DNA of 64,000 nt, taken from Ophelia neglecta. Lineage: Eukaryota. The DNA is taken from positions 78,740,001-78,804,000 of the forward strand of contig OZ260664.1 of the NCBI GenBank assembly GCA_965285935.1, in the 5' to 3' direction. The position numbers and the translations under genes were made by a program. The notes under the pieces were generated by a model, which was not told the origin of the DNA, made no database searches, and saw only the letters and a list, made by a program, of their open reading frames with translations. Below are positions 1-64,000 of this stretch, one piece after another (within the stretch, counting starts at the first letter, position 1; every line of letters begins with the position of its first letter).

Positions 1-3000
1 AGCATGCTGCATTGTCTTATTGGCATGCTATGGGGCTCTGGGAGTCATGTTGTCCATTAGGAAAGCATTGACAAGAAGAACACTGAGAATAAATAATCAG
101 CTCCTCGCTCTATTTATTACATTGAAATACCCTGTACAAGTAAGGAAAGCCAGGCTGATTGCATGAGCTCACCACCAGATATCCATTATTTCTTTCCTTG
201 TGGGCCCTCTACATTTTTTTTAGGTTTATAGTGAAGTGCCCAAGGGCTCATTATAACTAAAAACTGATGTATCCTTATAACATAATGTGGTAACTTTCTA
301 TCACATAGGTCGCTTAAGGTCTTGAATGAAGCTAAATGATGGTCAGTGGTTAGACAGATGTGGAACTGTGATTTGTCACATGTATGCTGGGCTGAGCCCT
401 ACAGATCCACTGTGATGCCTTGGACAATAACCCAATTTAAACCTGGGTATGCAGCACAAACTGCCATCAATGGTCATTTGTCAAGATTTCCGTGTATCTA
501 CTGGAGCTCAGACATGGTGCCTTCTGACTTTCCAGCTTTCCAGTCAGACCTGTTAACTGAACTGTGGAGAGCCACCCATTGGTGGTCTTGTACAGTGTCT
601 GCATGTGTTCTGGTGTCCTACTGCATGGTGAGTCTAAACTCAGGCTAATGTGTCTTTACAGAGACCATTTTGTATCCCACAAAGAGGCCCTCCTTCTTGG
701 CTTGTCACAAGTGTGAGGATGTCCCCTTCCACACAAAGCCAGAAGTGTGAGGATGGCGCCTCCCCCTCCCAGTCACAAAATAACAGCCTCACAATAGAGG
801 TCCCCTTTTTATCCAAACCAAAATGAGACACATTTGTGAGGTTCCTGTTTCCTGTACCCCCCCCCCCCCTTCTCCCCTCCTTCCGCCACAGGGATGTACA
901 ACCCTTCATTATTTTGTCCATTTGGAAGTATATTCTGCGGCTCTTGCCTACTTGGTTTATTATCATGATTCAGAATCTGTGGTGTTATGGAGTCGCCGTC
1001 CGCCAAGCGCGCTAACATCGGCCTGACTTATGGTCTCGTCACTGAAAGAAATGTAGAATAAAAACCAACCATAAGTGTCACCAGTGAAAAAATGTTAGTG
1101 CTGTACGGCATTTGTAGGGTGAATGTGAATGGGGACAGCCCCATAGACATTCTGGAGCCTAAATAGTATCAGAGTCTCTGGTGATTATTGAACACAAACA
1201 ACAATCGTTCATCTAGGTTTAGATGTTATTTAACTAAGTGCTATTGTTTTAATATTTTGTATACAAAAGCAATGACTATTCAGTGCTCGTCGCAAGCATC
1301 GATGTGTCAGTATATTGAGATCATTAGACACGATTCATGATGTTAATGAGTATCAAATATAAGCCGGAAAATTGATACAATGTGCGCATAGTTTAACAGA
1401 ATATTTTTTATTGTATGAATTATTTACCTTTTTTGTGGACTTAAAAATTTCCTTGCATTTAGATGTACAATATCTGAGTAGCTGTCATTTTGCTGAAACA
1501 GCCTTTAGTAGGCTTTTATTTGTTTTATACCTTCGTTAAATAAGAGTCTCACAAAACCGAAGGTAATTTCACGCTTTACAGTAATGCCTGACTAATGTAA
1601 GCATTCGATCATGAATTAGATTGCTGCTTGTAATGGTAATAGTATGGTAATAGAATGGTAATAGAATGGGAAGAGTATGGCACCATTTGCCCGATAATGT
1701 TTGGAGATTTCACGCATGGCTTGTTAATGCCACAACCTGCCCTAGTTTATTGCCCACAACCTCCGTTCGTCTTTCAGCCGGTGCTACAATGCCTGTTATT
1801 GGACGGTTGTTATTTGCAGGTATTGATTTGTAATATTAATTCATATTGGTTCGCAGGGGGTGGTAATCTGTTATGGTCGTGACTCCGAAGACTCAATTTT
1901 GGCCTTTGCTCAAAATCTGAGCCCCTTCCGCCCCTCTGACCACGCTAAGCTTGCTGAGGTGCTAAGCGTGAGTAAAGAGATTATCTTCTCCCAGGGGGCA
2001 CTGCCCTAAACCCCAACCCACACAGTAATCCTGTGCTTTTCTCGGGATTGGTGCGAGACGCTGAGATTTGAAATATCCCTGTTTTAACTGTGCCATCTAT
2101 ATTGATAAGCCTGCGTATAAATCTGCTTCAAACTGTGTAGAAATCATTATGCCCATGGTACATGTATCTGCATTTATTAACATAACTGTGTCCACAGAAA
2201 CAGCAGTCAGTAGAAGTATCTTTGGGTGCAGGAAACAGAATGCTGTTTTCTGGTGTAAATAAGAGCTACCAGTCTCTTTAACTGATATTCCAATCATTAC
2301 CGCAGTAGTATTTAATAACATGAAAAGACCGTATCAATTGATAGAATTTTCTGGATATGTATGCAGTGTATGGTTTTATGCTCACTTCAGTTTAAACTAA
2401 TTGCACAAATTCAGTATTCATCAGCGGTGAACAGCTATTTTCATGATATGTCCACTGCCAATTTTATTTCATGAGAATATAATTATGATAGGTGCCAGTA
2501 ACTTGCAGTATATGCCAATTGGCATTTTGATGTGAAATGTGGAGGGGTTTACTTATTTTTTACTGAATGGAAAAGCAAATTTAATGGCTCAATTTCTGTT
2601 TTGTGTTTTTTGCTACAAGTGGGTGTAGAATGCAGTATTTGCTGGTGCGATATTTGACCATCTACGTGTATGTGTATAGCTATATATATGTATTAACATG
2701 GTAGATAAGCCTTCAGTTCATACAGACATCTGCTCCATCATGTATTCTGAGTGTTGCCAAACCAATGGCTTGCTAACCTCCTCAGCCTCTCCTGGGACAC
2801 ATCTTTAGCGGCTATTCTCTGGCAGTTGTCTGGCATGTTTGGCCTCCGCTGAGCAAGCCCAAGCTAATCCCAAACACAGCCTGTATAACGTTGTCTTGTC
2901 CTCTGTGCAATTTGATGAGGCCATCTTTGACTTGCTCCTCTATGCTAAGGGGTCCCAAACTTCAGGAAACCATCTCCTTGGTTAGCAGACAATACTTTAT

Positions 3001-6000
3001 GATATAACTCAGTGTTGATGCAGGCCCTTTTGTGAATTGCAGCCATCTTGCAGTGTTAGCCCATGCAGACTCGGGTAATGTTGTGCAGCCAAAGTCACCA
3101 AAACACTCATCAATCATGGCTATATTCCCTCATTCCTGAAAAGCAGAATTTTGCATCATTATGTCATTCATTACAAACACATAAATAGTATCAGATTGCT
3201 TCCCTTGAAGACCAGCTACTCCTATATTAACATGATTAAAGAACCATTATATGTGGGGTGTATAGCAATCGGGTCATTTACTTAATTACTTTTGAAGTAT
3301 CAGTGGCAAAATGAAATTTGGCTATTTTATCCTGTAAACAGTCAGTTCAATAAAGCATATCATTCCATAGCTTTAAATTATCATTATTAATAGCCAACAT
3401 CCCAAAATGGTAAATTTGTATTTAGAATAGTGCTTCCTGGAGGTACCCAAAGCCATTTATGGAAAGCTAATTAAGCTATAAATAAGAATCTTACAGTGGA
3501 GAGTACAATTACTTCAGTGTCTCTCGTCAAGCCTCTCCTGCTAACAACACTTGTGGAAGGTGAAGATGTGCAAGGCCAATAGAAGTCTTTTGAGATTTGC
3601 CTTCATCAGGGCATACAAGCCAAAGATAAGTCCCAGCCTCCACACTAACACAAACAGCTCCTACATTGATATATACATAACGTGTATACATGTGGATAAC
3701 CACACCAAAAAAACAACCTTGCTCTCTGCCATAAACAAGTTTAAATGCTTGATGGGTAACCTTTGTTGATGAAAATGTTTAACCTTAATTGGTTCTGCCA
3801 TGGCTGGTTGGGTGCTATCTAGCTCTGCAGGGTGCTGTACATCCATAAAGATTGTTTGTGTGAGGAGTTTAGCCAGACTTGTGTGGTGGTGTGGGCTGAG
3901 TTAATTGATTGATTTGACTGACAGAGGGTTGTAGATGGAGAGAGCTGACTTGTAATGAAGTCCTGCACTCTTCTGCCCCTGCAGTAATCAGCAGTAGAGT
4001 CCGCCGAGACCGCAGCCGTATGGATCGCCTATCCGTTACCCTTACCACCGTCAGCCAATCGTGTAGATTCTAGAACCACTTATGACCCTTCTGTTATCGG
4101 CCATTGTGTGTGTATCAGAACTTTCTTTATTGCCTACTCGCTCTTCCTTGCATTTAGGTCAGGCATCATTGCCCCAGACGCTCATGAGGGAATCGGGGAA
4201 AATATTGACTTGAGGCACTCACCCACACATGACTCATATCCCTGGTGATGTTTCCTCATGGCCAGACACCTTCAGTAGTCCTGACAAGATGTCCACAGGA
4301 CAGGGGACCACACTGACCCCCTTAAGTATATGATCAATAGTATCAGTCGGAGTAATTGTATTGACTTTTGCAGTTCCTATCGGCTCAGCCCACCAGCTCA
4401 ATTAAGTTAGCTCAGTGGATGAAAGAAAAAGCAAGTTCATACAGTGTGCTAGACGGTGGTCTCTACAAAATGATGACTATTTACATAATGCGTAGAGAGA
4501 AATGAGAGCCTCAGTGCACATTTCCTCTCTGATCCAGTGTCCATGCCAGCAGACATGAGCCCTGCATGAGAAACATACAAATTCCATTGATGGCATTTGG
4601 TGTAGTGTCTTATGCTTGCTGGGCTGATTCCAGGCATCCGCAGTGGCTCTCAAATGGATCATCACCATTTGAGGCAGTCTTGGCGACACGCAAAAAAACT
4701 TAGGAAGCGATGTAATTATCGTTGTTTGTGGAAATGTCATCCAAATGCGGCTCATTAAATTAACATCACCTGATGGTCACACTGCTAGGCTAGGGGGTTT
4801 GAACACTAAGATAGCAGCTGGACATTCTATAGCCGAGCTATAAAACTTAAAGAAAGTAGACAATCTTTGATGGGAATTTTCCACTTTTCTGTCCATATTC
4901 TCCTAATACAGCAGTGCAGCTTGGTGAAGAAGATTGGATGACAGTGTTGCCTTGTTTCTCTCTGTCCCTGTGACAAGTCTGTTTCATGCTGATTGCAGGT
5001 TTTTTGAGACAGCAGGATGATGAATCACTGCTCATATCTATGCAGTAAATGGCATGAGGCAGAGAACCCAATATGAACACTATTTTGCTAAGAACACTGA
5101 TCACGTTTAAGGAACAAAAAATTACTCATTTTTCAAACAACATTTACAGACCAAAACTTCATTCATTTCATTCATAAATATGTGAAAGCTGCTGCAGGAA
5201 AGCCCTGAGTTCTGCGTTTTTTGTTTGTGACTTTTCCAATTAGACTAAAAGAGTTTGTCCTTAACAGGAGGTATGCCCAGAGAAATGGAAGGATTATAGT
5301 TTGTTTAATCTATTGTAAGAGAAGAGTTGTGCGTGTCCCCTTTCCCAGGTCACTATCAGATAAATAGGCGAATTGATAACCACAGAGTTAAGAAATGTGG
5401 ATTTTTTATATAGATGTATTAGGGAAAATACTATTTCTCCTACATCCATAAATTAAAACTGGGAAACCTAAAAGTCAGAAAACTAAGTTTAAGATTCCAA
5501 GATGAGGGTAATTAAAAAAAATGGAATCCCAAAGAATGGGCAAATGTCAGTTCCTAAGTCATGGAAGTTCAAGTCATGGAGTCCTGTGTTATCCTCAATT
5601 AAAAAGGCTGATATGAAGGTGATGGAAAAAGCCCAACCCTACTTGGGACAATAGTTTCAAACTATTTAACAGCTATCAGTTGTGTGTCACTTTTCTGATA
5701 TCAAACAATAACATGTCTGAGACATAAAACCTTACCTTTGCAATCTTTGATTATCATTTTTTTCTCTATATGAAATATTGATTTCATTATTATTCAACTT
5801 AACTAACATTAATGACCCCAACATGCCCAACCCTGCCATGATGTCATCTGTGCATGATGGGGCTTGCGATTTTGGTGGGTCTCTAGATTTGAAATATAAA
5901 TTTAACTAGGAGAATAAGAATTATGAAAAATGTTATAAGTAAATTTTGTGCTTTGAAATTTGTGAGTGTATTTTGTACCATATAATCACATGGTCGCCAA

Positions 6001-9000
6001 ATGAGCAAACGAGTCTGGGAATCTTATCTGATTTATGATGTCATTAAAGAAAATGTATGACATTTATAAGTTTATAAATTTGTTTATTCATTTGGCTCAT
6101 ACGTTTCATGAGAATGAATATTAAAATAGTGGTATATTGTGCCATTATATCCTGTCCCATTAATATGAAATTTTGATTCCTGGCTTCAAGTGGTGCCTAT
6201 GATTCCAGCTGCCTTTTATTATTTTGTGTTCGCATTGGGATACTCAGTTTTTATTATTATATTGATGGACAGAAATGCAAGTGGGTGTCATGTTATGTAA
6301 ACAGGCTGGACATCCTTTTCAGAGGAATTAAGTCATGTTATCAGAGTATTATAATATGTACATGTATGATGTGGATAGTAATCTGCTTACTTGGTGGCGG
6401 GCGACTCTGATCCAGTCCAGATATTATTAAAACATCAGCGTCAGTGTTCAAGGAGGAATATGGGGAGGGGGGGGGGGAGGGGGGGAACTAATCTACTCAC
6501 ATGGTGCTACTCCCCAATCCCCCATATAGACACTTCAGTAGGCAGTTCTGTCATTACAGTATTCCTGTCATTAAGAGGACTATAGTTGGTGATTATCACG
6601 TCTGTAATTTGGCATTCATCCTGCCCACATATTCAGCCGGCTTCTCTTACAATCTTGTTTGGAGGATTAGGCCAGATGGAGGTCAAGACATTATGTGGTT
6701 ATCATGCATTCGCATTCTCCCCCTCATTGGATTAGCTTGGCTTCCGAGAAACCTGAAAACCAGTGAGTAATGTCAACCCACAGAGCAGAAATAATGCTTG
6801 CTGGTAAAATGTTAGTAAACAATGATTTCTCAATATAAAATATATAAAATAAATAAATAAATAGAAATTGATAATTTTTTACAAATTTAATTAAAAACTG
6901 ATTTAAATCTGATGAATTACATTCAGTGAAGTGGAAGCAGGCCACATTAATGTTTATTAATATGGTATTGTAGACTCATCTTTCAGTGAGGTGACAAATA
7001 AGGATGAAGATTATTAACTTACTAGTATGTAAGTAGTTAACATTAACAGGATATGAAATGTGCAGATTTGGTTTGAGCCTGACAATAGATATCGGTATTT
7101 GGTAGGAATGTTTGTAACTCATGAATTTGCATCACATGCTTAATTTTCATTTACGAATAATAATTTTATTTAAACAACAGTGGAGCAGACATATACAGTG
7201 TTTGTCAACATGGTTAAAAAGGGATCATGGTAACATAAGGCTGTGTTACCATGATACTATCATACTTTCTGCATCAAATGAATTCCTGGAGGAATGTATG
7301 AACAAAGCAAGATTATTCTGCTGTGTTTGAAGACATTAATTTAAGTGATCAAGATTTTGCCAGATTTATGTACCTATAGGTATCCCTAAGAAAAGGGCTC
7401 AATAGAATTCTGTGAAACTGTATATGTGTAGCCACCATTTTAATATCATACATGCATATAATATGCGTCTTACTATGATCAATTCAACAAGGTGAATCTT
7501 GAGAGATTTGAAGATATTTTTTATGATGAAGGGAGTATATTGAAATGGTTGATAGTCTTACATATATATAAGCTGCATACACAGTGCATATGTACACTTT
7601 TGCACATATGTGTAGTACATACAAACAAGCTCTTCAGAACTCTTTCCCTTATATTCAATTTTTTTGCAGTCTACATATAAAGAACATTATTTTCATCCAA
7701 ATATTTTTTAAATTCATTTTTCAATCCATTACAGTATAACTTGGAAGATAGAATTGAAGCCCTTGGTGGAGAGAAAATCCAATCCATAATTTACATTTTT
7801 GGTTTTGGCATTTTGACCTTTGGAAGTGTCCTTGACATTTGCCTCTCTCATGGTCTGCCAGTCTGTGGACAATTACATTAGGTTTATTTGCAGTTTACAG
7901 GGGAATTTATTGATAAAAATTCATCATATAAATAAAATTATTTGTAGGAAGGTACCATCTTATATCATTGTGTGTACTTATTTGATTTGAGATTTTAAGG
8001 CCTTTTTTATAACTAAATAAACCTTGAATGCTTTTGAACATTTGATCAAGACAAATAATGGACAATAATGCATGAAAATCATGAAAATATGCCAGCAACT
8101 ATGTAGTCCTGTGCACTCAAGGGTGCAGGGATGCGTATGATTTTTAAAATATGATGAATTGCCGTCGGTTTTGTCCTACTCCAGTGTGGCGCCAAGTTGA
8201 CAGGTCTCATCACAGGCAGTGCCGCTGTATAAAACCTGGTGACTGATTGCGGCGGCCTTGCTGAGGACTTCTCCGGCAGGTCATGTCATGGTGCAAAAAG
8301 GCCTCTAGCTCCCCAAGCGTGTTCTAGGCAAGGCACTTAACTACAATAATGAGTCTGGTTCTTACCCCCTGGCTTACTGACTCAATAGGCAGTCATTAGG
8401 AGCAGCCTTTTTTCCTGTTTCTTCTTGCTATGCAAGTTGGTAAGCTAATGGTTGCTCAATTGGCCATACTAGCGCAACTGTTGGCTGCTTGTTTCCTGAT
8501 ACGTAGGCTATTTGGACATGTATTTATATAAAAAAATTGCTATTCCTTTAGCTAAAAAGAAGCAAAAACATTGGTATTTATCAGAAAAAGAAGATAACTA
8601 TAAGTCCAACATTCCCCAAGACTTTCTACTGAAGCAACCTTACATAATATATTATATAGGGCAACACTTGATGCTTCAATCAGTCAGTAGGGTGTAGCTA
8701 ACTTAAAGATGGTCATTCATTCTTTGTGCAATGCTATAAATGTATGTGTAGACAATTGTGTCAAATTCTGGAAGGAGTGAGGGGGGGGGGGGGCTCCTTG
8801 GTAATGGATATTGCCTCAGCTGATTGGTCTCTGTCTAGAGTGAATCCAGTACTCATTTCAAGACACAAGCCACCAATCCAGCGATCACATTTATAGTAAT
8901 AAGGTTATGGAGAGCAGAGCAGGATTTAGGCATCAATGTGACAGACAAGAGACAAGCCAGAAATATTAACTCCACACATTCTGTCCCATTCAATTCTATA

Positions 9001-12000
9001 TTAATAATCAAGTTGTCAAAAAGTGAAGAGCCAGCAAGCTAAGGTAAATCCTGTCCAATAGATACAAAATGTAGGTTAGCTAGTTTATTCAATAAGTTAA
9101 TAGATTATGTTGCTTTATTCAGCTTCATCTCTTAAAATCACACATGGGGTGCAATCTTGGCCCAATGCATGAGCCATGGCATCATATTTTTAAAGTGTAT
9201 TTCTCTTATGACTAAATATCAGTTGAGCCCAAGGCAATTGGAGACCAGGTCACTGCTGTTTTAGTACAGGAATGTTATTTACCTGTTACTGGTGGTTAGA
9301 ACGTATGATAATTCTTGAAGGTGCCTTTAGGGTATATAATAGAGTGGACAAGAATCACGGCGGCCCTGCTCTCTTGTTCTCGCTAATGGACTGAACTACT
9401 GACTAGGGAGACATCCAGCAGACTATTAACCATCGTAAATCAAGACCGACCAGAGCTATGGCCGTGCCAATTTTCTACTCAACTGGACTTGTCTCCGTCG
9501 GGTGTAAGCCCGATCAATATCACAAGTCAAACATAGACATTAGATGTGCTGTGTGGCACTATGGTACCATCGGGGCCCTGCATGGTCAGTAGGGGATCCC
9601 TGGATGAAGTGGAGAGGGGTTTAAAGGGTTGTTCAAGGGGGTCCAAGGGAATGCAGTTCCCTATAGCTCCTACACCCTTCTTTATCACAGGGTTGTGATG
9701 AACTTTGAACGGGGGAATATATAAAACATTTCCTAAATGAGAAGACTAACAATGAGTCTGTGCCTAGTTTTTCTCCTCTTCTGTCCCCTCCTCCCAGAGA
9801 CAATGGGTCTAAGTGTCTACAACATTCTAGTGTCTGGCTGGAAATCACTGGGACATTGGATGTGGAGTGATAAGTTGGACATACAGCATGGCTAAAATCT
9901 CTCAAGAAAACTCAGCCACAGGTTTATTATCCCAGGTCAGATTAGGGGAAATTGTGTAGGTAAACCTGTACTATTATAAGTTCAAATATAGAGGTCCACG
10001 GTCAATTTGGTATCCGAAATACTTAATTAATTAATCATATTTACCGGTCATACTTTATCTCAATTGGGGTTTTGTCGACAGACTGGTTTGTCACTGAGTT
10101 TCTTTCAGAAGCTTCCGGATCCCAAGGAATTACTCTCTCTTTATTGGTCAGATCTGTCTTGTTAGTACGGTCCCGGAAAAGAATTATGCATAAGAGCTTC
10201 CTGGTAATCCAGAATTATTAGAGCTTTTCAGCATGTTAGCCCCTGAGAGTAGTAGTCTGAGTGCTGCGATATATTCAGATGCATTGACTCCTGCAATAAG
10301 TACCGAGCTTACGCCTCTGAATGTCTGATTGGGTGGTTGAAGAATGTCGGTATAGAGGAGAAGGACTGCACAGAATTTATTGTGTGGTCATCTTCTTTGA
10401 ACCTAATCTCCAATCAATGAATAATTAAAGTGAAGTTCATATGATGTCTTTGAAATAATCAAATGGCCAGACATCTGTGGACGGTCCCCTAGAAAAGACT
10501 GGTAAAAGGACAAAATGATAGAATGTCTGTAAAATGGCACTGATCACTTAACTGGCAATATTGAAATATAAAAAGTTAGATATAAAACCTTTCTCAGATA
10601 TTGGAGGGGCAAATATACATTACCTGATTAATGTCTTTTTTGTACATATTGATTCTTCCACAATTCTCACTCAGTTTGATGGTTGCAATATGTTTTCCTG
10701 TTTTGACAAATAAGATTGTATATTATGAGTTTGTTACTCTTCCCATGCTTGCAATTTATTTTGGATATCAGCTGATGCATTCTGAGTTATACTCTTGAGC
10801 ATGTACTTGATATAAAGAAGCCTAATGCATAGCCAATAAATGCCCCCCCTCCTCCCCCCCCCCCCAAATTATTAACTGGCCTCAGAACACTGTATTCTGG
10901 CCCTAAATGAGTAAGCTCCATGAAGGTTCTGTTATTGTAACATGTGGGCTTGGATTGTCCCGTCTGTTTTCTAGCCGTTTAAGGGAAGGATTCAAGGACT
11001 AGATAGATGAGGAGCGTCCAGGAAGACAGTGTCTAGGGAGCAGCCCTTATACCCCATCAGTTTTTGATGAAGCTCAGCACATGAAGTCATCGAAGAGGTG
11101 CAATTGTGAAATAATAAGAGACAGTCAGTGTTTTTCTCCCTGCCCCAATCCCATTTAATGTCTGAGATGCCGTCTGCTGAACCACAGTTTGAGCCACTCA
11201 TTACGAAACTTCACAAGTTAGAGTAATCCTGGCAGAGTTTTTGTTGTTTTAATGGCGCTAGTCGGCTTGTTTCATGTTGCCTGCTGACAGGTTGAGTTGA
11301 ATAAATCAGTTGTAGAGGCTTTTAAATTTGCCCTGATCATCCATTCCTTAAGCCAACCTAAACAGGTTGAAAAATAACTTCTCAGACAGTGCACAGCCTG
11401 CTAATCTTAGAGATCAGACAATAGATGTTAAAGACCAGGTGAAAAAACTATAACTAAGGCTTAGAAGAAAAGAATAACAAAGTCTGGCCAAAAAAGACAT
11501 TTTGTAGGTAATTGAGAGTGAATACATTTTAATATTATGTGATTTAAGAGACCTGTTTGGTGACCAAGAGCAAGGTATGCATTATTTTTGGTCTAAGGTA
11601 TCAACTTATTGAAGCCACTGACCAGTTCAGCCACTAATGTAACAGTAGGTGTTCCTTAAACTTTTCATGTAAATTGGTATCCACAGATTTCCCATATTAG
11701 TTTTTTCATGCTCAGAATGACATCCAAGGATGTATTATCTAGGTCAAGGTTTTCAAACTCACCTGCTTCAATGCTTTAACAAGTATCACCTAATTAATAT
11801 CGGCAGATAGTTCCTTCCTTAATTATAAGCCAGCCTTGGTCTTGTCCATTCCTACCAATGGAGACCAACAGGGATTTGTCTGTGGCTGGTTTAAGACCAC
11901 TGTAAAATCAATGAGACCAAACTATGCATCATAACAGTTGTGGCCGAGAATGCAAATTCTGTCACCCAGCCTGGAAGTGCCAAGATAATCGCTAATGGTA

Positions 12001-12587
12001 GAGCTCATGTGTGAAGGCAGATTACTGATATGAACATTGTAATTCCAGCAGCCACCATATGCCATCCCTCATCCTGCCAACTCCCACAAAGCCAGTTTAG
12101 ATAACTGGACTTGTTCATTCCGTCTGATATTGTCGTCTGCAGCATGCTTATCAAACAAGAGGATTATGGAAGTGTGAGTTTTCATATCTGTGTTTTTTTC
12201 CTGAAGGAAAGAGCTGAGGAATGTGCAGAAGCTTTATTGCATTTTCTCCCCAGCACTTGTTCCTATTATGAGCAAAGAAACATAGTTTATTTTGTAAGTT
12301 ACATATGGCCTTACACTTGTAACTGGATGGGACAATCTGTGACCTATCCTCTTCATCAATACTTTTGTGTAGCATTATAATAGGAAAATGAAAATATGAA
12401 TCTGCACTCTTGTAGCCATTTCAATTTTGTACATTTAACCAAATTGATTTGAGCTAAGAGTTATCTTTCTAATATCTCATATCAAAGCTCATCATACTGG
12501 GACTTTTTGTATACAACCATGACACTTTGATGCAGTCCTACCAAAGCCGAAGCATTCACATATGACTCCCACATTATGGTCCTATTC

Positions 12588-13700
12588 TTTATTATTTATT
12601 ATTATTATTTATTCAATTTATTTAGCGCTTTTTCCAGAGTCAACTGTTCAAAAGTGCTTTACATAAAAATATTTTCCATCACACACAAGACCCAACTACA
12701 TAGTTGAAATAAAGTATAAGCATTATATTACACATAAATCTAAACTCCAAAGTTAAAATAAAAAGACAAGTAAGAAATATCATATTTAGAATATAAAAAA
12801 CTATACTAAAACAAATTAGACTGAATTTAAAAATTATGGGAATGCAATTCTAAAAAAATGTGTTTTGAGTGCCCTCTTAAAACAATCTAATGTATTACAG
12901 CACCTTATATCTGCAGGTAGACTGTTCCATAATTTAGGGGCAGCAACTGAGAAACGTCTCCGGCCATATGTGGACGTTTTATATTATGGCACTACCAATA
13001 AATGTTGGCCCTCAGATCTGAGAGATCGGTTTGGCACATACGGAAAAATGAGATGCTTGAGATATAGGGGGGCCAGATCATGCAGACATTTATAAACAAA
13101 AAGACATACTTTAAAATGGATTGGCTGCCTAACGGGTTACCTATGTAGTTTGGCCAGGAGTGGGGTGACATGGCAACTGTATGAAGAAGTTGTCACCATA
13201 CGAGCAGCTGAGTTCTGCACACGCTGCAATTTCTCCACAAGTACATCAGGCAGCCCTACATAGAGCGAAATTCAAATTGTCTATTCTTGAAGTTATAAAG
13301 GCATGACTGTGTAATAGTCAAAAGGGCATCTCAAGTAAAATACTTTTTGATTCTGGATAAATTTTTCAGATGCTGAAAAGCTGATTTACATGCCAGGTCA
13401 GTCTGAACTTCCAATGATCTGTTGGCTTGAAAAATTGCACCAATATTACGTGCTGTCAGAGAAGACTCTATTACGGATTGACCAATCTTTACTTCCGCTA
13501 CAGAGTTCAGGTCTGTCTCGAACCTAGACTTTTAACACCAAAAACTCAGTTTTCTCATCATTTAGCTTCAAGATGCTCCCTGCCATCCAATTGCGCACAT
13601 CAGCAATGCACTTCTCCAAGTCATCTCTTACAGTGACTACATTTGGGGCCTTAAAAAAGGCATACAGTTGCGAAACATTGGCATAAAAATGATAGTACAT
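12588..13700 (-). mobile_element. Degraded 5'-truncated LINE (L2/CR1 group), ORF2 C-terminal part plus 3' tail
   Basis: Minus-strand translation gives a degenerate RT motif (YHFYANVSQLY, cf. YADDxQLY) near 13700, then LPDVLVEKLQRVQNSAARMV...HVTPLLAKLH...FSVAAPKLWNSLPADIRCCNTLDCFKRALKTHFF, with stops and frameshifts. A (TAA)n/AATAAA-rich tail lies at about 12588-12630. Confidence 0.85.
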
Positions 13701-16617
13701 GTACTTTGAAATAATAATAGTCCTTTCAAAGCAAGCACTTCATTTTGGCCATCTGAGGTCTCTTAAATGACAAATCCCCCACAATAAGATGGTCAGAACT
13801 TGGCCAGCCTCCAGATGATTCCTAGGAGAACACCTTCCTCTGCTGGAGATGCAGAGGATCCCAAGAAGACATTCAGCAGACCATGAGACCACCTTGTGAC
13901 TAATGAACTGATGGTTTTGTATGCTGATGATACAGGTGTCATCAGATTATAATCAAAGCCCAGATTGACCTTTAGGTAGAGGGTCATCAGACTTTGTGAA
14001 GGCCACCGGGTTCAACTCCATTGCTGATTACATGAGCACATGAAGCTTTAAGGTCCGGAGGTGCCCCTTGACTGATCATACAATGCTCAGGAGACTTTGA
14101 GACCCAGATGTGACCACCTTCCCTGATGATACAGGTTCCATGGCACCATGGGCAGGGCAACCAATGGCCTTCAATCTATGCCCTCCTTGCTGATGATTCA
14201 GGACTCTTCACAGCTTAAGGCATAGAGTTCAAATTCATGACCTCCGTAGCTAATGGTACATGTTTCATCAGAATTTGAGATCTATATCCCTGCACATGTT
14301 GATTCCCTTGTGTCCCATAAAGGTCTGATGGCCACCATGGCTACTTGTGATCAGTCCTCCTGGTGGAAGGCCACACTTGCCTTAATTATTCACCAGAGAG
14401 CCTTTTAATCTAACCCGGCCATTGATATTAAACCAGATAATTACCCCATTCCTAAGACTTACATGTGCAGGCTCGTTTACCCGGCTTTCCTGTTCACATA
14501 AAGGTGATCATCTATACATCATTCAGGAACCGCTCCTTAGAATGTGTTTGTTCAAGTGTACAACCTTGAATTTGTCCGGCGACACCCTGATCTGCAATAC
14601 AGAAGTGCTGGTAAGCAACCCCCTGAAGAAATAACATTAGTTTGGGGTAAAATTCACCTCACAGAGCTAACCAACATGCTCAATCATATCAATTTAGACT
14701 AAAGAATGGATGCTGTTGATTATAAGGCCAGAGCCATTGGATAAGTAGATCCTTATTGTAGCCCACATCATGTCACATTGGCAGGGGTTTGACATGTTTT
14801 TGCCCTTATCCAAGCCAAATCAAATTGTTCACCTGGGCACCACATAATAAATAGTTTCAACCGTCCCCTATGTATCAATCTGAGCTTTATTGAAGCAGCC
14901 ACCCTCCAACAGCTCAACTGGCTTCACTTACTAAACTCTGTTTTTGTATTGTCAGTTTAAAAAAATTCCTGCTACCTCGCACATAAGCTAGGTACTCACT
15001 TTCTGGAATTAGTGCAAAGTGTATAGTCTGAAAAACGGGAGCCAGCCCTTGTGTCTTGAAATGCTGCCTTTGTCGGAGAGCATGATTGTGTTATTAGCTG
15101 GCTCTGTATCAGAAATGGCACATTTCGATGCTAACATTTATAATCTTACAACAGAGAGGTTGTGATTTGCCAATGGCTGGTGGCCACCTGAGACTTAAGC
15201 CTGCCCTCGTTACATGCCTGACCTTGCTGGCTGGCTGTCTCTGGCTAATTCCTGCATTCTGCGGGAAGAAAAGACCAAGGGATTTTGTGGCGTGTAGTCT
15301 GATTGTAGTCGTGTACCTCTGGCTTAGGTCTCCACCTATTCAGGCCTAGATCACAAATCAGCCCTGAACCAGCCGCCTGTGGCCTGATCTAGTTTTGTAT
15401 ACAGTCATGTTTTGGTGCTGGGTAGCGAGCATAATGCGTGTCTTTACTGTGGGTAGCAGTCCCAGAAGAGTGTCGGCCTGCCAGAACACATCAAGTCAGG
15501 TTGCTTACAAGCCACTGGGCACAGGTTAGCCCCCCCCCCTCAACCTGCCCTGTGAGTTCACAGAAATACAAACAACCCCTATGCGTTGATCCTATTCACT
15601 AAACTTAACCCAATTATGCAAAATGAGCAGTCCATCTTTCTCATTTACATGTAACCTAGTCACTTGAATGCCTTTTTCCTTATCCTTTTTTGTGCCCCTT
15701 TCCTCTCCCTTGCCTCTACTCCTTCAGACACAGATAAATCCCTATGCTTGCCACTTATGCCTGTTCCAATTCTGCTTTCTGCCAGACACCAAGCCTCTTT
15801 CTTTTCTTTTTGCTCGTATTTTTCTCCCTCTATTTCTACTAACTTTCATCCTTTTGAAGCCACCACTCAATCTACCCTATCTACAGTGACTTTTAACCAT
15901 CATCTTGTGACTGTTTCTCTTTCCCAAGACTCTGGGAGTCCCTTTTGCCCTAGACATCAAGGTGTTTCTGTAGCTCCTCCTATTAACAGAAACTGACAGT
16001 TGTCTTTGCCCCAGCCTTAGTAACCTGTGTCTTTCTCCCTCCATTCTTTTCTAATTTACTCTAAGGCACTCTCCTTCCCATATCTTTATATTGTTGCCCT
16101 CTCTCTTTCCATTTTGAGCCATTACCCCTTGCCTTCTGTACACGGTCTCCCATCTGCCCTCCTCCACTTTCTAATGTCTGACAATGGTTTTCTGTGTCAC
16201 CCTCCCTTCTAGACTCGGAGCCACCACATTTATCATAGATTATTGTCTTTTCCTGTCCCTGCCTCTCACCCTTGGAGCGCCTGTATTTGTCTTCTGCCTG
16301 TCTCTCCCTCATGTTATACACACTCCCAACCACTCCCTTAGTCTCCAAGTCACTATGACCATGGCTCTTTCTGCCAGTGATATTCATTACATTAGTCATA
16401 TGGTTTGGCTTTATAAATATACAATACCACCCTTTTTTCCTTGGACTGTACATAGATTACTAACTCCCCCTTCTCTGTTGACAACATATATATGTCTGAT
16501 GATAACTCAGCAAGGCTGAATTGAATAAGCCAACAGAACCATTACATCACAGCAATGGTTTCCTTGAAAAATAAGGTATGAAATACTCACTGTGTGCATA
16601 GAAACTGGACACGCATG

Positions 16618-16798
16618 TACATTGGTCCTTGTGATATAAGGCCTCTCCTAAATCCAAGGAAAAGTGGCCCTACATTGCAGCTGGCCCTTCATCAGAGGAA
16701 CTTAAGCATGGAAAGAAAGGACTAGGTAATTAAAAAATTGTCCTGCCATAGCAGGTGACCCTTCATATCAGGGACCCTACATTGCAGTGACCGTTGTA
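16618..16798. mobile_element. Possible decayed Tc1/mariner-type MITE
   Basis: TACA...TGTA ends and internal repeated ccctacattgcag / cccttcat motifs. Highly diverged. Confidence 0.3.
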
Positions 16799-19700
16799 CA
16801 TGCGTTGGATGTGATTTTGATGATAACATGAACAGATTTTGGTACACTTGGGAGTTTTTTTAGTAGTGTTTTACACATATGCAAAGGAGATATATATGTT
16901 TATCTGAAGAGTCAGCGTCATAGGATGTACGGTAGTTCATGAATAAGACAGAGGATGCCATTTACTAGAGACAGTTGTCCTACCATGTCTCCTGCCCTGT
17001 CCCATACATCAGTAGCCACCATTGAACATGTCATGGGCCCTGCTCATGAGGAAATCACCCTAAGTACCATCCGAACAAGTGGATTTCAAGCCTTTATCCA
17101 AAAGTGCATCAACATTGGACTGTAATATATCATAGGCTTAGAGGGAGGCCAGGCCTCTTATCTTCCTCTTCTGGCTAAGCCTCTAAGCTGTGTAATCTGG
17201 CCCATCATCAAATCTGGGACTCAACAAATTTGCTGTTCACCCATTTTCTGGTTTAAGCCTGTGGCTGCGAAGGAAATTGGTGACTAGCTTTGTGTTGAGG
17301 CTTCCAGACATAGTAGTGGAGACAATTAATATCCTTTTTATTTGGTTTGATAACAGTGGATAATTATATCTATCTCTTGATCAGCTGGAATGGTTTGTTG
17401 TGGGCAGAAATGACAAGGATGGTTATAGGAGCAAATGAGAGGCAGAGTTAATCTTGTCTTTTAGTCTCTAACCTTCAGTGTGTCAGCAGCACTGTCCAAA
17501 CCATCCCTGATCTTACCAAATATAAAACTCTCTGAGCCAGTATCAGCATGATCAGCGTCAGTATGTCAAAAAGGCATCAATATATTGAAGTACACCGTGG
17601 CAGGGACACAGCAGGGAGTGTCCCGGTGTAATGTCATATGTCTATCTTCATATTTATCACTACTTAGCAGGGATACGATTTACCACTTTCCATCAATATG
17701 GTCAATATGAGAACATTCTCTAGCTGTGTGACTGGTAGAAAGCTCGACTGTACACGGTCTGAGTGATGTGTGGTGGGGACACTGTGACCAGCAGGATGTC
17801 CCTAATAGAGGAGAGCTCTTCACAATCCACTTGGCTGCCGGCGATACCTGGCGCTCAGCGTGCTAAGTAGGCCTATTATTGTTCCTATTTGCCATTCATA
17901 GGCCACCAGCTGTGAGGGTATGAGCTTATTTAGTAATTCAATAACCTTTATGTGCTATGTGTCACATTGCGAATGGAAAATAACCCAGGAAATACAGTAA
18001 AGTGGCAAATAATATCCATCGAGGGTGACGATCTGTGTGTGTTGAGATGAATTGCTGTCTGGGACTCTCTCTATGATGGGGCGGGGGGGGGGGGGGATGG
18101 GAGGTAGGGTGTGGTCCATTGATAATCTTGAAGGGTGCTCGTCAGCTGCAGGTGATTGAGGCCCGGCTTAATTAAATACTGGCACAAAATACTGCATGGC
18201 CCAGTATCCATAAAGGTACCACACTACCCTGCTGTCATGGGTATGCTTTGGTAAGCTTTCGTAGTTACCCTACCTTCGTTAAGCCGGTAATTTATCACTA
18301 TATGATTGGCGGCATACATCCTTCATTATGTGAGGCCCATAAGTGCAAAATTCTTTCACACAAGAACAGGAAGAAGATAATAACTGGATTGCAATAAGTA
18401 GACTAGAACAGACAGTAAAAGGCATGAGACAAAGTGGGAGAAACATACAATCTTGATGTGCATTAAACAAGTGTCAGATATTCTGACTGACGGCTTGACT
18501 TGTACAATTCTGCTCAGAGCAACATGTAATGATCATACAGTAGGTATTATTGAGGCAGTAACTGCAGTTACCACAGCTGCAATAGCTGCAGTTACCACAT
18601 TAGTTATCGGGGTGATCCTGGAGTCGTCTGGTGCAAATCCAATTTGAAAAACACAGCTCTTTGGTTGAATTATTGGAGTTAATTTGAAAGCTGATGATCG
18701 GTGGTCCCGAGATGATTTCACGCGTACCCGTAAGCCAAATCTTAGAATCATTAATCAAGAAGTGCATTACTACTCTACCAGGTGGCATTGTGAAATACGG
18801 GACATTTCACAGCTGTGCTTCTTGTCCTATTTGCTCAACTGACTGGGATGTAGCACAATAGATAAAAACGAATAGCTCCAACTGACATTTTCCCCTGCCA
18901 GGGCTGTTAAGAACCAAGAAGATTGCATGTTGATCTGTGCCGCTTCCGACTGAACAGGTTGAAATTGCTCTCTGTCTAATATCAATCTGCAAAGAAACTA
19001 TTATTAAGACAGGACAGCTTTTAATACACATGATATTAAATTGATAAATAATCCAATATTGGTCTCCTGACAACTTAATTGGTTTGTGTTTTGTTTCTCA
19101 TAAGCATTGACACATTATTTTATTGGATCTTAAGAAGACAAATTTTTTTTTGATCTAGATAACATATTAAATAATTGTCAAATATCAATGCTGCCCTGTC
19201 CTTATTGGGAGTGTATTTTCATGGCGTATTCCCAAGAGATCTGTGACAATTGATATTTTCCTGATAAATGGGTATTCAGGACTCGCCAGATGATCACAGT
19301 AAACAATTTAATCATTCCCTTTGTTATTATCACAACCAATGATATATGGGCCAGTTTACTTGATATTGGATTTTCATGTATCTCATATCATATAGTTGGC
19401 ATATTGTTTCTGCCATGGAAAATTTGATATTTTAAGCAAATAATGTCTGTACATTAGTTAAGGACATAATAGCACTATGTTGTATATACATATGGCCTAG
19501 CAGTTGGCATAGTGAAGAAACTGCAAAGTTTGACCACAATCAACTAGTTGGGAGGCTGCACTGACCGATGATGAATGGACAGGATTTCAGTTGGTTGGTC
19601 ATCAGCATATGTTTAGTCTTAGGCAAAGTCTCTTTATTTCAGATGAGATTTTTGAAATAATAAAAAAAGTTCTTGTACTAGGCTTTAATATCACGTACAC

Positions 19701-21339
19701 AAATAAGGGAATCTACTAACAGGCTAGATGATATCTGGAGGTCAGTTGGAGGGGAAAGGGATCATCCAATGTTTATCTTCCAATTTTTATCATACTACTG
19801 ATTCTGCATACTATAAATTAATTAACAGTTAATACTTACTTCTGTACAACATGCAACTAAGTTCTGATTGTTACCTGATGAGGGGTGTAACCATGCACTT
19901 TAAATATGTAGAAACTTGTAAATTACTTCTTCTAGTACTCATCAATCAACATGGATTACCTTGAAAGTTTCTCTCTAATTTATGGTAATTCCGGAGTTAA
20001 AAAATCTATATTCCTGCTAAGAGCCAAAGCAGACAAATCATTTGACACATCTCTTGACAAATTAGCTGTCAGTAAGAATGTCACATTTTGATTTCTATAC
20101 AAAAATTGTTAACTTTAAGAAATAGCATTATCATGCTTGGAGAATCATTGCAATTATTTTCAATCAGCATTTTCAAGATTTGTTATGACTTGTTATGCCA
20201 TCAAAGCAGTTCTGGCATTATCCTACAGCCTAGGGCCCTAGTTTCTGTTATATTAATTCAATTGATGGATGTTCCAGCACTTCATAATTGAGTACTTTTA
20301 TTAAAGGAAACCCATCATAATTGGGGGGGGGGGATTAGGAAGCTATTGAGTAGAGTCAGAAATATGGGCCTCTTTGTAAATGGTTGATTGATTACTTTTA
20401 TCAGGTGAATTTGAGCATCTATGGGAAAATGAAACACTTTGTTTGCTGATTTGGACAGAAAAACTGTGAAGCTTTTGAAATGTTCCTATGCAGGTTTTTG
20501 ATTGGCTTCTTAACAGATGGCTGTAACATATAGCTGCAACACATCTATTATAGTGGCAACCACTCATAGTGGTAGGTTTTGTCCATGAAGTCCTATTTCT
20601 CTAGGAGAGAATGTACCTGTGTACATGATAGATCAAGGTAGTATTATAAACAAAGGGAGCCTGCTCATGTACATGTACTTGACTGCCTTGGAGGCTAGTG
20701 ATCTGGACAAGTAAACCACCAGCTGAAAGCCTGAACTTAATACAGATAAATTACCCCAGCATTAGACCACACCTGCTCAGGATTGACCCCCGAGGTTCTG
20801 AAAGGCTACAACTTTGTTAGTTTCTTTCAAATCAACCAAAAATGTCAATAATTAAGTCAGCCTAGAAATGCCCTTTTATTACCTAACTACCTGTTGTCCA
20901 TATATAGTGGCCACTTGTCCGGTAAAACACCTCTTTTGTAAGAATTCAGCAGACATCTCTCTTGGCTTTGATAATTGACCTTTTCTTTAGGGAAATTTTT
21001 GAATGTTCATCTTTGGTCCTGTAGTCTAGTTGGGCTTGACTTTTGTACTAATGGGTTCTTTAATTGTCGTCTGCTCCCATTGATTACTCAGCAGCCATCA
21101 TTCTAATTAATTTAAGAATGTGTGCAAAGCCTTGAGTGTTTGCCGTGTAGTCTAGACTGAGGTGGGATAAGGCATGCAAGCAAAGTTCAATGACTGCAGC
21201 TCTTGCATTGGAAATCAAATTTGTTAAGGCCCCTCAAACTTTTTGTTGTTTTTTCCTAAATTAAATAACATGTGCTGACCTCTGCATACATAAAAAGTAC
21301 TTCACATGTAATCAAATTGTTTCTTTTGTACAATTTCAG

Positions 21340-21515
21340 GAAGAGGAAATAGAAAAGAGAAAAAGTGAAATGATGAACTCGTCGCGGATGGAAGCGGAAG
21401 TGAAGGAGTTAAGGAAAGAGAATCATGAGCTCAAACAGTACATCCTGGCTCTTCAGGGGGAGGTCTACGGGGCACGGCTGGCAGCAAAATACCTGGACAA
21501 GGAACTCGCCGGAAG
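21340..21515 (+). CDS. GOPC: GOPC coding exon (second coiled-coil region)
   Basis: Acceptor tttcag at 21334-21339 and donor GTAGGT at 21516. Translation [58 protein letters not shown](R) matches the GOPC motif EAEVKxLRKEN...[22 protein letters not shown]. Confidence 0.95.
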
Positions 21516-21949
21516 GTAGGTCAATCATGAGTTCAAACAGTACATTCCGGCTCTTCAGGGGGAGGTCTACGGGGCAGGACTGGCAGCAAAATACCTGGAC
21601 AAGGAACTCGCTGGAAGGTAGGTCAATCATGAGTTCAAACAGTACATCCTGGCTCTTCAGGGGGAGGTCTACGGGGCAGGACTGGCAGCAAAATACCTGG
21701 ACAAGGAACTCGCCGGAAGGTAGGTCAATCATGAGTTCAAACAGTACATCCTGGCTCTTCAGGGGGAGGTCTACGGGGCAGGACTGGCAGCAAAATACCT
21801 GGACAAGGAACTGGTCGGAAGGTAGGTCAATCATGAGCCCAAACAGTACATCCTGGCTCTTCAGGGGGAGGTCTACGGGGCAGGACTGGCAGCAAAATAC
21901 CTGGACAAGGAACTGGTCGGAAGGTAGGTCAAACATGAGTTCAAACAGT
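21421..21949 (+). repeat. 102-bp tandem repeat (5 copies + partial) made of the last 95 nt of the GOPC exon plus 7 nt of the donor site
   Basis: Units start at 21421, 21523, 21625, 21727 and 21829, with a partial at 21931. Each full unit ends ggaag|gtaggtc. Confidence 0.97.
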
Positions 21950-24900
21950 TCAAACCCTTCCTGACAGACACTAACACTACGGTAATATATAGCCCCATCC
22001 TGACCCTTATTCTATTTGTAATCAGTGGATTGAGCTTATTGTGTCCAGAATTTACTGTATACAAATTAACCAAAGCTATTAAACCTCCTTTGTACACAGA
22101 TCATGCAAATTTTACAAACGTAAATAAAGTCTAATCAAAACATATATTGCTTCCAGCCATCTATATATAGAAGGTATAACAAGCTCTCTCGTGTTCAAGG
22201 ACAACTTAGAGGCTTTGGCAGCAGTAGAATTTCATTGCTGGATAAGCTCGCAGAAATCGCATAGACCTGGTAAAGAATAAGTTGATAACTAGGTTAGCCT
22301 CTTGTATTAAAGGACCCCCAATTGTGGACCCGTACAGTTTTAACTATTGTCTGAATATTAGCCAACTTTTGCACTTCCGGATGTGGAGTGGTTTCTTCAC
22401 AAGTTTCGTGATTGCCAAACAGGGAGCAATATGTCAACCGGGGGAATGAGGTCATTACCACTGCTCACTACCATGACTACTCTGGCTTCCTGTGATAACA
22501 CAATGCTTTGGATATGCAGCCCGTTTCTATAAATTAAAGTACTTTGGTTATAGTGCAGGCTGAATGGCAAAACTAACAGATCCCCTGGAGAGTGTTTAAG
22601 AATAGATGGGTCTATAGTTTTCCTGCTGAATTTACAGTTGAAAATGTAATCAGTGGTGCTGTAAAAATGACCACATTGAGACTTGTAAATCTTCTATTTT
22701 TTTTGGAAAAAAAAACGAAATTACTTTCCTATTTTCTTTCCAAATAATTCACTTTTCTCCCAGCTGATTCAGTTTTACATGGACATGGGGCATAATCATC
22801 ACTCAATGGTTGGGTAATACGCTGTGAAGAAGAACAAGAGTGCTCTTGACGGTGAAGCTTGTCCTATTAGCAGAGCTGATGGAAAAAAAGGCAGCCCTAA
22901 TAAGAATATGAATCATAGAGTCTTTATCCTGCCCACCATGGCCTTGGAATAATACCAACTCTCCAGGATATCCAAAATGCTATTTTTTCTGCTCTCCACA
23001 ATTAAGATAACCCAAGCCATCATGGCTATAATCCTTGCTATGCCATTCCTTAAAGGGGTAATTTGCTTCAAAGCAGACAGGCTGAAATCTGATCACTTCC
23101 TACCATACAGGGAACCATTATCGATGCTCTGCTGGGTCAGATCCTTTCTTTAATATATTAAAATGGATGAGGGTAAACAGTCTTATCTTGCCCGAAAAAA
23201 AAGAACAGTGATTTTTGAAGCCTCACTAACGGTGTTAATATTTTCAACAGGGAATTCCAGCTTTATCGGTCAGTGGAACACTTCCAGTTCCTTCCAGTTT
23301 CCAAACTCCTTGTTGTGTCCATCATGGATTGCCGACCCGTCTAAGAACTGTTGCCTGAACCATCTCTAGTTGACTAGAAAACACACATTTCCTTCAAATA
23401 TTTGTGGAATACTGGTGTCCCCTAAGGAGGTTAATAAGACAGCCAGCTAGACTGTGATTGAAGACCTTGAGTTAGATGTCCTTGTGTTTGACAGCCTTTG
23501 CCTGGCTTTCTGGGTTCACTGCACACAGCTTTGGGCATTGGATTTACACCGCTTTTTATTCAGCAAATTCAGGATTTATTGAACAGGGTGCTAATTTCAA
23601 TCGCATTAATTCTACATCCTCAATTAATTCCTAATTTGAAGGCAGGGAGGTGGATGACGATTTGTTTCATTTCATGCCAGAATGGAATAATTGTATTTTT
23701 GTCTTATTTCAAAGTAGACTCTTGACATTCCAGTTGTCTTATTCAAACCTGGCAAGAATAAGAATTCAATTTATAAGATACTTGTGCATACATTACCCAA
23801 GTTAAGGGATAACTCTGGATCAAAGTTTTACAAATCTGACTGGCCAAAAGACCATGAGATATGTCTAGTAGTCCCCACCTGATAGCCTAGGTCTAAGGTC
23901 TCTGTGAGATATATCAGACTTCAGTTACTGAGAGTATAGACTAGCTTATACATCTGAATGACCACAAACACCAATAGGTTCTGTCTTATCTAAATAAAAG
24001 GAACTGATACACAGAAAATAATAAGGGACTCTGCATGGAATTAGTTAAATCATTAAAAAAAAAGTACAATAATATTACTTTGTGTATCAAACTAATCCTT
24101 TATTTATATTTTGACATTAAGGAAGACCACTGACCAAAGTTAGTACATTAGATTAATTATTATTATGATTTCTATGAACTTTAAGGCAGCCCATACTGTG
24201 TGTTTTGAACATTGAATTAGTTACTCCTGTTTATCTGGAAATATTTGTATTTTAATCAATGGATTGTCCCATCAAACTACATGTGTAGGTACTCCATCCC
24301 AAAGCTTAATTCTTCCACTCTCATTCACTAGAGCATTTCTCTCTCCCCATGTCCCCATGGAGACCTGTATCTCCCAAACACTGACTTTACAAGGCAGAAC
24401 ATAGTGTATGACAACGCTGGTTTGACAGTACATGTACTACTATGTATATATATAAATATAACTATGTCCTGTACTCTGTGTAAAATGACATACACATCCT
24501 TCCGCCACTAAAGTGCAGATTCCCCAAGCAGTGAATGGAGAAGTAGTGGAGTGTAGTGACAGGTGATAGGAGAATCTTTCTGTAAAGAAAGGCCCGTGTG
24601 TTATTGATGGTGTGTTTACTACCTCCTCACAATGGTAGAACCCTGGATATAGATATGGTTGACAGAACACACATACTTCTTCACTTGTCCCCAGATATGG
24701 GTTGGTAAATGAGGTTAATGACTCTGAGTCACATGGTCTCTATCACAGTAAATATTTAGGCCTACATTCTTAACTGGGCAAGTAGTATGTCGGTTTGAAT
24801 TCTTGCCACTAACATATGATTAAACAGGTATTTGGTAAATTATGCAGGATTGGCTGGCAGGGCAGGTGGTGGTCTCTGAAGGGTGACTGCCTAGACAGCT

Positions 24901-25723
24901 ACTTACCTGTTATAACTTAAATGTTGTTAGTTGGCCGGCGCTAATCAGACCATGAATAAAGCCAAGGTATGCTTTGAATTAGATGTAAATCTACATGTAC
25001 CTGTCTGAACTGGTGAATCTTTTACGATGCATTATATAATGAATATATAGTAAAAAACCATGTATCAACAAAACTTAATATTTGTCGCTCTCATTATCCA
25101 TTAAGATTATAAATATATAATTTGAGTGCACTGCCTAGCTATATAAGAATTGAAATTTAAAAAAAAATTGTCCATGTTCTGAATATAGGTTTAATAAGTA
25201 GCTCTTATAAGAAGTAGTGTACTTACAAGTCCATGTATGGTGGTAAACAAAATAGTTGTACTACTATGTGTAATAGTCTTCTCGACATTATAAATACATC
25301 AGAATGAGGTTCGCTTTGATATGCTGTTTATATATACCATATATAGGTATGCTTTGAATGTTGAAAATGTCATCATGTTAAAACTTACAGTGCAAGATAG
25401 GCATATCAGATATATTTAAGAATTTTAGGAAATTGTATACAAGGAATCCAGTGGTGACATCCAATCTCATCATGGGTCGTTTTTAAGGTCACATGGAGAC
25501 TCAGCACTTTTTTGCTAGTCTTGACTAGCTAATGGTGCAAGACAGGGGTTGTTCTACAGTCAGAGTCAAGTATGGCCAGAATCCGGTTATGTCCATGCTT
25601 AAAATTCCTTTGAAATTCTTACATCATTTTAGTATGTAAAAGGGCTTGGACTTGTAAACGCAGTGTTGTGTGGTATAAGTTGATTATATATCAAATTGAT
25701 TTAAGAATGTCCTTATTTTCCAG

Positions 25724-25889
25724 GATTCAGCAGATCCAATTGTTGGGTCGGGACATGAAGGGTGCTGAACATGATAAGCTGTGGAACCAACTGGAGGCTG
25801 AGATACACCTCCATCGCCACAAGACTGTGATACGGGCCTGTAGAGGGCGCACCTCGCGCAGAAAGAAACAGGCCATCCCGCCTGGACAC
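25724..25889 (+). CDS. GOPC: GOPC coding exon
   Basis: Acceptor ttttccag and donor GTATGT. (R)[55 protein letters not shown]; the phase joins the previous exon (AG+G = Arg). Confidence 0.96.
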
Positions 25890-26188
25890 GTATGTCATAC
25901 TACTTATTGCTACCAGTGTGGCTGACGTTTACTGCTGAGAAAATGTATTATAAGTGTATTAATCATCATATAAATTTGAATAGATAACTATTATCAGATT
26001 TGTACAGTCAGGAAATATATAATATGAATGATTTTTAATAGAGCAAAGAAGGTAATAATCCGTTTTAGTTGAATGTTTAAATTGTTTGGTTGCCGACAAC
26101 TGCTTCATTGTAATTTGATTTGCCCTCACCAGGCCATCTTGAATGGCTCTCTGTAGAGAATGTTCTGGTAATAGACATCTTTTTACAG

Positions 26189-26284
26189 GATTTTAATTCA
26201 TTAAAAAGAAGGCAGGGGGTCGGAGACATCAGAAAAGTACAGTTACATAAAGGTCCGGAGGAAGGGTTAGGAATGTCTATAACC
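26189..26284 (+). CDS. GOPC: GOPC coding exon (PDZ N-terminal part)
   Basis: Acceptor ttttacag and donor GTGAGT. DFNSLKRRQGVGDIRKVQLHKGPEEGLGMSIT contains the PDZ carboxylate-binding loop (GLGMSI). Confidence 0.95.
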
Positions 26285-26689
26285 GTGAGTAGTATGATAC
26301 GGGAATTGTTGTCATAATATTTGCCATACTACTAGGGATTCACTATGAATTAATTCGTTTTTCGGAGGAATAATGTTATGTTTGCCTTTTCTGTCACAAT
26401 ATATTGGCAAGCCTTGAAGTTTGCTCATTTTAACAGAGTCTGTCTGCAATGGAGAGGAAGTTGTGGGTATTGTTCTGTGAGAAGTTTTGTTTCCAAGCAT
26501 TAAAAATCCTTTTCTCATTGAAAGATTTTTGTTAACGAGGCCTTCTATCAAACCAAAAAATTGTCATGTTCTGTTGGTTGTTGTGTAATATGTGTTCTTA
26601 ATCTAATGACAGATTGTTGTACCTTTTTTTCTTAATGTCATTTAAAAGTCCTCAAGTGATTTGGAGAAAATTGTATTTGCTGCTTGCAG

Positions 26690-26854
26690 GGTGGTAAAGA
26701 ACATGGAGTTCCGATACTGATATCTGAGATACACGAGGGTCAGCCGGCAGACCGGTGTCGAGGTCTCTACATAGGGGACGCCATTCTGTCTGTCAATGGA
26801 ACAGATCTGCGCAACGCCAAACATGCTGAGGCTGTACAAATACTCTCCCAACAG
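26690..26854 (+). CDS. GOPC: GOPC coding exon (PDZ core)
   Basis: Acceptor ttgcag and donor [61 protein letters not shown]. Confidence 0.97.
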
Positions 26855-26929
26855 GTAGGAAAAGACTGGTTTAAGTAATGTACATCTACATACTTGTCCC
26901 TCAAACAGATAAAATCATTAAAAAAAAAA

Positions 26930-27920
26930 GCAGGTAAGGAGACACTTCCAAAGATAAACTACTACCCACAGGTAGGGAAATGTCCTAAACTAACATACTC
27001 TTCTATGCACTTCTTACATGTAGGGAGGAATAAAAATAATACATATATACAGGTATGGAAGAATAGAAATAATACACTCCACTATCAGGTAGGGAAGAAC
27101 AAAAAATAATACACTCTACTAACTGGGAGGGAAGAATGAAAATAATACACTCCACTCCCTGTAATAATACACTCCACTAACAGGTAGGGAAGAGTAAAAA
27201 TAATACACTCCACTAACAGGTAGGGAGGAATAAAATAATACACTCCACTAACAGGAAGAAAAAACTAAAAATAATACACTCCACTCCCTGTAATAATACA
27301 CTCCACTAACAGGTAGGGAAGAATAAAAATAATACGTCCCACTAACAGGTAGGGAAGAATCAGATAATACACTCCACTAACAGGTAGGGAAGAATGAAAA
27401 TAATACACTCCACTCCCTGTAATAATACACTCCACTAACAGGTAGGGAAGAATAAGAATAATACACTCCACTCACAGGTAGAGAAGAATCAGATAATTTG
27501 TCCCACTAACAGGTAGGGAAAAATAAAAAAAACTCTACTAATAGGTAGGGAAGAATAAGATAATACACCCCACTAACAGGTAGGGAAGAATATAAATAAT
27601 ACACTCCACTCCCTGTAATAATACACTCCACTAACAGGTAGGGAGGGATGAAAATAATACACTCCACTAAAAGGTAGGGAAGAGTTAAAACAATACACTC
27701 CACTAACAGGGAAGAATAAGATGATTCACTCCCCTAACAGGTAGGGAAGAATAAAATGATACACTCCACTAACAGGTAGGGAAGAATAAAAATAATACAC
27801 TCCACTAACAGGAAGGGAAGAATAAAAATAGTACAATCCAATAGCAGGAAGGGAAAAATCATACTCAACTTACAAGTAGGGAATAATAAAAATCATAACT
27901 CCATTTATTTGTAGGAAAAA
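26930..27920 (+). repeat. ~36-bp minisatellite (aataatacactccactaacaggtagggaagaataaa) with an interspersed 22-bp variant (aataatacactccactccctgt)
   Basis: Directly visible array. The core is homogeneous at about 27060-27830 and both edges are degenerate. Confidence 0.93.
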
Positions 27921-28640
27921 GTGTAGGGTTGCTAAATGTAACATTATTTTCAAAGAGTATGTGGTGATATGACCAGATAAGTGTAGAAAGCCACGTAAAT
28001 CCCAAAGAACTAACAAACCAACCAAACCACAAGGGGCATCTTTTAGTGAGCTGAGAAAATATAATTGAAAGAGAAAATTAAACTGCTGTTCATAGTCACT
28101 TGGGTGTCGTGGTGGGACCTTAATATTTAAAAAATGGTTGATGGAGACCTCAAATCGATGCCAGCACTCACAAGAACCTAAGTGCTTTTTTAAAGCCTTC
28201 TAAATAGGCAAAATCATTTTTAGTGTTCATGCAGTTGACCCTTTAAATGTACCTCTTATACTGATTCTGGAAATATATTTCCAATCATATGTTCTAGAAA
28301 ACAATTTTTTTGTTTTTCTCCTTCATTGGTGAACTGCCTTATAATTGTAGCTTTAATTTATCTAATATTATATTAAATTCTTAAGATTATCGGCCATTAA
28401 GAAGCCAGTACATCATTGTGTTATAGAATAGAATAAATGTATTTTACGATTAATCAGCCTCACCCTTTGCCTCTTTAAACAAATACATGAACACTGAAAC
28501 AGAAGAAATGATTATATGACGATTATATTAATATAAAAGGGATCTTCTGAGTTACTTCCCGGTGGAGCTAGTACCTAGTCTTCTATTTCTGATATGCCAA
28601 TGACAGCCAGTATTTCTTTTTTCTTTTTCTTTTTTTACAG

Positions 28641-28732
28641 CAAGGCGACATTCAATTAGAAGTGGTGTTTGTAGCCCCCGACGAAGACAGCGATGATGAA
28701 AATCACGAGTATGAAGACGAAAATGGTTTTAG
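28641..28732 (+). CDS. GOPC: GOPC coding exon (PDZ end + acidic segment)
   Basis: Long polypyrimidine tract + tacag acceptor; donor [36 protein letters not shown](R) resembles vertebrate [30 protein letters not shown]. Confidence 0.93.
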
Positions 28733-28958
28733 GTCTGTAACATTGTTTGTGCTGTTTTACTCCTTAGAAGTGCCAATACTCTACACTTCAAAGGTTATTT
28801 GTATGATAATTGATTAAAGAAAAAATTATGCCTTGAATACTAGCTTGATTTTCTCCATACAATACTTTATATTTGGTCTTTGATGCACATGTAAAATAAC
28901 AGTTTTGTTGATATTGTTTACTAATACCAGTAGTATGTTATCTTGTCTCTCTGTGTAG

Positions 28959-29153
28959 ATATAAGATTTACGACGAGGATGTGGTGAGTGACACCAGTGG
29001 CAGCAGTCACATGAGCACGTCACAGCAGAATGGCAGTGCAGAAACCCAGGCACTACTACCCAACGGACCAAACTCTGTGGCCCCACACGCTGCTGAACAT
29101 TCCCTCGATCAAAAAATGCTTGGTCACCTTCTTGAAACAGTGTCTCCCTCTAG
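28959..29153 (+). CDS. GOPC: GOPC coding exon (C-terminal tail)
   Basis: Acceptor tctctctgtgtag and donor GTGAGG. Open frame (R)YKIYDEDVVSDTSGSSHMSTSQQNGSAETQALLPNGPNSVAPHAAEHSLDQKMLGHLLETVSPS, phase 2 at both ends. RYKIY resembles vertebrate RYRLY. Confidence 0.8.
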
Positions 29154-31240
29154 GTGAGGTTATCTTCAGCATTAGTGCTTTTGAATTGTATTGAGATATG
29201 TTTGACCAGCTGTATCGTGTGCATTCTGAGTTATATCATGTCAGATAAGAATGGTTCAAAATTTTGCACTATTTGATTTTTTCAATGTGTGTTTTTGTGG
29301 CACTTTTGGTGTAAACTAATTGACTTTATTTTTCATGAAATTGATCAGGAAACCAGTATTGAATTAGTATTGAGAAGCTGCATTCCTTTACTGTGACCGT
29401 TTATTAGTGGTATATAGATTTTGTGATGAAAATGATAGTTACAAGTTTAGAGAGCAGACACTTTTTTTTTGATATATGAAAATGGAATGAATTCTTTTGA
29501 TGATACATTTAATAGAAAATGATTTTTTGTGGGTCAAGTTTTATCGCTCATAAATTGAAATATCATGCTGGAGAATATTAAAACGAATTCATAGAAAAAC
29601 CCAACAGTGGTAGCTCATTTATCCTGATGATTTAAGGGTTTTATCACAATGGGCCAACCACTTCATTGCCCATATTCACCATGTTTGGCCAAGCTATAGT
29701 CAAATTTATTTTTGAATTCAAAATAGAGCCTTGTAGTCTATATTTGAGAACATTTGTGCAGATGTATTCATAGTAAAAACAAATTAGTTTCCCCCGTTTA
29801 GCAAAAAAATGTGAATATCACTTTTGTTGCCATAGCTCCAGATAGCCTTACAGGCTATAGCCTAAATTGTTTACTGCAAAGCCTATCTAAATAAGGTAGT
29901 GAAAATAGCTGAGATGGTATAATAATGTTAACATGGATGTTACTTGTCTATGTAAATGCAAATTGATGGCTAAAAGTAGATTATGAATTGATTCCATGAT
30001 CCCTCCAATATGTTGTGTCACATTATCTGAAAGCTAGGAATTGGAAAACAAAAAAAAAGGAGGGTGATTAACTCCATCATTGAATTGGCTTCAAAAAAGA
30101 CTATTATCTTGAATGGCGAAATCATAGATGCTTTTGAGTTGAGTGTCAGGGAAATATCTGCTATTGTTAGATGCCCAGTTTTAAAGCCAAAGCGAGTGGG
30201 TGATGGTTTGAGGTCATTTTTTATATTATCAAGTCAGCTGATAGAAATAATTACTAATATTTTATAAAACATTTTATGTATACATTGTAACAAACTGAAT
30301 TGGGGAAAGTAGTGAGGATGTTTGCCCATTAAACATGTACAGTATGTGCATGCATGCTTATTGTATAATCTGATGATAGATGAGTTTTAAAATCAAAAGA
30401 TAAGTCATACCCCCACTTAAAGACTTCCTTCCCGCCCCAAGATTATCATTTGGGATGAAATTTAGTCAGTAGGTCTTTTCACATGACAAACATTAACATG
30501 GCCTTCATGAGGAGCATATGTATAGCAGCTTTGGGGGCAGGCCTCGTTTAGAACTAAATTATGTTCAATCTTATCAATTTATCCCATTTTTCGTAAAAAG
30601 TCAAGAGAAAGTGCCTGCAAAAGGACATTAAAAAGGCTTCAATGGGTGTGCCAAGTGTGATATGCCCTTAGGGGTTCCCTGAGGTGATAACACTGAAAAT
30701 TTAAATAAATTAAAAATAAAACTGTTGCTCTTAATTTAATTTAAAACATATATGTTGGTTTCACCTAACACCGACTAAAATCACAAAGTAGTCGATTGCA
30801 CCTGTCATATTCTGTCAAATAGGTCTCTTAAATGCACCTTTAATATCTACAGATTGTACATTTCCCTACTCACAAAGATATATAGATTAATTTGAAAGTT
30901 CTCATCCCATTCCACCAATTATTTTTTAAATTGAGCTATAAAATTTGCTCACCAAGTCTGTGTCTTTTTAATATATTTTCTGATATATAGGGGCAGACCC
31001 ATTTGGGATCTTAGCCCTACACCACCAGGGGGTCCTACTCTACCCCCCTTTAAAGAGGTCCTTGCACCCCTTAGTTTATAAAAGGGGTCATCTCACAAGT
31101 AGGGTGTGGGAGGACACATTAAATTCCCCTCCCATGTCCTCTGAGCTGGCCCCTTTTTCCTCACTTTCTCATTCAATCCTGATATGAATTATTTGTGTGT
31201 CGTTCTAACATTAATCTGTTGATGCCTTACCTTTTTCTAG

Positions 31241-31293
31241 AAAACACTAGCTTGAAACTCATACACTGCTGTGTCTGACTGTCAGTAACACAG
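31241..31293 (+). other. Candidate 53-nt alternative cassette exon of GOPC with in-frame stop
   Basis: ttctaac branch-like motif, ccttacctttttctag acceptor, and CAG|GTACAG donor. In GOPC phase it reads (R)KH-stop. Confidence 0.4.
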
Positions 31294-33134
31294 GTACAGC
31301 CGACTCCTTCTTCACCCCGGCGCACTCTCCGCCTCCTAGCCTTATCTGTTTGTCGATTAAGCGATTAAATTGTATTTTGTTGGTAGTGTCGTTTGATTAA
31401 TTTATCTCTGTATGCTCGTGTGTGCACTGTAGCATGGTTTTTATGGTTTGTTCAAGTTTGTTTGGACTTTGTTTTTTTAACAAACACCCCAGTGAAAATA
31501 AATTGAGGGCAAGATTGATGGCAACTAGTATTGCAGTAATTTAGGCTTCATCTTTTATGATTTGCTATCAACCAAGAAGCACCATCCATGTGTTGTACAT
31601 CTTTGTGCCAAGTATCTTTGCTCTTTTTCTGAGAAATATTTTGGTGAAAAAACCTTGGTGTATCTGGACTAGCCAGCCCTCATACATGTATCTGGCTTCT
31701 GCATGGCCTTGTTACACAGACACTTGTCACCAGTCACAAGGAAATTGGGTTTGTCTACTTAAAGGGGAGGTTAGGGGGTCCAAGTTCCCAACTGCAAAAA
31801 AAGGCAATTCCCAAATCAAGGACATTTAAATTTGGATTTTTCATATCATAAGGAATAAGATATTTCCTGGGAAATTAAAAAAAAAACATTTCTAGGGTGC
31901 ATTTACTGAAAATCCTTGAAAAACATACAAATGTCAAACCCCAAGTTATGAAAAGTTAAGGCTTAAAACACCATATCACGATAAATCAAAAGGGTGATCC
32001 CAAGCGTTAGGAATACCCGACACCCTGCTATTAACTTAATTGTAAAGTATTTAAAATATATATCTTTTTGACACCAAGAGTACTGCAGTAAAACATTGTG
32101 CAATTTGTGTTCTAAAAGATGTCACTTTTGGTTTATGATGCTTAGAATCTGGGAAATACCACAAAAATCTCACATTTCATAACATATTTTTTCTCATCTC
32201 ACAGCTTATTTAATTTCTATGGTTGACAAAATTAAGTTCAATAATTCTTCTATTTTATGCCATAGATATTTTTCTCTTATAAAGTGTATGTGCAAACAAG
32301 GCTCTGTCAGTTTTCTTTTTAACAAGCTTCATTTTGTAATTATGATTTTTGGCACTTGTTTTTAATCAGTTGTCAATTGGACTCTTCATTTGTGTCAAAA
32401 AACTTAAAACAAAGGGGTTAGGAAATAAATCTTTATTTGAACTTCAGTTTTTTTGGGCAGCACCACCTTTTTTTAATTATAGTCCTTTTATTGTTACTTC
32501 AAACCCTGTATTAGTCGGCCTTTTTATTTGCATTTGTGAAGAAAAATGTAGTGGTAAGTGTATTAACATAGGTGAATGAGTACTTTGAAAATATTTATCA
32601 GTGCTGCATAATATAGTGTACAAGCTTGCTCTGTTCTGCTTACTGGTTTAGATTGAATGTACTACTCCAGTTTACAAGTTTACATACACAGAAAAGTCAG
32701 TTTGCATTCTGGATGTTAAGATTGGAATTTGAAGGATAAAGTATGTTTTTAAATATATGAGAGCATGATATTCCTGTTATTTATAGTATGTTTGTAGAAA
32801 ATAATCAAAGATACAGAAAACCAAATGATTAGGCGATCCATTGATTCTGTTTTTAAAATTAAGTGTCACGTACATTAAAGTGTGCATACACTAGAGTTTT
32901 GATTTTTATGAAGATAAAACCAGTGACCACCATTTCACGAGAAAAAATAGTTATCTTGATATGTTAATACTGTACACAAATTAATCCCTTTGGCTGTCCT
33001 ATTCTAACATCATCATATGAAAATGTGGGATAACAATTGAACCTTTGAATATAGCCGACTTCTAGAGAGATCTAAATCCCATTCTGTTACCTATATTCCA
33101 GGATGAGATATTTAATTTTTTCCATCTATTGCAG

Positions 33135-33456
33135 CTCTTCAACTGAACAACAAACGGACAAAATCTCTGCCACTGTGTCTCAAATTGTTACCAAGGAAGA
33201 AGCATCCACTGAGAAGTCGGGGGAACTGTCTAGAACAGGCGAAGAAAACCAGCCACAGCCGGAACTACAGCCGGACGACTCACAGGAGGGCGCCACTTGT
33301 AAGCCACCAGATAGCAGTGATCCAGAAGTAGTACCTTCATCCACTAGCCCTACTACTAGTATAACAACTGAGCCTGTACCAGAGTCACAGCCTGACGACA
33401 ACCTGGGATTGAAAAACACCCAAGAAGAAAAAACGGAAACAGGGAATGAGTCATGA
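33135..33456 (+). CDS. GOPC: Probable terminal coding exon of GOPC (acidic S/T/P/E-rich disordered tail)
   Basis: Acceptor ttttttccatctattgcag, and the phase matches the previous exon (AG+C = Ser). Open frame SSTEQQTDK...TETGNES ends in TGA and is GC-richer than its flanks. Assigned by phase and position, not by recognised homology. Confidence 0.75.
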
Positions 33457-34850
33457 TTCCATTGAGTTATATAAATTAAGTTATTTTGAATTGTGAATAT
33501 GTGTAAGGCATGGAAATATGATTCATGGTCACTAAAACGTACTGTTTAATTAATTAAAATACTTTAAGTTGATAATTGTCAACATGATATTTAATGTTGT
33601 TGTTGATAAGCTTAGAAGGCATTAAGCTGAGTGAGTGACTATGTAGTACTGGTTAATGACAGATTTTTTCAGACACCGGGTACTGATAGGTTGGTTCGCA
33701 GAAGACTTTTTGGGACTTGGCAGCCTCTGAAGGAAACGACAAATATATTTGGATCTATTTGGTCACATTTCAGATGCCTATATATTTTGCAAAAAATTAG
33801 CTATTTATTGTCAATCAAGCCAACACATATTTACCACTGCTACCAAAATTTAAAATACTGATTTAGAAAATTGCATTGTTAAGACTTGTGCCCTATGCCA
33901 TGCTGACAAACCTTTGGCGAAAATTTGTTAATTGTTGGAATATAGAAATGTATGTGGACCATAAGAAAACCTTAAGCTGGGCATCTGATGATCAACATTT
34001 TAAAGGGTATTGAATTTGACCTCAAAGTTATAGCCAAAGGTCATATATTACTTCAATATATTTAAGCTGTGTGAAATTTTTACGGACAGACTTCAGTATT
34101 TTACAGACATGTAAGCTATTAAAATAGATAATTTCCCCTTGATATTGACATTATTTGGGACTTAAATTAAAAACATCAGACATATTTCATCCTTTGCAGA
34201 TTGGGCAGATTAAACAGAGGGATGTTTTTATGGTGGATATTTCATCATTCAAAATGTTTTTGGTGAACTTACAATTTTTTTCTGAATGTCCGCTAGATGA
34301 ACCAAATACTGATAGTCTGGTTACTCAATTTATGGTCATTAAGTTTGATGAACATTTTATCACATCTTTGGTTTTTGTCAAGCTATATTTCCTATAGAGT
34401 ATTTTTTACTCATGGCAGATGAATTTTAAGGAACAAATCTGTGAACTGACAAATCATATACCTGCTATCTTATGACCTTGAATTCTGTTTTTATATTTTT
34501 TCACATTTCTGTTCAGTAAGTATCTCAGAGGAGATATGGTGTGTTAAAGGATATGCCATTATACATACAATTATATATAGCTTGAATGTGAACAATATGT
34601 TGGGGATTTTCCCTGGTAGCTCTTATTAAGCCCTAGGGGGGTGGGAGATGCATGGTGGGTCTGAGAAGGTTCTGTGGGGAATTTGGAAGGGGAATTGTAA
34701 GTACATTAGGTGTTCTCTTCATTGAAAAATATCCTCTACATTGGGTATTGCTTTTTCACATACAAATCCGCTCCGAAGTGTCCCCCCCCCCCCCCCCCAC
34801 CCTGCCCAAAGCATTAAGCCTAGTGTTTTCCACAGGCAGTGGGTCTGCAT

Positions 34851-34960
34851 GACAAGTATCACAGCACTGCCTCCCACAACAACACACTGATAATATATAT
34901 CTAACCTAAAGACACGTATCACAGCACTGCCTCCACAAAGTCATTCTGATAATATATACT
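34851..34960 (+). repeat. 60-bp imperfect tandem duplication
   Basis: gaca(a/c)gtatcacagcactgcctcc...ctgataatatata occurs at 34851 and 34911. Confidence 0.8.
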
Positions 34961-36816
34961 TTAATGGAAGGGGATTTTGTTTTAGTATTAATAAAAGTAT
35001 CTAGAGCAGAAGAACATTGTCAGGTTTAAGTTTTACATTGAATTGTATTTACCTTGTTTTAGGAAAGCATTTTCTCTTTTAATTATTGTTATTTATTACG
35101 AATTGATTAAATTGTACTCCCTGTTCACATAGCTGTGAGGGCTTTAGTATGCACATTTGATTATACAAGAGGTAAAACCAAATGTATATGTTCATGTAAA
35201 ACATGTGTACAGGACAAGGGTTAAAGAAAAAAGGTAGCATTTTCTTCCCTGCTAAGTTCCCCTACAAACAGTGACTCATTCAAGAGCAAAATTACCCATA
35301 ATTGACAATAAGATATATTTTGTATGAAACAGATTTGGCCAGATGTGCATGTAAGTGTAAGAGAGAGCAAGTGGTTTCTGATAATATGAGTAAAATATTT
35401 CTTTCATTTGTTGTAGGAGTATTTGTTTGTTATATTTATTACATTTAGACAGGCCGAGCCATGTGTCGTCTTGTGGATTTAATAACGAATCTAACAAATT
35501 CAATGTGAAAATATATAATATGAAGATACAATAAATAATTTGTATCATAATAGCATATAATATCACATTTATAGAGTCCAAAATGGAAATACACTGTTAA
35601 GCATTGGTGTTGCTAGGCCAGGACAGGTTTGTCTTGAACCCCCAAAATGCTAAATATTATATTACCCAAGCTGAATATCTCTCAATCAGTTCACCATTTC
35701 TAGCCATCTTCACAATTTACCTGGAATGCAACCATTGATAGTATGAACTTTTACTGGCCTGAAACTGGTCATAGAAAAGATATAAAGAAATTATGATGTC
35801 CTTTTGCTTATACAATTTTGAAGCATCTTAGCAGCAAACCTTTCCATGCCAGTTGCATTTTCACTCATCATTATAAGTGAAAATTGGTATATTGAAAGCC
35901 TTAAGTCCAGTTCCTTTTTCTCTGGTTTTCTGCTGCCCTTACTTACCCTTGCTGATATTGTAAGCCCTGTCCATTGATAGCGTAGGAGACTGGTGCTGGC
36001 CCCCTTCTAGATTCTGGTCTTCAGGCAATTTGTGATTTCTGATTATAATGTAAATTTACTTGAGTATCTACAAGCCATAGCTATATTAGTCAAGTAATAC
36101 TCATGCCAAGTCTTATGCTATGGTTTCTGGTCATAACAAATTTTGATTGGCCCTCAGTGTACACTGGCATATACATGTATGTTAATCAAGTGTATAATAA
36201 GTTTATGTACTATGATAGTTTCCAACAATAGGGCCAGTGGGGTCAGGGGTTGATAAAATTATGCTGGTTCTTATGTATTAAGGATATAAATGGACAAAAT
36301 AACTAATTAAGATTTGTCCAAATAAACAAAAAATAACAATATATGAATGAAGAAAGTGTGAAATGTATGTACATGTATATAGAACATCTATTTACCCCAG
36401 TTTATGATATGGGTGGAAATAGTATTTTTATGGGCAAGCAGTTCCCACTATTGAAATTTACCTATGTAGATATAAAAAAAATGACCCAAAGACCTGGTTA
36501 TGAAATCTCTGCTTGAATATTGATCCATATCTTATCAAATTTATGAATAATTATAGAATTTGATCATTATTATTATGATATGAACAGTATTGCTCCATTC
36601 TAAATGGTGCCCTTAAATTTGTACACCAGTGGCATGTCTCCTATGTTTGCTTGTCTGCTTATGATGATCTTTGAAACTTATGTTAACTTTGCAATTTTTT
36701 AAGGAAGCATTCCTGGGAAAAATAAAATGCTATAAACTTCAATGTGAAAACCTCCACATTTGTGGAGATACAACGATACATTCTATGTAAAGATGTGACA
36801 CAAAGGTACTTGTAAA

Positions 36817-36842
36817 AATAAACAGCTGTAGAAGCTAATAAA
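36817..36842 (+). promoter_or_regulatory. Candidate GOPC polyadenylation signals
   Basis: Two AATAAA hexamers (36817, 36837) followed by GT/T-rich sequence. Other AATAAA occur upstream, so the true 3' end is uncertain. Confidence 0.25.
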
Positions 36843-37929
36843 GTCAACATACACATAATCCCAGCTTAGTAAAAGTGTTTACAATGAAACCTATATCTGT
36901 CACAGTTTCATCTGGTTTTTTTTCTGCCTGACGGTCTGTGACAATCTGTTTGTATGTGCATAACCGGTCTTCAATTTGGTAGTTGTTCACATTTTTAAAT
37001 GCTGTTTAGTATTCCAGCGTTACTGATATTTCAAGAGGTCTCACCACAAGGACGCAATGCCACAGAAAGGCCAGGGACTTTTGAAATATCATTAGTTGCT
37101 AAAAGGAATTGGAATTCATAATTTGATTGTCATGGCAACACTGTAGAGACTAAGCACCACTGGTATTATATAATGTATGCGCAGTAACAGTGAGGTCATG
37201 AGGTCACGGTGGTTCTATAAATGTCCTGTATCTAATCCTGCCAAGAGGAGCCTTAATTGTGTTATTTTTCTCTCTAACAGAAAATGTGGGCAAAGTCTAA
37301 CTTATAAATTTGCCACAAAATAATGATAAAATCACAGAAACTCAACTCTGAGATGTAAAAATCAGCAGTATGAGAATAAAAAGGCTTTATCATAGTATGT
37401 AACTATAGTTGGCATTCTTTTTTATAAAAACATACACAAGCTGGGGCCAAACGAAAAAAATTGTGTCGTTAACTGTATGTGGAGTGAAAGATGTCCTATG
37501 GCTTTCGTCACATTTACTGCACAGCATTTTATGATGACATCATGATGAAATCATAACTCCCTGCTGCTTTTTTATTCATTTGGCTCCAGTGTGACATGTA
37601 AATACAGATGGATGAAAGCCACTTCTGTTAACTCTGTAATAACTTATTATTAAAGAGATTAAACTATTTTAATAAAATAGTCACAAATGAGATGAATTTA
37701 AACTCTAATAGTCCAGTCTAATAATAATATTAGTAATAGTGCTATTTTATAAAACGCCAGTAGAAATACAAACAAATGTACACTGTTTTATCAAATTCAA
37801 TCTGCTAAGGTTGTACTTTCAGACACTTTGAATTTAAAACTAAGCCAATACAGTAAAGTTTATTAGATTGTGTCTAAATATGAGCCAGTTGTCTGGTTCC
37901 TGAAAATTGTAAGCATTTCTTGCCCTATA

Positions 37930-38640
37930 TATAGCTATAAAACATTTTTATAAAAAAATTTTGGCAATAGCATGGAAACATTCTCTAAAATATTTTTAAA
38001 TCCTTATTTGTCGAGCTATAAATCAGGTTTAAAACATTCTATAAACAGTCTTATATATACTAGATATAATAATGTAATTAAGCACATTCTAACAATTTTT
38101 TTAACATCTTTCCTATAAAAAATTATACAATTGTTTTTGAAAATGTTTTGAAATGGTTGTTTGTCTGGCTTTACAATTGATTTACATAATTATTTAAAGC
38201 ATTGTGCCTAATTCTAACACTGTTATTAAAATCTTCCCGTGAAATATTATACAATTGATTTCAGAAAATGCTAAAAAATGTTTGTTTCTCAAGTTTTACA
38301 TTTGATTAACAGAACCCATTTAAACAGTGTTTATAAAGTTTGCCATTACGTTCTAATAATGTTATTAAAATATTGCCAAAAAACATTATGAATTTTTCTT
38401 TTAATGTTTAAAATGCTTGTGTTTAGAGCTTAATATTTGATTTATAGATTTAAAAAAAAAGTTTTATTATGTAATTCAATTCTTTCTAACAATGTTATTA
38501 AAATCTTTCCAATAAAACATTGTACAGTTGTTTTAGATAATGTATTTCAATGTTTGTTGGTCAGGCTGTATATATGATATACAGAAAAAAGTTAAAACAA
38601 TGTTTATAATGTTATTTAACAGTCTATAGCCAAGGTAATT
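37930..38640. repeat. Degenerate AT-rich tandem repeat, period ~125-140 bp
   Basis: Recurring ttctaa(c/t)a(a/c)tgttattaaaat...atacaattg...aaatg motif near 38087, 38212, 38351 and 38483. Confidence 0.65.
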
Positions 38641-40696
38641 TTTCATTTGAACCAAAACTATTATTTTCGTCACCATGCATTACAGTATTCTTGAACTGTT
38701 TAATACGCATAAATACTTTGGAAAAAAAGACGCATACCAAAAAATTAAGAACCATAGAATAATAAAAGTTTTAAACACTTGTAAGATGTTTTGGTCAACA
38801 AGGACATGTGTAAATAATTTTGAATTAAAGGGAAGGGTTATCAAACACAGATAGACATGGCAGAAATTGATAATAAACAATATCAGCATAGCTCGGCAAA
38901 AATAATAAAGTATACAATGCAGATATAATGCACTGCGCATAACATATTTCACCTTGTTGTTGATCAATGGGATTTTCCTTCATGATCCCTCATAGAGTAT
39001 AAATGTCGATATACAAACATGAATCATCTTGCTTTACTTTTTTTCTTTCAACCAGGATTGCATGATATTATTTTTCAAGTGAACTTGGATGTGTATAGAA
39101 AAATGTGTATACATACTTCAATGGTGACTCACCTATAAAAAAATGTCAGTAGATAATTATTCTCGCTGACCAGTTAGCATGTAAAACTGGGTACATATCT
39201 TGATTTTGAATTGCTATCGAAAAATTCTTAAGTCCTATATTATTATGCTCTGCATAAACGATTGTTGTGTTATTCTTTTAAATATTTAAAAAAAATAGAC
39301 AAACATTTTATCTATCGCTAGGACATGTTTTGTTTATTTCCTAATGTCCACATTGGCAGTTCATATTTATTGCATATTGAGTTTATCTTGATTTCATGCA
39401 TGTACTGAATATCGGTATCCACTTGATCTTTAAAGAGCCTGCATTTGTATTGATATTGATAATAATATCCCTATATTTGCCAAATGGTTCCCTAGTCCAT
39501 TTTCTACACTGAACTCTATAGTGTATACACGGATGTTAAATTGCAGTTGAGAGTGGTGAGTATGCCATTCTAACAATTTAACATGCTTCTATGTATCAAC
39601 TGCTATATTTAATCATTACATTTCTTTTCTATCATATTTTTAAATATTGTTTTAATTACCATTTTTTAGCTACAGGCTTCTGTAAAGTCCAAAATGTAAA
39701 TAAATATATTTAAACTAATTGTCCAGATTGATTTTTTCACTAGTGAATTAGTGAAAAAATGCAGTCTGTCATGGAAAATAAAATGCTTTAAGGATGTCCT
39801 ATTTCAAGGACATATCAAGTAATTATTTATCATTTATTTAATATCTGACATCAATTCTTTCAAATCATTTTGCAATGCCCGAGTCATTTCCTAGCATTAA
39901 TTCTTTCAATTGTTCTTTCCCATTTATAGCTTACTTTATTTTCACCTTTGCATCAACAAGGCTTAATTTTCCCCCATGGTAATTATCACTTGACTCTCTG
40001 TATCCTATGCTTAGCTGCATTTTGTTGCATTAATAGCCTGCTTAAAACAAAATTAGTAATTTACAGGAAAAATACGGGGGCAGCTACAAGGTGTTTTATT
40101 CGTTATATATATTCAGAAAACTGATATTCGTTTCGTAACTTGTTCCTGTAATCTTGCTGCAACATTTCTTGAATATTTCCTGAAAATAATTTTCAAACAT
40201 TTAAGGGACCCATTGGTACAGAACCTTGCAATTTCAACATACGCAGCTTCGTTTGGGAAGCAAAAATGTCACGACAAACATTTATATGTTGGTTATATTG
40301 TACCAGAGATTAGAAATATGACGATATAGGATATAGGATAGAGTCAAGCCGCTTTTTTATAGTTGATTCTCAGGTCCTTAATTGCTGTCTTACGAAATAA
40401 AAGAGTCTGTGGTGTGTAACAACGATCATATTCTTTGAAACGCGATTTCCTCTTTTTGGTATTAACTTGAAACCTTATATATGGAATAATTTCTCATTGT
40501 GCTTTCCCTTAAATGTGAGGTATTATATGTTTTCGAATATCGAAGAATAGGATGAAAACCTTCCTTATATATTAAGAACCGAAACTTCAAAGTTGGCTGA
40601 AATTCTCGCGAAGCCTATTTCTATTTTTGAAAGTCTCACACATTAAAAAAAATTCAAGTCTAATTCTATTATTAAGCGAGATTCGGGCCACGAGAG

Positions 40697-41319
40697 TTCT
40701 TTCTTTCTACCAATACTACAAATCCTCATACTTGAGGGCTCCTTGTAGGGTGCGCACGCTGGAAATAAATTAGTAATAAGACACAGACAAGTGTTCAGTA
40801 AAGGAAACCTAGAGCGGTAGTGCAGTGGAAACCAAAACTCAGAATAAGGGAAGATAAGTATATACAGGTTAAAATCAGGGGTTCAGTTTAGAATACGCAC
40901 TGACCCTGCAGATGACCCCTGAAGGCCTCCACTGTCTGTGCTTGGACAGCGAGTGAGGGTAGGGAGTTCCACCGAACCACCGTTCTGGGGAAGAACAGAG
41001 AGCTGTATGACAGCGTGGTGCAGGGTACTTGCAGAAAACTGTACTCATGGCTGTGTCTTGTTGGCCTTATAACAGGCTGTATATACTGGTATGGGTTGAC
41101 TGCCACAATACCATGGACCATATTAAACAAGAACACAAGCCGAGCATGACATCTGCGCTGTTCTAGAGTGTGCCACTCCAGTTGCTGCAACATTGAAGTA
41201 ACACTGGAGGTATTGTGGTAACGGTTTAACACCCAGCGTGCAGCCCTACGCTGTACCCTCTCCAATTTATACTTGTTCCCCTCAGTATAGGGGTCCCAGA
41301 TCGCACTTCCATACTCAAG
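40697..41319 (-). mobile_element. 5'-truncated LINE (CR1/L2/Daphne-like group), ORF2 C-terminus + 3'UTR + (GAAA)n tail
   Basis: Uninterrupted frame LEYGSAIWDPY...KLERVQRRAARWV...SSVTSMLQQLEW..LEQRR...FFPRTVVRWNSLP, typical of the post-RT region of non-LTR ORF2. The stop is at 40888 and the tail at about 40697-40710. Confidence 0.9.
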
Positions 41320-41694
41320 AATTGCGACCTGTAGCTCGAGCCGAATGATTTTGAAAGGCAAAATCGTACGTAAGCACGTAAATACGGGCACGTCAACATA
41401 CATACATTATTTAAGCCTACCACAAATGAAGATCAGTTCATATGCAATTCATTCTATCATACATTATTATTCTAGGTTTCAATACACCATCATGCGTGCT
41501 TGCCAATCCAACAAAAAAACTAATGTTTATCATATTCATATATTGAAAACGAAAGTAGCTTAATAACGTTTTGGACGTGCAGCTATTTATGTTGTTTTTC
41601 CTTTCTTAAAAGTATATACAGCATGATTTCTCTGTATTCGCGCTAAATAAAACACATCTGTGTCAAACCTATTCTCTAGTCGACAAAACAGTAT

Positions 41695-44175
41695 TAAAAG
41701 GGCAAAATTTGAAATTTCAACTTTCACTGAAAATTGGCAAAATCACTCGGCACGAGCTACAAGGTCGCAATTCTTGCACGATCACCTTCAGATTTTCACA
41801 GTGTGTGTGGTCGGGGTCCACATTAGTCGGCACGAGCTACAGGTCGCAATTCTTGTCCGATCACCTTCAAATTTTCCCACAGTGTGTGGGGTCGCGATCC
41901 ACATAAGTGGGTATTTTTGGTGATTGTACCTACCGGAAGTCGCGAGTCATCTGGGAAAATGCGTTTTTGATGGACCGGTTGGCGCCAAATCGCGATGAGC
42001 CGTCACACAGGAAAATCGCAGGTGCCATTCTGTCAGGTACAAAAATGTCAAAAAACGCTAGAGGTGGTTTGGTTTCGTCCGTTTGGCGCTCAGAAGCTTG
42101 GTTTTCGAGATATGGCCCAAATCTCGTTTCAACTCTCGTGGCCCGTATCTCGCTTAATAATAGAGTTAGAGACTTGAATTTTTTTAACCGATTCTTTTGG
42201 ACCCTCCTTTTGTTTGGTCGCCAAATATCCTATGCGCATGCGCAAAGTGCAAAATTTGAAATTTCGACTTTCACTGATAATTTCGCCGCTTTGGCATAAA
42301 TATATCAAGCAATCGAGAGAGTAGAAACCAGGTGGTCCCATAGATCAAAGGGTCTATAAAGATAGGTGTTGTAAGAAGTAAGATATATCATGTTAACTTA
42401 CCATGTATCATACAGCACACGTCCATATCAAGACACATCCATATCCTTCAGTGAAGTGTTACACACAAACAATACGAGTGACAGATGAAAATATAAATAA
42501 CATCTATCATACCGCATTATTCGGGGCGTATTTGCAGTTTCTCAAACTTCAAAGCTGCCACAAATATAGTGAAGATTTGGTAAAATACTCCAAACCTAAA
42601 TGTGAATGTAACCTTTCCTTTGGTCGCCCAAAATTGTATGCGCAAAGTGCAAAATTTGAAATTTCGACTTTCACTGAAACTTTGGCGGCTCACTCGCCAC
42701 GAAATACAGGTCGCAATTCTTGTCCGATCACCTTCAGATTTTTACACAGTGTGTGTGGTTTTGGTCCTCATAAGTGTGTAGTTTTTGGTGATTGTACCTA
42801 CCGGAAGTCGCGAGTCATCTGGGAAAATGCGTTTTTGAGGGTTTGGTAGGCGCCAAATCGCGATGAGGCGTCGCACAGCAAAATCGGTCTGTCAGGTATA
42901 AAAGAATCATGAAACGCTTGACCTTAGGGTTGGTTTCGTCCGTTTGGCGCTCAGAACCTTAGTTTTCGAGATATGGCCCAAATCTCGTTCCAACACTCGT
43001 GGCCCGTATCTCGTTAAAACAATAGAGTAAGAGACTTGGATTTTGTTTTAAACTGATTCTTTTAGACCCTCCTTTCGTTTGGTCGCCAAAAATCCTTTGC
43101 GCATGCGCAAAGTGCAAAATTTGAAATTTCGACTTTCACTAAAACTTTTGCCCCTTTGGCAAAATCACTCGATCGGCACAAGCTACAGGTCGCAGTTCTT
43201 GCCCGTTCACCTTCAGATCTCCACACAGTGTGTGTGGTCGGGGTCCACATAAGTGGGTAGTTTTTGGTGATTTTACCTATCGGAAGTCGCGAGTAATCTG
43301 AGAAAATGCGTTTTTGAGGTTTTGGTAGGCGCCAAATCGCGATGTATCTCGCTTAAGAATAGCGTTAGAGACTTGAATTTTTTTAAACTGATTCTTTTGG
43401 ACCCTCCTTTCCTTTGGTCGCCAAAAATTGTATGCGCAAAGTGCAAAATTTGATATTTCGACTTTCACTGAAACTTTGGCCGCTTTGGCAAAATCACTCG
43501 CCACGAGATACAGGTCGCAATTCTTGCCCGATCACCTTCAGATTTTCCCACAGTGTGTGTGGTCGCGATCCACATAAGTGGGTAGTTTTTGGTGATTGTA
43601 CTTAACGGAAGTCGCGAGTTATCTGGGAAAAAGTCGTTTTTGAGGGTTTTTGAGGGCTTTGTAGGCGCCAAATCGCGATGAGGCGTCGCACAGGAAAATC
43701 GCAGGAGTCATTCTGTCAGGTACAAAAAAGTCATGAATCGCTTTACCTCAAGAGTTGGTTTCGTCTGTTTGGCGCTCAGAAGCTTAGTTTTCGAGATATG
43801 GCCCAAGTCTCGTTTCAACTCTCGTGGCCCGTATCTCGCTTAATAATAGAGTTAGAGACTTGAATTTTTTTTAACTGATTCTATTAGACCCTCCTTTTTT
43901 TTGGTCGCCAAAATCGCATGCGTGAAGTGCAAAATTTGAAATGTCGACTTTCACTGAAAATTTCGCCGCTTTGGCAAAAATAAATCAAAATCAATCGAGA
44001 GAGTAGAAACTAGGTACTCCCATAGATCAAAGGGTCCATGAAGATAGGTGTTGTAAGGTAGATAAGATAAATCTGGGAAAAAGCGTTTTTGAGGGTCCGG
44101 TAGGCGCCAAATCGCGATGTGGTGTCGCACATGAATATCGCAGATGCCAATTTGTCAGGTAAAAAAAAGTCAAAA
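41695..44175 (+). repeat. Complex CpG-rich satellite / transposon-derived tandem array, full unit ~480 bp, about 6 full or deleted copies
   Basis: Anchor gcaaaatttga(a/t)at at about 41702, 42249, 42649, 43114, 43443 and 43929. Shared blocks include caggtcgcaattctt, ggcgccaaatcgcgatg, ttttcgagatatggccc and aactctcgtggcccgtatctcg. Confidence 0.9.
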
Positions 44176-44738
44176 ATAGTTCATAGGAAAATGGATTTTA
44201 AAAATGTTTTGTGTGATTATATGATGATTATACACTTAAGCGAGTCGTGGCAGACACAGCTGCCAGTTCGAAATCTCAGCTGCCAATTCGGGTTTCCACT
44301 AGTTTCGGTTATAACCAAATAATGTTGAGTGTTGAAATGCCTCGGATTCATGAATGAAGACCTAAAGATGATGTTGGACTTGTTTTCAAATGGAATAAAT
44401 ATAGTTTTATGTGTTTAAAACCATACTTCCTGTCTTTCACTCTTTCGGCTATTTGACATAGATCGAAGTAGTATACTGATAAAAAATAATTGATAGGAAA
44501 ATTGATTATAAGACTGTTTTGTGCTGCCAGTTCGATTGCTCAGCTCCAAATTCAGGTATCTGCTTAAAACATAAATACAATAAAGAAGGTTGTTAATTTG
44601 TTTTCTGTTCACCTTTTTGCTATTGTAGTTTCATTTTTGCGTAAAAAGTTTAATCAGCAACCGGCAACTGGTAGCCAGCTTTACATTAAGTGAATGAAAA
44701 TGAATTGGCAACTGGCAACTGGCAGCCGGCTTCACGTA
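44175..44738. mobile_element. Foldback/MITE-like element, partial copy (inverted relative to 46495-46910)
   Basis: Reverse-complement match to 46495-46910, including ggcaactggcaactggcagccggcttcacgta vs tacgtgaagctggctgacagttgccagttgcc. Confidence 0.75.
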
Positions 44739-45031
44739 TAGTGAATTAAACTGTCTAAAAACATCGGATGTATATTATATAACTTTAATGGTCACTCGAT
44801 TCGAGCTACTGTTCAGCAAGCTCATATTAACATTGAAAACACGCAAAAAATTGTCAAAGTAAATTTGTCATCAGCATCTAAAGTGGGATTTTTTCCCTGC
44901 CGAATAGCCAAATCGATTTGACGCTATCGAAGCAGCCTGCCGGGTCATGTGACGACTAGGGCCGTTCGGACTGAAACAAGTCGAGCAAAGTACGCAAATC
45001 TGTGCAGTGATAAAGCCTATTTTCGGGAGAG

Positions 45032-45095
45032 CGGACCTTCGGAATAGCGAACCTTCGGAATAGCGAACCTTCGAAATAGCGGACCTTCGGAATAG
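45032..45095 (+). repeat. 16-bp tandem repeat x4 (cg(g/a)accttcggaatag)
   Basis: Directly visible. Confidence 0.9.
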
Positions 45096-46494
45096 TATAA
45101 TGATAAACATTGAGAAAGACCTGACGGTAGTGGCAAACAGAAGTACCAATGTGCAGGTTTTGATGACTTGAAGGTCATGTATACAGATAAATAGAGCAGG
45201 AATTTGTTTTTGATTTGTAGACGTACGTACCCTTTGAGTAAAATGAATAAAGGTCTAGACAGAACTGTGAGCAATAAAGAAAGGAGCAATATACCTGATA
45301 TTGAAATGTTATGCAAAAAGAAGAGAGTCGATGGCAGGCAGATACTGGAAAATAGTTGATCACGAACAGTCCATAAAATCGCTCCTCAGTTCACTAGAAC
45401 ATTACCACTATATTGCAGGCTTCTTCGCTAGAAGTCGTGCAGAGGCATCCTATTTAGATAGCAAATTATATATGATAGCGGTAGACTTTGACTAACAATG
45501 TGCAATTTCGAACAAATTTGCAAGTCGTTATGAAATTTACTTGACCTTGAGTCATTCTTATACTATCACCAATAATCTCTGTTTATATGTATGATAATTT
45601 ATTTTCGTTTAATAACAAATACTGGCAATTTATTGATGAAATGTATCCACCATTTTAGAACCAATGCCATCCCCATTGGTTATTCTTATTTATATAGTTT
45701 CTTCAAAGACTGAACTAGACTTTTAAATGCATGTCTTTAAGACAAAAGAGACGATTTCGATTTTCCGTTAGTCCACCATCAATTTCTTGATAGCAATATT
45801 CAGATTTTCCAAACTTGTGGCCTTTGTAAGTGCACGTGGTCTCTGTCTGGTTTACTCAAAAGACATGGTGTCTAAATTACTGACCCTGGGCAATGCGGAA
45901 AAGACGGTCAGTTTCCATATTCACAGGTAAATATACCAACAATTTATCTATAACTCTTGCCTTGGGGACTTGTGAAATCCAATTACAGTTTCAGGTACGA
46001 GCAGCCGCAGCCCCGGTAAGTTCATGATTCTTCCCATGCAGTTTCTCACGTGCCTTCGTACAAAAAACCTAATATTTATTGTAGATTTTTATATGCATTT
46101 AACTTGTGAAATTAATATACTGTCGGCCTAATTTAGTACTCAATCAGGAGGAAATCACCTTCTCGTAGGTGTCACAGATCCACCGCAGTCGTCTGTTCAT
46201 ACCGTCTTGGGTCATCATGACCCGAAAACTATGCCTTATGATGTTATGATTATTCTCGTGGTCTAGTTATTTCGTGCAGTGAATATTGATTTCGAGGCTC
46301 GTTTCTACTGTTATCTAATCAGGATGGGTTATGACAATGCAAAAAATACCTGCAAGGGCTTACGCGCATTTTCTACTTGTCACTTTTATGTTGATAATAT
46401 ACGTTATAATATAAGTTATATAACCCACGTATTTTACCCAAGTTATTTCTAAAATTCGTTCCCCCAAATGAGTTCTGTTTTAGCATGTAACATG

Positions 46495-47012
46495 TACGTG
46501 AAGCTGGCTGACAGTTGCCAGTTGCCAGTTGCCAGTTGCCAATTCATTTTTATTCACTAAATGTAAAGCTGGCTACTAGTTGCCGATTGCCCGTTGCAAC
46601 TTTTTCCGCAAAAATGAAAAATCAATAACAAAAAGGTGAACATGAATCACATAAACAACCTTCTTTATTGTATTTATGTTTTCATCGAGGTGAAGCATTG
46701 TTTCATTTAAGCAGAGACCAGAATTGGGAGCTGAGAATTCGAACTGGCAACTGGGTCTGCCACTACTTGCTTAAGCATATAATCATCATACAATCAAATA
46801 AAACAGTCTTATAATCAATTTTCCTATCAATTGGTAACGTTTTTATCAAACAGCCGAAAGAGTGAAACACAGGAACCATGGTTTTATAAACACATAAAAC
46901 TATATTTATAACATAAATAAAATAAAAAAGATTGTTTATTTGTTTTATGTTCACCTTTTTGCTATTGTAGTTTCATTTTTGCGTCAAAAGTTGAATTGTC
47001 AACTGGCAGCCA
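46495..47012. mobile_element. Foldback/MITE-like element with long internal inverted arms
   Basis: 46600-46682 (gcaaaaatgaaa...aaaaaggtgaaca...tttatgt) is the reverse complement of 46911-46985 (acataaa...tgttcacctttttgctattgtagtttcatttttgc). (agttgcc)n subterminal repeats are present. Confidence 0.7.
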
Positions 47013-47489
47013 AATTTATGTTCGTGAAACGTTCATCCGTCTCTTTCTCTCTTATAGTGCCTTATCCGTACTTGTTTTAATCAGCGTACCGAAGGGCAGA
47101 CAATAGGCAGACGACATAAATGCAATATTTCTGTGACCTCTTTCACGTATAACTAAAAGCCCTCGGACTCGCACGAATCTGCCCATCAGTGTAGATTCTG
47201 TCTGCTCAGGGGAATAAATAGCCCATTTTCTCTTTACTTTTTGCCAATTATTCGCCACGGATAACACCTGCGTGACTAATAAATGCTATGTCAGGTTCTA
47301 ACACTTCGATCTGTATGATGTTGTCTTCCACAAAACCGACAGATCAATAGGAAATGGTGCACCTCATCTACCAGACTTCTAAGCTTCAGGCTCAGTTATA
47401 ACCAGAACTAGATAATGGAATAAACACTATTTAATTTATGTAAAAATGGGGATTAAATTGATATTGATCACCCTCGACATTATTCCAGT

Positions 47490-50141
47490 TTCTAAACCCC
47501 GAATTTAACCTAAACCCACAAAACATGAACACCTAGTAATTTTCAGTGTTTTTATAGTAGGTTTAGCCCTAGTCATCAAGATTCCGCAAGATGCCGCCCT
47601 CACACCCATGGCGGCCAACACGTACGCCCTTATACACACAGGCTAAATTGTTCTAGGAAGAGACACATATTATGGTACTTAAAAGTTGCTGTTGAGCGCC
47701 AGGCAATTCATGTTTGTCATTATCAAGTTAAATAAGTAAACGAGAACCAACTGAGACTACAAAATAAAAAATGGCCACCAATATGGCCGCCATATATCAT
47801 TTTGCAGAATGCATATCGCCTGAGGTAAATATCTGGATTAACCATATGCAGTTTAATCTATAAATGAACATAGTGTGAATTTCAAAACTGATTTGTAAAT
47901 TATATCTCACCATTTAGATCGTTTGATGTCATATATACTTGAACAGTTCAAGATGGGGACCATGATGGCTGCCTTCCCGTATGTATACAAGTCGGACCCA
48001 AGTTTAGGAATTTTTCCGTTGGTAAAAAAATTAAATTCTGCCGATGTATCTGTGATGTTTAACAGAACCACAAATTTGTCCCACATGTAAGCTAAAACAA
48101 CTGAATTAGTCTGATTATAGGATTTATTTACAAAGCCAATCATAGCTTGTTTCCATGAGGCAGATAATAAAATGTGCTTCAGCTTGAGTTACATTCAACG
48201 TAAACACCCTTTACTGTGTGATTGTCCAATGAAGTATTCTGTACTTTCTCTTAGGATTTTGGCACAGCAAAGTTTATCTCTCAGGAGATGAAATCACGTA
48301 GACTTAGATTTTTTAACAAAATGTTGGTTAAAAACATGATGTTATTTGTAAGTACCGAAAGAAGGGCCAACTGGCCTCTGTATCTCTGGACAATGAAAGC
48401 CATGATGCCGTGTTTTTTTGCAGCATGCCATATAAACCACGCCAGATATGGTCTGTATAATCTCAGATCTGTGGAATAACTTCACCTAAGGCAGGACTGT
48501 GGAATGGCATTTGGTCAGACATGTTCAAGGAAAACCTTCAAGCAATATGGTCACAGCTTAGGAGGACTCATTTGGATAACTAGGCCTATATGTTAAAGTG
48601 CTGAGAAAAGGTGGGTACTGATTCTGCCTACCTGTCGCCATATAACACATGAGGCAATTCCAAAATGTCACTGTTCCCAAATTGATTGCCAACTCGGCCA
48701 CAATTAGATGCAATTGACAAGGAAAAAATCTCCAGAAGCTCAGATCTAGCGTTGATCTTTAGAAACATGATAATCACGCCAGTGCCACAATCAACATTAT
48801 CACAGGACGTAGTAGCCCTGAAACAGTGCATGTAGAAATTGAATGTGCTATTGGAAGAAACAAATGAACCAGTAAGAAGCAATGTTACCGGCAGGCTTCA
48901 AGGGATCCTAGACCAAAAGGTTTATTACAGGCTGTCAAAAAAAGCATATAAAGATGTAAGTAGCAGAAATCTTGATACTGACCTGATTTATTTTAGAGTG
49001 ATGGGAATGATACATTCATGTGTGTTTGATTTGGGGAATATCTTTCAGCATATTTTAGCACCTATACCAACTTCGATGTTCGTGCATAGTGGGGGGACAT
49101 GAGAGTCACCGAGACCAAATCAACGCTGAAAAAACACTTCAGATCGAGCACTGAACTGGCTTTTGGTTAAAAGCGGAGGCGCGGAGCCTTGCGGAGGTAA
49201 ATTCCCAGATTAGAAGAGAGCGCTAGACCTATTAAACCTGTTTCTAACCCTTTCCCTAACCCTTAAATTAACCCTCAGATATAACCCTTGCCTTGCCGAT
49301 GATTTTTTGCTTTGTGTCGCTCAGAAATAGCCATGACCTCCGCCTCCGCAGAGCCTCCGCACTGCCGCGTTTAATCAATAGCCACTGAGCTCGACTTGTG
49401 AGGTAGCCGGAAGTTGTGATCATTTACGAGTGCTATTCTGGTTTATAAACTTGAAATCACAAGTCACAATTCAAGACTTCGTTTAGGGATATGCAAGCTA
49501 TGAGATCAGCAAGCGGTACGCGAATGACGTACGTTTCGTCTTTGACCAGCATTTGGGACAAGGACACTTGTGCAGGATGGCAATATCAGAGCAGATAGGC
49601 CTTAACTTCCATGGAAAGATGATTGTCTGTCACAAAAAACAACGTTCAAGTCATTGACATAATTCTCAAGCATCAACTGGAGAAAGTCAAGCACAAGCAA
49701 ATAAATCAGTTATGCCAATGGATACACACTGGGGATAACAGGTTCAGCCCTGTTCCTGTAGAAATCACGAGAGGCACCTTATAATTAAAACAGTCAATTG
49801 ACATTATAAATGGCGGCTATATTGGCGGCCAAGTTTTATATTCAAGGCTCAGTTAGTTCTTTATTTACTTAATTTACTTGATAAATACACAAATAAATGT
49901 TTTAGCATATAACATGAATTTTAAGTACCATAACATATAATCTTCCCAGTGCAAACGACAATTTATGGACCCTTTTATGCAATGGCGGCCTTGTTGACAA
50001 CCATCTTGAATATTTCAAATTCCTCAAGGGAACCAGGGGGCATCACCCAGATTCTTAATCAGTAGGCATACATCAAACAAAAAGCACTAACAACTATTGT
50101 GGGTTAATTTGGCGGGGGTTATATCGTTCATCACTTGACTA
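47490..50141 (+). mobile_element. Decayed, internally deleted DNA transposon, probably Academ superfamily, with long imperfect TIRs and a transposase pseudogene
   Basis: Inverted arms at about 47650-47792 and 49810-49950 (tatggtacttaaaa...tatcaag...aactgag...ggcc.ccaatat.gccgccat); the right end is ...cacttgaCTA. Fragmented frames ERRANWPLYLWTMKAMMPCFFAACHINHARYGLY, GLWNGIWSDMF, LAPIPTSMF and ITGSALFL/PVPVEI resemble Academ-type transposases as I recall them; this was not searched. Confidence 0.7.
49158..49383. mobile_element. 226-bp MITE with ~40-bp TIRs and 3-bp TSD (ACT), nested in the transposase relic
   Basis: Left ggcttttggttaaaagcggaggcgcggagccttgcggagg; right (reverse complement) ggctattgattaaacgcggcagtgcggaggctctgcggagg. 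ACT at 49155-49157 and 49384-49386. Internal taaccct motifs. Confidence 0.8.
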
Positions 50142-53100
50142 TAACGTCCGACCTATCCTTAAAACACAAGAGGCTGGACGTATTTTATATCATGGTATAT
50201 TAAGTGGAACTAGCTAGCGGTCGGCATAAGCACTTAGCGTTCTTGATAGATCCTAACAAGTTGTCTAGTGTAAAATATAAAGATAACTTGAATACATGAT
50301 GTCCCTGTGATATTCTATGCGTTTAAGGTATATGACGTTTTCGTTTTTTATCAGTAATTAGTTATCAATATATATTTGACAATCACCCATGTGACCCTTT
50401 AGTAGATTAGCCACAAACTAACGTTTGAAAAAACAACTTTACTTTATAGGAACTATTAACTGTAATGTATATGAACAAATCTTTCGAATAGGGTGACAGG
50501 CAGACATATCATAATCTGTAAACGAGTAATTGAAAAAAGAAACACTAGAGAAGAAAATAACAAGACTTAAAACATGTACCATGAGGACAATTATCAGACA
50601 TGATGGTCTTTGTTAAAATAATAAGTTGCACGAAATAGTTTATAATGACCCTCAAATGTAGAGACTTAAGGTTGATGGAATCATTTAAAAGATTCCACAA
50701 TTTGCGACGGAATGAGTCTATTTTTATTTAGGCTTTTAGTTATCTACTTCTCATTTTAAGGGATAGTTTTTTTGCGTTACAAGTTTATTTACTGTTTAGG
50801 AGCAGAGGATTGGTGCATGTGGGCCTGTGACTGGTAGTTCCTGATTATTTCGGAGCGATTTAGTGACCATTTTTATTATTTTCACAAAAATAAGCAAGTT
50901 CCCATTTCTATATGCGACAGAGAATACACTAGACATTTGCCATCATACGGGTCTTTTCAAATTCACGGATACGTATTTCACCATTGTTTCTAAATTTATC
51001 ATTCGCCTTGAGAACTTGTGGGATCCTTACATACCTCTCTTGGGACATTTTTGTCCTACTTTGACCACTGATTCGTTTTTGTGACTTTATTGCATGTGAT
51101 ATCAACTTTACGGGACATGTTGGTGAGCAGGAAATTCATTTAGAGTTCTGTGTGGTGCTGTGGCTGCTGATTTCTGATTAGTTCGTACCGATTTGTGTCA
51201 TAATTCCTGATCAATGATTTGGCTTTGTCTGCCGGGTTCCCCTCCCGTTTTATGTTAAGTACGCCCAATGATCTTGATTCATAATCCAACTCAACATCCC
51301 GATTCGGTTTACCTACTACCCAACCCTACTCATCCTTATTTCGTAACTAAATTAGGCCAAAATGCACACGAATGCCATATAGGTCTATATTCCGCTATCA
51401 ATGTGCGTGCCCCGAGCCAGCCCTCTGCGTGTCTGTTCAACTGCTAGTTTTTATCCATACTTACAAAATGGCGGTCGCAGCGTTTGAGGACCGTATCGGG
51501 AGGTACTTTTACTGCCAAGCACCCTTAACAAAACAGAAACGGGAGCTGGTACTTGGCAGCCAAAGTAAAATTGTTAATCACGAAAAACCCACTACATCGG
51601 TCCGAAATCTTCAGGAACCGCTACCTCAAGGCACACGTACATTCATCTCCAGCTCCCAAACAGGGAATAAACTTGTAAGGCCAATACAAAAAATAAAAAC
51701 ATAAAATGGATATGAATTGCTATGTAGTCAACATATTTATACCATACGAGTCAGAGCACAAACTTTACGAGTCAGTTGTTAACGTGGGACAGGGTTGTAA
51801 TATGCTCTAGAAGAGTATATGAAGATCCGAGCTCTCTCAAATGAACAAAATAAATATGACAGGTTCTCAATAAACACAAGACAAATAGGGGATGCAAAGG
51901 TCTTTGCGTACTTTTCGATAAGGCAGTATTGTCATGTTTGTACAGTGAACCAGCCACGCTTTTATTGTGACTGAACACGTGCATCTGCAATATACTATGT
52001 TATATCAGTATGACCAAATACTTTGGAGCAGAATGACTCAAATCCAATGCAGTCTTTTTTACTGCGTTGTTGTTTAAAAAATGGCAAATAGACGCTACCC
52101 ATGGACAGTCTGGAAGAGAGTCATCGATTTCATGTAGACTCTAGAAGGTTAAGACTTAAGGTTGATAGATTCTTTTATAGGATTCCACAAGTCCTGATGT
52201 GTTATACTTGTATAATTTGGTAAAATATCTATCTGTGAATTGAAACTGCCCGTCTTAATCTGCAGAGTTCATAACCTGAGTCAGTACCTTATGCACTGGA
52301 ACTAGGCAGAAAAACATATGCTTTCAGAAAGGCCACAAGCCTCGAAGTCTACACCCCGTTAGGTGGAATAGGAATATTACTAACAAAGAAAGTTAAGTTT
52401 ACTATAGGGAAGTCTAAATCATCTCACTTGTCAAAAAGACGTGAACTTAAAGAACGAATTTTGACCCCGTTGAAATCCTAATGCTTTGCCGAAACACCCC
52501 CTTACGAACCACCTGTTCACAGACGTTCTCGATGAGGATTTAAAGTAACTCGAAAAAAAGGGATGCGCTCAGCTAGAAGCAGAAGCCAAAGCAAGACCCG
52601 ATTGAACCGCAATTGATCTTTGGTGTAGGTTTATATGTTTATATGTAGATAAGGAACATAACATGTCTCTGGGTCATAATCAACTGACCTATCGTTAAAG
52701 TATGCTATGTATGTTTTGAGCAGAGGTCTATTGTCAAAATATAACATTCATTACAAACATGTATCGTGTCTAAGGTGTATGATCAATCGTCAAGTAGTCC
52801 ATACAGTCTAAGCACATGCACGTTCTATATCATAATAGCCTTCTACCTATTGTACATACTACATAGCCAATATAATGTAATTGAAGATGTTACAATTCGT
52901 TTTATACCGTATAATTTAATACACAGAGAGTATGCCGCCGAAACTTGTTGTTTTAAGTTGATTCATAAACGTAGTTGTCGGTTTATATATACTTTTTTTC
53001 TAAATTTTATTTTGTATTTATCTGTGATTCGTGTTTCCTTCTTGTTTTCCACTATAATAGCCATTGCTCAATGACTGAACTGTAACCACGCATATTTGTT

Positions 53101-53752
53101 CTGTATGACCCGATCACGTGCTTGTATGAAACACAATAACGTTTTACCTTTATAAAGAACTGAATTATAAAGCTGAGAGATACACAGTAACTGATCAATA
53201 TACACTGTGATGGATTTCGTCAATTCTTTCTTGCCGATTATGATGCATACTATGATTGGTTGACGCATAGTTCATAAGAAAAAGGATCAAAGTAGAAAAT
53301 CTCTCGAACGACAAAACTGATCTGTAACCATTAGGATTCAATCATGTCATACCGTGTAAGTAGTCCTTCCTATGTAGTATTAAACAACATTTATATGAGT
53401 CAGCCTTACAAGCACACTTTAAGTAACTATACCGTGACCAATCGAACGAAAAGTTATCGAGAGGGTAGTTATTTTTCCCTATTAACTTGCCATAGTAAGG
53501 TTAGTCTGGTGCAGTCAGTTAAACTTCTGTAGTCGATTCTTAGACGACCATTCTATTTTTCAGTCTTTTTTATATTTAATATGTACTATTAAAACTGAAA
53601 AAAAGATCCAGCTAAACATCCTGAATCTGTTTAATGAATATTTAATGAATTGGATATAGAATAGTGTGAACTCGTAGATGTCAATTTCAGATTATTAACA
53701 AATGTTTTTACGAAATGATTTAAAACCCGTCCGAAAGTCAAAGCGTAATATG

Positions 53753-53846
53753 ACCTGCACTGGCATCCCTTGAAATACTGAATTGACTCGGTTTTTTCAA
53801 GTGCACGTTCACCTGCACTGGCTTTCCTTGAAATACTGAATTGACC
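53753..53846 (+). repeat. 58-bp-period direct duplication
   Basis: acctgcactggc.t.ccttgaaatactgaattgac at 53753 and 53811. Confidence 0.8.
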
Positions 53847-56800
53847 GATGTATTTGCAATGGCAGTTCCACGCGTTTGAACTATTTGCCGGTGGTATTGA
53901 GATAAGTTACATCATTCAATGTTTTCTAATAGCAGATGAAAACATACTTGTATTCAAAGTATTCTATTGCTTAAGGAAATGCTTGTTTATTTTTATCTTA
54001 TTAAGTGACTTTACAATTTCTGTTTTTTTAAATTTTAGGCTATATATAAGTTTGATATATTTGATAGATTGTAATACGCTGGCGAGCATTCATGAATATG
54101 GAGCTGACGGAATAAGAAATTCTTATGATTAATTGATTGATTGATTGACTGAACGAGGCCCTGAATGCTGAAGGCCATTTGTACGAACTGCTGCAGAAAT
54201 ACGATCCCTAACTTATTCTGCTGTCTCAGTCAAAGACACTACTCGTTTTACCAAAGCAAGATCTACAACTGTTAATCGATCTGGTCCAGTAGAAAGTCCA
54301 GGATTCTGCAATCCTTTAGCTGCTCATGCCAGACTGCTGACTTGATAATGTGTTCCTAAACTAATTAACCCACTCCCTTAAGCATTCTTACGTATAATGA
54401 TGATCCTAATGTAAGTGTGCTGCTTAAATATACCTGTGATTACAGTAGTTCATTCGCTACCATTTTCCAATTGAATCTAACTCAATTGCGTAACCATTAA
54501 ACCTAATGTATATTGAACAAGGCATTTCTTTTCGAATCTGACCGATGTTTTTAAGTAATTGTTTTATCTTATCTATAAATGTTTTGTCATATCGTGTTTT
54601 TAAGTTCCTTTTTGAAATTGACCGCTACAGACACTGGGTGCTAATAAATTGATTACTTTTCTAGTAATAATTAATACCGATGACACGATATATTGTTTTC
54701 TGGACCGCAGGATAAAAATTAATTTGACCGAGCCATTGCCGGTGCAAATCTTTAAGAACAGAAAATTACTGACTATGATAGAATCTACACTAGTGCAAAC
54801 ATGCTGAATCACTTCTTCCGTAAGCATGCTGCTTAGTGATTCAAGACTAGATAGAGGTTATATTTCATCGTTATTTCTGATTATGAAAGCATATGATGGA
54901 TCAAATTGGGAAGATCAAATCATTGTATAAAAGTATCAATTTTTTAAAAAGGAAAGCAGCATCGATGCAACTAGCCTCATTATTTGAAATATGTTTATAC
55001 CAAAATCTATTCATGTTATTTCACTGTTCGACCAATCTTTATGCAAATAAAGCACAACAAATGTACTAGTAAACGTTTACTACTGAAGCATACTCAAAGT
55101 CTAGCCTATAGTGTTGTCCTGAAGTAGGGACAAAACACAGTAATCAATGTCGGCAACTCCATTTGATATGGTAGATAAACCCTCTTCAACTTGTCTACCA
55201 TGTTTATTGATAGTCAGATGATAACACTGGTAAATCACCGTGCTTACCAGGCCGTCTTGGTCATAGCAAAAACCTGGTAGTGTTCATGTAGGATCGACAA
55301 GTAAATGTTATTGAATTTTCTATCAGGTTGATCACGAGCATGACAGCAGTTTTCATCAGGCGTGTTGAATATATTTATTATAGTAATTCTTATTGTGGAA
55401 AGACACAAGTTCAATATTTCGTGACCATTAAGGTAAGAACAACAATTCATTTATTCAGAGTTTGTTTTAAATTGGATTTGTCTAATTGAGAAAGCATTTC
55501 ATTAAGCTTTTGTTGAGATGCACGTTGACGAAGATGGGAAGCATAGAATTTCAATAACTTGGGGACAATTCGTAAAAACTGTATGAAAATTGAAAAGCGG
55601 GGGTGGATACCCGGCAGACATAACAAAATCATTACTCAAGAGTAGCCCAATAAACAAGTGCAATTTATCAGGACCAACAGCCACAGGCCCACATGTATTA
55701 AACCCTAACTTCTAAACAATTAATAATCTTGTTGTGCTTATAAAATATGAAAACAAAACATTGATATAACAGGTTTGACCTTCCAATGGTGTAACACCTG
55801 ATCTATTTCCCGTGGTTGTTATTGACATTGAAATGTATAGTCCCAAGGGAAATATATTGATTAAGCTTTGAAACACTGACTGCCGCGGAACCTTTCACCC
55901 AGACGCACGGCCTTTGTTTTTACCCTCACATTCGTTGTGTTATCAATCCCACATTCAATGTTATCAATCCGTCAGCATTGAAGTCCTTGTGACATGCAAT
56001 GTTTTGTGCCTAAGAAAATGTATTACAGTAAATATAGTGTATAATTCTAGACAAGCCTTGGTCATCTTTCACATAATTATTATATGAAACTTATTTTTCA
56101 TTGCAACTGATCTGTTAATATCTATGGGTGCGTTTTTATTTGTTTCTTTTTAATTCACAGGGCACTCGTTTTCTTATTTCCACATGCTTTGAATTTAACG
56201 ATTAATTTGTTTTTATTGTTTTGAAAAAAGATAAGAAAACCTCAACTTATTATTAAAGAAAACTGCAATTAATACTAATATCTTATTATATATTAATATC
56301 TACATATTAATGGTATATATTTAAGATTGAAGGAATAAATGATGTACTAGTAAGACATTTTGACTTTATGCACACCTTCATGAATACATAGGTAGAACTA
56401 ATCCTCAAGAACAAGACCAAGATTGGTATTACTTCCAGTAATTGATTAACTACTTCTGGTAATAGATTAAGTTAAATAATTTGGGTTTGCCCCTTATAGC
56501 ATCTTATGTTAGCAAGATGATGGATATTGCCTTTTATGCGTTTAAAAGAGTATTTATTTATTTGCATTTTGGCATTGGTCTCGTCCTCTCACGTAGCCAG
56601 AAGACATTATCCAACTTAAATGTCCTTATATGTGAACTTTTATTTTTAGTGTCTTTGTAGATTGCACTTGAGTTGGTAATTTTCATTGACTAGTTTTACT
56701 GATCCTAAATGTATGGTTGTATCCTTATCTAGTGATACGCCAAATAAAGGTTTTGAATATTTTTATATATACAAATATATACATAGAAAAACAATGGAAT

Positions 56801-59800
56801 GAAATGTATGCTTTGAACTCCTAAATCAATTGTTATGATCTTCCAAATATCGTTAGTCATTATCACAAGATGTTGTCAGACAAAATTGATTGTTTTGACT
56901 GGTGCTCGAGTTTTAGAATAGTGAATTGTTTCTAGAGATCAGACTAGAAATAAACCTTACTCGTAGTTGGGGCGATTAGTTCTGCAATTCTTGTCACTTT
57001 GATACGCTAGTTAATTCAGTCATAACCTCCAGTATTATTGTTAATGGTCGGCTTAATGCGACCATGATAAGGATCAATTAATGATACAAGCAAAAGTATC
57101 ATTCCATTCTATTCTGGCCTCGCTGACGCTAATCCCGGAAAAGAGAAATTAGTTGCAGAGTGCATACACTGTGATTTCTCCAGGAGCTCTAGCCATGCAT
57201 TGTAAGTCCATGAGATGACGTCTCCCTACAATACTGGTGTTGTAGATTGAATCGCCTATCAGTATGGCAGTGAAACCCATATGCTGTCTAATTTTGTACA
57301 GTGCATCGAGGTGATACAAATGTAAAAAACAAATCTACTTATCCTACGTAAGGAGTAATATTTACTTTCCACGAATACATGACGTAAGAAATAAGTCTGG
57401 TAGACCAGAACAATAGCTTTTCTTGGAAGCGCTGAAGTTTCGCAAACAACATATCAGTTGGTCGAGCATGTATGAAAGGATATGACCGTATTGTGCTGAT
57501 TAGTGATGCTGCATCATCAAAAGAGGCAAAAGACGTCTGAATGTGTCAGTGCTCTAGTCTTTAAATATTTAGATATTTGAATCCTCCAAACCGAGTTTTG
57601 AATGACACTTATAAATAAACTTTCTAGATTATTACTTAAGGGCAGTGTTTGCATTGCAAAATATATCAACAACACACTTTAACGTCACAGCCTTTTATAA
57701 AGGTTTAAAAATTGTGAACAAACTCAATATAGTGTTCAATTGGCTGACTCTTGACTAGAGGACATGTTTATGTTTCAAGTTACCATGCCCGTTGCCCAGG
57801 AACAATCCAACATTTCAAGTATACATATGCGGAGCTAAAAATATAATCTTAGATGTAAGTGTATGATACCATTTCATTTCCACAACCAATAGTCAGGTCG
57901 ATGTTCCAAATTAGTATTTCGTCCATAATTAAACTTCGAACATCTTGGTATATAAGGCTAGTGGATACAAGGTAGGCGAACAAGATCATAAATCATGATG
58001 AGAACAATGATAAAGGTTCGTGTAATAGTACTCATGTCTAGTACCAAATGTCTTGGTTCGGATAACATTCCATATTATCACAATAAATTCAAATTTGTAG
58101 ACATCTAGGAGCTATTTTCTTCATAACGGGTACTATAAAACCACGTGGAGAGTCACAACATTGCCACATTAAACTATTGATTTCAGCGCTGCAAATGATC
58201 TAACCGTAGTGTATAATTAACTCACATTCCGCCAAGACGATGACCATAAGATGATGTACGCTCATCAGTCCATGCAGTGTGAAATTTGGTCAAAGCCCAC
58301 AGTATAACGACTAATCAACTGACAAATAGATTTACTAATCGATGGATTATCTCAGCAAGCAAGATAGCAACAGACCTGGATTAAATAATCTGGACAAGGT
58401 CAACATCGTCCACTCTTCAGTCTGATATAAGTCCAAGTGACCGCTCGTTTGGTTGACTTAATATCTATATACATTTATGTGACATTCCATACCAAATAAT
58501 TCCGTTCCTTAATCTTACCACCGGTACATGTGTTGTAGTTGGTCTCTTGGACCTTGCACGAGAAGCTAATTTACAATATAACCATTTTTTTTTTTTAAAT
58601 AAAATATAAGATTAAATTAGTAGGCAAAAAAAAAGGAAATGGTATACTGACTCATTTCCTTGTCACTGTGAGGACTGTTTCGACTTAATCGACTAAATTG
58701 GATATAGATGGGTTTTTTTGTCTTGACATAAGTCCAAAAGAGGGCCAAACACTATTCAAACAAAAAAGTATTTCGAGAGTTACCTATATTATTGCTGGAT
58801 ACAATGTCGATGAAAGCCCGGCCAAAACGTATTTCCTGTGGCATAAATTCACGGACACTCCAGGACTTAGGGTTCATTGGAGATAAATGGGTCGAGTTGT
58901 CAATTACTTTAATCTCAGGTCTTTACCTCGGCTGAACATTTTAAAACAAGTCATGGGTCTTCTTTATACCGAGATTCTTGTAGGTTGCAAGTGGAAGGCA
59001 GACGAAATGAGTAATTTCATCTAAGACAAATTATACATTCTGCTTATGTCAAAACAATTCCACTCAGATTCAAAATACATCTTAGACACAGTTTACTAGT
59101 CGGTTGTATAGTGCCTACGGTTAGGTATGTAACCATGCCAGTCGCCCGTAGAGTTTCCTGATTATTGCAGTAAACTTGGATCTATGTTGCCTATTTAATC
59201 TACACCAAGCTGCATATATTCACCATATTTGTTTCCCAAGCGGAATGAGTATATATAGTATGTGATTCACATCCAAGGCATCGACATTAATGAATGTGTT
59301 TATTGAAAGTCACCTGAGTGGCTACCAATATATACTTTGAAAATAAATAAAATAACCCTTAAGAACCTGATGTTTCCAAGCTAATCATGATACATTTTCA
59401 TTTCGTTATTTTTGTCATTTTATTAGAACCACGGTTCCACGTGGCGTGCTTATTGCTTTCTAAAATTGATTCCGGGGGTGTATGGCTCTAAAACATAAAT
59501 GTTATCTTATATTTGCAATCAACCACAGCAGTAACCAAACACACTTTTAATGTGACCTACTAAATAATTTTCAATTTATTAGATGTTTACAATGCGCAAT
59601 ATAAGTTTCTTTTCGGAAACTGGGCCTTGTAGCTATTTTGCATAACGACACTCCTAGGATTAATGGTGTTGATGCCAATTAAAATCACGGCATGCTTGGT
59701 TTTGGCAGGGAAGTCCGTTGGCTGGGCGACCAGAGGGTAGCTCTCATGAATATTAACCAGAAACAAGAGCGGATTAAATTTAATCAGGTCCCTGTAAGAC

Positions 59801-59939
59801 CATTCTCATTACCATTGCAAAATTGCTTGTCAGAAAGCCTAGGCGAGAGGAAAATGGTCGGATACAGTGAAAACGGCCACGAATAGCCTACCCGGACCTT
59901 ACCCGGAAACCAGATAACCTCCTGGGTAATTACCTTGTA

Positions 59940-60260
59940 GGAGCCTTAGACCAATCAGACCTCCAATGCCTCAACTGTGGCTGTGCATTTCTCTGAACAC
60001 CCAAACCAGACGGTAATCGCACAAAACGGTGGGCGCCTTGACCAAAGCTGCATTCGCTGGAAGAATCAACCCAACAAAGCATCGCAGGACGGTGCTGCTT
60101 GTAACATTAGTATGTATACTATATTATTGCAATCTTTTTAGCCTACGTCAACCAAGGCCAGTAACGGGGTTATTTTTTCAGAGTCTACGTATATAAGCTG
60201 TGTGTTAATTAGAGTTGGCCCACGTTTAGAGAGGCGGCCACTTCGTCAGATATTAACGGC
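59940..60260 (+). promoter_or_regulatory. Candidate HUNK promoter
   Basis: CCAAT (gaccaatcag, ~59950), half-CRE (tacgtca ~60144, ttcgtca ~60242) and TATATAAG at 60190, in a CpG-rich segment just upstream of the first coding exon. Confidence 0.35.
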
Positions 60261-60799
60261 CTTTCATCAATACTTGCGTCGTTGTTACCGGCCACTGATG
60301 CACATGATTACGGCAGACGATATCAGCTTTTTCCCCGTCTCCCTGGCACGAGCACAGATTCCCCCCAAAGGAGACTTCTCCCCGGCGACCAACCACACAA
60401 TTCGAGCGCTGGCACATTCGCGCATCGATCTGTGCCCAGGGGGGTACGACGCGTGTATATATATGTATATATCCATACACGTAGGCTATTGATCCAGTAG
60501 GATTGATAACGAACGAAAGTAAGGAGGAGCCATCGTTTGAAAAATATCTCAGTGTTTTATTTCATCTGCTTCCAGCTGAGCGGTACCTAGCAGGTAGTTC
60601 CTTCACATCAATGAGGATAGGACTACAGACAAATTTAGAAGAAATTCACAGCAATACAATACATAGGCGGACAGAGCTATAGAGATATACTTAGGTGGAT
60701 TTCTTCAAAGAATGCCGTGTTAAGTTACCAAGCAAGGGGAGTACAATTCCGGGGAATAAGAAATTGGTTACACTTCGGGAGGTCAACACAGTTACATGT

Positions 60800-61051
60800 A
60801 TGCATCCTAGAGAGCGAGTTATTAGGATGAAGCTGGACAATTCCTTGCGTGGTAGTTTGGCAATGGGCTCCGGGGTGCCAATGCCGGGTATGGTTCAGTA
60901 TATTCCCCCAAAGGTAGCAGAAGTTCATCGTGATGTGCTCAGAAACTTTCCCCATTCAAAGAGGGTCGGAAACTACCTATTGGGAAGGACTCTGGGTGAA
61001 GGATCATTCGCTAAGGTCAAGGAGGCCCTTCACATTCTTTCAGGCGAAAAG
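60800..61051 (+). CDS. HUNK: HUNK-like (hormonally up-regulated Neu-associated, AMPK/SNF1-related) Ser/Thr kinase, first coding exon; gene continues beyond the window
   Basis: ...VHRDVLRNFPHSKRVGNYLLGRTLGEGSFAKVKEALHILSGEK|gtacgt contains the Gly-rich loop and resembles HUNK (LRDFQHHKRVGNYLIG..LGEGSFAKVREGLHVLTGEK). Phase-0 donor at 61052. The start ATG is uncertain (60800 or a downstream Met). Confidence 0.85.
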
Positions 61052-62509
61052 GTACGTGTCATCTTCAACACTTGTCAAAATTCAGCTTCGAGATTCCTAA
61101 CCGTGCTAATTTCTGTAGGTCATTGTATATTAATCGCCTTTATATGTACACACATATAATTGAAAGTGTAGGTCTATGTGCTATATTAACATGTATTGAA
61201 GTAAATTGAATTCAAATATAAATGAAATATGAATGACCTCGCAGATGCTCGCATGCTTGTTTAGGTTAATCTGCTGTATTTAAAAATCAAAATTGGATTC
61301 GTATTATGCTATTCTAGAAATACCTACCCATGGTATCTAATAGATAGATCAAAGTTAAATTATTTAAAGTAAAAGCTTACAGGCCTACGTGACCATGTAA
61401 AAAACAAATGAAAGTACTAAGCCAGTCTTTGATTTGGATGTGAGTGAGACTTAGCAAGCGTACACCAATTTAAAGGAGACACTCAAAGCTCAACGATCGA
61501 GAAATCATTGTTTAACTCAATGCTGATTAGAAACCCTCAGATAAAAATTGAAGTTCGATCAATGATACATTAATAGTTTCACACATATGAGCGTCGGCGA
61601 TATCGCATAGACAACAAGTAAAACACTTAAAATTTGTTGACAGACCTTTGAGAAGCGATTATTTAGACCGTAGTAAACACACCCATGCAGATTACCATAT
61701 TGAAATCGCACGTTAATGTCAATAAGGTCTAGTAGATGATAAACTCTCGGCGCTAAATTACCCAAGTGAAAAGTACTTGGGTAGATTTTTGTTTTACTAC
61801 GCCGTCTACTTCCTTATAATTGCCACATCAGTATTGATCTAAGAAAGAGGTGATAGTTGACATTTCATACGAACTTTCGTAGGGACAAACGTCCTTATAT
61901 GAGGTCTTAGTGTGGCCGGCTCTCCGTACATTTTAGAGCGTGCTTTCCCAGCATATTGTTATTGGTTCTTAGTTCGCTCGATTTTGTTTATGTGTTATTT
62001 TAATAAATAGATGACTGAACTGGACACTTTCTCATTCAGCGAAAACAGAGCCTAAAACGGGCCAGAAGCCGACATTGTTTGTTGTGTGACCGAGAAATAT
62101 ACAGCCGGTATACGGTTAACTTGACCTCGTTTTGTTGTTAAGTCATATGCTGTAGAATATGGCCAATATTATTTTCTGTGTTATTGGAAACAATGGCGTT
62201 ATGCTCTATCCTTCGGAAAAAGGATTAAAGGAAAAAGTAGAAATAAAAAATAAAAAAAAGCGTTGCTACCAGATATAAAGGAGCAGTATATTGTTTTTTC
62301 ACATAAATTGGACTAACCTCTTAAAGTCTAAGTGATACAGGAACTATTTTTTGCCATTATCAACTCACATGGAAACACTTGTTCTATTTTAAGCAGGGCG
62401 AACGCCTTTGTTATGTACAATCTAATATAAATGTAGGATTTTACCAAATTTTATTATATCAATTGAGGGACTGATGATATGGAAATAATATATTTCAGAA
62501 TTTTGTAAT

Positions 62510-63250
62510 AATGATAACAAGAAAAATAATGATAATAATTATAATAATAATAAAACTCATATTTATACCTTGTCAGTTACCTGCTCTAAGGCGCTGTACA
62601 ATAATCAAAATCAAACCAACATACATGTAAATCTAAAATCAAGCCTCGAAAATACACCTCCCTTTGAACAGAAATAGATTTAGTTTGAAAACATATATAA
62701 TTGAATAATAAGTTTTATGCATAATGGTAAACAAGTTCTAAGTATTAACTATACTATACAATTCCTTTAAGATCAATCATTTATACGCATCGCAACATAG
62801 ATGCGTTTTCAGTTTCGATTTAAAACTGGACAGAGTACTGATTAATCTCAAGTCATTCACTTTGGATCTGCAAGAAATTGAACAAGAAGAGAGAAAAATG
62901 ACTGCGAAAAATCTCCTGAGAAGAAAACATTTGTTTACATATCAATAACCACAGAGAGGACATTCTAATGGCTCTGTGATTAAATTTGCTGACAAAGATA
63001 TATATATTGTATAGGTATTTAACTACGTTTATCGCTAGCAAGCCTTAAAAGATGTGTTGCAGAGCACTTTGTCGGGTCTGGTTTCAGCTGCAATAATCAA
63101 GCTTGGTCCATTTGAACAAATTTTGCAGAATCTACATCTGGCGGTTAGGTAATAAGGAACACGATTTGCAGATGGGGCCTGTAGCCTACAGTTGTCACGA
63201 TTTAGATGCATATTTTCTGACCATATGTCATGTACACGTCGACTTCCATA
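62510..63250 (-). mobile_element. Possible highly decayed LINE 3' remnant in HUNK intron 1
   Basis: (TTA)n-type tail with gcgccttagagcag...gtataaat motif on the minus strand. No clean protein motif. Confidence 0.3.
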
Positions 63251-63329
63251 ATTGGCCTATTTAATTTCAGGTGTAGTGCTTCTCTGAGATCTAACGTTTC
63301 TTTTTTAGTGTCCTTATTCGTATTTTTCG

Positions 63330-63572
63330 GAAAAACAGGGGTCAAAATCTATGTTTTTCAAAAAATTATGGGTCAAATTCTATGTTTAAAAACACAGGGG
63401 TCAAAACTCATACCGCCTGCAGACATGTTGGACTAACTCTCCTCAGGTGAGTCAAATCAGGGGGTCAAAATTCTTTGTTACATGCAAAAAGTAGGTATCA
63501 AAATTCTATGTGACCTGAAAAAAGGGAAGTCATTCCAGCGGAGCCCTACCTACCTACCTCCAAATAGTGAGG
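63330..63572 (+). repeat. MITE-like segment with repeated ggggtcaaaa(t)tctatg motif
   Basis: About five spaced copies of the motif. Confidence 0.5.
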
Positions 63573-64000
63573 TGAAATATTAAGTATGGCCTTATTTAAG
63601 TCCCTGCGTTTAATTAGTACAAGCAAATTTGGACACAGTCGGATACGAGTTAAGAGTCTGTGCTATAGGGCAAAATCATTAATTTAGCGTTGGTATACTT
63701 CACAACGACCTCAGCAGCACGACAAGGGTACTGCCTCCCGCAATCTTACCACGAGGGCTTAATGATGTCACTCGGCTTCTGGGTCAGTAAGGATACATGT
63801 CTTCAATGGGCAGTCCGAGTATGACTTCAAAGGAAAGCCACGAGAGGCATTAAGGAGACACGCACGTGGGAACACTCCAGACAACCTTCAGCCCCATGTG
63901 ACGCCAGCCAGACTTGACTTGACTCAATTATTTCTATAAACAAGTCACGCCTTGCTCAAACAGCGAATAGCATCAAGTAGCATATAGACTATTCTGACAA

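Follow-up and report, generated by a model that had tools for sequence, protein, structure and literature searches.

A five-copy exon-boundary minisatellite repeats the exon-3 splice donor of GOPC in Ophelia neglecta

Minisatellites that lie across an exon-intron boundary have been described in several human genes. The 37-bp VNTR in IVS7 of F7, the 100-bp array of LMNB2, the 81-bp array of PDGF, and the arrays of CBS IVS13 and 6-16 share a single layout, in which the first unit straddles the boundary and the donor is carried unchanged down the intron (PMC1557585, available sections). In F7, LMNB2 and PDGF splicing is confined to the first donor, whereas CBS and 6-16 also make use of one or two of the pseudo-donors further downstream (PMC1557585). 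The F7 pseudo-donors are reported to stay silent even where their use would add no stop (PMC1557585).

Related repeats, called 'mirages', are known from lancelet genes: Adh3, the globins BflGb6 and BflGb9, troponin C and PGBD5. Their units measure 10–160 bp, with 81–100% identity and allelic differences in copy number, and in the portions of the two reports at hand splicing is said to be undisturbed (PMC3087553, PMC3902484).

The GOPC gene of Ophelia neglecta has the same layout. In a stretch of 64,000 nucleotides (the window), TRF finds a tandem array at 21421–21949 (5.2 copies of period 102, score 967, with 96% matches and without indels). The unit holds the end of GOPC exon 3 together with its donor: 95 of the 102 bases are the last 95 of the exon, and the first unit, 21421–21522, spans the exon end at 21515. 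The signal AAG/GTAGGT of the authentic donor at 21516 recurs identically four further times in the intron, at 21618, 21720, 21822 and 21924. From −3 to +9 the five donors agree at every base; no pseudo-donor has decayed. Five full copies differ from each other at 2–7 of 102 bases, with nine variable columns in all, and a search of the 762-Mb genome returned four matches to the array DNA, all inside its own locus. A preliminary description, made from the letters of the window, had recognized the 102-bp exon-end duplication with its five tandem donors and the common acceptor at 25724; TRF and alignment of the copies confirm it, and its coordinates are right. A second GT lies 4 bases past each donor (21520 and equivalents), and its use would include the stop discussed below too.

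The array is a further example of the exon-boundary minisatellite class. Its unit size is near that of LMNB2 and its copy number near that of F7 (5–9), whereas the GOPC unit is mostly exon and the F7 unit includes 4 exon bases (PMC1557585, in part). It also differs from the human arrays in belonging to an invertebrate. Like the mirages, it consists of tandem exon-boundary copies in a gene of a marine invertebrate, and BflGb9 too repeats the 3′ boundary of an exon; unlike them, going by what is available of those reports, it affects another gene in what is apparently another lineage, and GOPC has two arrays (PMC3087553, PMC3902484). The GOPC pseudo-donors also resemble latent 5′ splice sites, which lie beyond the real donor and behind a stop so that their use creates a target for NMD. 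As described in part of PMC3510495, however, latent sites are chance matches, whereas the GOPC pseudo-donors are exact donor copies with exonic context.

The repeated exon clearly belongs to GOPC. It has 573 homologues at E ≤0.001, and among the best 120 of these the best named are mostly nemertean, annelid and mollusc proteins. It is the third of eight coding exons, which together give an open frame of 426 aa, and it is followed by a phase-2 intron of 4.2 kb. With exons 1 and 2 upstream of the window and the frame open throughout, we rejected the idea of a pseudogene or partial duplicate. Scoring of 30 candidates turned up a single full set of GOPC exons; elsewhere the matches were confined to the PDZ region. 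The first two introns are long, intron 1 about 12 kb and intron 2 about 27 kb (78722520–78761340 of the contig), and intron 2 fills the first 21 kb of the window. The GOPC models of Lingula anatina (P0001) and Rhopilema esculentum (P0002) repeat the part that exons 2–3 encode here and have a doubled coiled coil, which could be a true exon duplication or an assembly error.

Table 1. Features of GOPC and its two donor arrays (positions in the window)
Feature	Position	Strand	Remarks
GOPC coding exon 3	21340..21515	+	176 nt; second coiled-coil region
Repeat copy 1	21421..21522	+	Exon end and authentic donor (intron starts 21516, phase 2); TAG 21517–21519
Repeat copy 2	21523..21624	+	Pseudo-donor 21618; L-to-F, L-to-P and R-to-G relative to copy 1
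Repeat copy 3	21625..21726	+	Pseudo-donor 21720; L-to-F and R-to-G; nearest the array consensus
Repeat copy 4	21727..21828	+	Pseudo-donor 21822; L-to-F, R-to-G and A-to-V
Repeat copy 5	21829..21930	+	Pseudo-donor 21924; L-to-P, R-to-G and A-to-V
Partial sixth copy	21931..21949	+	19 bases, without donor; runs into 9-base direct repeat
GOPC exon 4	25724..25889	+	Common acceptor exon
GOPC exon 5	26189..26284	+	Start of PDZ region
GOPC exon 6	26690..26854	+	PDZ domain core (PF00595, E 6.2e-12); donor at 26855
Intron-6 minisatellite	26960..27900	+	Older; 35–36-bp units; 13 CAG/GTAGG pseudo-donors like exon-6 end and donor
GOPC exon 7	28641..28732	+	
GOPC exon 8	28959..29157	+	Coding part to stop codon

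The differences between copies record how the array grew. Unit positions 55 and 57 are changed in copies 2–5 (R to G) and positions 87 and 89 in copies 4–5 (A to V, giving the ctggtcgga of these two copies), both as stated in the preliminary description. It had missed several other features: the change at position 10 (L to F) in copies 2–4, which the partial sixth copy shares; the changes private to copy 2, at positions 24, 26 and 90; the one private to copy 5, at position 11 (its position 10 has the same base as copy 1); and the partial sixth copy itself, whose 19 bases end in a direct repeat of 9 bases. There are prolines, too, in copies 2 and 5. The shared derived changes support its proposal of one seed duplication and later expansion. 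Copy 3 is nearest the consensus, and copy 2 and copies 4–5 would each derive from the copy-3 state. The partial copy is probably what an 81-base deletion left of a sixth copy, given the direct repeat at its end and the derived base that it has at position 10. At the end of the array, 21931–21957, three short identical motifs stand in a row and suggest slippage or deletion.

Many of these differences lie close together in pairs, at unit positions 10/11, 24/26, 55/57 and 87/89. Each of the four branches of the copy tree bears two changes no more than 2 bases from each other, which 5 of 200,000 random placements matched; the tree was drawn after inspection of the data and the run contigs do not confirm two of the pairs, so that the pairing is a lead towards error-prone synthesis rather than a result. 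The 55/57 change also creates a G-rich motif (21571–21580 and equivalents in copies 3–5). The motif resembles the vertebrate minisatellite core, presumably by chance.

Does selection act on the protein sequence of the extra copies? The R replaced by G in copies 2–5 and the A replaced by V in copies 4–5 are invariant in 120 of 120 homologues (the best 120 of 573, from cnidarians to mammals), a figure biased upward because these were ranked by likeness to copy 1. Five of the nine substitutions among the copies change a residue against 76% expected under neutrality (P=0.15), and this comparison of low power gives no clear sign of coding constraint on copies 2–5. These copies have decayed, and nothing in the sequences points to their coding for protein, in agreement with the earlier view that copy 1 alone is constrained.

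A search for sequencing runs that contain the stretch listed three (X1, X2 and X3), none of them from RNA. They come from one sample and one study, are available as contigs, and may be the assembly's own source. This last point leaves some room for an array made by the assembler from one real copy, as do a contig of X3 (3,495 bases, depth 12.8) that skips 408 bases, exactly four units, and the absence of the private variants of copies 2 and 5 from the examined contigs of the three runs. The other contigs of the same sample speak differently. In X1 the R type and two G types form exact-match pieces of their own (depths 55–66 for R, 45 and 120 for G, and 229 for the shared body), and the unit-to-unit junction of this run has a depth of 87 against flanks of about 33. 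In X2 the body stands at 122 and the junction at 59 against flanks of 27–29; across both runs the flanks range over 27–41. These unit-to-unit junctions make an artefact unlikely. The body is four to seven times deeper than the flanks (6.8–7.0 in X1, 4.3–4.6 in X2), ratios of contig depth within one sample that are no copy number; we rejected them as such, since the estimates run from about 4 to 7 and the GC content of the unit is 54% against 38–39% in the flanks. The single unit of the X3 contig bears G and V at the invariant positions and follows the same path as the X2 body contig, as expected if X3 collapsed the assembly graph. We did not accept the 408-base skip as a true single-copy allele, given this decayed G/V unit and the tandem junctions in X1 and X2. 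All told, we regard an assembler-made array as most improbable.

The array may also differ between alleles. The junction contig of X2 differs from the window at 2 letters, which were inferred, and fits a copy-4-type end joined to a copy-4-type start. Such a join is absent from the window and hints at a second allele of different make-up; we think the array is probably length-variable between alleles. Across 21204–22319 the three runs show eleven single-base differences and a 7-base deletion, each in two states, consistent with one heterozygous animal.

What would follow from use of the downstream donors? Reading past the donor gives GGA AGG TAG, as had been described for the first donor, and it does so in all five copies. 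The TAG at 21517–21519 lies between the authentic and the downstream donors, as the stop does at latent 5′ splice sites. Splicing from donors 2–5 would yield a nonsense-bearing mRNA for 188 of the 426 aa, with the stop 98–404 nt upstream of the exon junction, where AS-NMD would place it. This supports the earlier reading that such use stops translation before the PDZ domain.

The same description held that the TAG guards the donors. We found no support for this: the TAG is simply intron positions +2 to +4 of a phase-2 donor and was copied along with it, and therefore needs no special explanation. In phase 2 the T of GT starts the next codon, so that GTAA, GTAG and GTGA donors all give an immediate stop. 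A stop triplet occupies +2 to +4 in four of the seven GOPC introns whatever their phase, and in one of the two phase-2 introns. Stops before latent donors are likewise commonplace: in human coding-region introns an in-frame stop precedes more than 98% of latent donors, and for latent donors within 1 kb the share is 91% (PMC3510495, as available in part). We consequently rejected a selected guard. Of the 120 homologue records, 88 run into exon 4, 4 end exactly at the arginine and 28 continue in another way or are cut short; this pattern is in keeping with an intron whose position is conserved and which now and then opens with a stop, though the four could also be truncated models. Our literature search found no statistic on stops at phase-2 donors. 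The unit length is indeed a multiple of 3, but that has 1-in-3 odds and is moot because the copies sit behind a stop. Extension of the coiled coil in 34-aa steps would need the stop to be lost in each copy, and the units so added would be decayed ones, with R-to-G and L-to-P or L-to-F changes.

In intron 6, 13 CAG/GTAGG motifs fall within 1 kb of the real exon-6 donor at 26855. In the one unit tested, the 20 bases that precede the donor resemble the real exon end to a degree bettered or equalled by only 7 of 1,010 control 20-mers ending in CAG. The minisatellite is likely to be an older exon-end duplication. Intron 6 is in phase 0 and its first stop is at +22, showing that such donor arrays arise without an immediate one. 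To judge from these sequences, donor arrays have arisen twice in GOPC, once lacking an immediate stop. The genome search found no dispersed family for the exon-3 or the intron-6 array; each matches its own locus only.

We consider it quite probable, from the sequence and from the precedents, that the exon-3 array is a neutral exon-boundary minisatellite in which the first donor carries splicing and the other copies are silent. A 102-bp piece across the exon-3/intron-3 boundary would have been seeded at short microhomology (AA is common to unit positions 1–2 and intron +8/+9), then expanded by slippage or unequal exchange until it was tandemly repeated five times. Donor 1 would win through 5′-to-3′ donor choice and exon definition: it gives an exon of 176 nt, donors 2–5 exons of 278–584 nt, between introns of about 27 kb and 4.2 kb. 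If the first donor is used, as is likely, the other four copies would be spliced out as part of the intron and would decay neutrally. Any leak to donor 2 or later would place the stop 98–404 nt before the junction, and NMD would presumably remove the product. Evidence for such first-donor scanning comes from mammalian cells, not from this animal. Two further points count against this explanation, namely the identical, undecayed pseudo-donors and the use of downstream donors in CBS and 6-16. On the first point, our arithmetic indicates that nine substitutions in 102 bases would by chance spare a 9-base motif in about 4 cases out of 10.

The same two points bring in the main rival, an unlikely one, that donor 2 and perhaps donor 3 are used at a level of a few to tens of percent. 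The longer the allele, the more GOPC mRNA would then go to NMD and the lower the mRNA level would be, an unselected effect of dose with no regulatory purpose. The five identical donors would permit this, the 278-nt exon made by donor 2 is still plausible, the X2 junction hints at an allele of different make-up, and heat shock activates latent donors in human cells (PMC3510495, in part); the CBS and 6-16 precedents also favour it (PMC1557585, in part). Against it, F7, LMNB2, PDGF and the lancelet mirages are described without such use in the available parts of their reports (PMC1557585, PMC3087553, PMC3902484).

A stronger version of downstream use, a regulated switch between donors, would yield either an NMD target or a stable, coiled-coil-only GOPC of 188 aa acting on the full-length protein. 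The short protein would end where exon 3 does. In the FIG-ROS(S) fusion the N-terminal 209 aa of the human protein are expressed, although the fusion is cytoplasmic and not Golgi-bound (PMC3017127, seen in part); judging by positions in vertebrate homologues, this human fragment probably ends at the same junction. The case for regulation weakens on inspection. The stop is an automatic result of donor sequence and phase. The 50-nt rule is the usual guide to NMD, and with the stop 98–404 nt upstream and four more introns downstream, decay is favoured over a stable protein. Regulated AS-NMD is expected to use an alternative site conserved across species, and to do so according to condition. This array is young, with no sign of selection, and the precedents point to use of the first donor. 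Our literature search found no truncated or NMD isoform of GOPC. We judge a regulated switch very unlikely.

The repeats could also be nascent introns or exons of the kind proposed by Rogers. Each unit contains AG/GT, and a model of this type has been put forward for the mirages (PMC3087553, PMC3902484, in part). The copies would be removed stepwise, with AG/GT as acceptor, or one copy would become a small exon, with the AG at unit position 38 as acceptor. That AG has 60% upstream pyrimidines, within the 55–100% of six roughly placed GOPC acceptors; the AG/GT acceptor has 40%, below the real ones by this crude measure. Stepwise removal would yield normal mRNA anyway, and the 59-base pseudo-exon would shift the frame and stop inside exon 4. 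Among the AGs in the unit none gives an in-frame internal exon except a zero-length one at AG/GT, the best cryptic exon being frame-shifting. Such gain is extremely unlikely here.

A more consequential possibility is that the array is a length-variable rheostat and a mutation reservoir for GOPC, each added unit diverting mRNA to NMD. We regard this as decidedly unlikely, going by what the letters show. The 68-bp insertion of CBS duplicates a splice boundary. The common allele that carries it, c.[833C;844ins68], has been proposed as a gene-conversion template for a harmful coding change, though it is a single insertion and not a five-copy donor array like that of GOPC (PMC2630376, in part). If GOPC worked likewise, exchange of the decayed copies with copy 1 could carry the R-to-G and A-to-V changes over into a coiled-coil motif that is otherwise invariant, and the single-unit X3 contig, were it a real allele, would be a product of such exchange. 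The two independent donor arrays and the paired substitutions of all four branches would then point to recurrent error-prone repair at these donors.

The most likely status of the neutral minisatellite that we favour is one of little consequence, one more member of its class. Its five identical donors, told apart by copy-diagnostic bases, are nevertheless a clean natural substrate for a test of splicing. They could show whether an invertebrate, too, scans for the first donor as mammalian cells do, and whether downstream sites are silenced by a stop at the donor. The array is also a caution for gene annotators and short-read assemblers, because here a collapsed contig yields a false missense allele of GOPC.

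We surveyed 464 kb around GOPC for arrays with a period of at least 20 and at least 2.5 copies. The donor motif occurs in 5 of 42 such arrays, two of them the GOPC arrays, against 2.83 expected from shuffles, so that a local enrichment of donor-bearing arrays is not shown. Short arrays whose consensus holds a donor-like motif lie at L014:2434-2495, L032:3795-3916 and L044:3899-3983. An open stretch at 60866–61051 of the window, within a weak tblastn row, reads like what we take to be the start of a protein kinase exon. Upstream of GOPC, from L040:5632 up to L043:3297, there are apparently five copies of a block of some 6.7 kb, each with the same array of 191–193 bp.

What the first reader, a model, noticed from the sequence alone, without database searches (positions are those of the whole stretch)
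21421..27920. Two introns of the same gene each begin with a tandem array derived from their own exon-end/5' splice site
Seen: the intron after exon 21340-21515 starts with 4 extra copies of exon-end + GTAGGTC, and the intron after exon 26690-26854 starts with a ~1-kb minisatellite resembling its own junction. The two units differ in sequence and period (102 vs ~36 bp), so they arose independently, yet both span a donor and expanded only into the intron. Inference: there may be a recurrent process, either junction-focused duplication or selective survival, since only duplications straddling a donor leave the first copy and the mRNA intact. This process would seed intronic satellites from exons and create decoy-donor trains. 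They could be neutral intron-growth products or could tune splicing efficiency/NMD. I cannot tell from here whether this has been described for this taxon.
Basis: partly seen in the sequence, partly recalled or inferred. Interest (0 to 1): 0.8.

Follow-up and report, generated by a model that had tools for sequence, protein, structure and literature searches.

The report
Splice-junction minisatellites ("mirages") in GOPC
Two introns of an animal's GOPC gene each carry a tandem array grown from a duplicated exon-end plus splice donor; the arrays are real and arose independently, but this kind of repeat is already known from human genes and from amphioxus ("mirages"), and nothing here requires a special mechanism.

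Summary
The gene is a GOPC/PIST orthologue on the + strand. Array 1 (21421-21949) is 102 bp x 5.2 at 96% identity. Its unit is the last 95 nt of exon 21340-21515 plus GTAGGTC, giving five identical donors, each followed by an in-frame TAG.

Array 2 is a 36-bp minisatellite (27015-27903) with a 129-bp higher-order repeat. Decayed proto-units link it back to the donor at 26854/26855. That junction is the best match to the unit in the whole 64-kb window.

Both arrays are single-locus in the 762-Mb genome and are supported by read-derived contigs. They are absent from the closest orthologue found.

Recurrence is real. Two other species carry junction-anchored arrays at other GOPC junctions, one on an acceptor. 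I confirmed one further case in this genome, and a second looks alike. The scan had already noted about ten more such cases on other DNA of this genome.

An excess over random duplication is not shown: 2 of 9 orthologue arrays were anchored against 0.68 expected (P = 0.14).

The kind is known: human F7, IFI6, CBS, LMNB2 and PDGFA minisatellites, and amphioxus "mirages". No RNA data were available, so donor use is inferred. Verdict: new member of a known kind, modest interest.

The parts
21340..21515 (+). GOPC coiled-coil exon (exon A). It ends ...KYLDKELAG(R) in phase 2. Its last 95 nt form copy 1 of array 1.
   Evidence: Translation. Twelve orthologous exon ORFs end identically. AG/GT boundaries and the 176-nt length are kept in 7 species.
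21421..21949 (+). Array 1: 102 bp x 5.2. Unit = 95 nt of exon end + GTAGGTC. Donor G at 21516 (authentic), then 21618, 21720, 21822 and 21924 (decoys). In-frame TAG at 21517-21519 and once per copy. Partial sixth copy at 21931-21949.
   Evidence: Copies 2-5 share three derived changes against copy 1, and copies 4-5 share two more, so there were at least three steps. Single locus in the genome. Depth is 3-5 fold in read-derived contigs.
21516..25723 (+). Intron A, 4208 bp. The orthologous intron is 1355 bp (440-1794) in L009.
25724..25889 (+). GOPC exon B ([14 protein letters not shown]...).
26189..26284 (+). GOPC exon C (start of the PDZ domain, ...EGLGMSIT).
26690..26854 (+). GOPC PDZ exon D, ending ...ILSQQ in phase 0. 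Authentic donor CAG|GTAGGA.
   Evidence: E = 4e-25 to the human GOPC PDZ structure 4e34. Pfam PDZ. Boundaries conserved.
26855..27048 (+). Decayed proto-units that link the donor to the regular array. Donor-like motifs at 26930, 26968 and 27016.
   Evidence: A read-derived contig spans 26834-27157 without a difference.
27049..27903 (+). Array 2: regular minisatellite of 36-bp units (about 18 nt like the exon end + CAG|GTAGGG...). Higher-order repeat of 129 bp (36+35+58) over 27049-27806. Of 22 units, 17 keep GT and 12 keep CAGGTAGG.
   Evidence: Single locus in the genome.
28641..28732 (+). GOPC exon E, the acceptor end of intron D (1786 bp here, 269 bp at 2835-3103 in L009).
28959..29153 (+). 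GOPC exon F. The 3' end is uncertain: either a donor at 29153/29154 or a TGA stop at 29155-29157.

Best explanation
Both arrays are boundary-spanning minisatellites of the kind called 'mirages' in amphioxus.

Origin (inferred from array structure). A local tandem duplication happened to include the last bases of an exon and its 5' splice site. The extra copy sat downstream of an intact first donor, so the mRNA was unchanged and the duplication was tolerated. The free copies then diverged and expanded by slippage or unequal exchange.

Array 1 took at least three steps. A founding copy acquired three substitutions and then grew to four copies. Array 2 is older. Early long units decayed, one 36-bp derivative was amplified, and a 129-bp higher-order unit formed later. 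Array 2 and its proto-units now make up about 1.05 kb of the 1.79-kb intron D.

Splicing (inferred, not shown). The first donor is the one used. Use of any decoy would bring a stop codon into the message.

No junction-specific mutational process is needed. These genomes are rich in minisatellites and the gene was compact, so a sizeable share of tolerated duplications span a junction by position alone.
For: Anatomy and copy genealogy.

Coding constraint on copy 1 only: [30 protein letters not shown] is invariant in 12 relatives. Intronic copies carry L>F or L>P, R>G, and in some copies a further L>P or A>V.

Junction homology of array 2 beyond the donor consensus.

Not a dispersed element.

Reads.

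Lineage-specific: L009 (93-97% identical exons) has the same junctions, short introns and no arrays.

Recurrence at other junctions:
- L011 has a 92-bp x 6 array on the acceptor of exon A.
- L012 has a 45-bp x about 26 array on the donor of exon C.
- In this genome, L048 has an 89-bp x 17.7 array on a conserved exon end.
- L049 has about 47-bp units behind a 137-codon first exon.

Uniform-placement null: each array has a 2-21% chance of spanning a junction. Observed 2 of 9, expected 0.68, P = 0.14.

Precedent for silent decoys and use of the first donor: PMC1557585. Amphioxus mirages do not disturb splicing: PMC3087553, PMC3902484.
Against: No RNA data, so use of donor 1 and silence of the decoys are inferred from conservation and precedent only.

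The orthologue test is small. The point estimate is about a 3-fold excess, so a moderate enrichment is not excluded.

In the two long-unit arrays of this genome the intron share of the unit is only 5-7 nt (window array 1 and L048). Uniform breakpoints would give that rarely, about 2% each.

Two arrays in one gene has P of about 0.007 under the same null, although this gene was picked because of them.

The three runs come from one sample, probably the assembly's own, so the read support is not independent.
Confidence: 0.8

Rival explanations
1. A junction-focused mutational process. Breaks or polymerase template switches would be favoured at splice sites, for example through transcription-linked pausing or R-loop edges. 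Tandem duplications would then start there more often than elsewhere.
For: Four junction-anchored arrays occur in 8 species' copies of one gene. There are many further first-reader notes in this genome. The 3' breakpoint sits at +5 to +7 of the donor in window array 1 and in L048. Matches to three spaced AGGTRAGT motifs outnumber the reversed-motif control about 7:1 genome-wide.
Against: On independent orthologues the excess is not significant (P = 0.14). The 7:1 figure counts matches, not arrays, and is dominated by a dispersed 53-bp satellite and a few huge arrays. Other anchored arrays have breakpoints 18-37 nt into the intron. A rough genome estimate of anchored arrays lies within the neutral expectation (see the full report).
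Confidence: 0.12
2. The decoy-donor trains are selected regulators. They would titrate U1 or divert a share of transcripts into NMD to set GOPC output.
For: Decoys are as complementary to U1 as the authentic sites (7 of 9 positions; read). Every decoy path contains a stop codon. In human IFI6 and CBS the first two pseudo-sites are used (PMC1557585).
Against: The arrays are absent from the closest orthologue and from four further species' GOPC genes at these junctions. Units decay: 5 of 22 have lost GT and identity is 62-77%. Other species carry arrays at different junctions. No expression data exist.
Confidence: 0.05
3. Array 2 is an ordinary intronic minisatellite whose likeness to the exon end is coincidence, or one or both arrays are assembly artefacts.
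For: Array 2 starts 160 bp from the donor. The unit carries a generic donor-like motif. No contig spans array 1 end to end.
Against: The junction is the best match in 128 kb of null sequence. The exon-only score is reached by 2 of 1424 AGGT sites. Proto-units bridge the gap, and U2 keeps the exon's ATACTCT. Read contigs bridge both array edges, and copy-specific variants and raised depth are present.
Confidence: 0.03

Closest known systems
Amphioxus 'mirages' (Adh3, globins BflGb6 and BflGb9, troponin C, PGBD5). Canestro et al. 2002 as cited in PMC3087553 and PMC3902484.
   Same: Minisatellite-like tandem duplications that span an exon-intron boundary. They occur at 5' or 3' boundaries, with units of 10-160 bp. 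Splice signals are reiterated and regular splicing is undisturbed. They are found in several genes of one genome. They show concerted evolution inside the array, with edge copies excluded from it.
   Different: The organism here is coded; it is probably not amphioxus, because contig C7 alone is 110 Mb. Array 2 is far more decayed and has a higher-order repeat. Somatic or allelic length instability was not tested here.
Human F7 intron 7 37-bp VNTR (Borensztajn et al. 2006, PMC1557585).
   Same: The first monomer spans the exon-intron boundary. The authentic donor is followed by identical pseudo-donors. The unit size is almost the same as in array 2.
   Different: In F7 only 4 nt of the unit are exonic, against 95 nt in array 1 and about 16 nt in array 2. 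[quoted passage not shown]
Human LMNB2 (100-bp monomer x 10-15) and PDGFA intron 4 (81-bp x 16-18) boundary minisatellites, as listed in PMC1557585.
   Same: Long units like array 1, and only the authentic donor is reported as used.
   Different: I know these only through the cited summary. No sequence comparison was made.
Human IFI6 (6-16) 12-nt and CBS intron 13 minisatellites, as listed in PMC1557585.
   Same: Reiterated donors at an exon end.
   Different: There the first two pseudo-sites are used constitutively and add in-frame or short inserts. Here every decoy path meets a stop codon.
Intron gain by tandem duplication of an AGGT-containing segment (Rogers model; Zhuo et al. 2007, 'introns from tandem arrays', cited papers).
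   Same: Tandem duplication multiplies splice signals.
   Different: No new intron is created here. All five intron positions are conserved in 7 other species.

Membership tests
Boundary-spanning minisatellite / 'mirage' | Head-to-tail array with a unit of about 10 bp or more | tested here: met
   102 bp x 5.2 and 36 bp x about 25.
Boundary-spanning minisatellite / 'mirage' | A terminal unit spans an exon-intron boundary, so the splice site is reiterated | tested here: met
   Array 1 meets this exactly. Array 2 meets it through decayed proto-units plus significant homology of the exon end to the unit.
Boundary-spanning minisatellite / 'mirage' | The exon is older than the array (the unit is derived from the gene, not the reverse) | tested here: met
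   Exon ends and junctions are conserved in 7 other species and down to human GOPC, and the arrays are absent from L009.
Boundary-spanning minisatellite / 'mirage' | The authentic outermost splice site is used and the mature mRNA is unchanged | not testable with these tools
   No RNA run holds the stretch. This is inferred from coding constraint on copy 1 only.
Boundary-spanning minisatellite / 'mirage' | Length instability or polymorphism | tested here: inconclusive
   One 'goes back 72' joint in array 2 in one run. Contigs with 31-letter words cannot size arrays.
Dispersed, transposon-borne satellite | The same unit occurs at many loci | tested here: not met
   Both units match only their own locus in 762 Mb.
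Intron gain by tandem duplication (Rogers model) | An intron at a lineage-specific position bounded by duplicated AGGT | tested here: not met
   Exon lengths of 176/166/96/165/92 nt and AG/GT boundaries are identical in all loci where each exon could be mapped.

The most novel reading that the evidence does not exclude
Splice junctions in this genome, and in related marine animals, may be true hotspots for the birth of minisatellites. One duplication breakpoint would be set by the splice site itself. The evidence is that the intron share of the unit is only 5-7 nt in two long-unit arrays. Mirages would then be a transcription- or splicing-linked mutational signature and a steady source of intron growth, not a by-product of uniform duplication.
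Probability: 0.12. Interest if true: 0.7.

Novelty: new member of a known kind. Interest (0 to 1): 0.35.

Why it matters
These arrays show how an intron can grow several-fold from its own junction. Intron D is 269 bp in the closest relative found and 1786 bp here, of which about 1.05 kb is array 2 and its proto-units.

They also place trains of full-strength decoy donors directly behind a real one. That makes them natural test pieces for how the spliceosome picks the first of many identical sites.

This genome seems to hold many of them, on both donors and acceptors. With annotation and RNA data it could finally test whether 'mirages' exceed neutral expectation, which the amphioxus papers left open. 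For annotation they are also a practical trap: the 102-bp (34-codon) array yields spurious ORFs of 175 and 179 codons.

Tried and rejected
1. Genome-wide pattern test. I searched for three AGGTRAGT motifs at minisatellite spacing against the reversed motif. Matches were 2690 against 386, and 2262 against 313. The counts are matches, not arrays, and are dominated by a dispersed 53-bp satellite and a few giant arrays. One 'control' array itself carries CAG|GTGAGT. I rejected this as a test of enrichment.

2. Random sampling of the genome to get array density failed.

3. Upstream GOPC exons were not found, either by tblastx against five orthologous loci or by motif search. The analysis is therefore limited to exons A-F.

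4. Three of the twelve contig look-ups returned no DNA. L015 turned out to be a second haplotig of L013 and was not counted.

5. Pfam gave nothing for the L048 and L049 exons. L048 was then confirmed by the word search.

6. The organism could not be named. Run names are coded, and the accession of one relative is in no held paper.

7. Canestro et al. 2002 is not held and is cited second-hand.

8. The big representative-protein search was not used. The protein's identity was never in doubt.

Full report
THE GENE

The + strand of 21340-29153 carries six exons of a GOPC/PIST orthologue. The PDZ exon 26690-26854 matches the solved human GOPC PDZ domain at E = 4e-25, with 55 of 55 residues aligned, and it hits Pfam PDZ. 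The neighbouring exons read [14 protein letters not shown]...[15 protein letters not shown] and ...[20 protein letters not shown].

I mapped the exons as 21340-21515, 25724-25889, 26189-26284, 26690-26854, 28641-28732 and 28959-29153. All have AG/GT boundaries. The lengths 176/166/96/165/92 nt recur exactly in every one of seven other species' loci where each exon could be mapped. Exons were searched one at a time by reference, and I did not build a joined protein. Upstream exons were not found.

ARRAY 1

TRF gives 21421-21949, period 102, 5.2 copies, 96% matches. In register, copy 1 is the last 95 nt of the exon plus GTAGGTC. Copies 2-5 are intronic, and a 19-nt partial sixth copy follows. 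All five donors read GGAAG|GTAGGTC. Reading through any of them gives AGG TAG in frame.

Copies 2-5 share three changes against copy 1: C>T at unit position 10, and CGG>GGA at positions 55-57. Copies 4 and 5 share two more, copy 2 has three private changes, and copy 5 has two private ones. Adjacent copies are the most alike. The history therefore had at least three steps: a founding duplication, then divergence, then local expansion.

The stretch [30 protein letters not shown] is invariant in twelve orthologous exon ORFs. Copy 1 keeps it. Every intronic copy has 2-3 replacements in it: L>F or L>P and R>G in all four, plus a further L>P in copy 2 and A>V in copies 4 and 5. Only copy 1 is under coding constraint. 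This is the sequence-level argument that donor 1 is the working donor.

ARRAY 2

TRF gives 27015-27903 with periods 35/36, 58 and 129. Anchoring on ACAG|GTAGGGAAG shows spacings of 36, 35 and 58 bp that repeat as a 129-bp higher-order unit. Of 22 regular units, 17 keep GT and 12 keep CAGGTAGG.

The array does not touch the donor. Between 26855 and 27048 lie decayed units with donor-like motifs at 26930, 26968 and 27016. One of them still carries the exon's ATACTCT, where the later units have ATACACT.

The junction 26838-26862 aligns to the unit as AATACTCTCC-C-AACAGGTAGGAAA against AATACACTCCACTAACAGGTAGGGAA. It is the highest-scoring place in the window on both strands outside the array (score 28 against a null maximum of 24 in 25,068 windows). 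With the intron half removed, the 18 exonic bases score 17, which 2 of 1424 AGGT sites in about 215 kb reach. Without the shared CAG, 1 of 384 sites reaches the real score.

The exon end encodes ILSQQ, as in human GOPC, so the exon is the parent and the unit is the offspring.

ARE THE ARRAYS REAL AND LOCAL?

Each unit matches only its own locus in the 762-Mb assembly, so neither is a dispersed element.

Three runs of one sample hold the stretch as contigs. Pieces without a single difference bridge 26834-27157 (exon D into array 2) and 21886-22127 (last copy of array 1 into unique intron). Summed word depth is 73-112 inside array 1 against about 23 beside it. This argues against an assembly artefact. 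The sample is probably the one that was assembled, and contigs of 31-letter words cannot size the arrays. No RNA run was found, so no splicing claim is shown.

RELATIVES

A word search with exon A returned 241 exon-sized ORFs. Contig look-ups gave usable loci for seven species.

The closest is L009, with exons 93-97% identical in protein. It has the same junctions, introns of 1355 and 269 bp where the window has 4208 and 1786 bp, and no arrays. Both window arrays are therefore lineage-specific. Array 2 and its proto-units (about 1.05 kb) account for most of the size difference of intron D.

Two other species carry arrays at other junctions of the same gene. L011 has a 92-bp x 6.0 array at 99% identity, with older 117-bp copies upstream. 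Its unit is the intron end, the acceptor and the first 54 nt of exon A, and the last copy is the real exon. L012 has a 45-bp unit made of the last 23 nt of exon C plus GTAAGT and about 16 more intron bases. It is present as 2.7 copies at the junction and 23 more behind a 186-bp insertion. So the outcome recurs, and it is not specific to donors.

IS THERE AN EXCESS OVER CHANCE?

For each locus I collapsed the arrays to one unit. I then asked how often a founding segment of that length, placed uniformly but not wholly inside an exon, would span a junction. The chance per array is 2-21%.

In the seven species that were not picked for their arrays, 9 arrays of period 20 or more lie in or next to the gene. 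Two are anchored, 0.68 were expected, and the Poisson-binomial P is 0.14. For the window itself the two chances are 0.144 and 0.051 (product 0.007), but this gene was chosen because of its arrays.

A rough genome-level estimate follows, and it is inference only. First readers noted at least 16 such arrays in 186 windows, about 12 Mb, or about 1.3 per Mb. Arrays of period 20 or more run at about 94 per Mb in the window and about 146 per Mb in the relatives' loci. I assumed about 4.7e-4 junctions per bp, which rests on an assumed gene count, and units of about 60 bp. Under those assumptions about 3% of founding duplications span a junction, giving 3-4 per Mb. The observed density does not exceed that.

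OTHER CASES IN THIS GENOME

I checked two earlier notes. In L048 (C7:47,664,000-47,673,999) an exon at 5464-5606 is followed by an 89-bp x 17.7 array at 96% identity. Its unit is the last 84 nt of the exon plus GTAAG. Eight exon-sized ORFs from other assemblies share ...IQNRYKLNKKYRKL...AQAK and end at the same point. It is a conserved exon and a third verified case.

In L049 a 137-codon ORF beginning MGSQLSS... ends at CACACTG|GTAAGA. A 2.4-kb array of about 47-bp units with a higher-order repeat follows it. This case is plausible but was not confirmed by homology.

AN ODDITY

In the two long-unit arrays the intron contributes only the bare donor consensus: 7 nt in window array 1, and 5 or 6 nt in L048. 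Keeping donor 1 intact needs about 6 nt, but nothing in the neutral model puts the breakpoint at that minimum. Under uniform breakpoints each case has a chance of about 2%. The other four anchored arrays have intron shares of 18-38 nt, so this is not a rule. I record it as unexplained, and it is the basis of the novel case.

WHAT IS KNOWN

[quoted passage not shown] It lists F7 IVS7 (37 bp), IFI6/6-16, CBS IVS13, LMNB2 (100 bp) and PDGFA intron 4 (81 bp). It shows with 50 constructs that the F7 pseudo-sites are functional but that the most upstream site is always chosen.

PMC3087553 describes 'mirages' in amphioxus globin genes, at both 5' and 3' boundaries. It cites Adh3 (Canestro et al. 2002) and other loci, notes that splicing is not disturbed, and notes that the mechanism of origin is unclear. 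PMC3902484 adds troponin C and PGBD5.

The window's arrays meet every structural feature of this class. The splicing and instability features could not be tested.

VERDICT

The finding is a new member of a known kind. Its main value is as a lead that this genome is rich in such arrays and could settle whether they exceed neutral expectation.

Noticed in passing
window 21409-21936 (-) and 21425-21964 (+): Because 102 bp equals 34 codons, array 1 yields stop-free ORFs of 175 and 179 codons in two wrong frames. These are a trap for gene callers.
   Followed up: no
L017-L046 (G000 C1: 0.63-1.77 Mb and elsewhere): A dispersed 53-bp satellite family with a perfect GAG|GTAAGT motif in every unit occurs at many loci, and an 84-bp relative lies at C1:48.82 Mb. 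It dominates genome-wide counts of spaced donor motifs. Whether it began as a junction array is unknown.
   Followed up: partly
L012 16044-16229: A 186-bp insertion splits the 45-bp junction array in this relative. Its ends look like short inverted repeats (cagggctttcccc ... ggggaaaacactg), as in a small MITE.
   Followed up: no
L011 11137-12172: A 1-kb (TATA)n microsatellite lies in the orthologous intron A. A separate 113-bp x 3.3 array lies at 8810-9181, upstream of the acceptor array.
   Followed up: no
window 21300-27299: Contigs of the three runs differ from the window at about 59 places in 6 kb and by a 19-bp insertion at 26055. The implied allelic diversity is about 1%.
   Followed up: no
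window 40888-41403 (-) and 13524-13700 (-): These are fragments of non-LTR retrotransposon reverse-transcriptase ORFs. Tandem pieces lie at 41747-41908 (79 bp x 2.0) beside the first.
   Followed up: no
window 60695-61159 (+): An ORF holding a protein-kinase N-terminal motif (LLGRTLGEGSFAKVKEA) is probably the first coding exon of a neighbouring kinase gene.
   Followed up: no
window 21455-21515 and each copy of array 1: Each unit also holds an acceptor-like tcctggctcttcag|G, 59 nt before its donor. The decoy copies could therefore in principle be spliced as 59-nt frame-shifting pseudo-exons (read).
   Followed up: no
L013 and L015: Two contigs of one ENA assembly carry the same GOPC structure with slightly different intron lengths. 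They are most likely two haplotigs, so I counted them once.
   Followed up: partly
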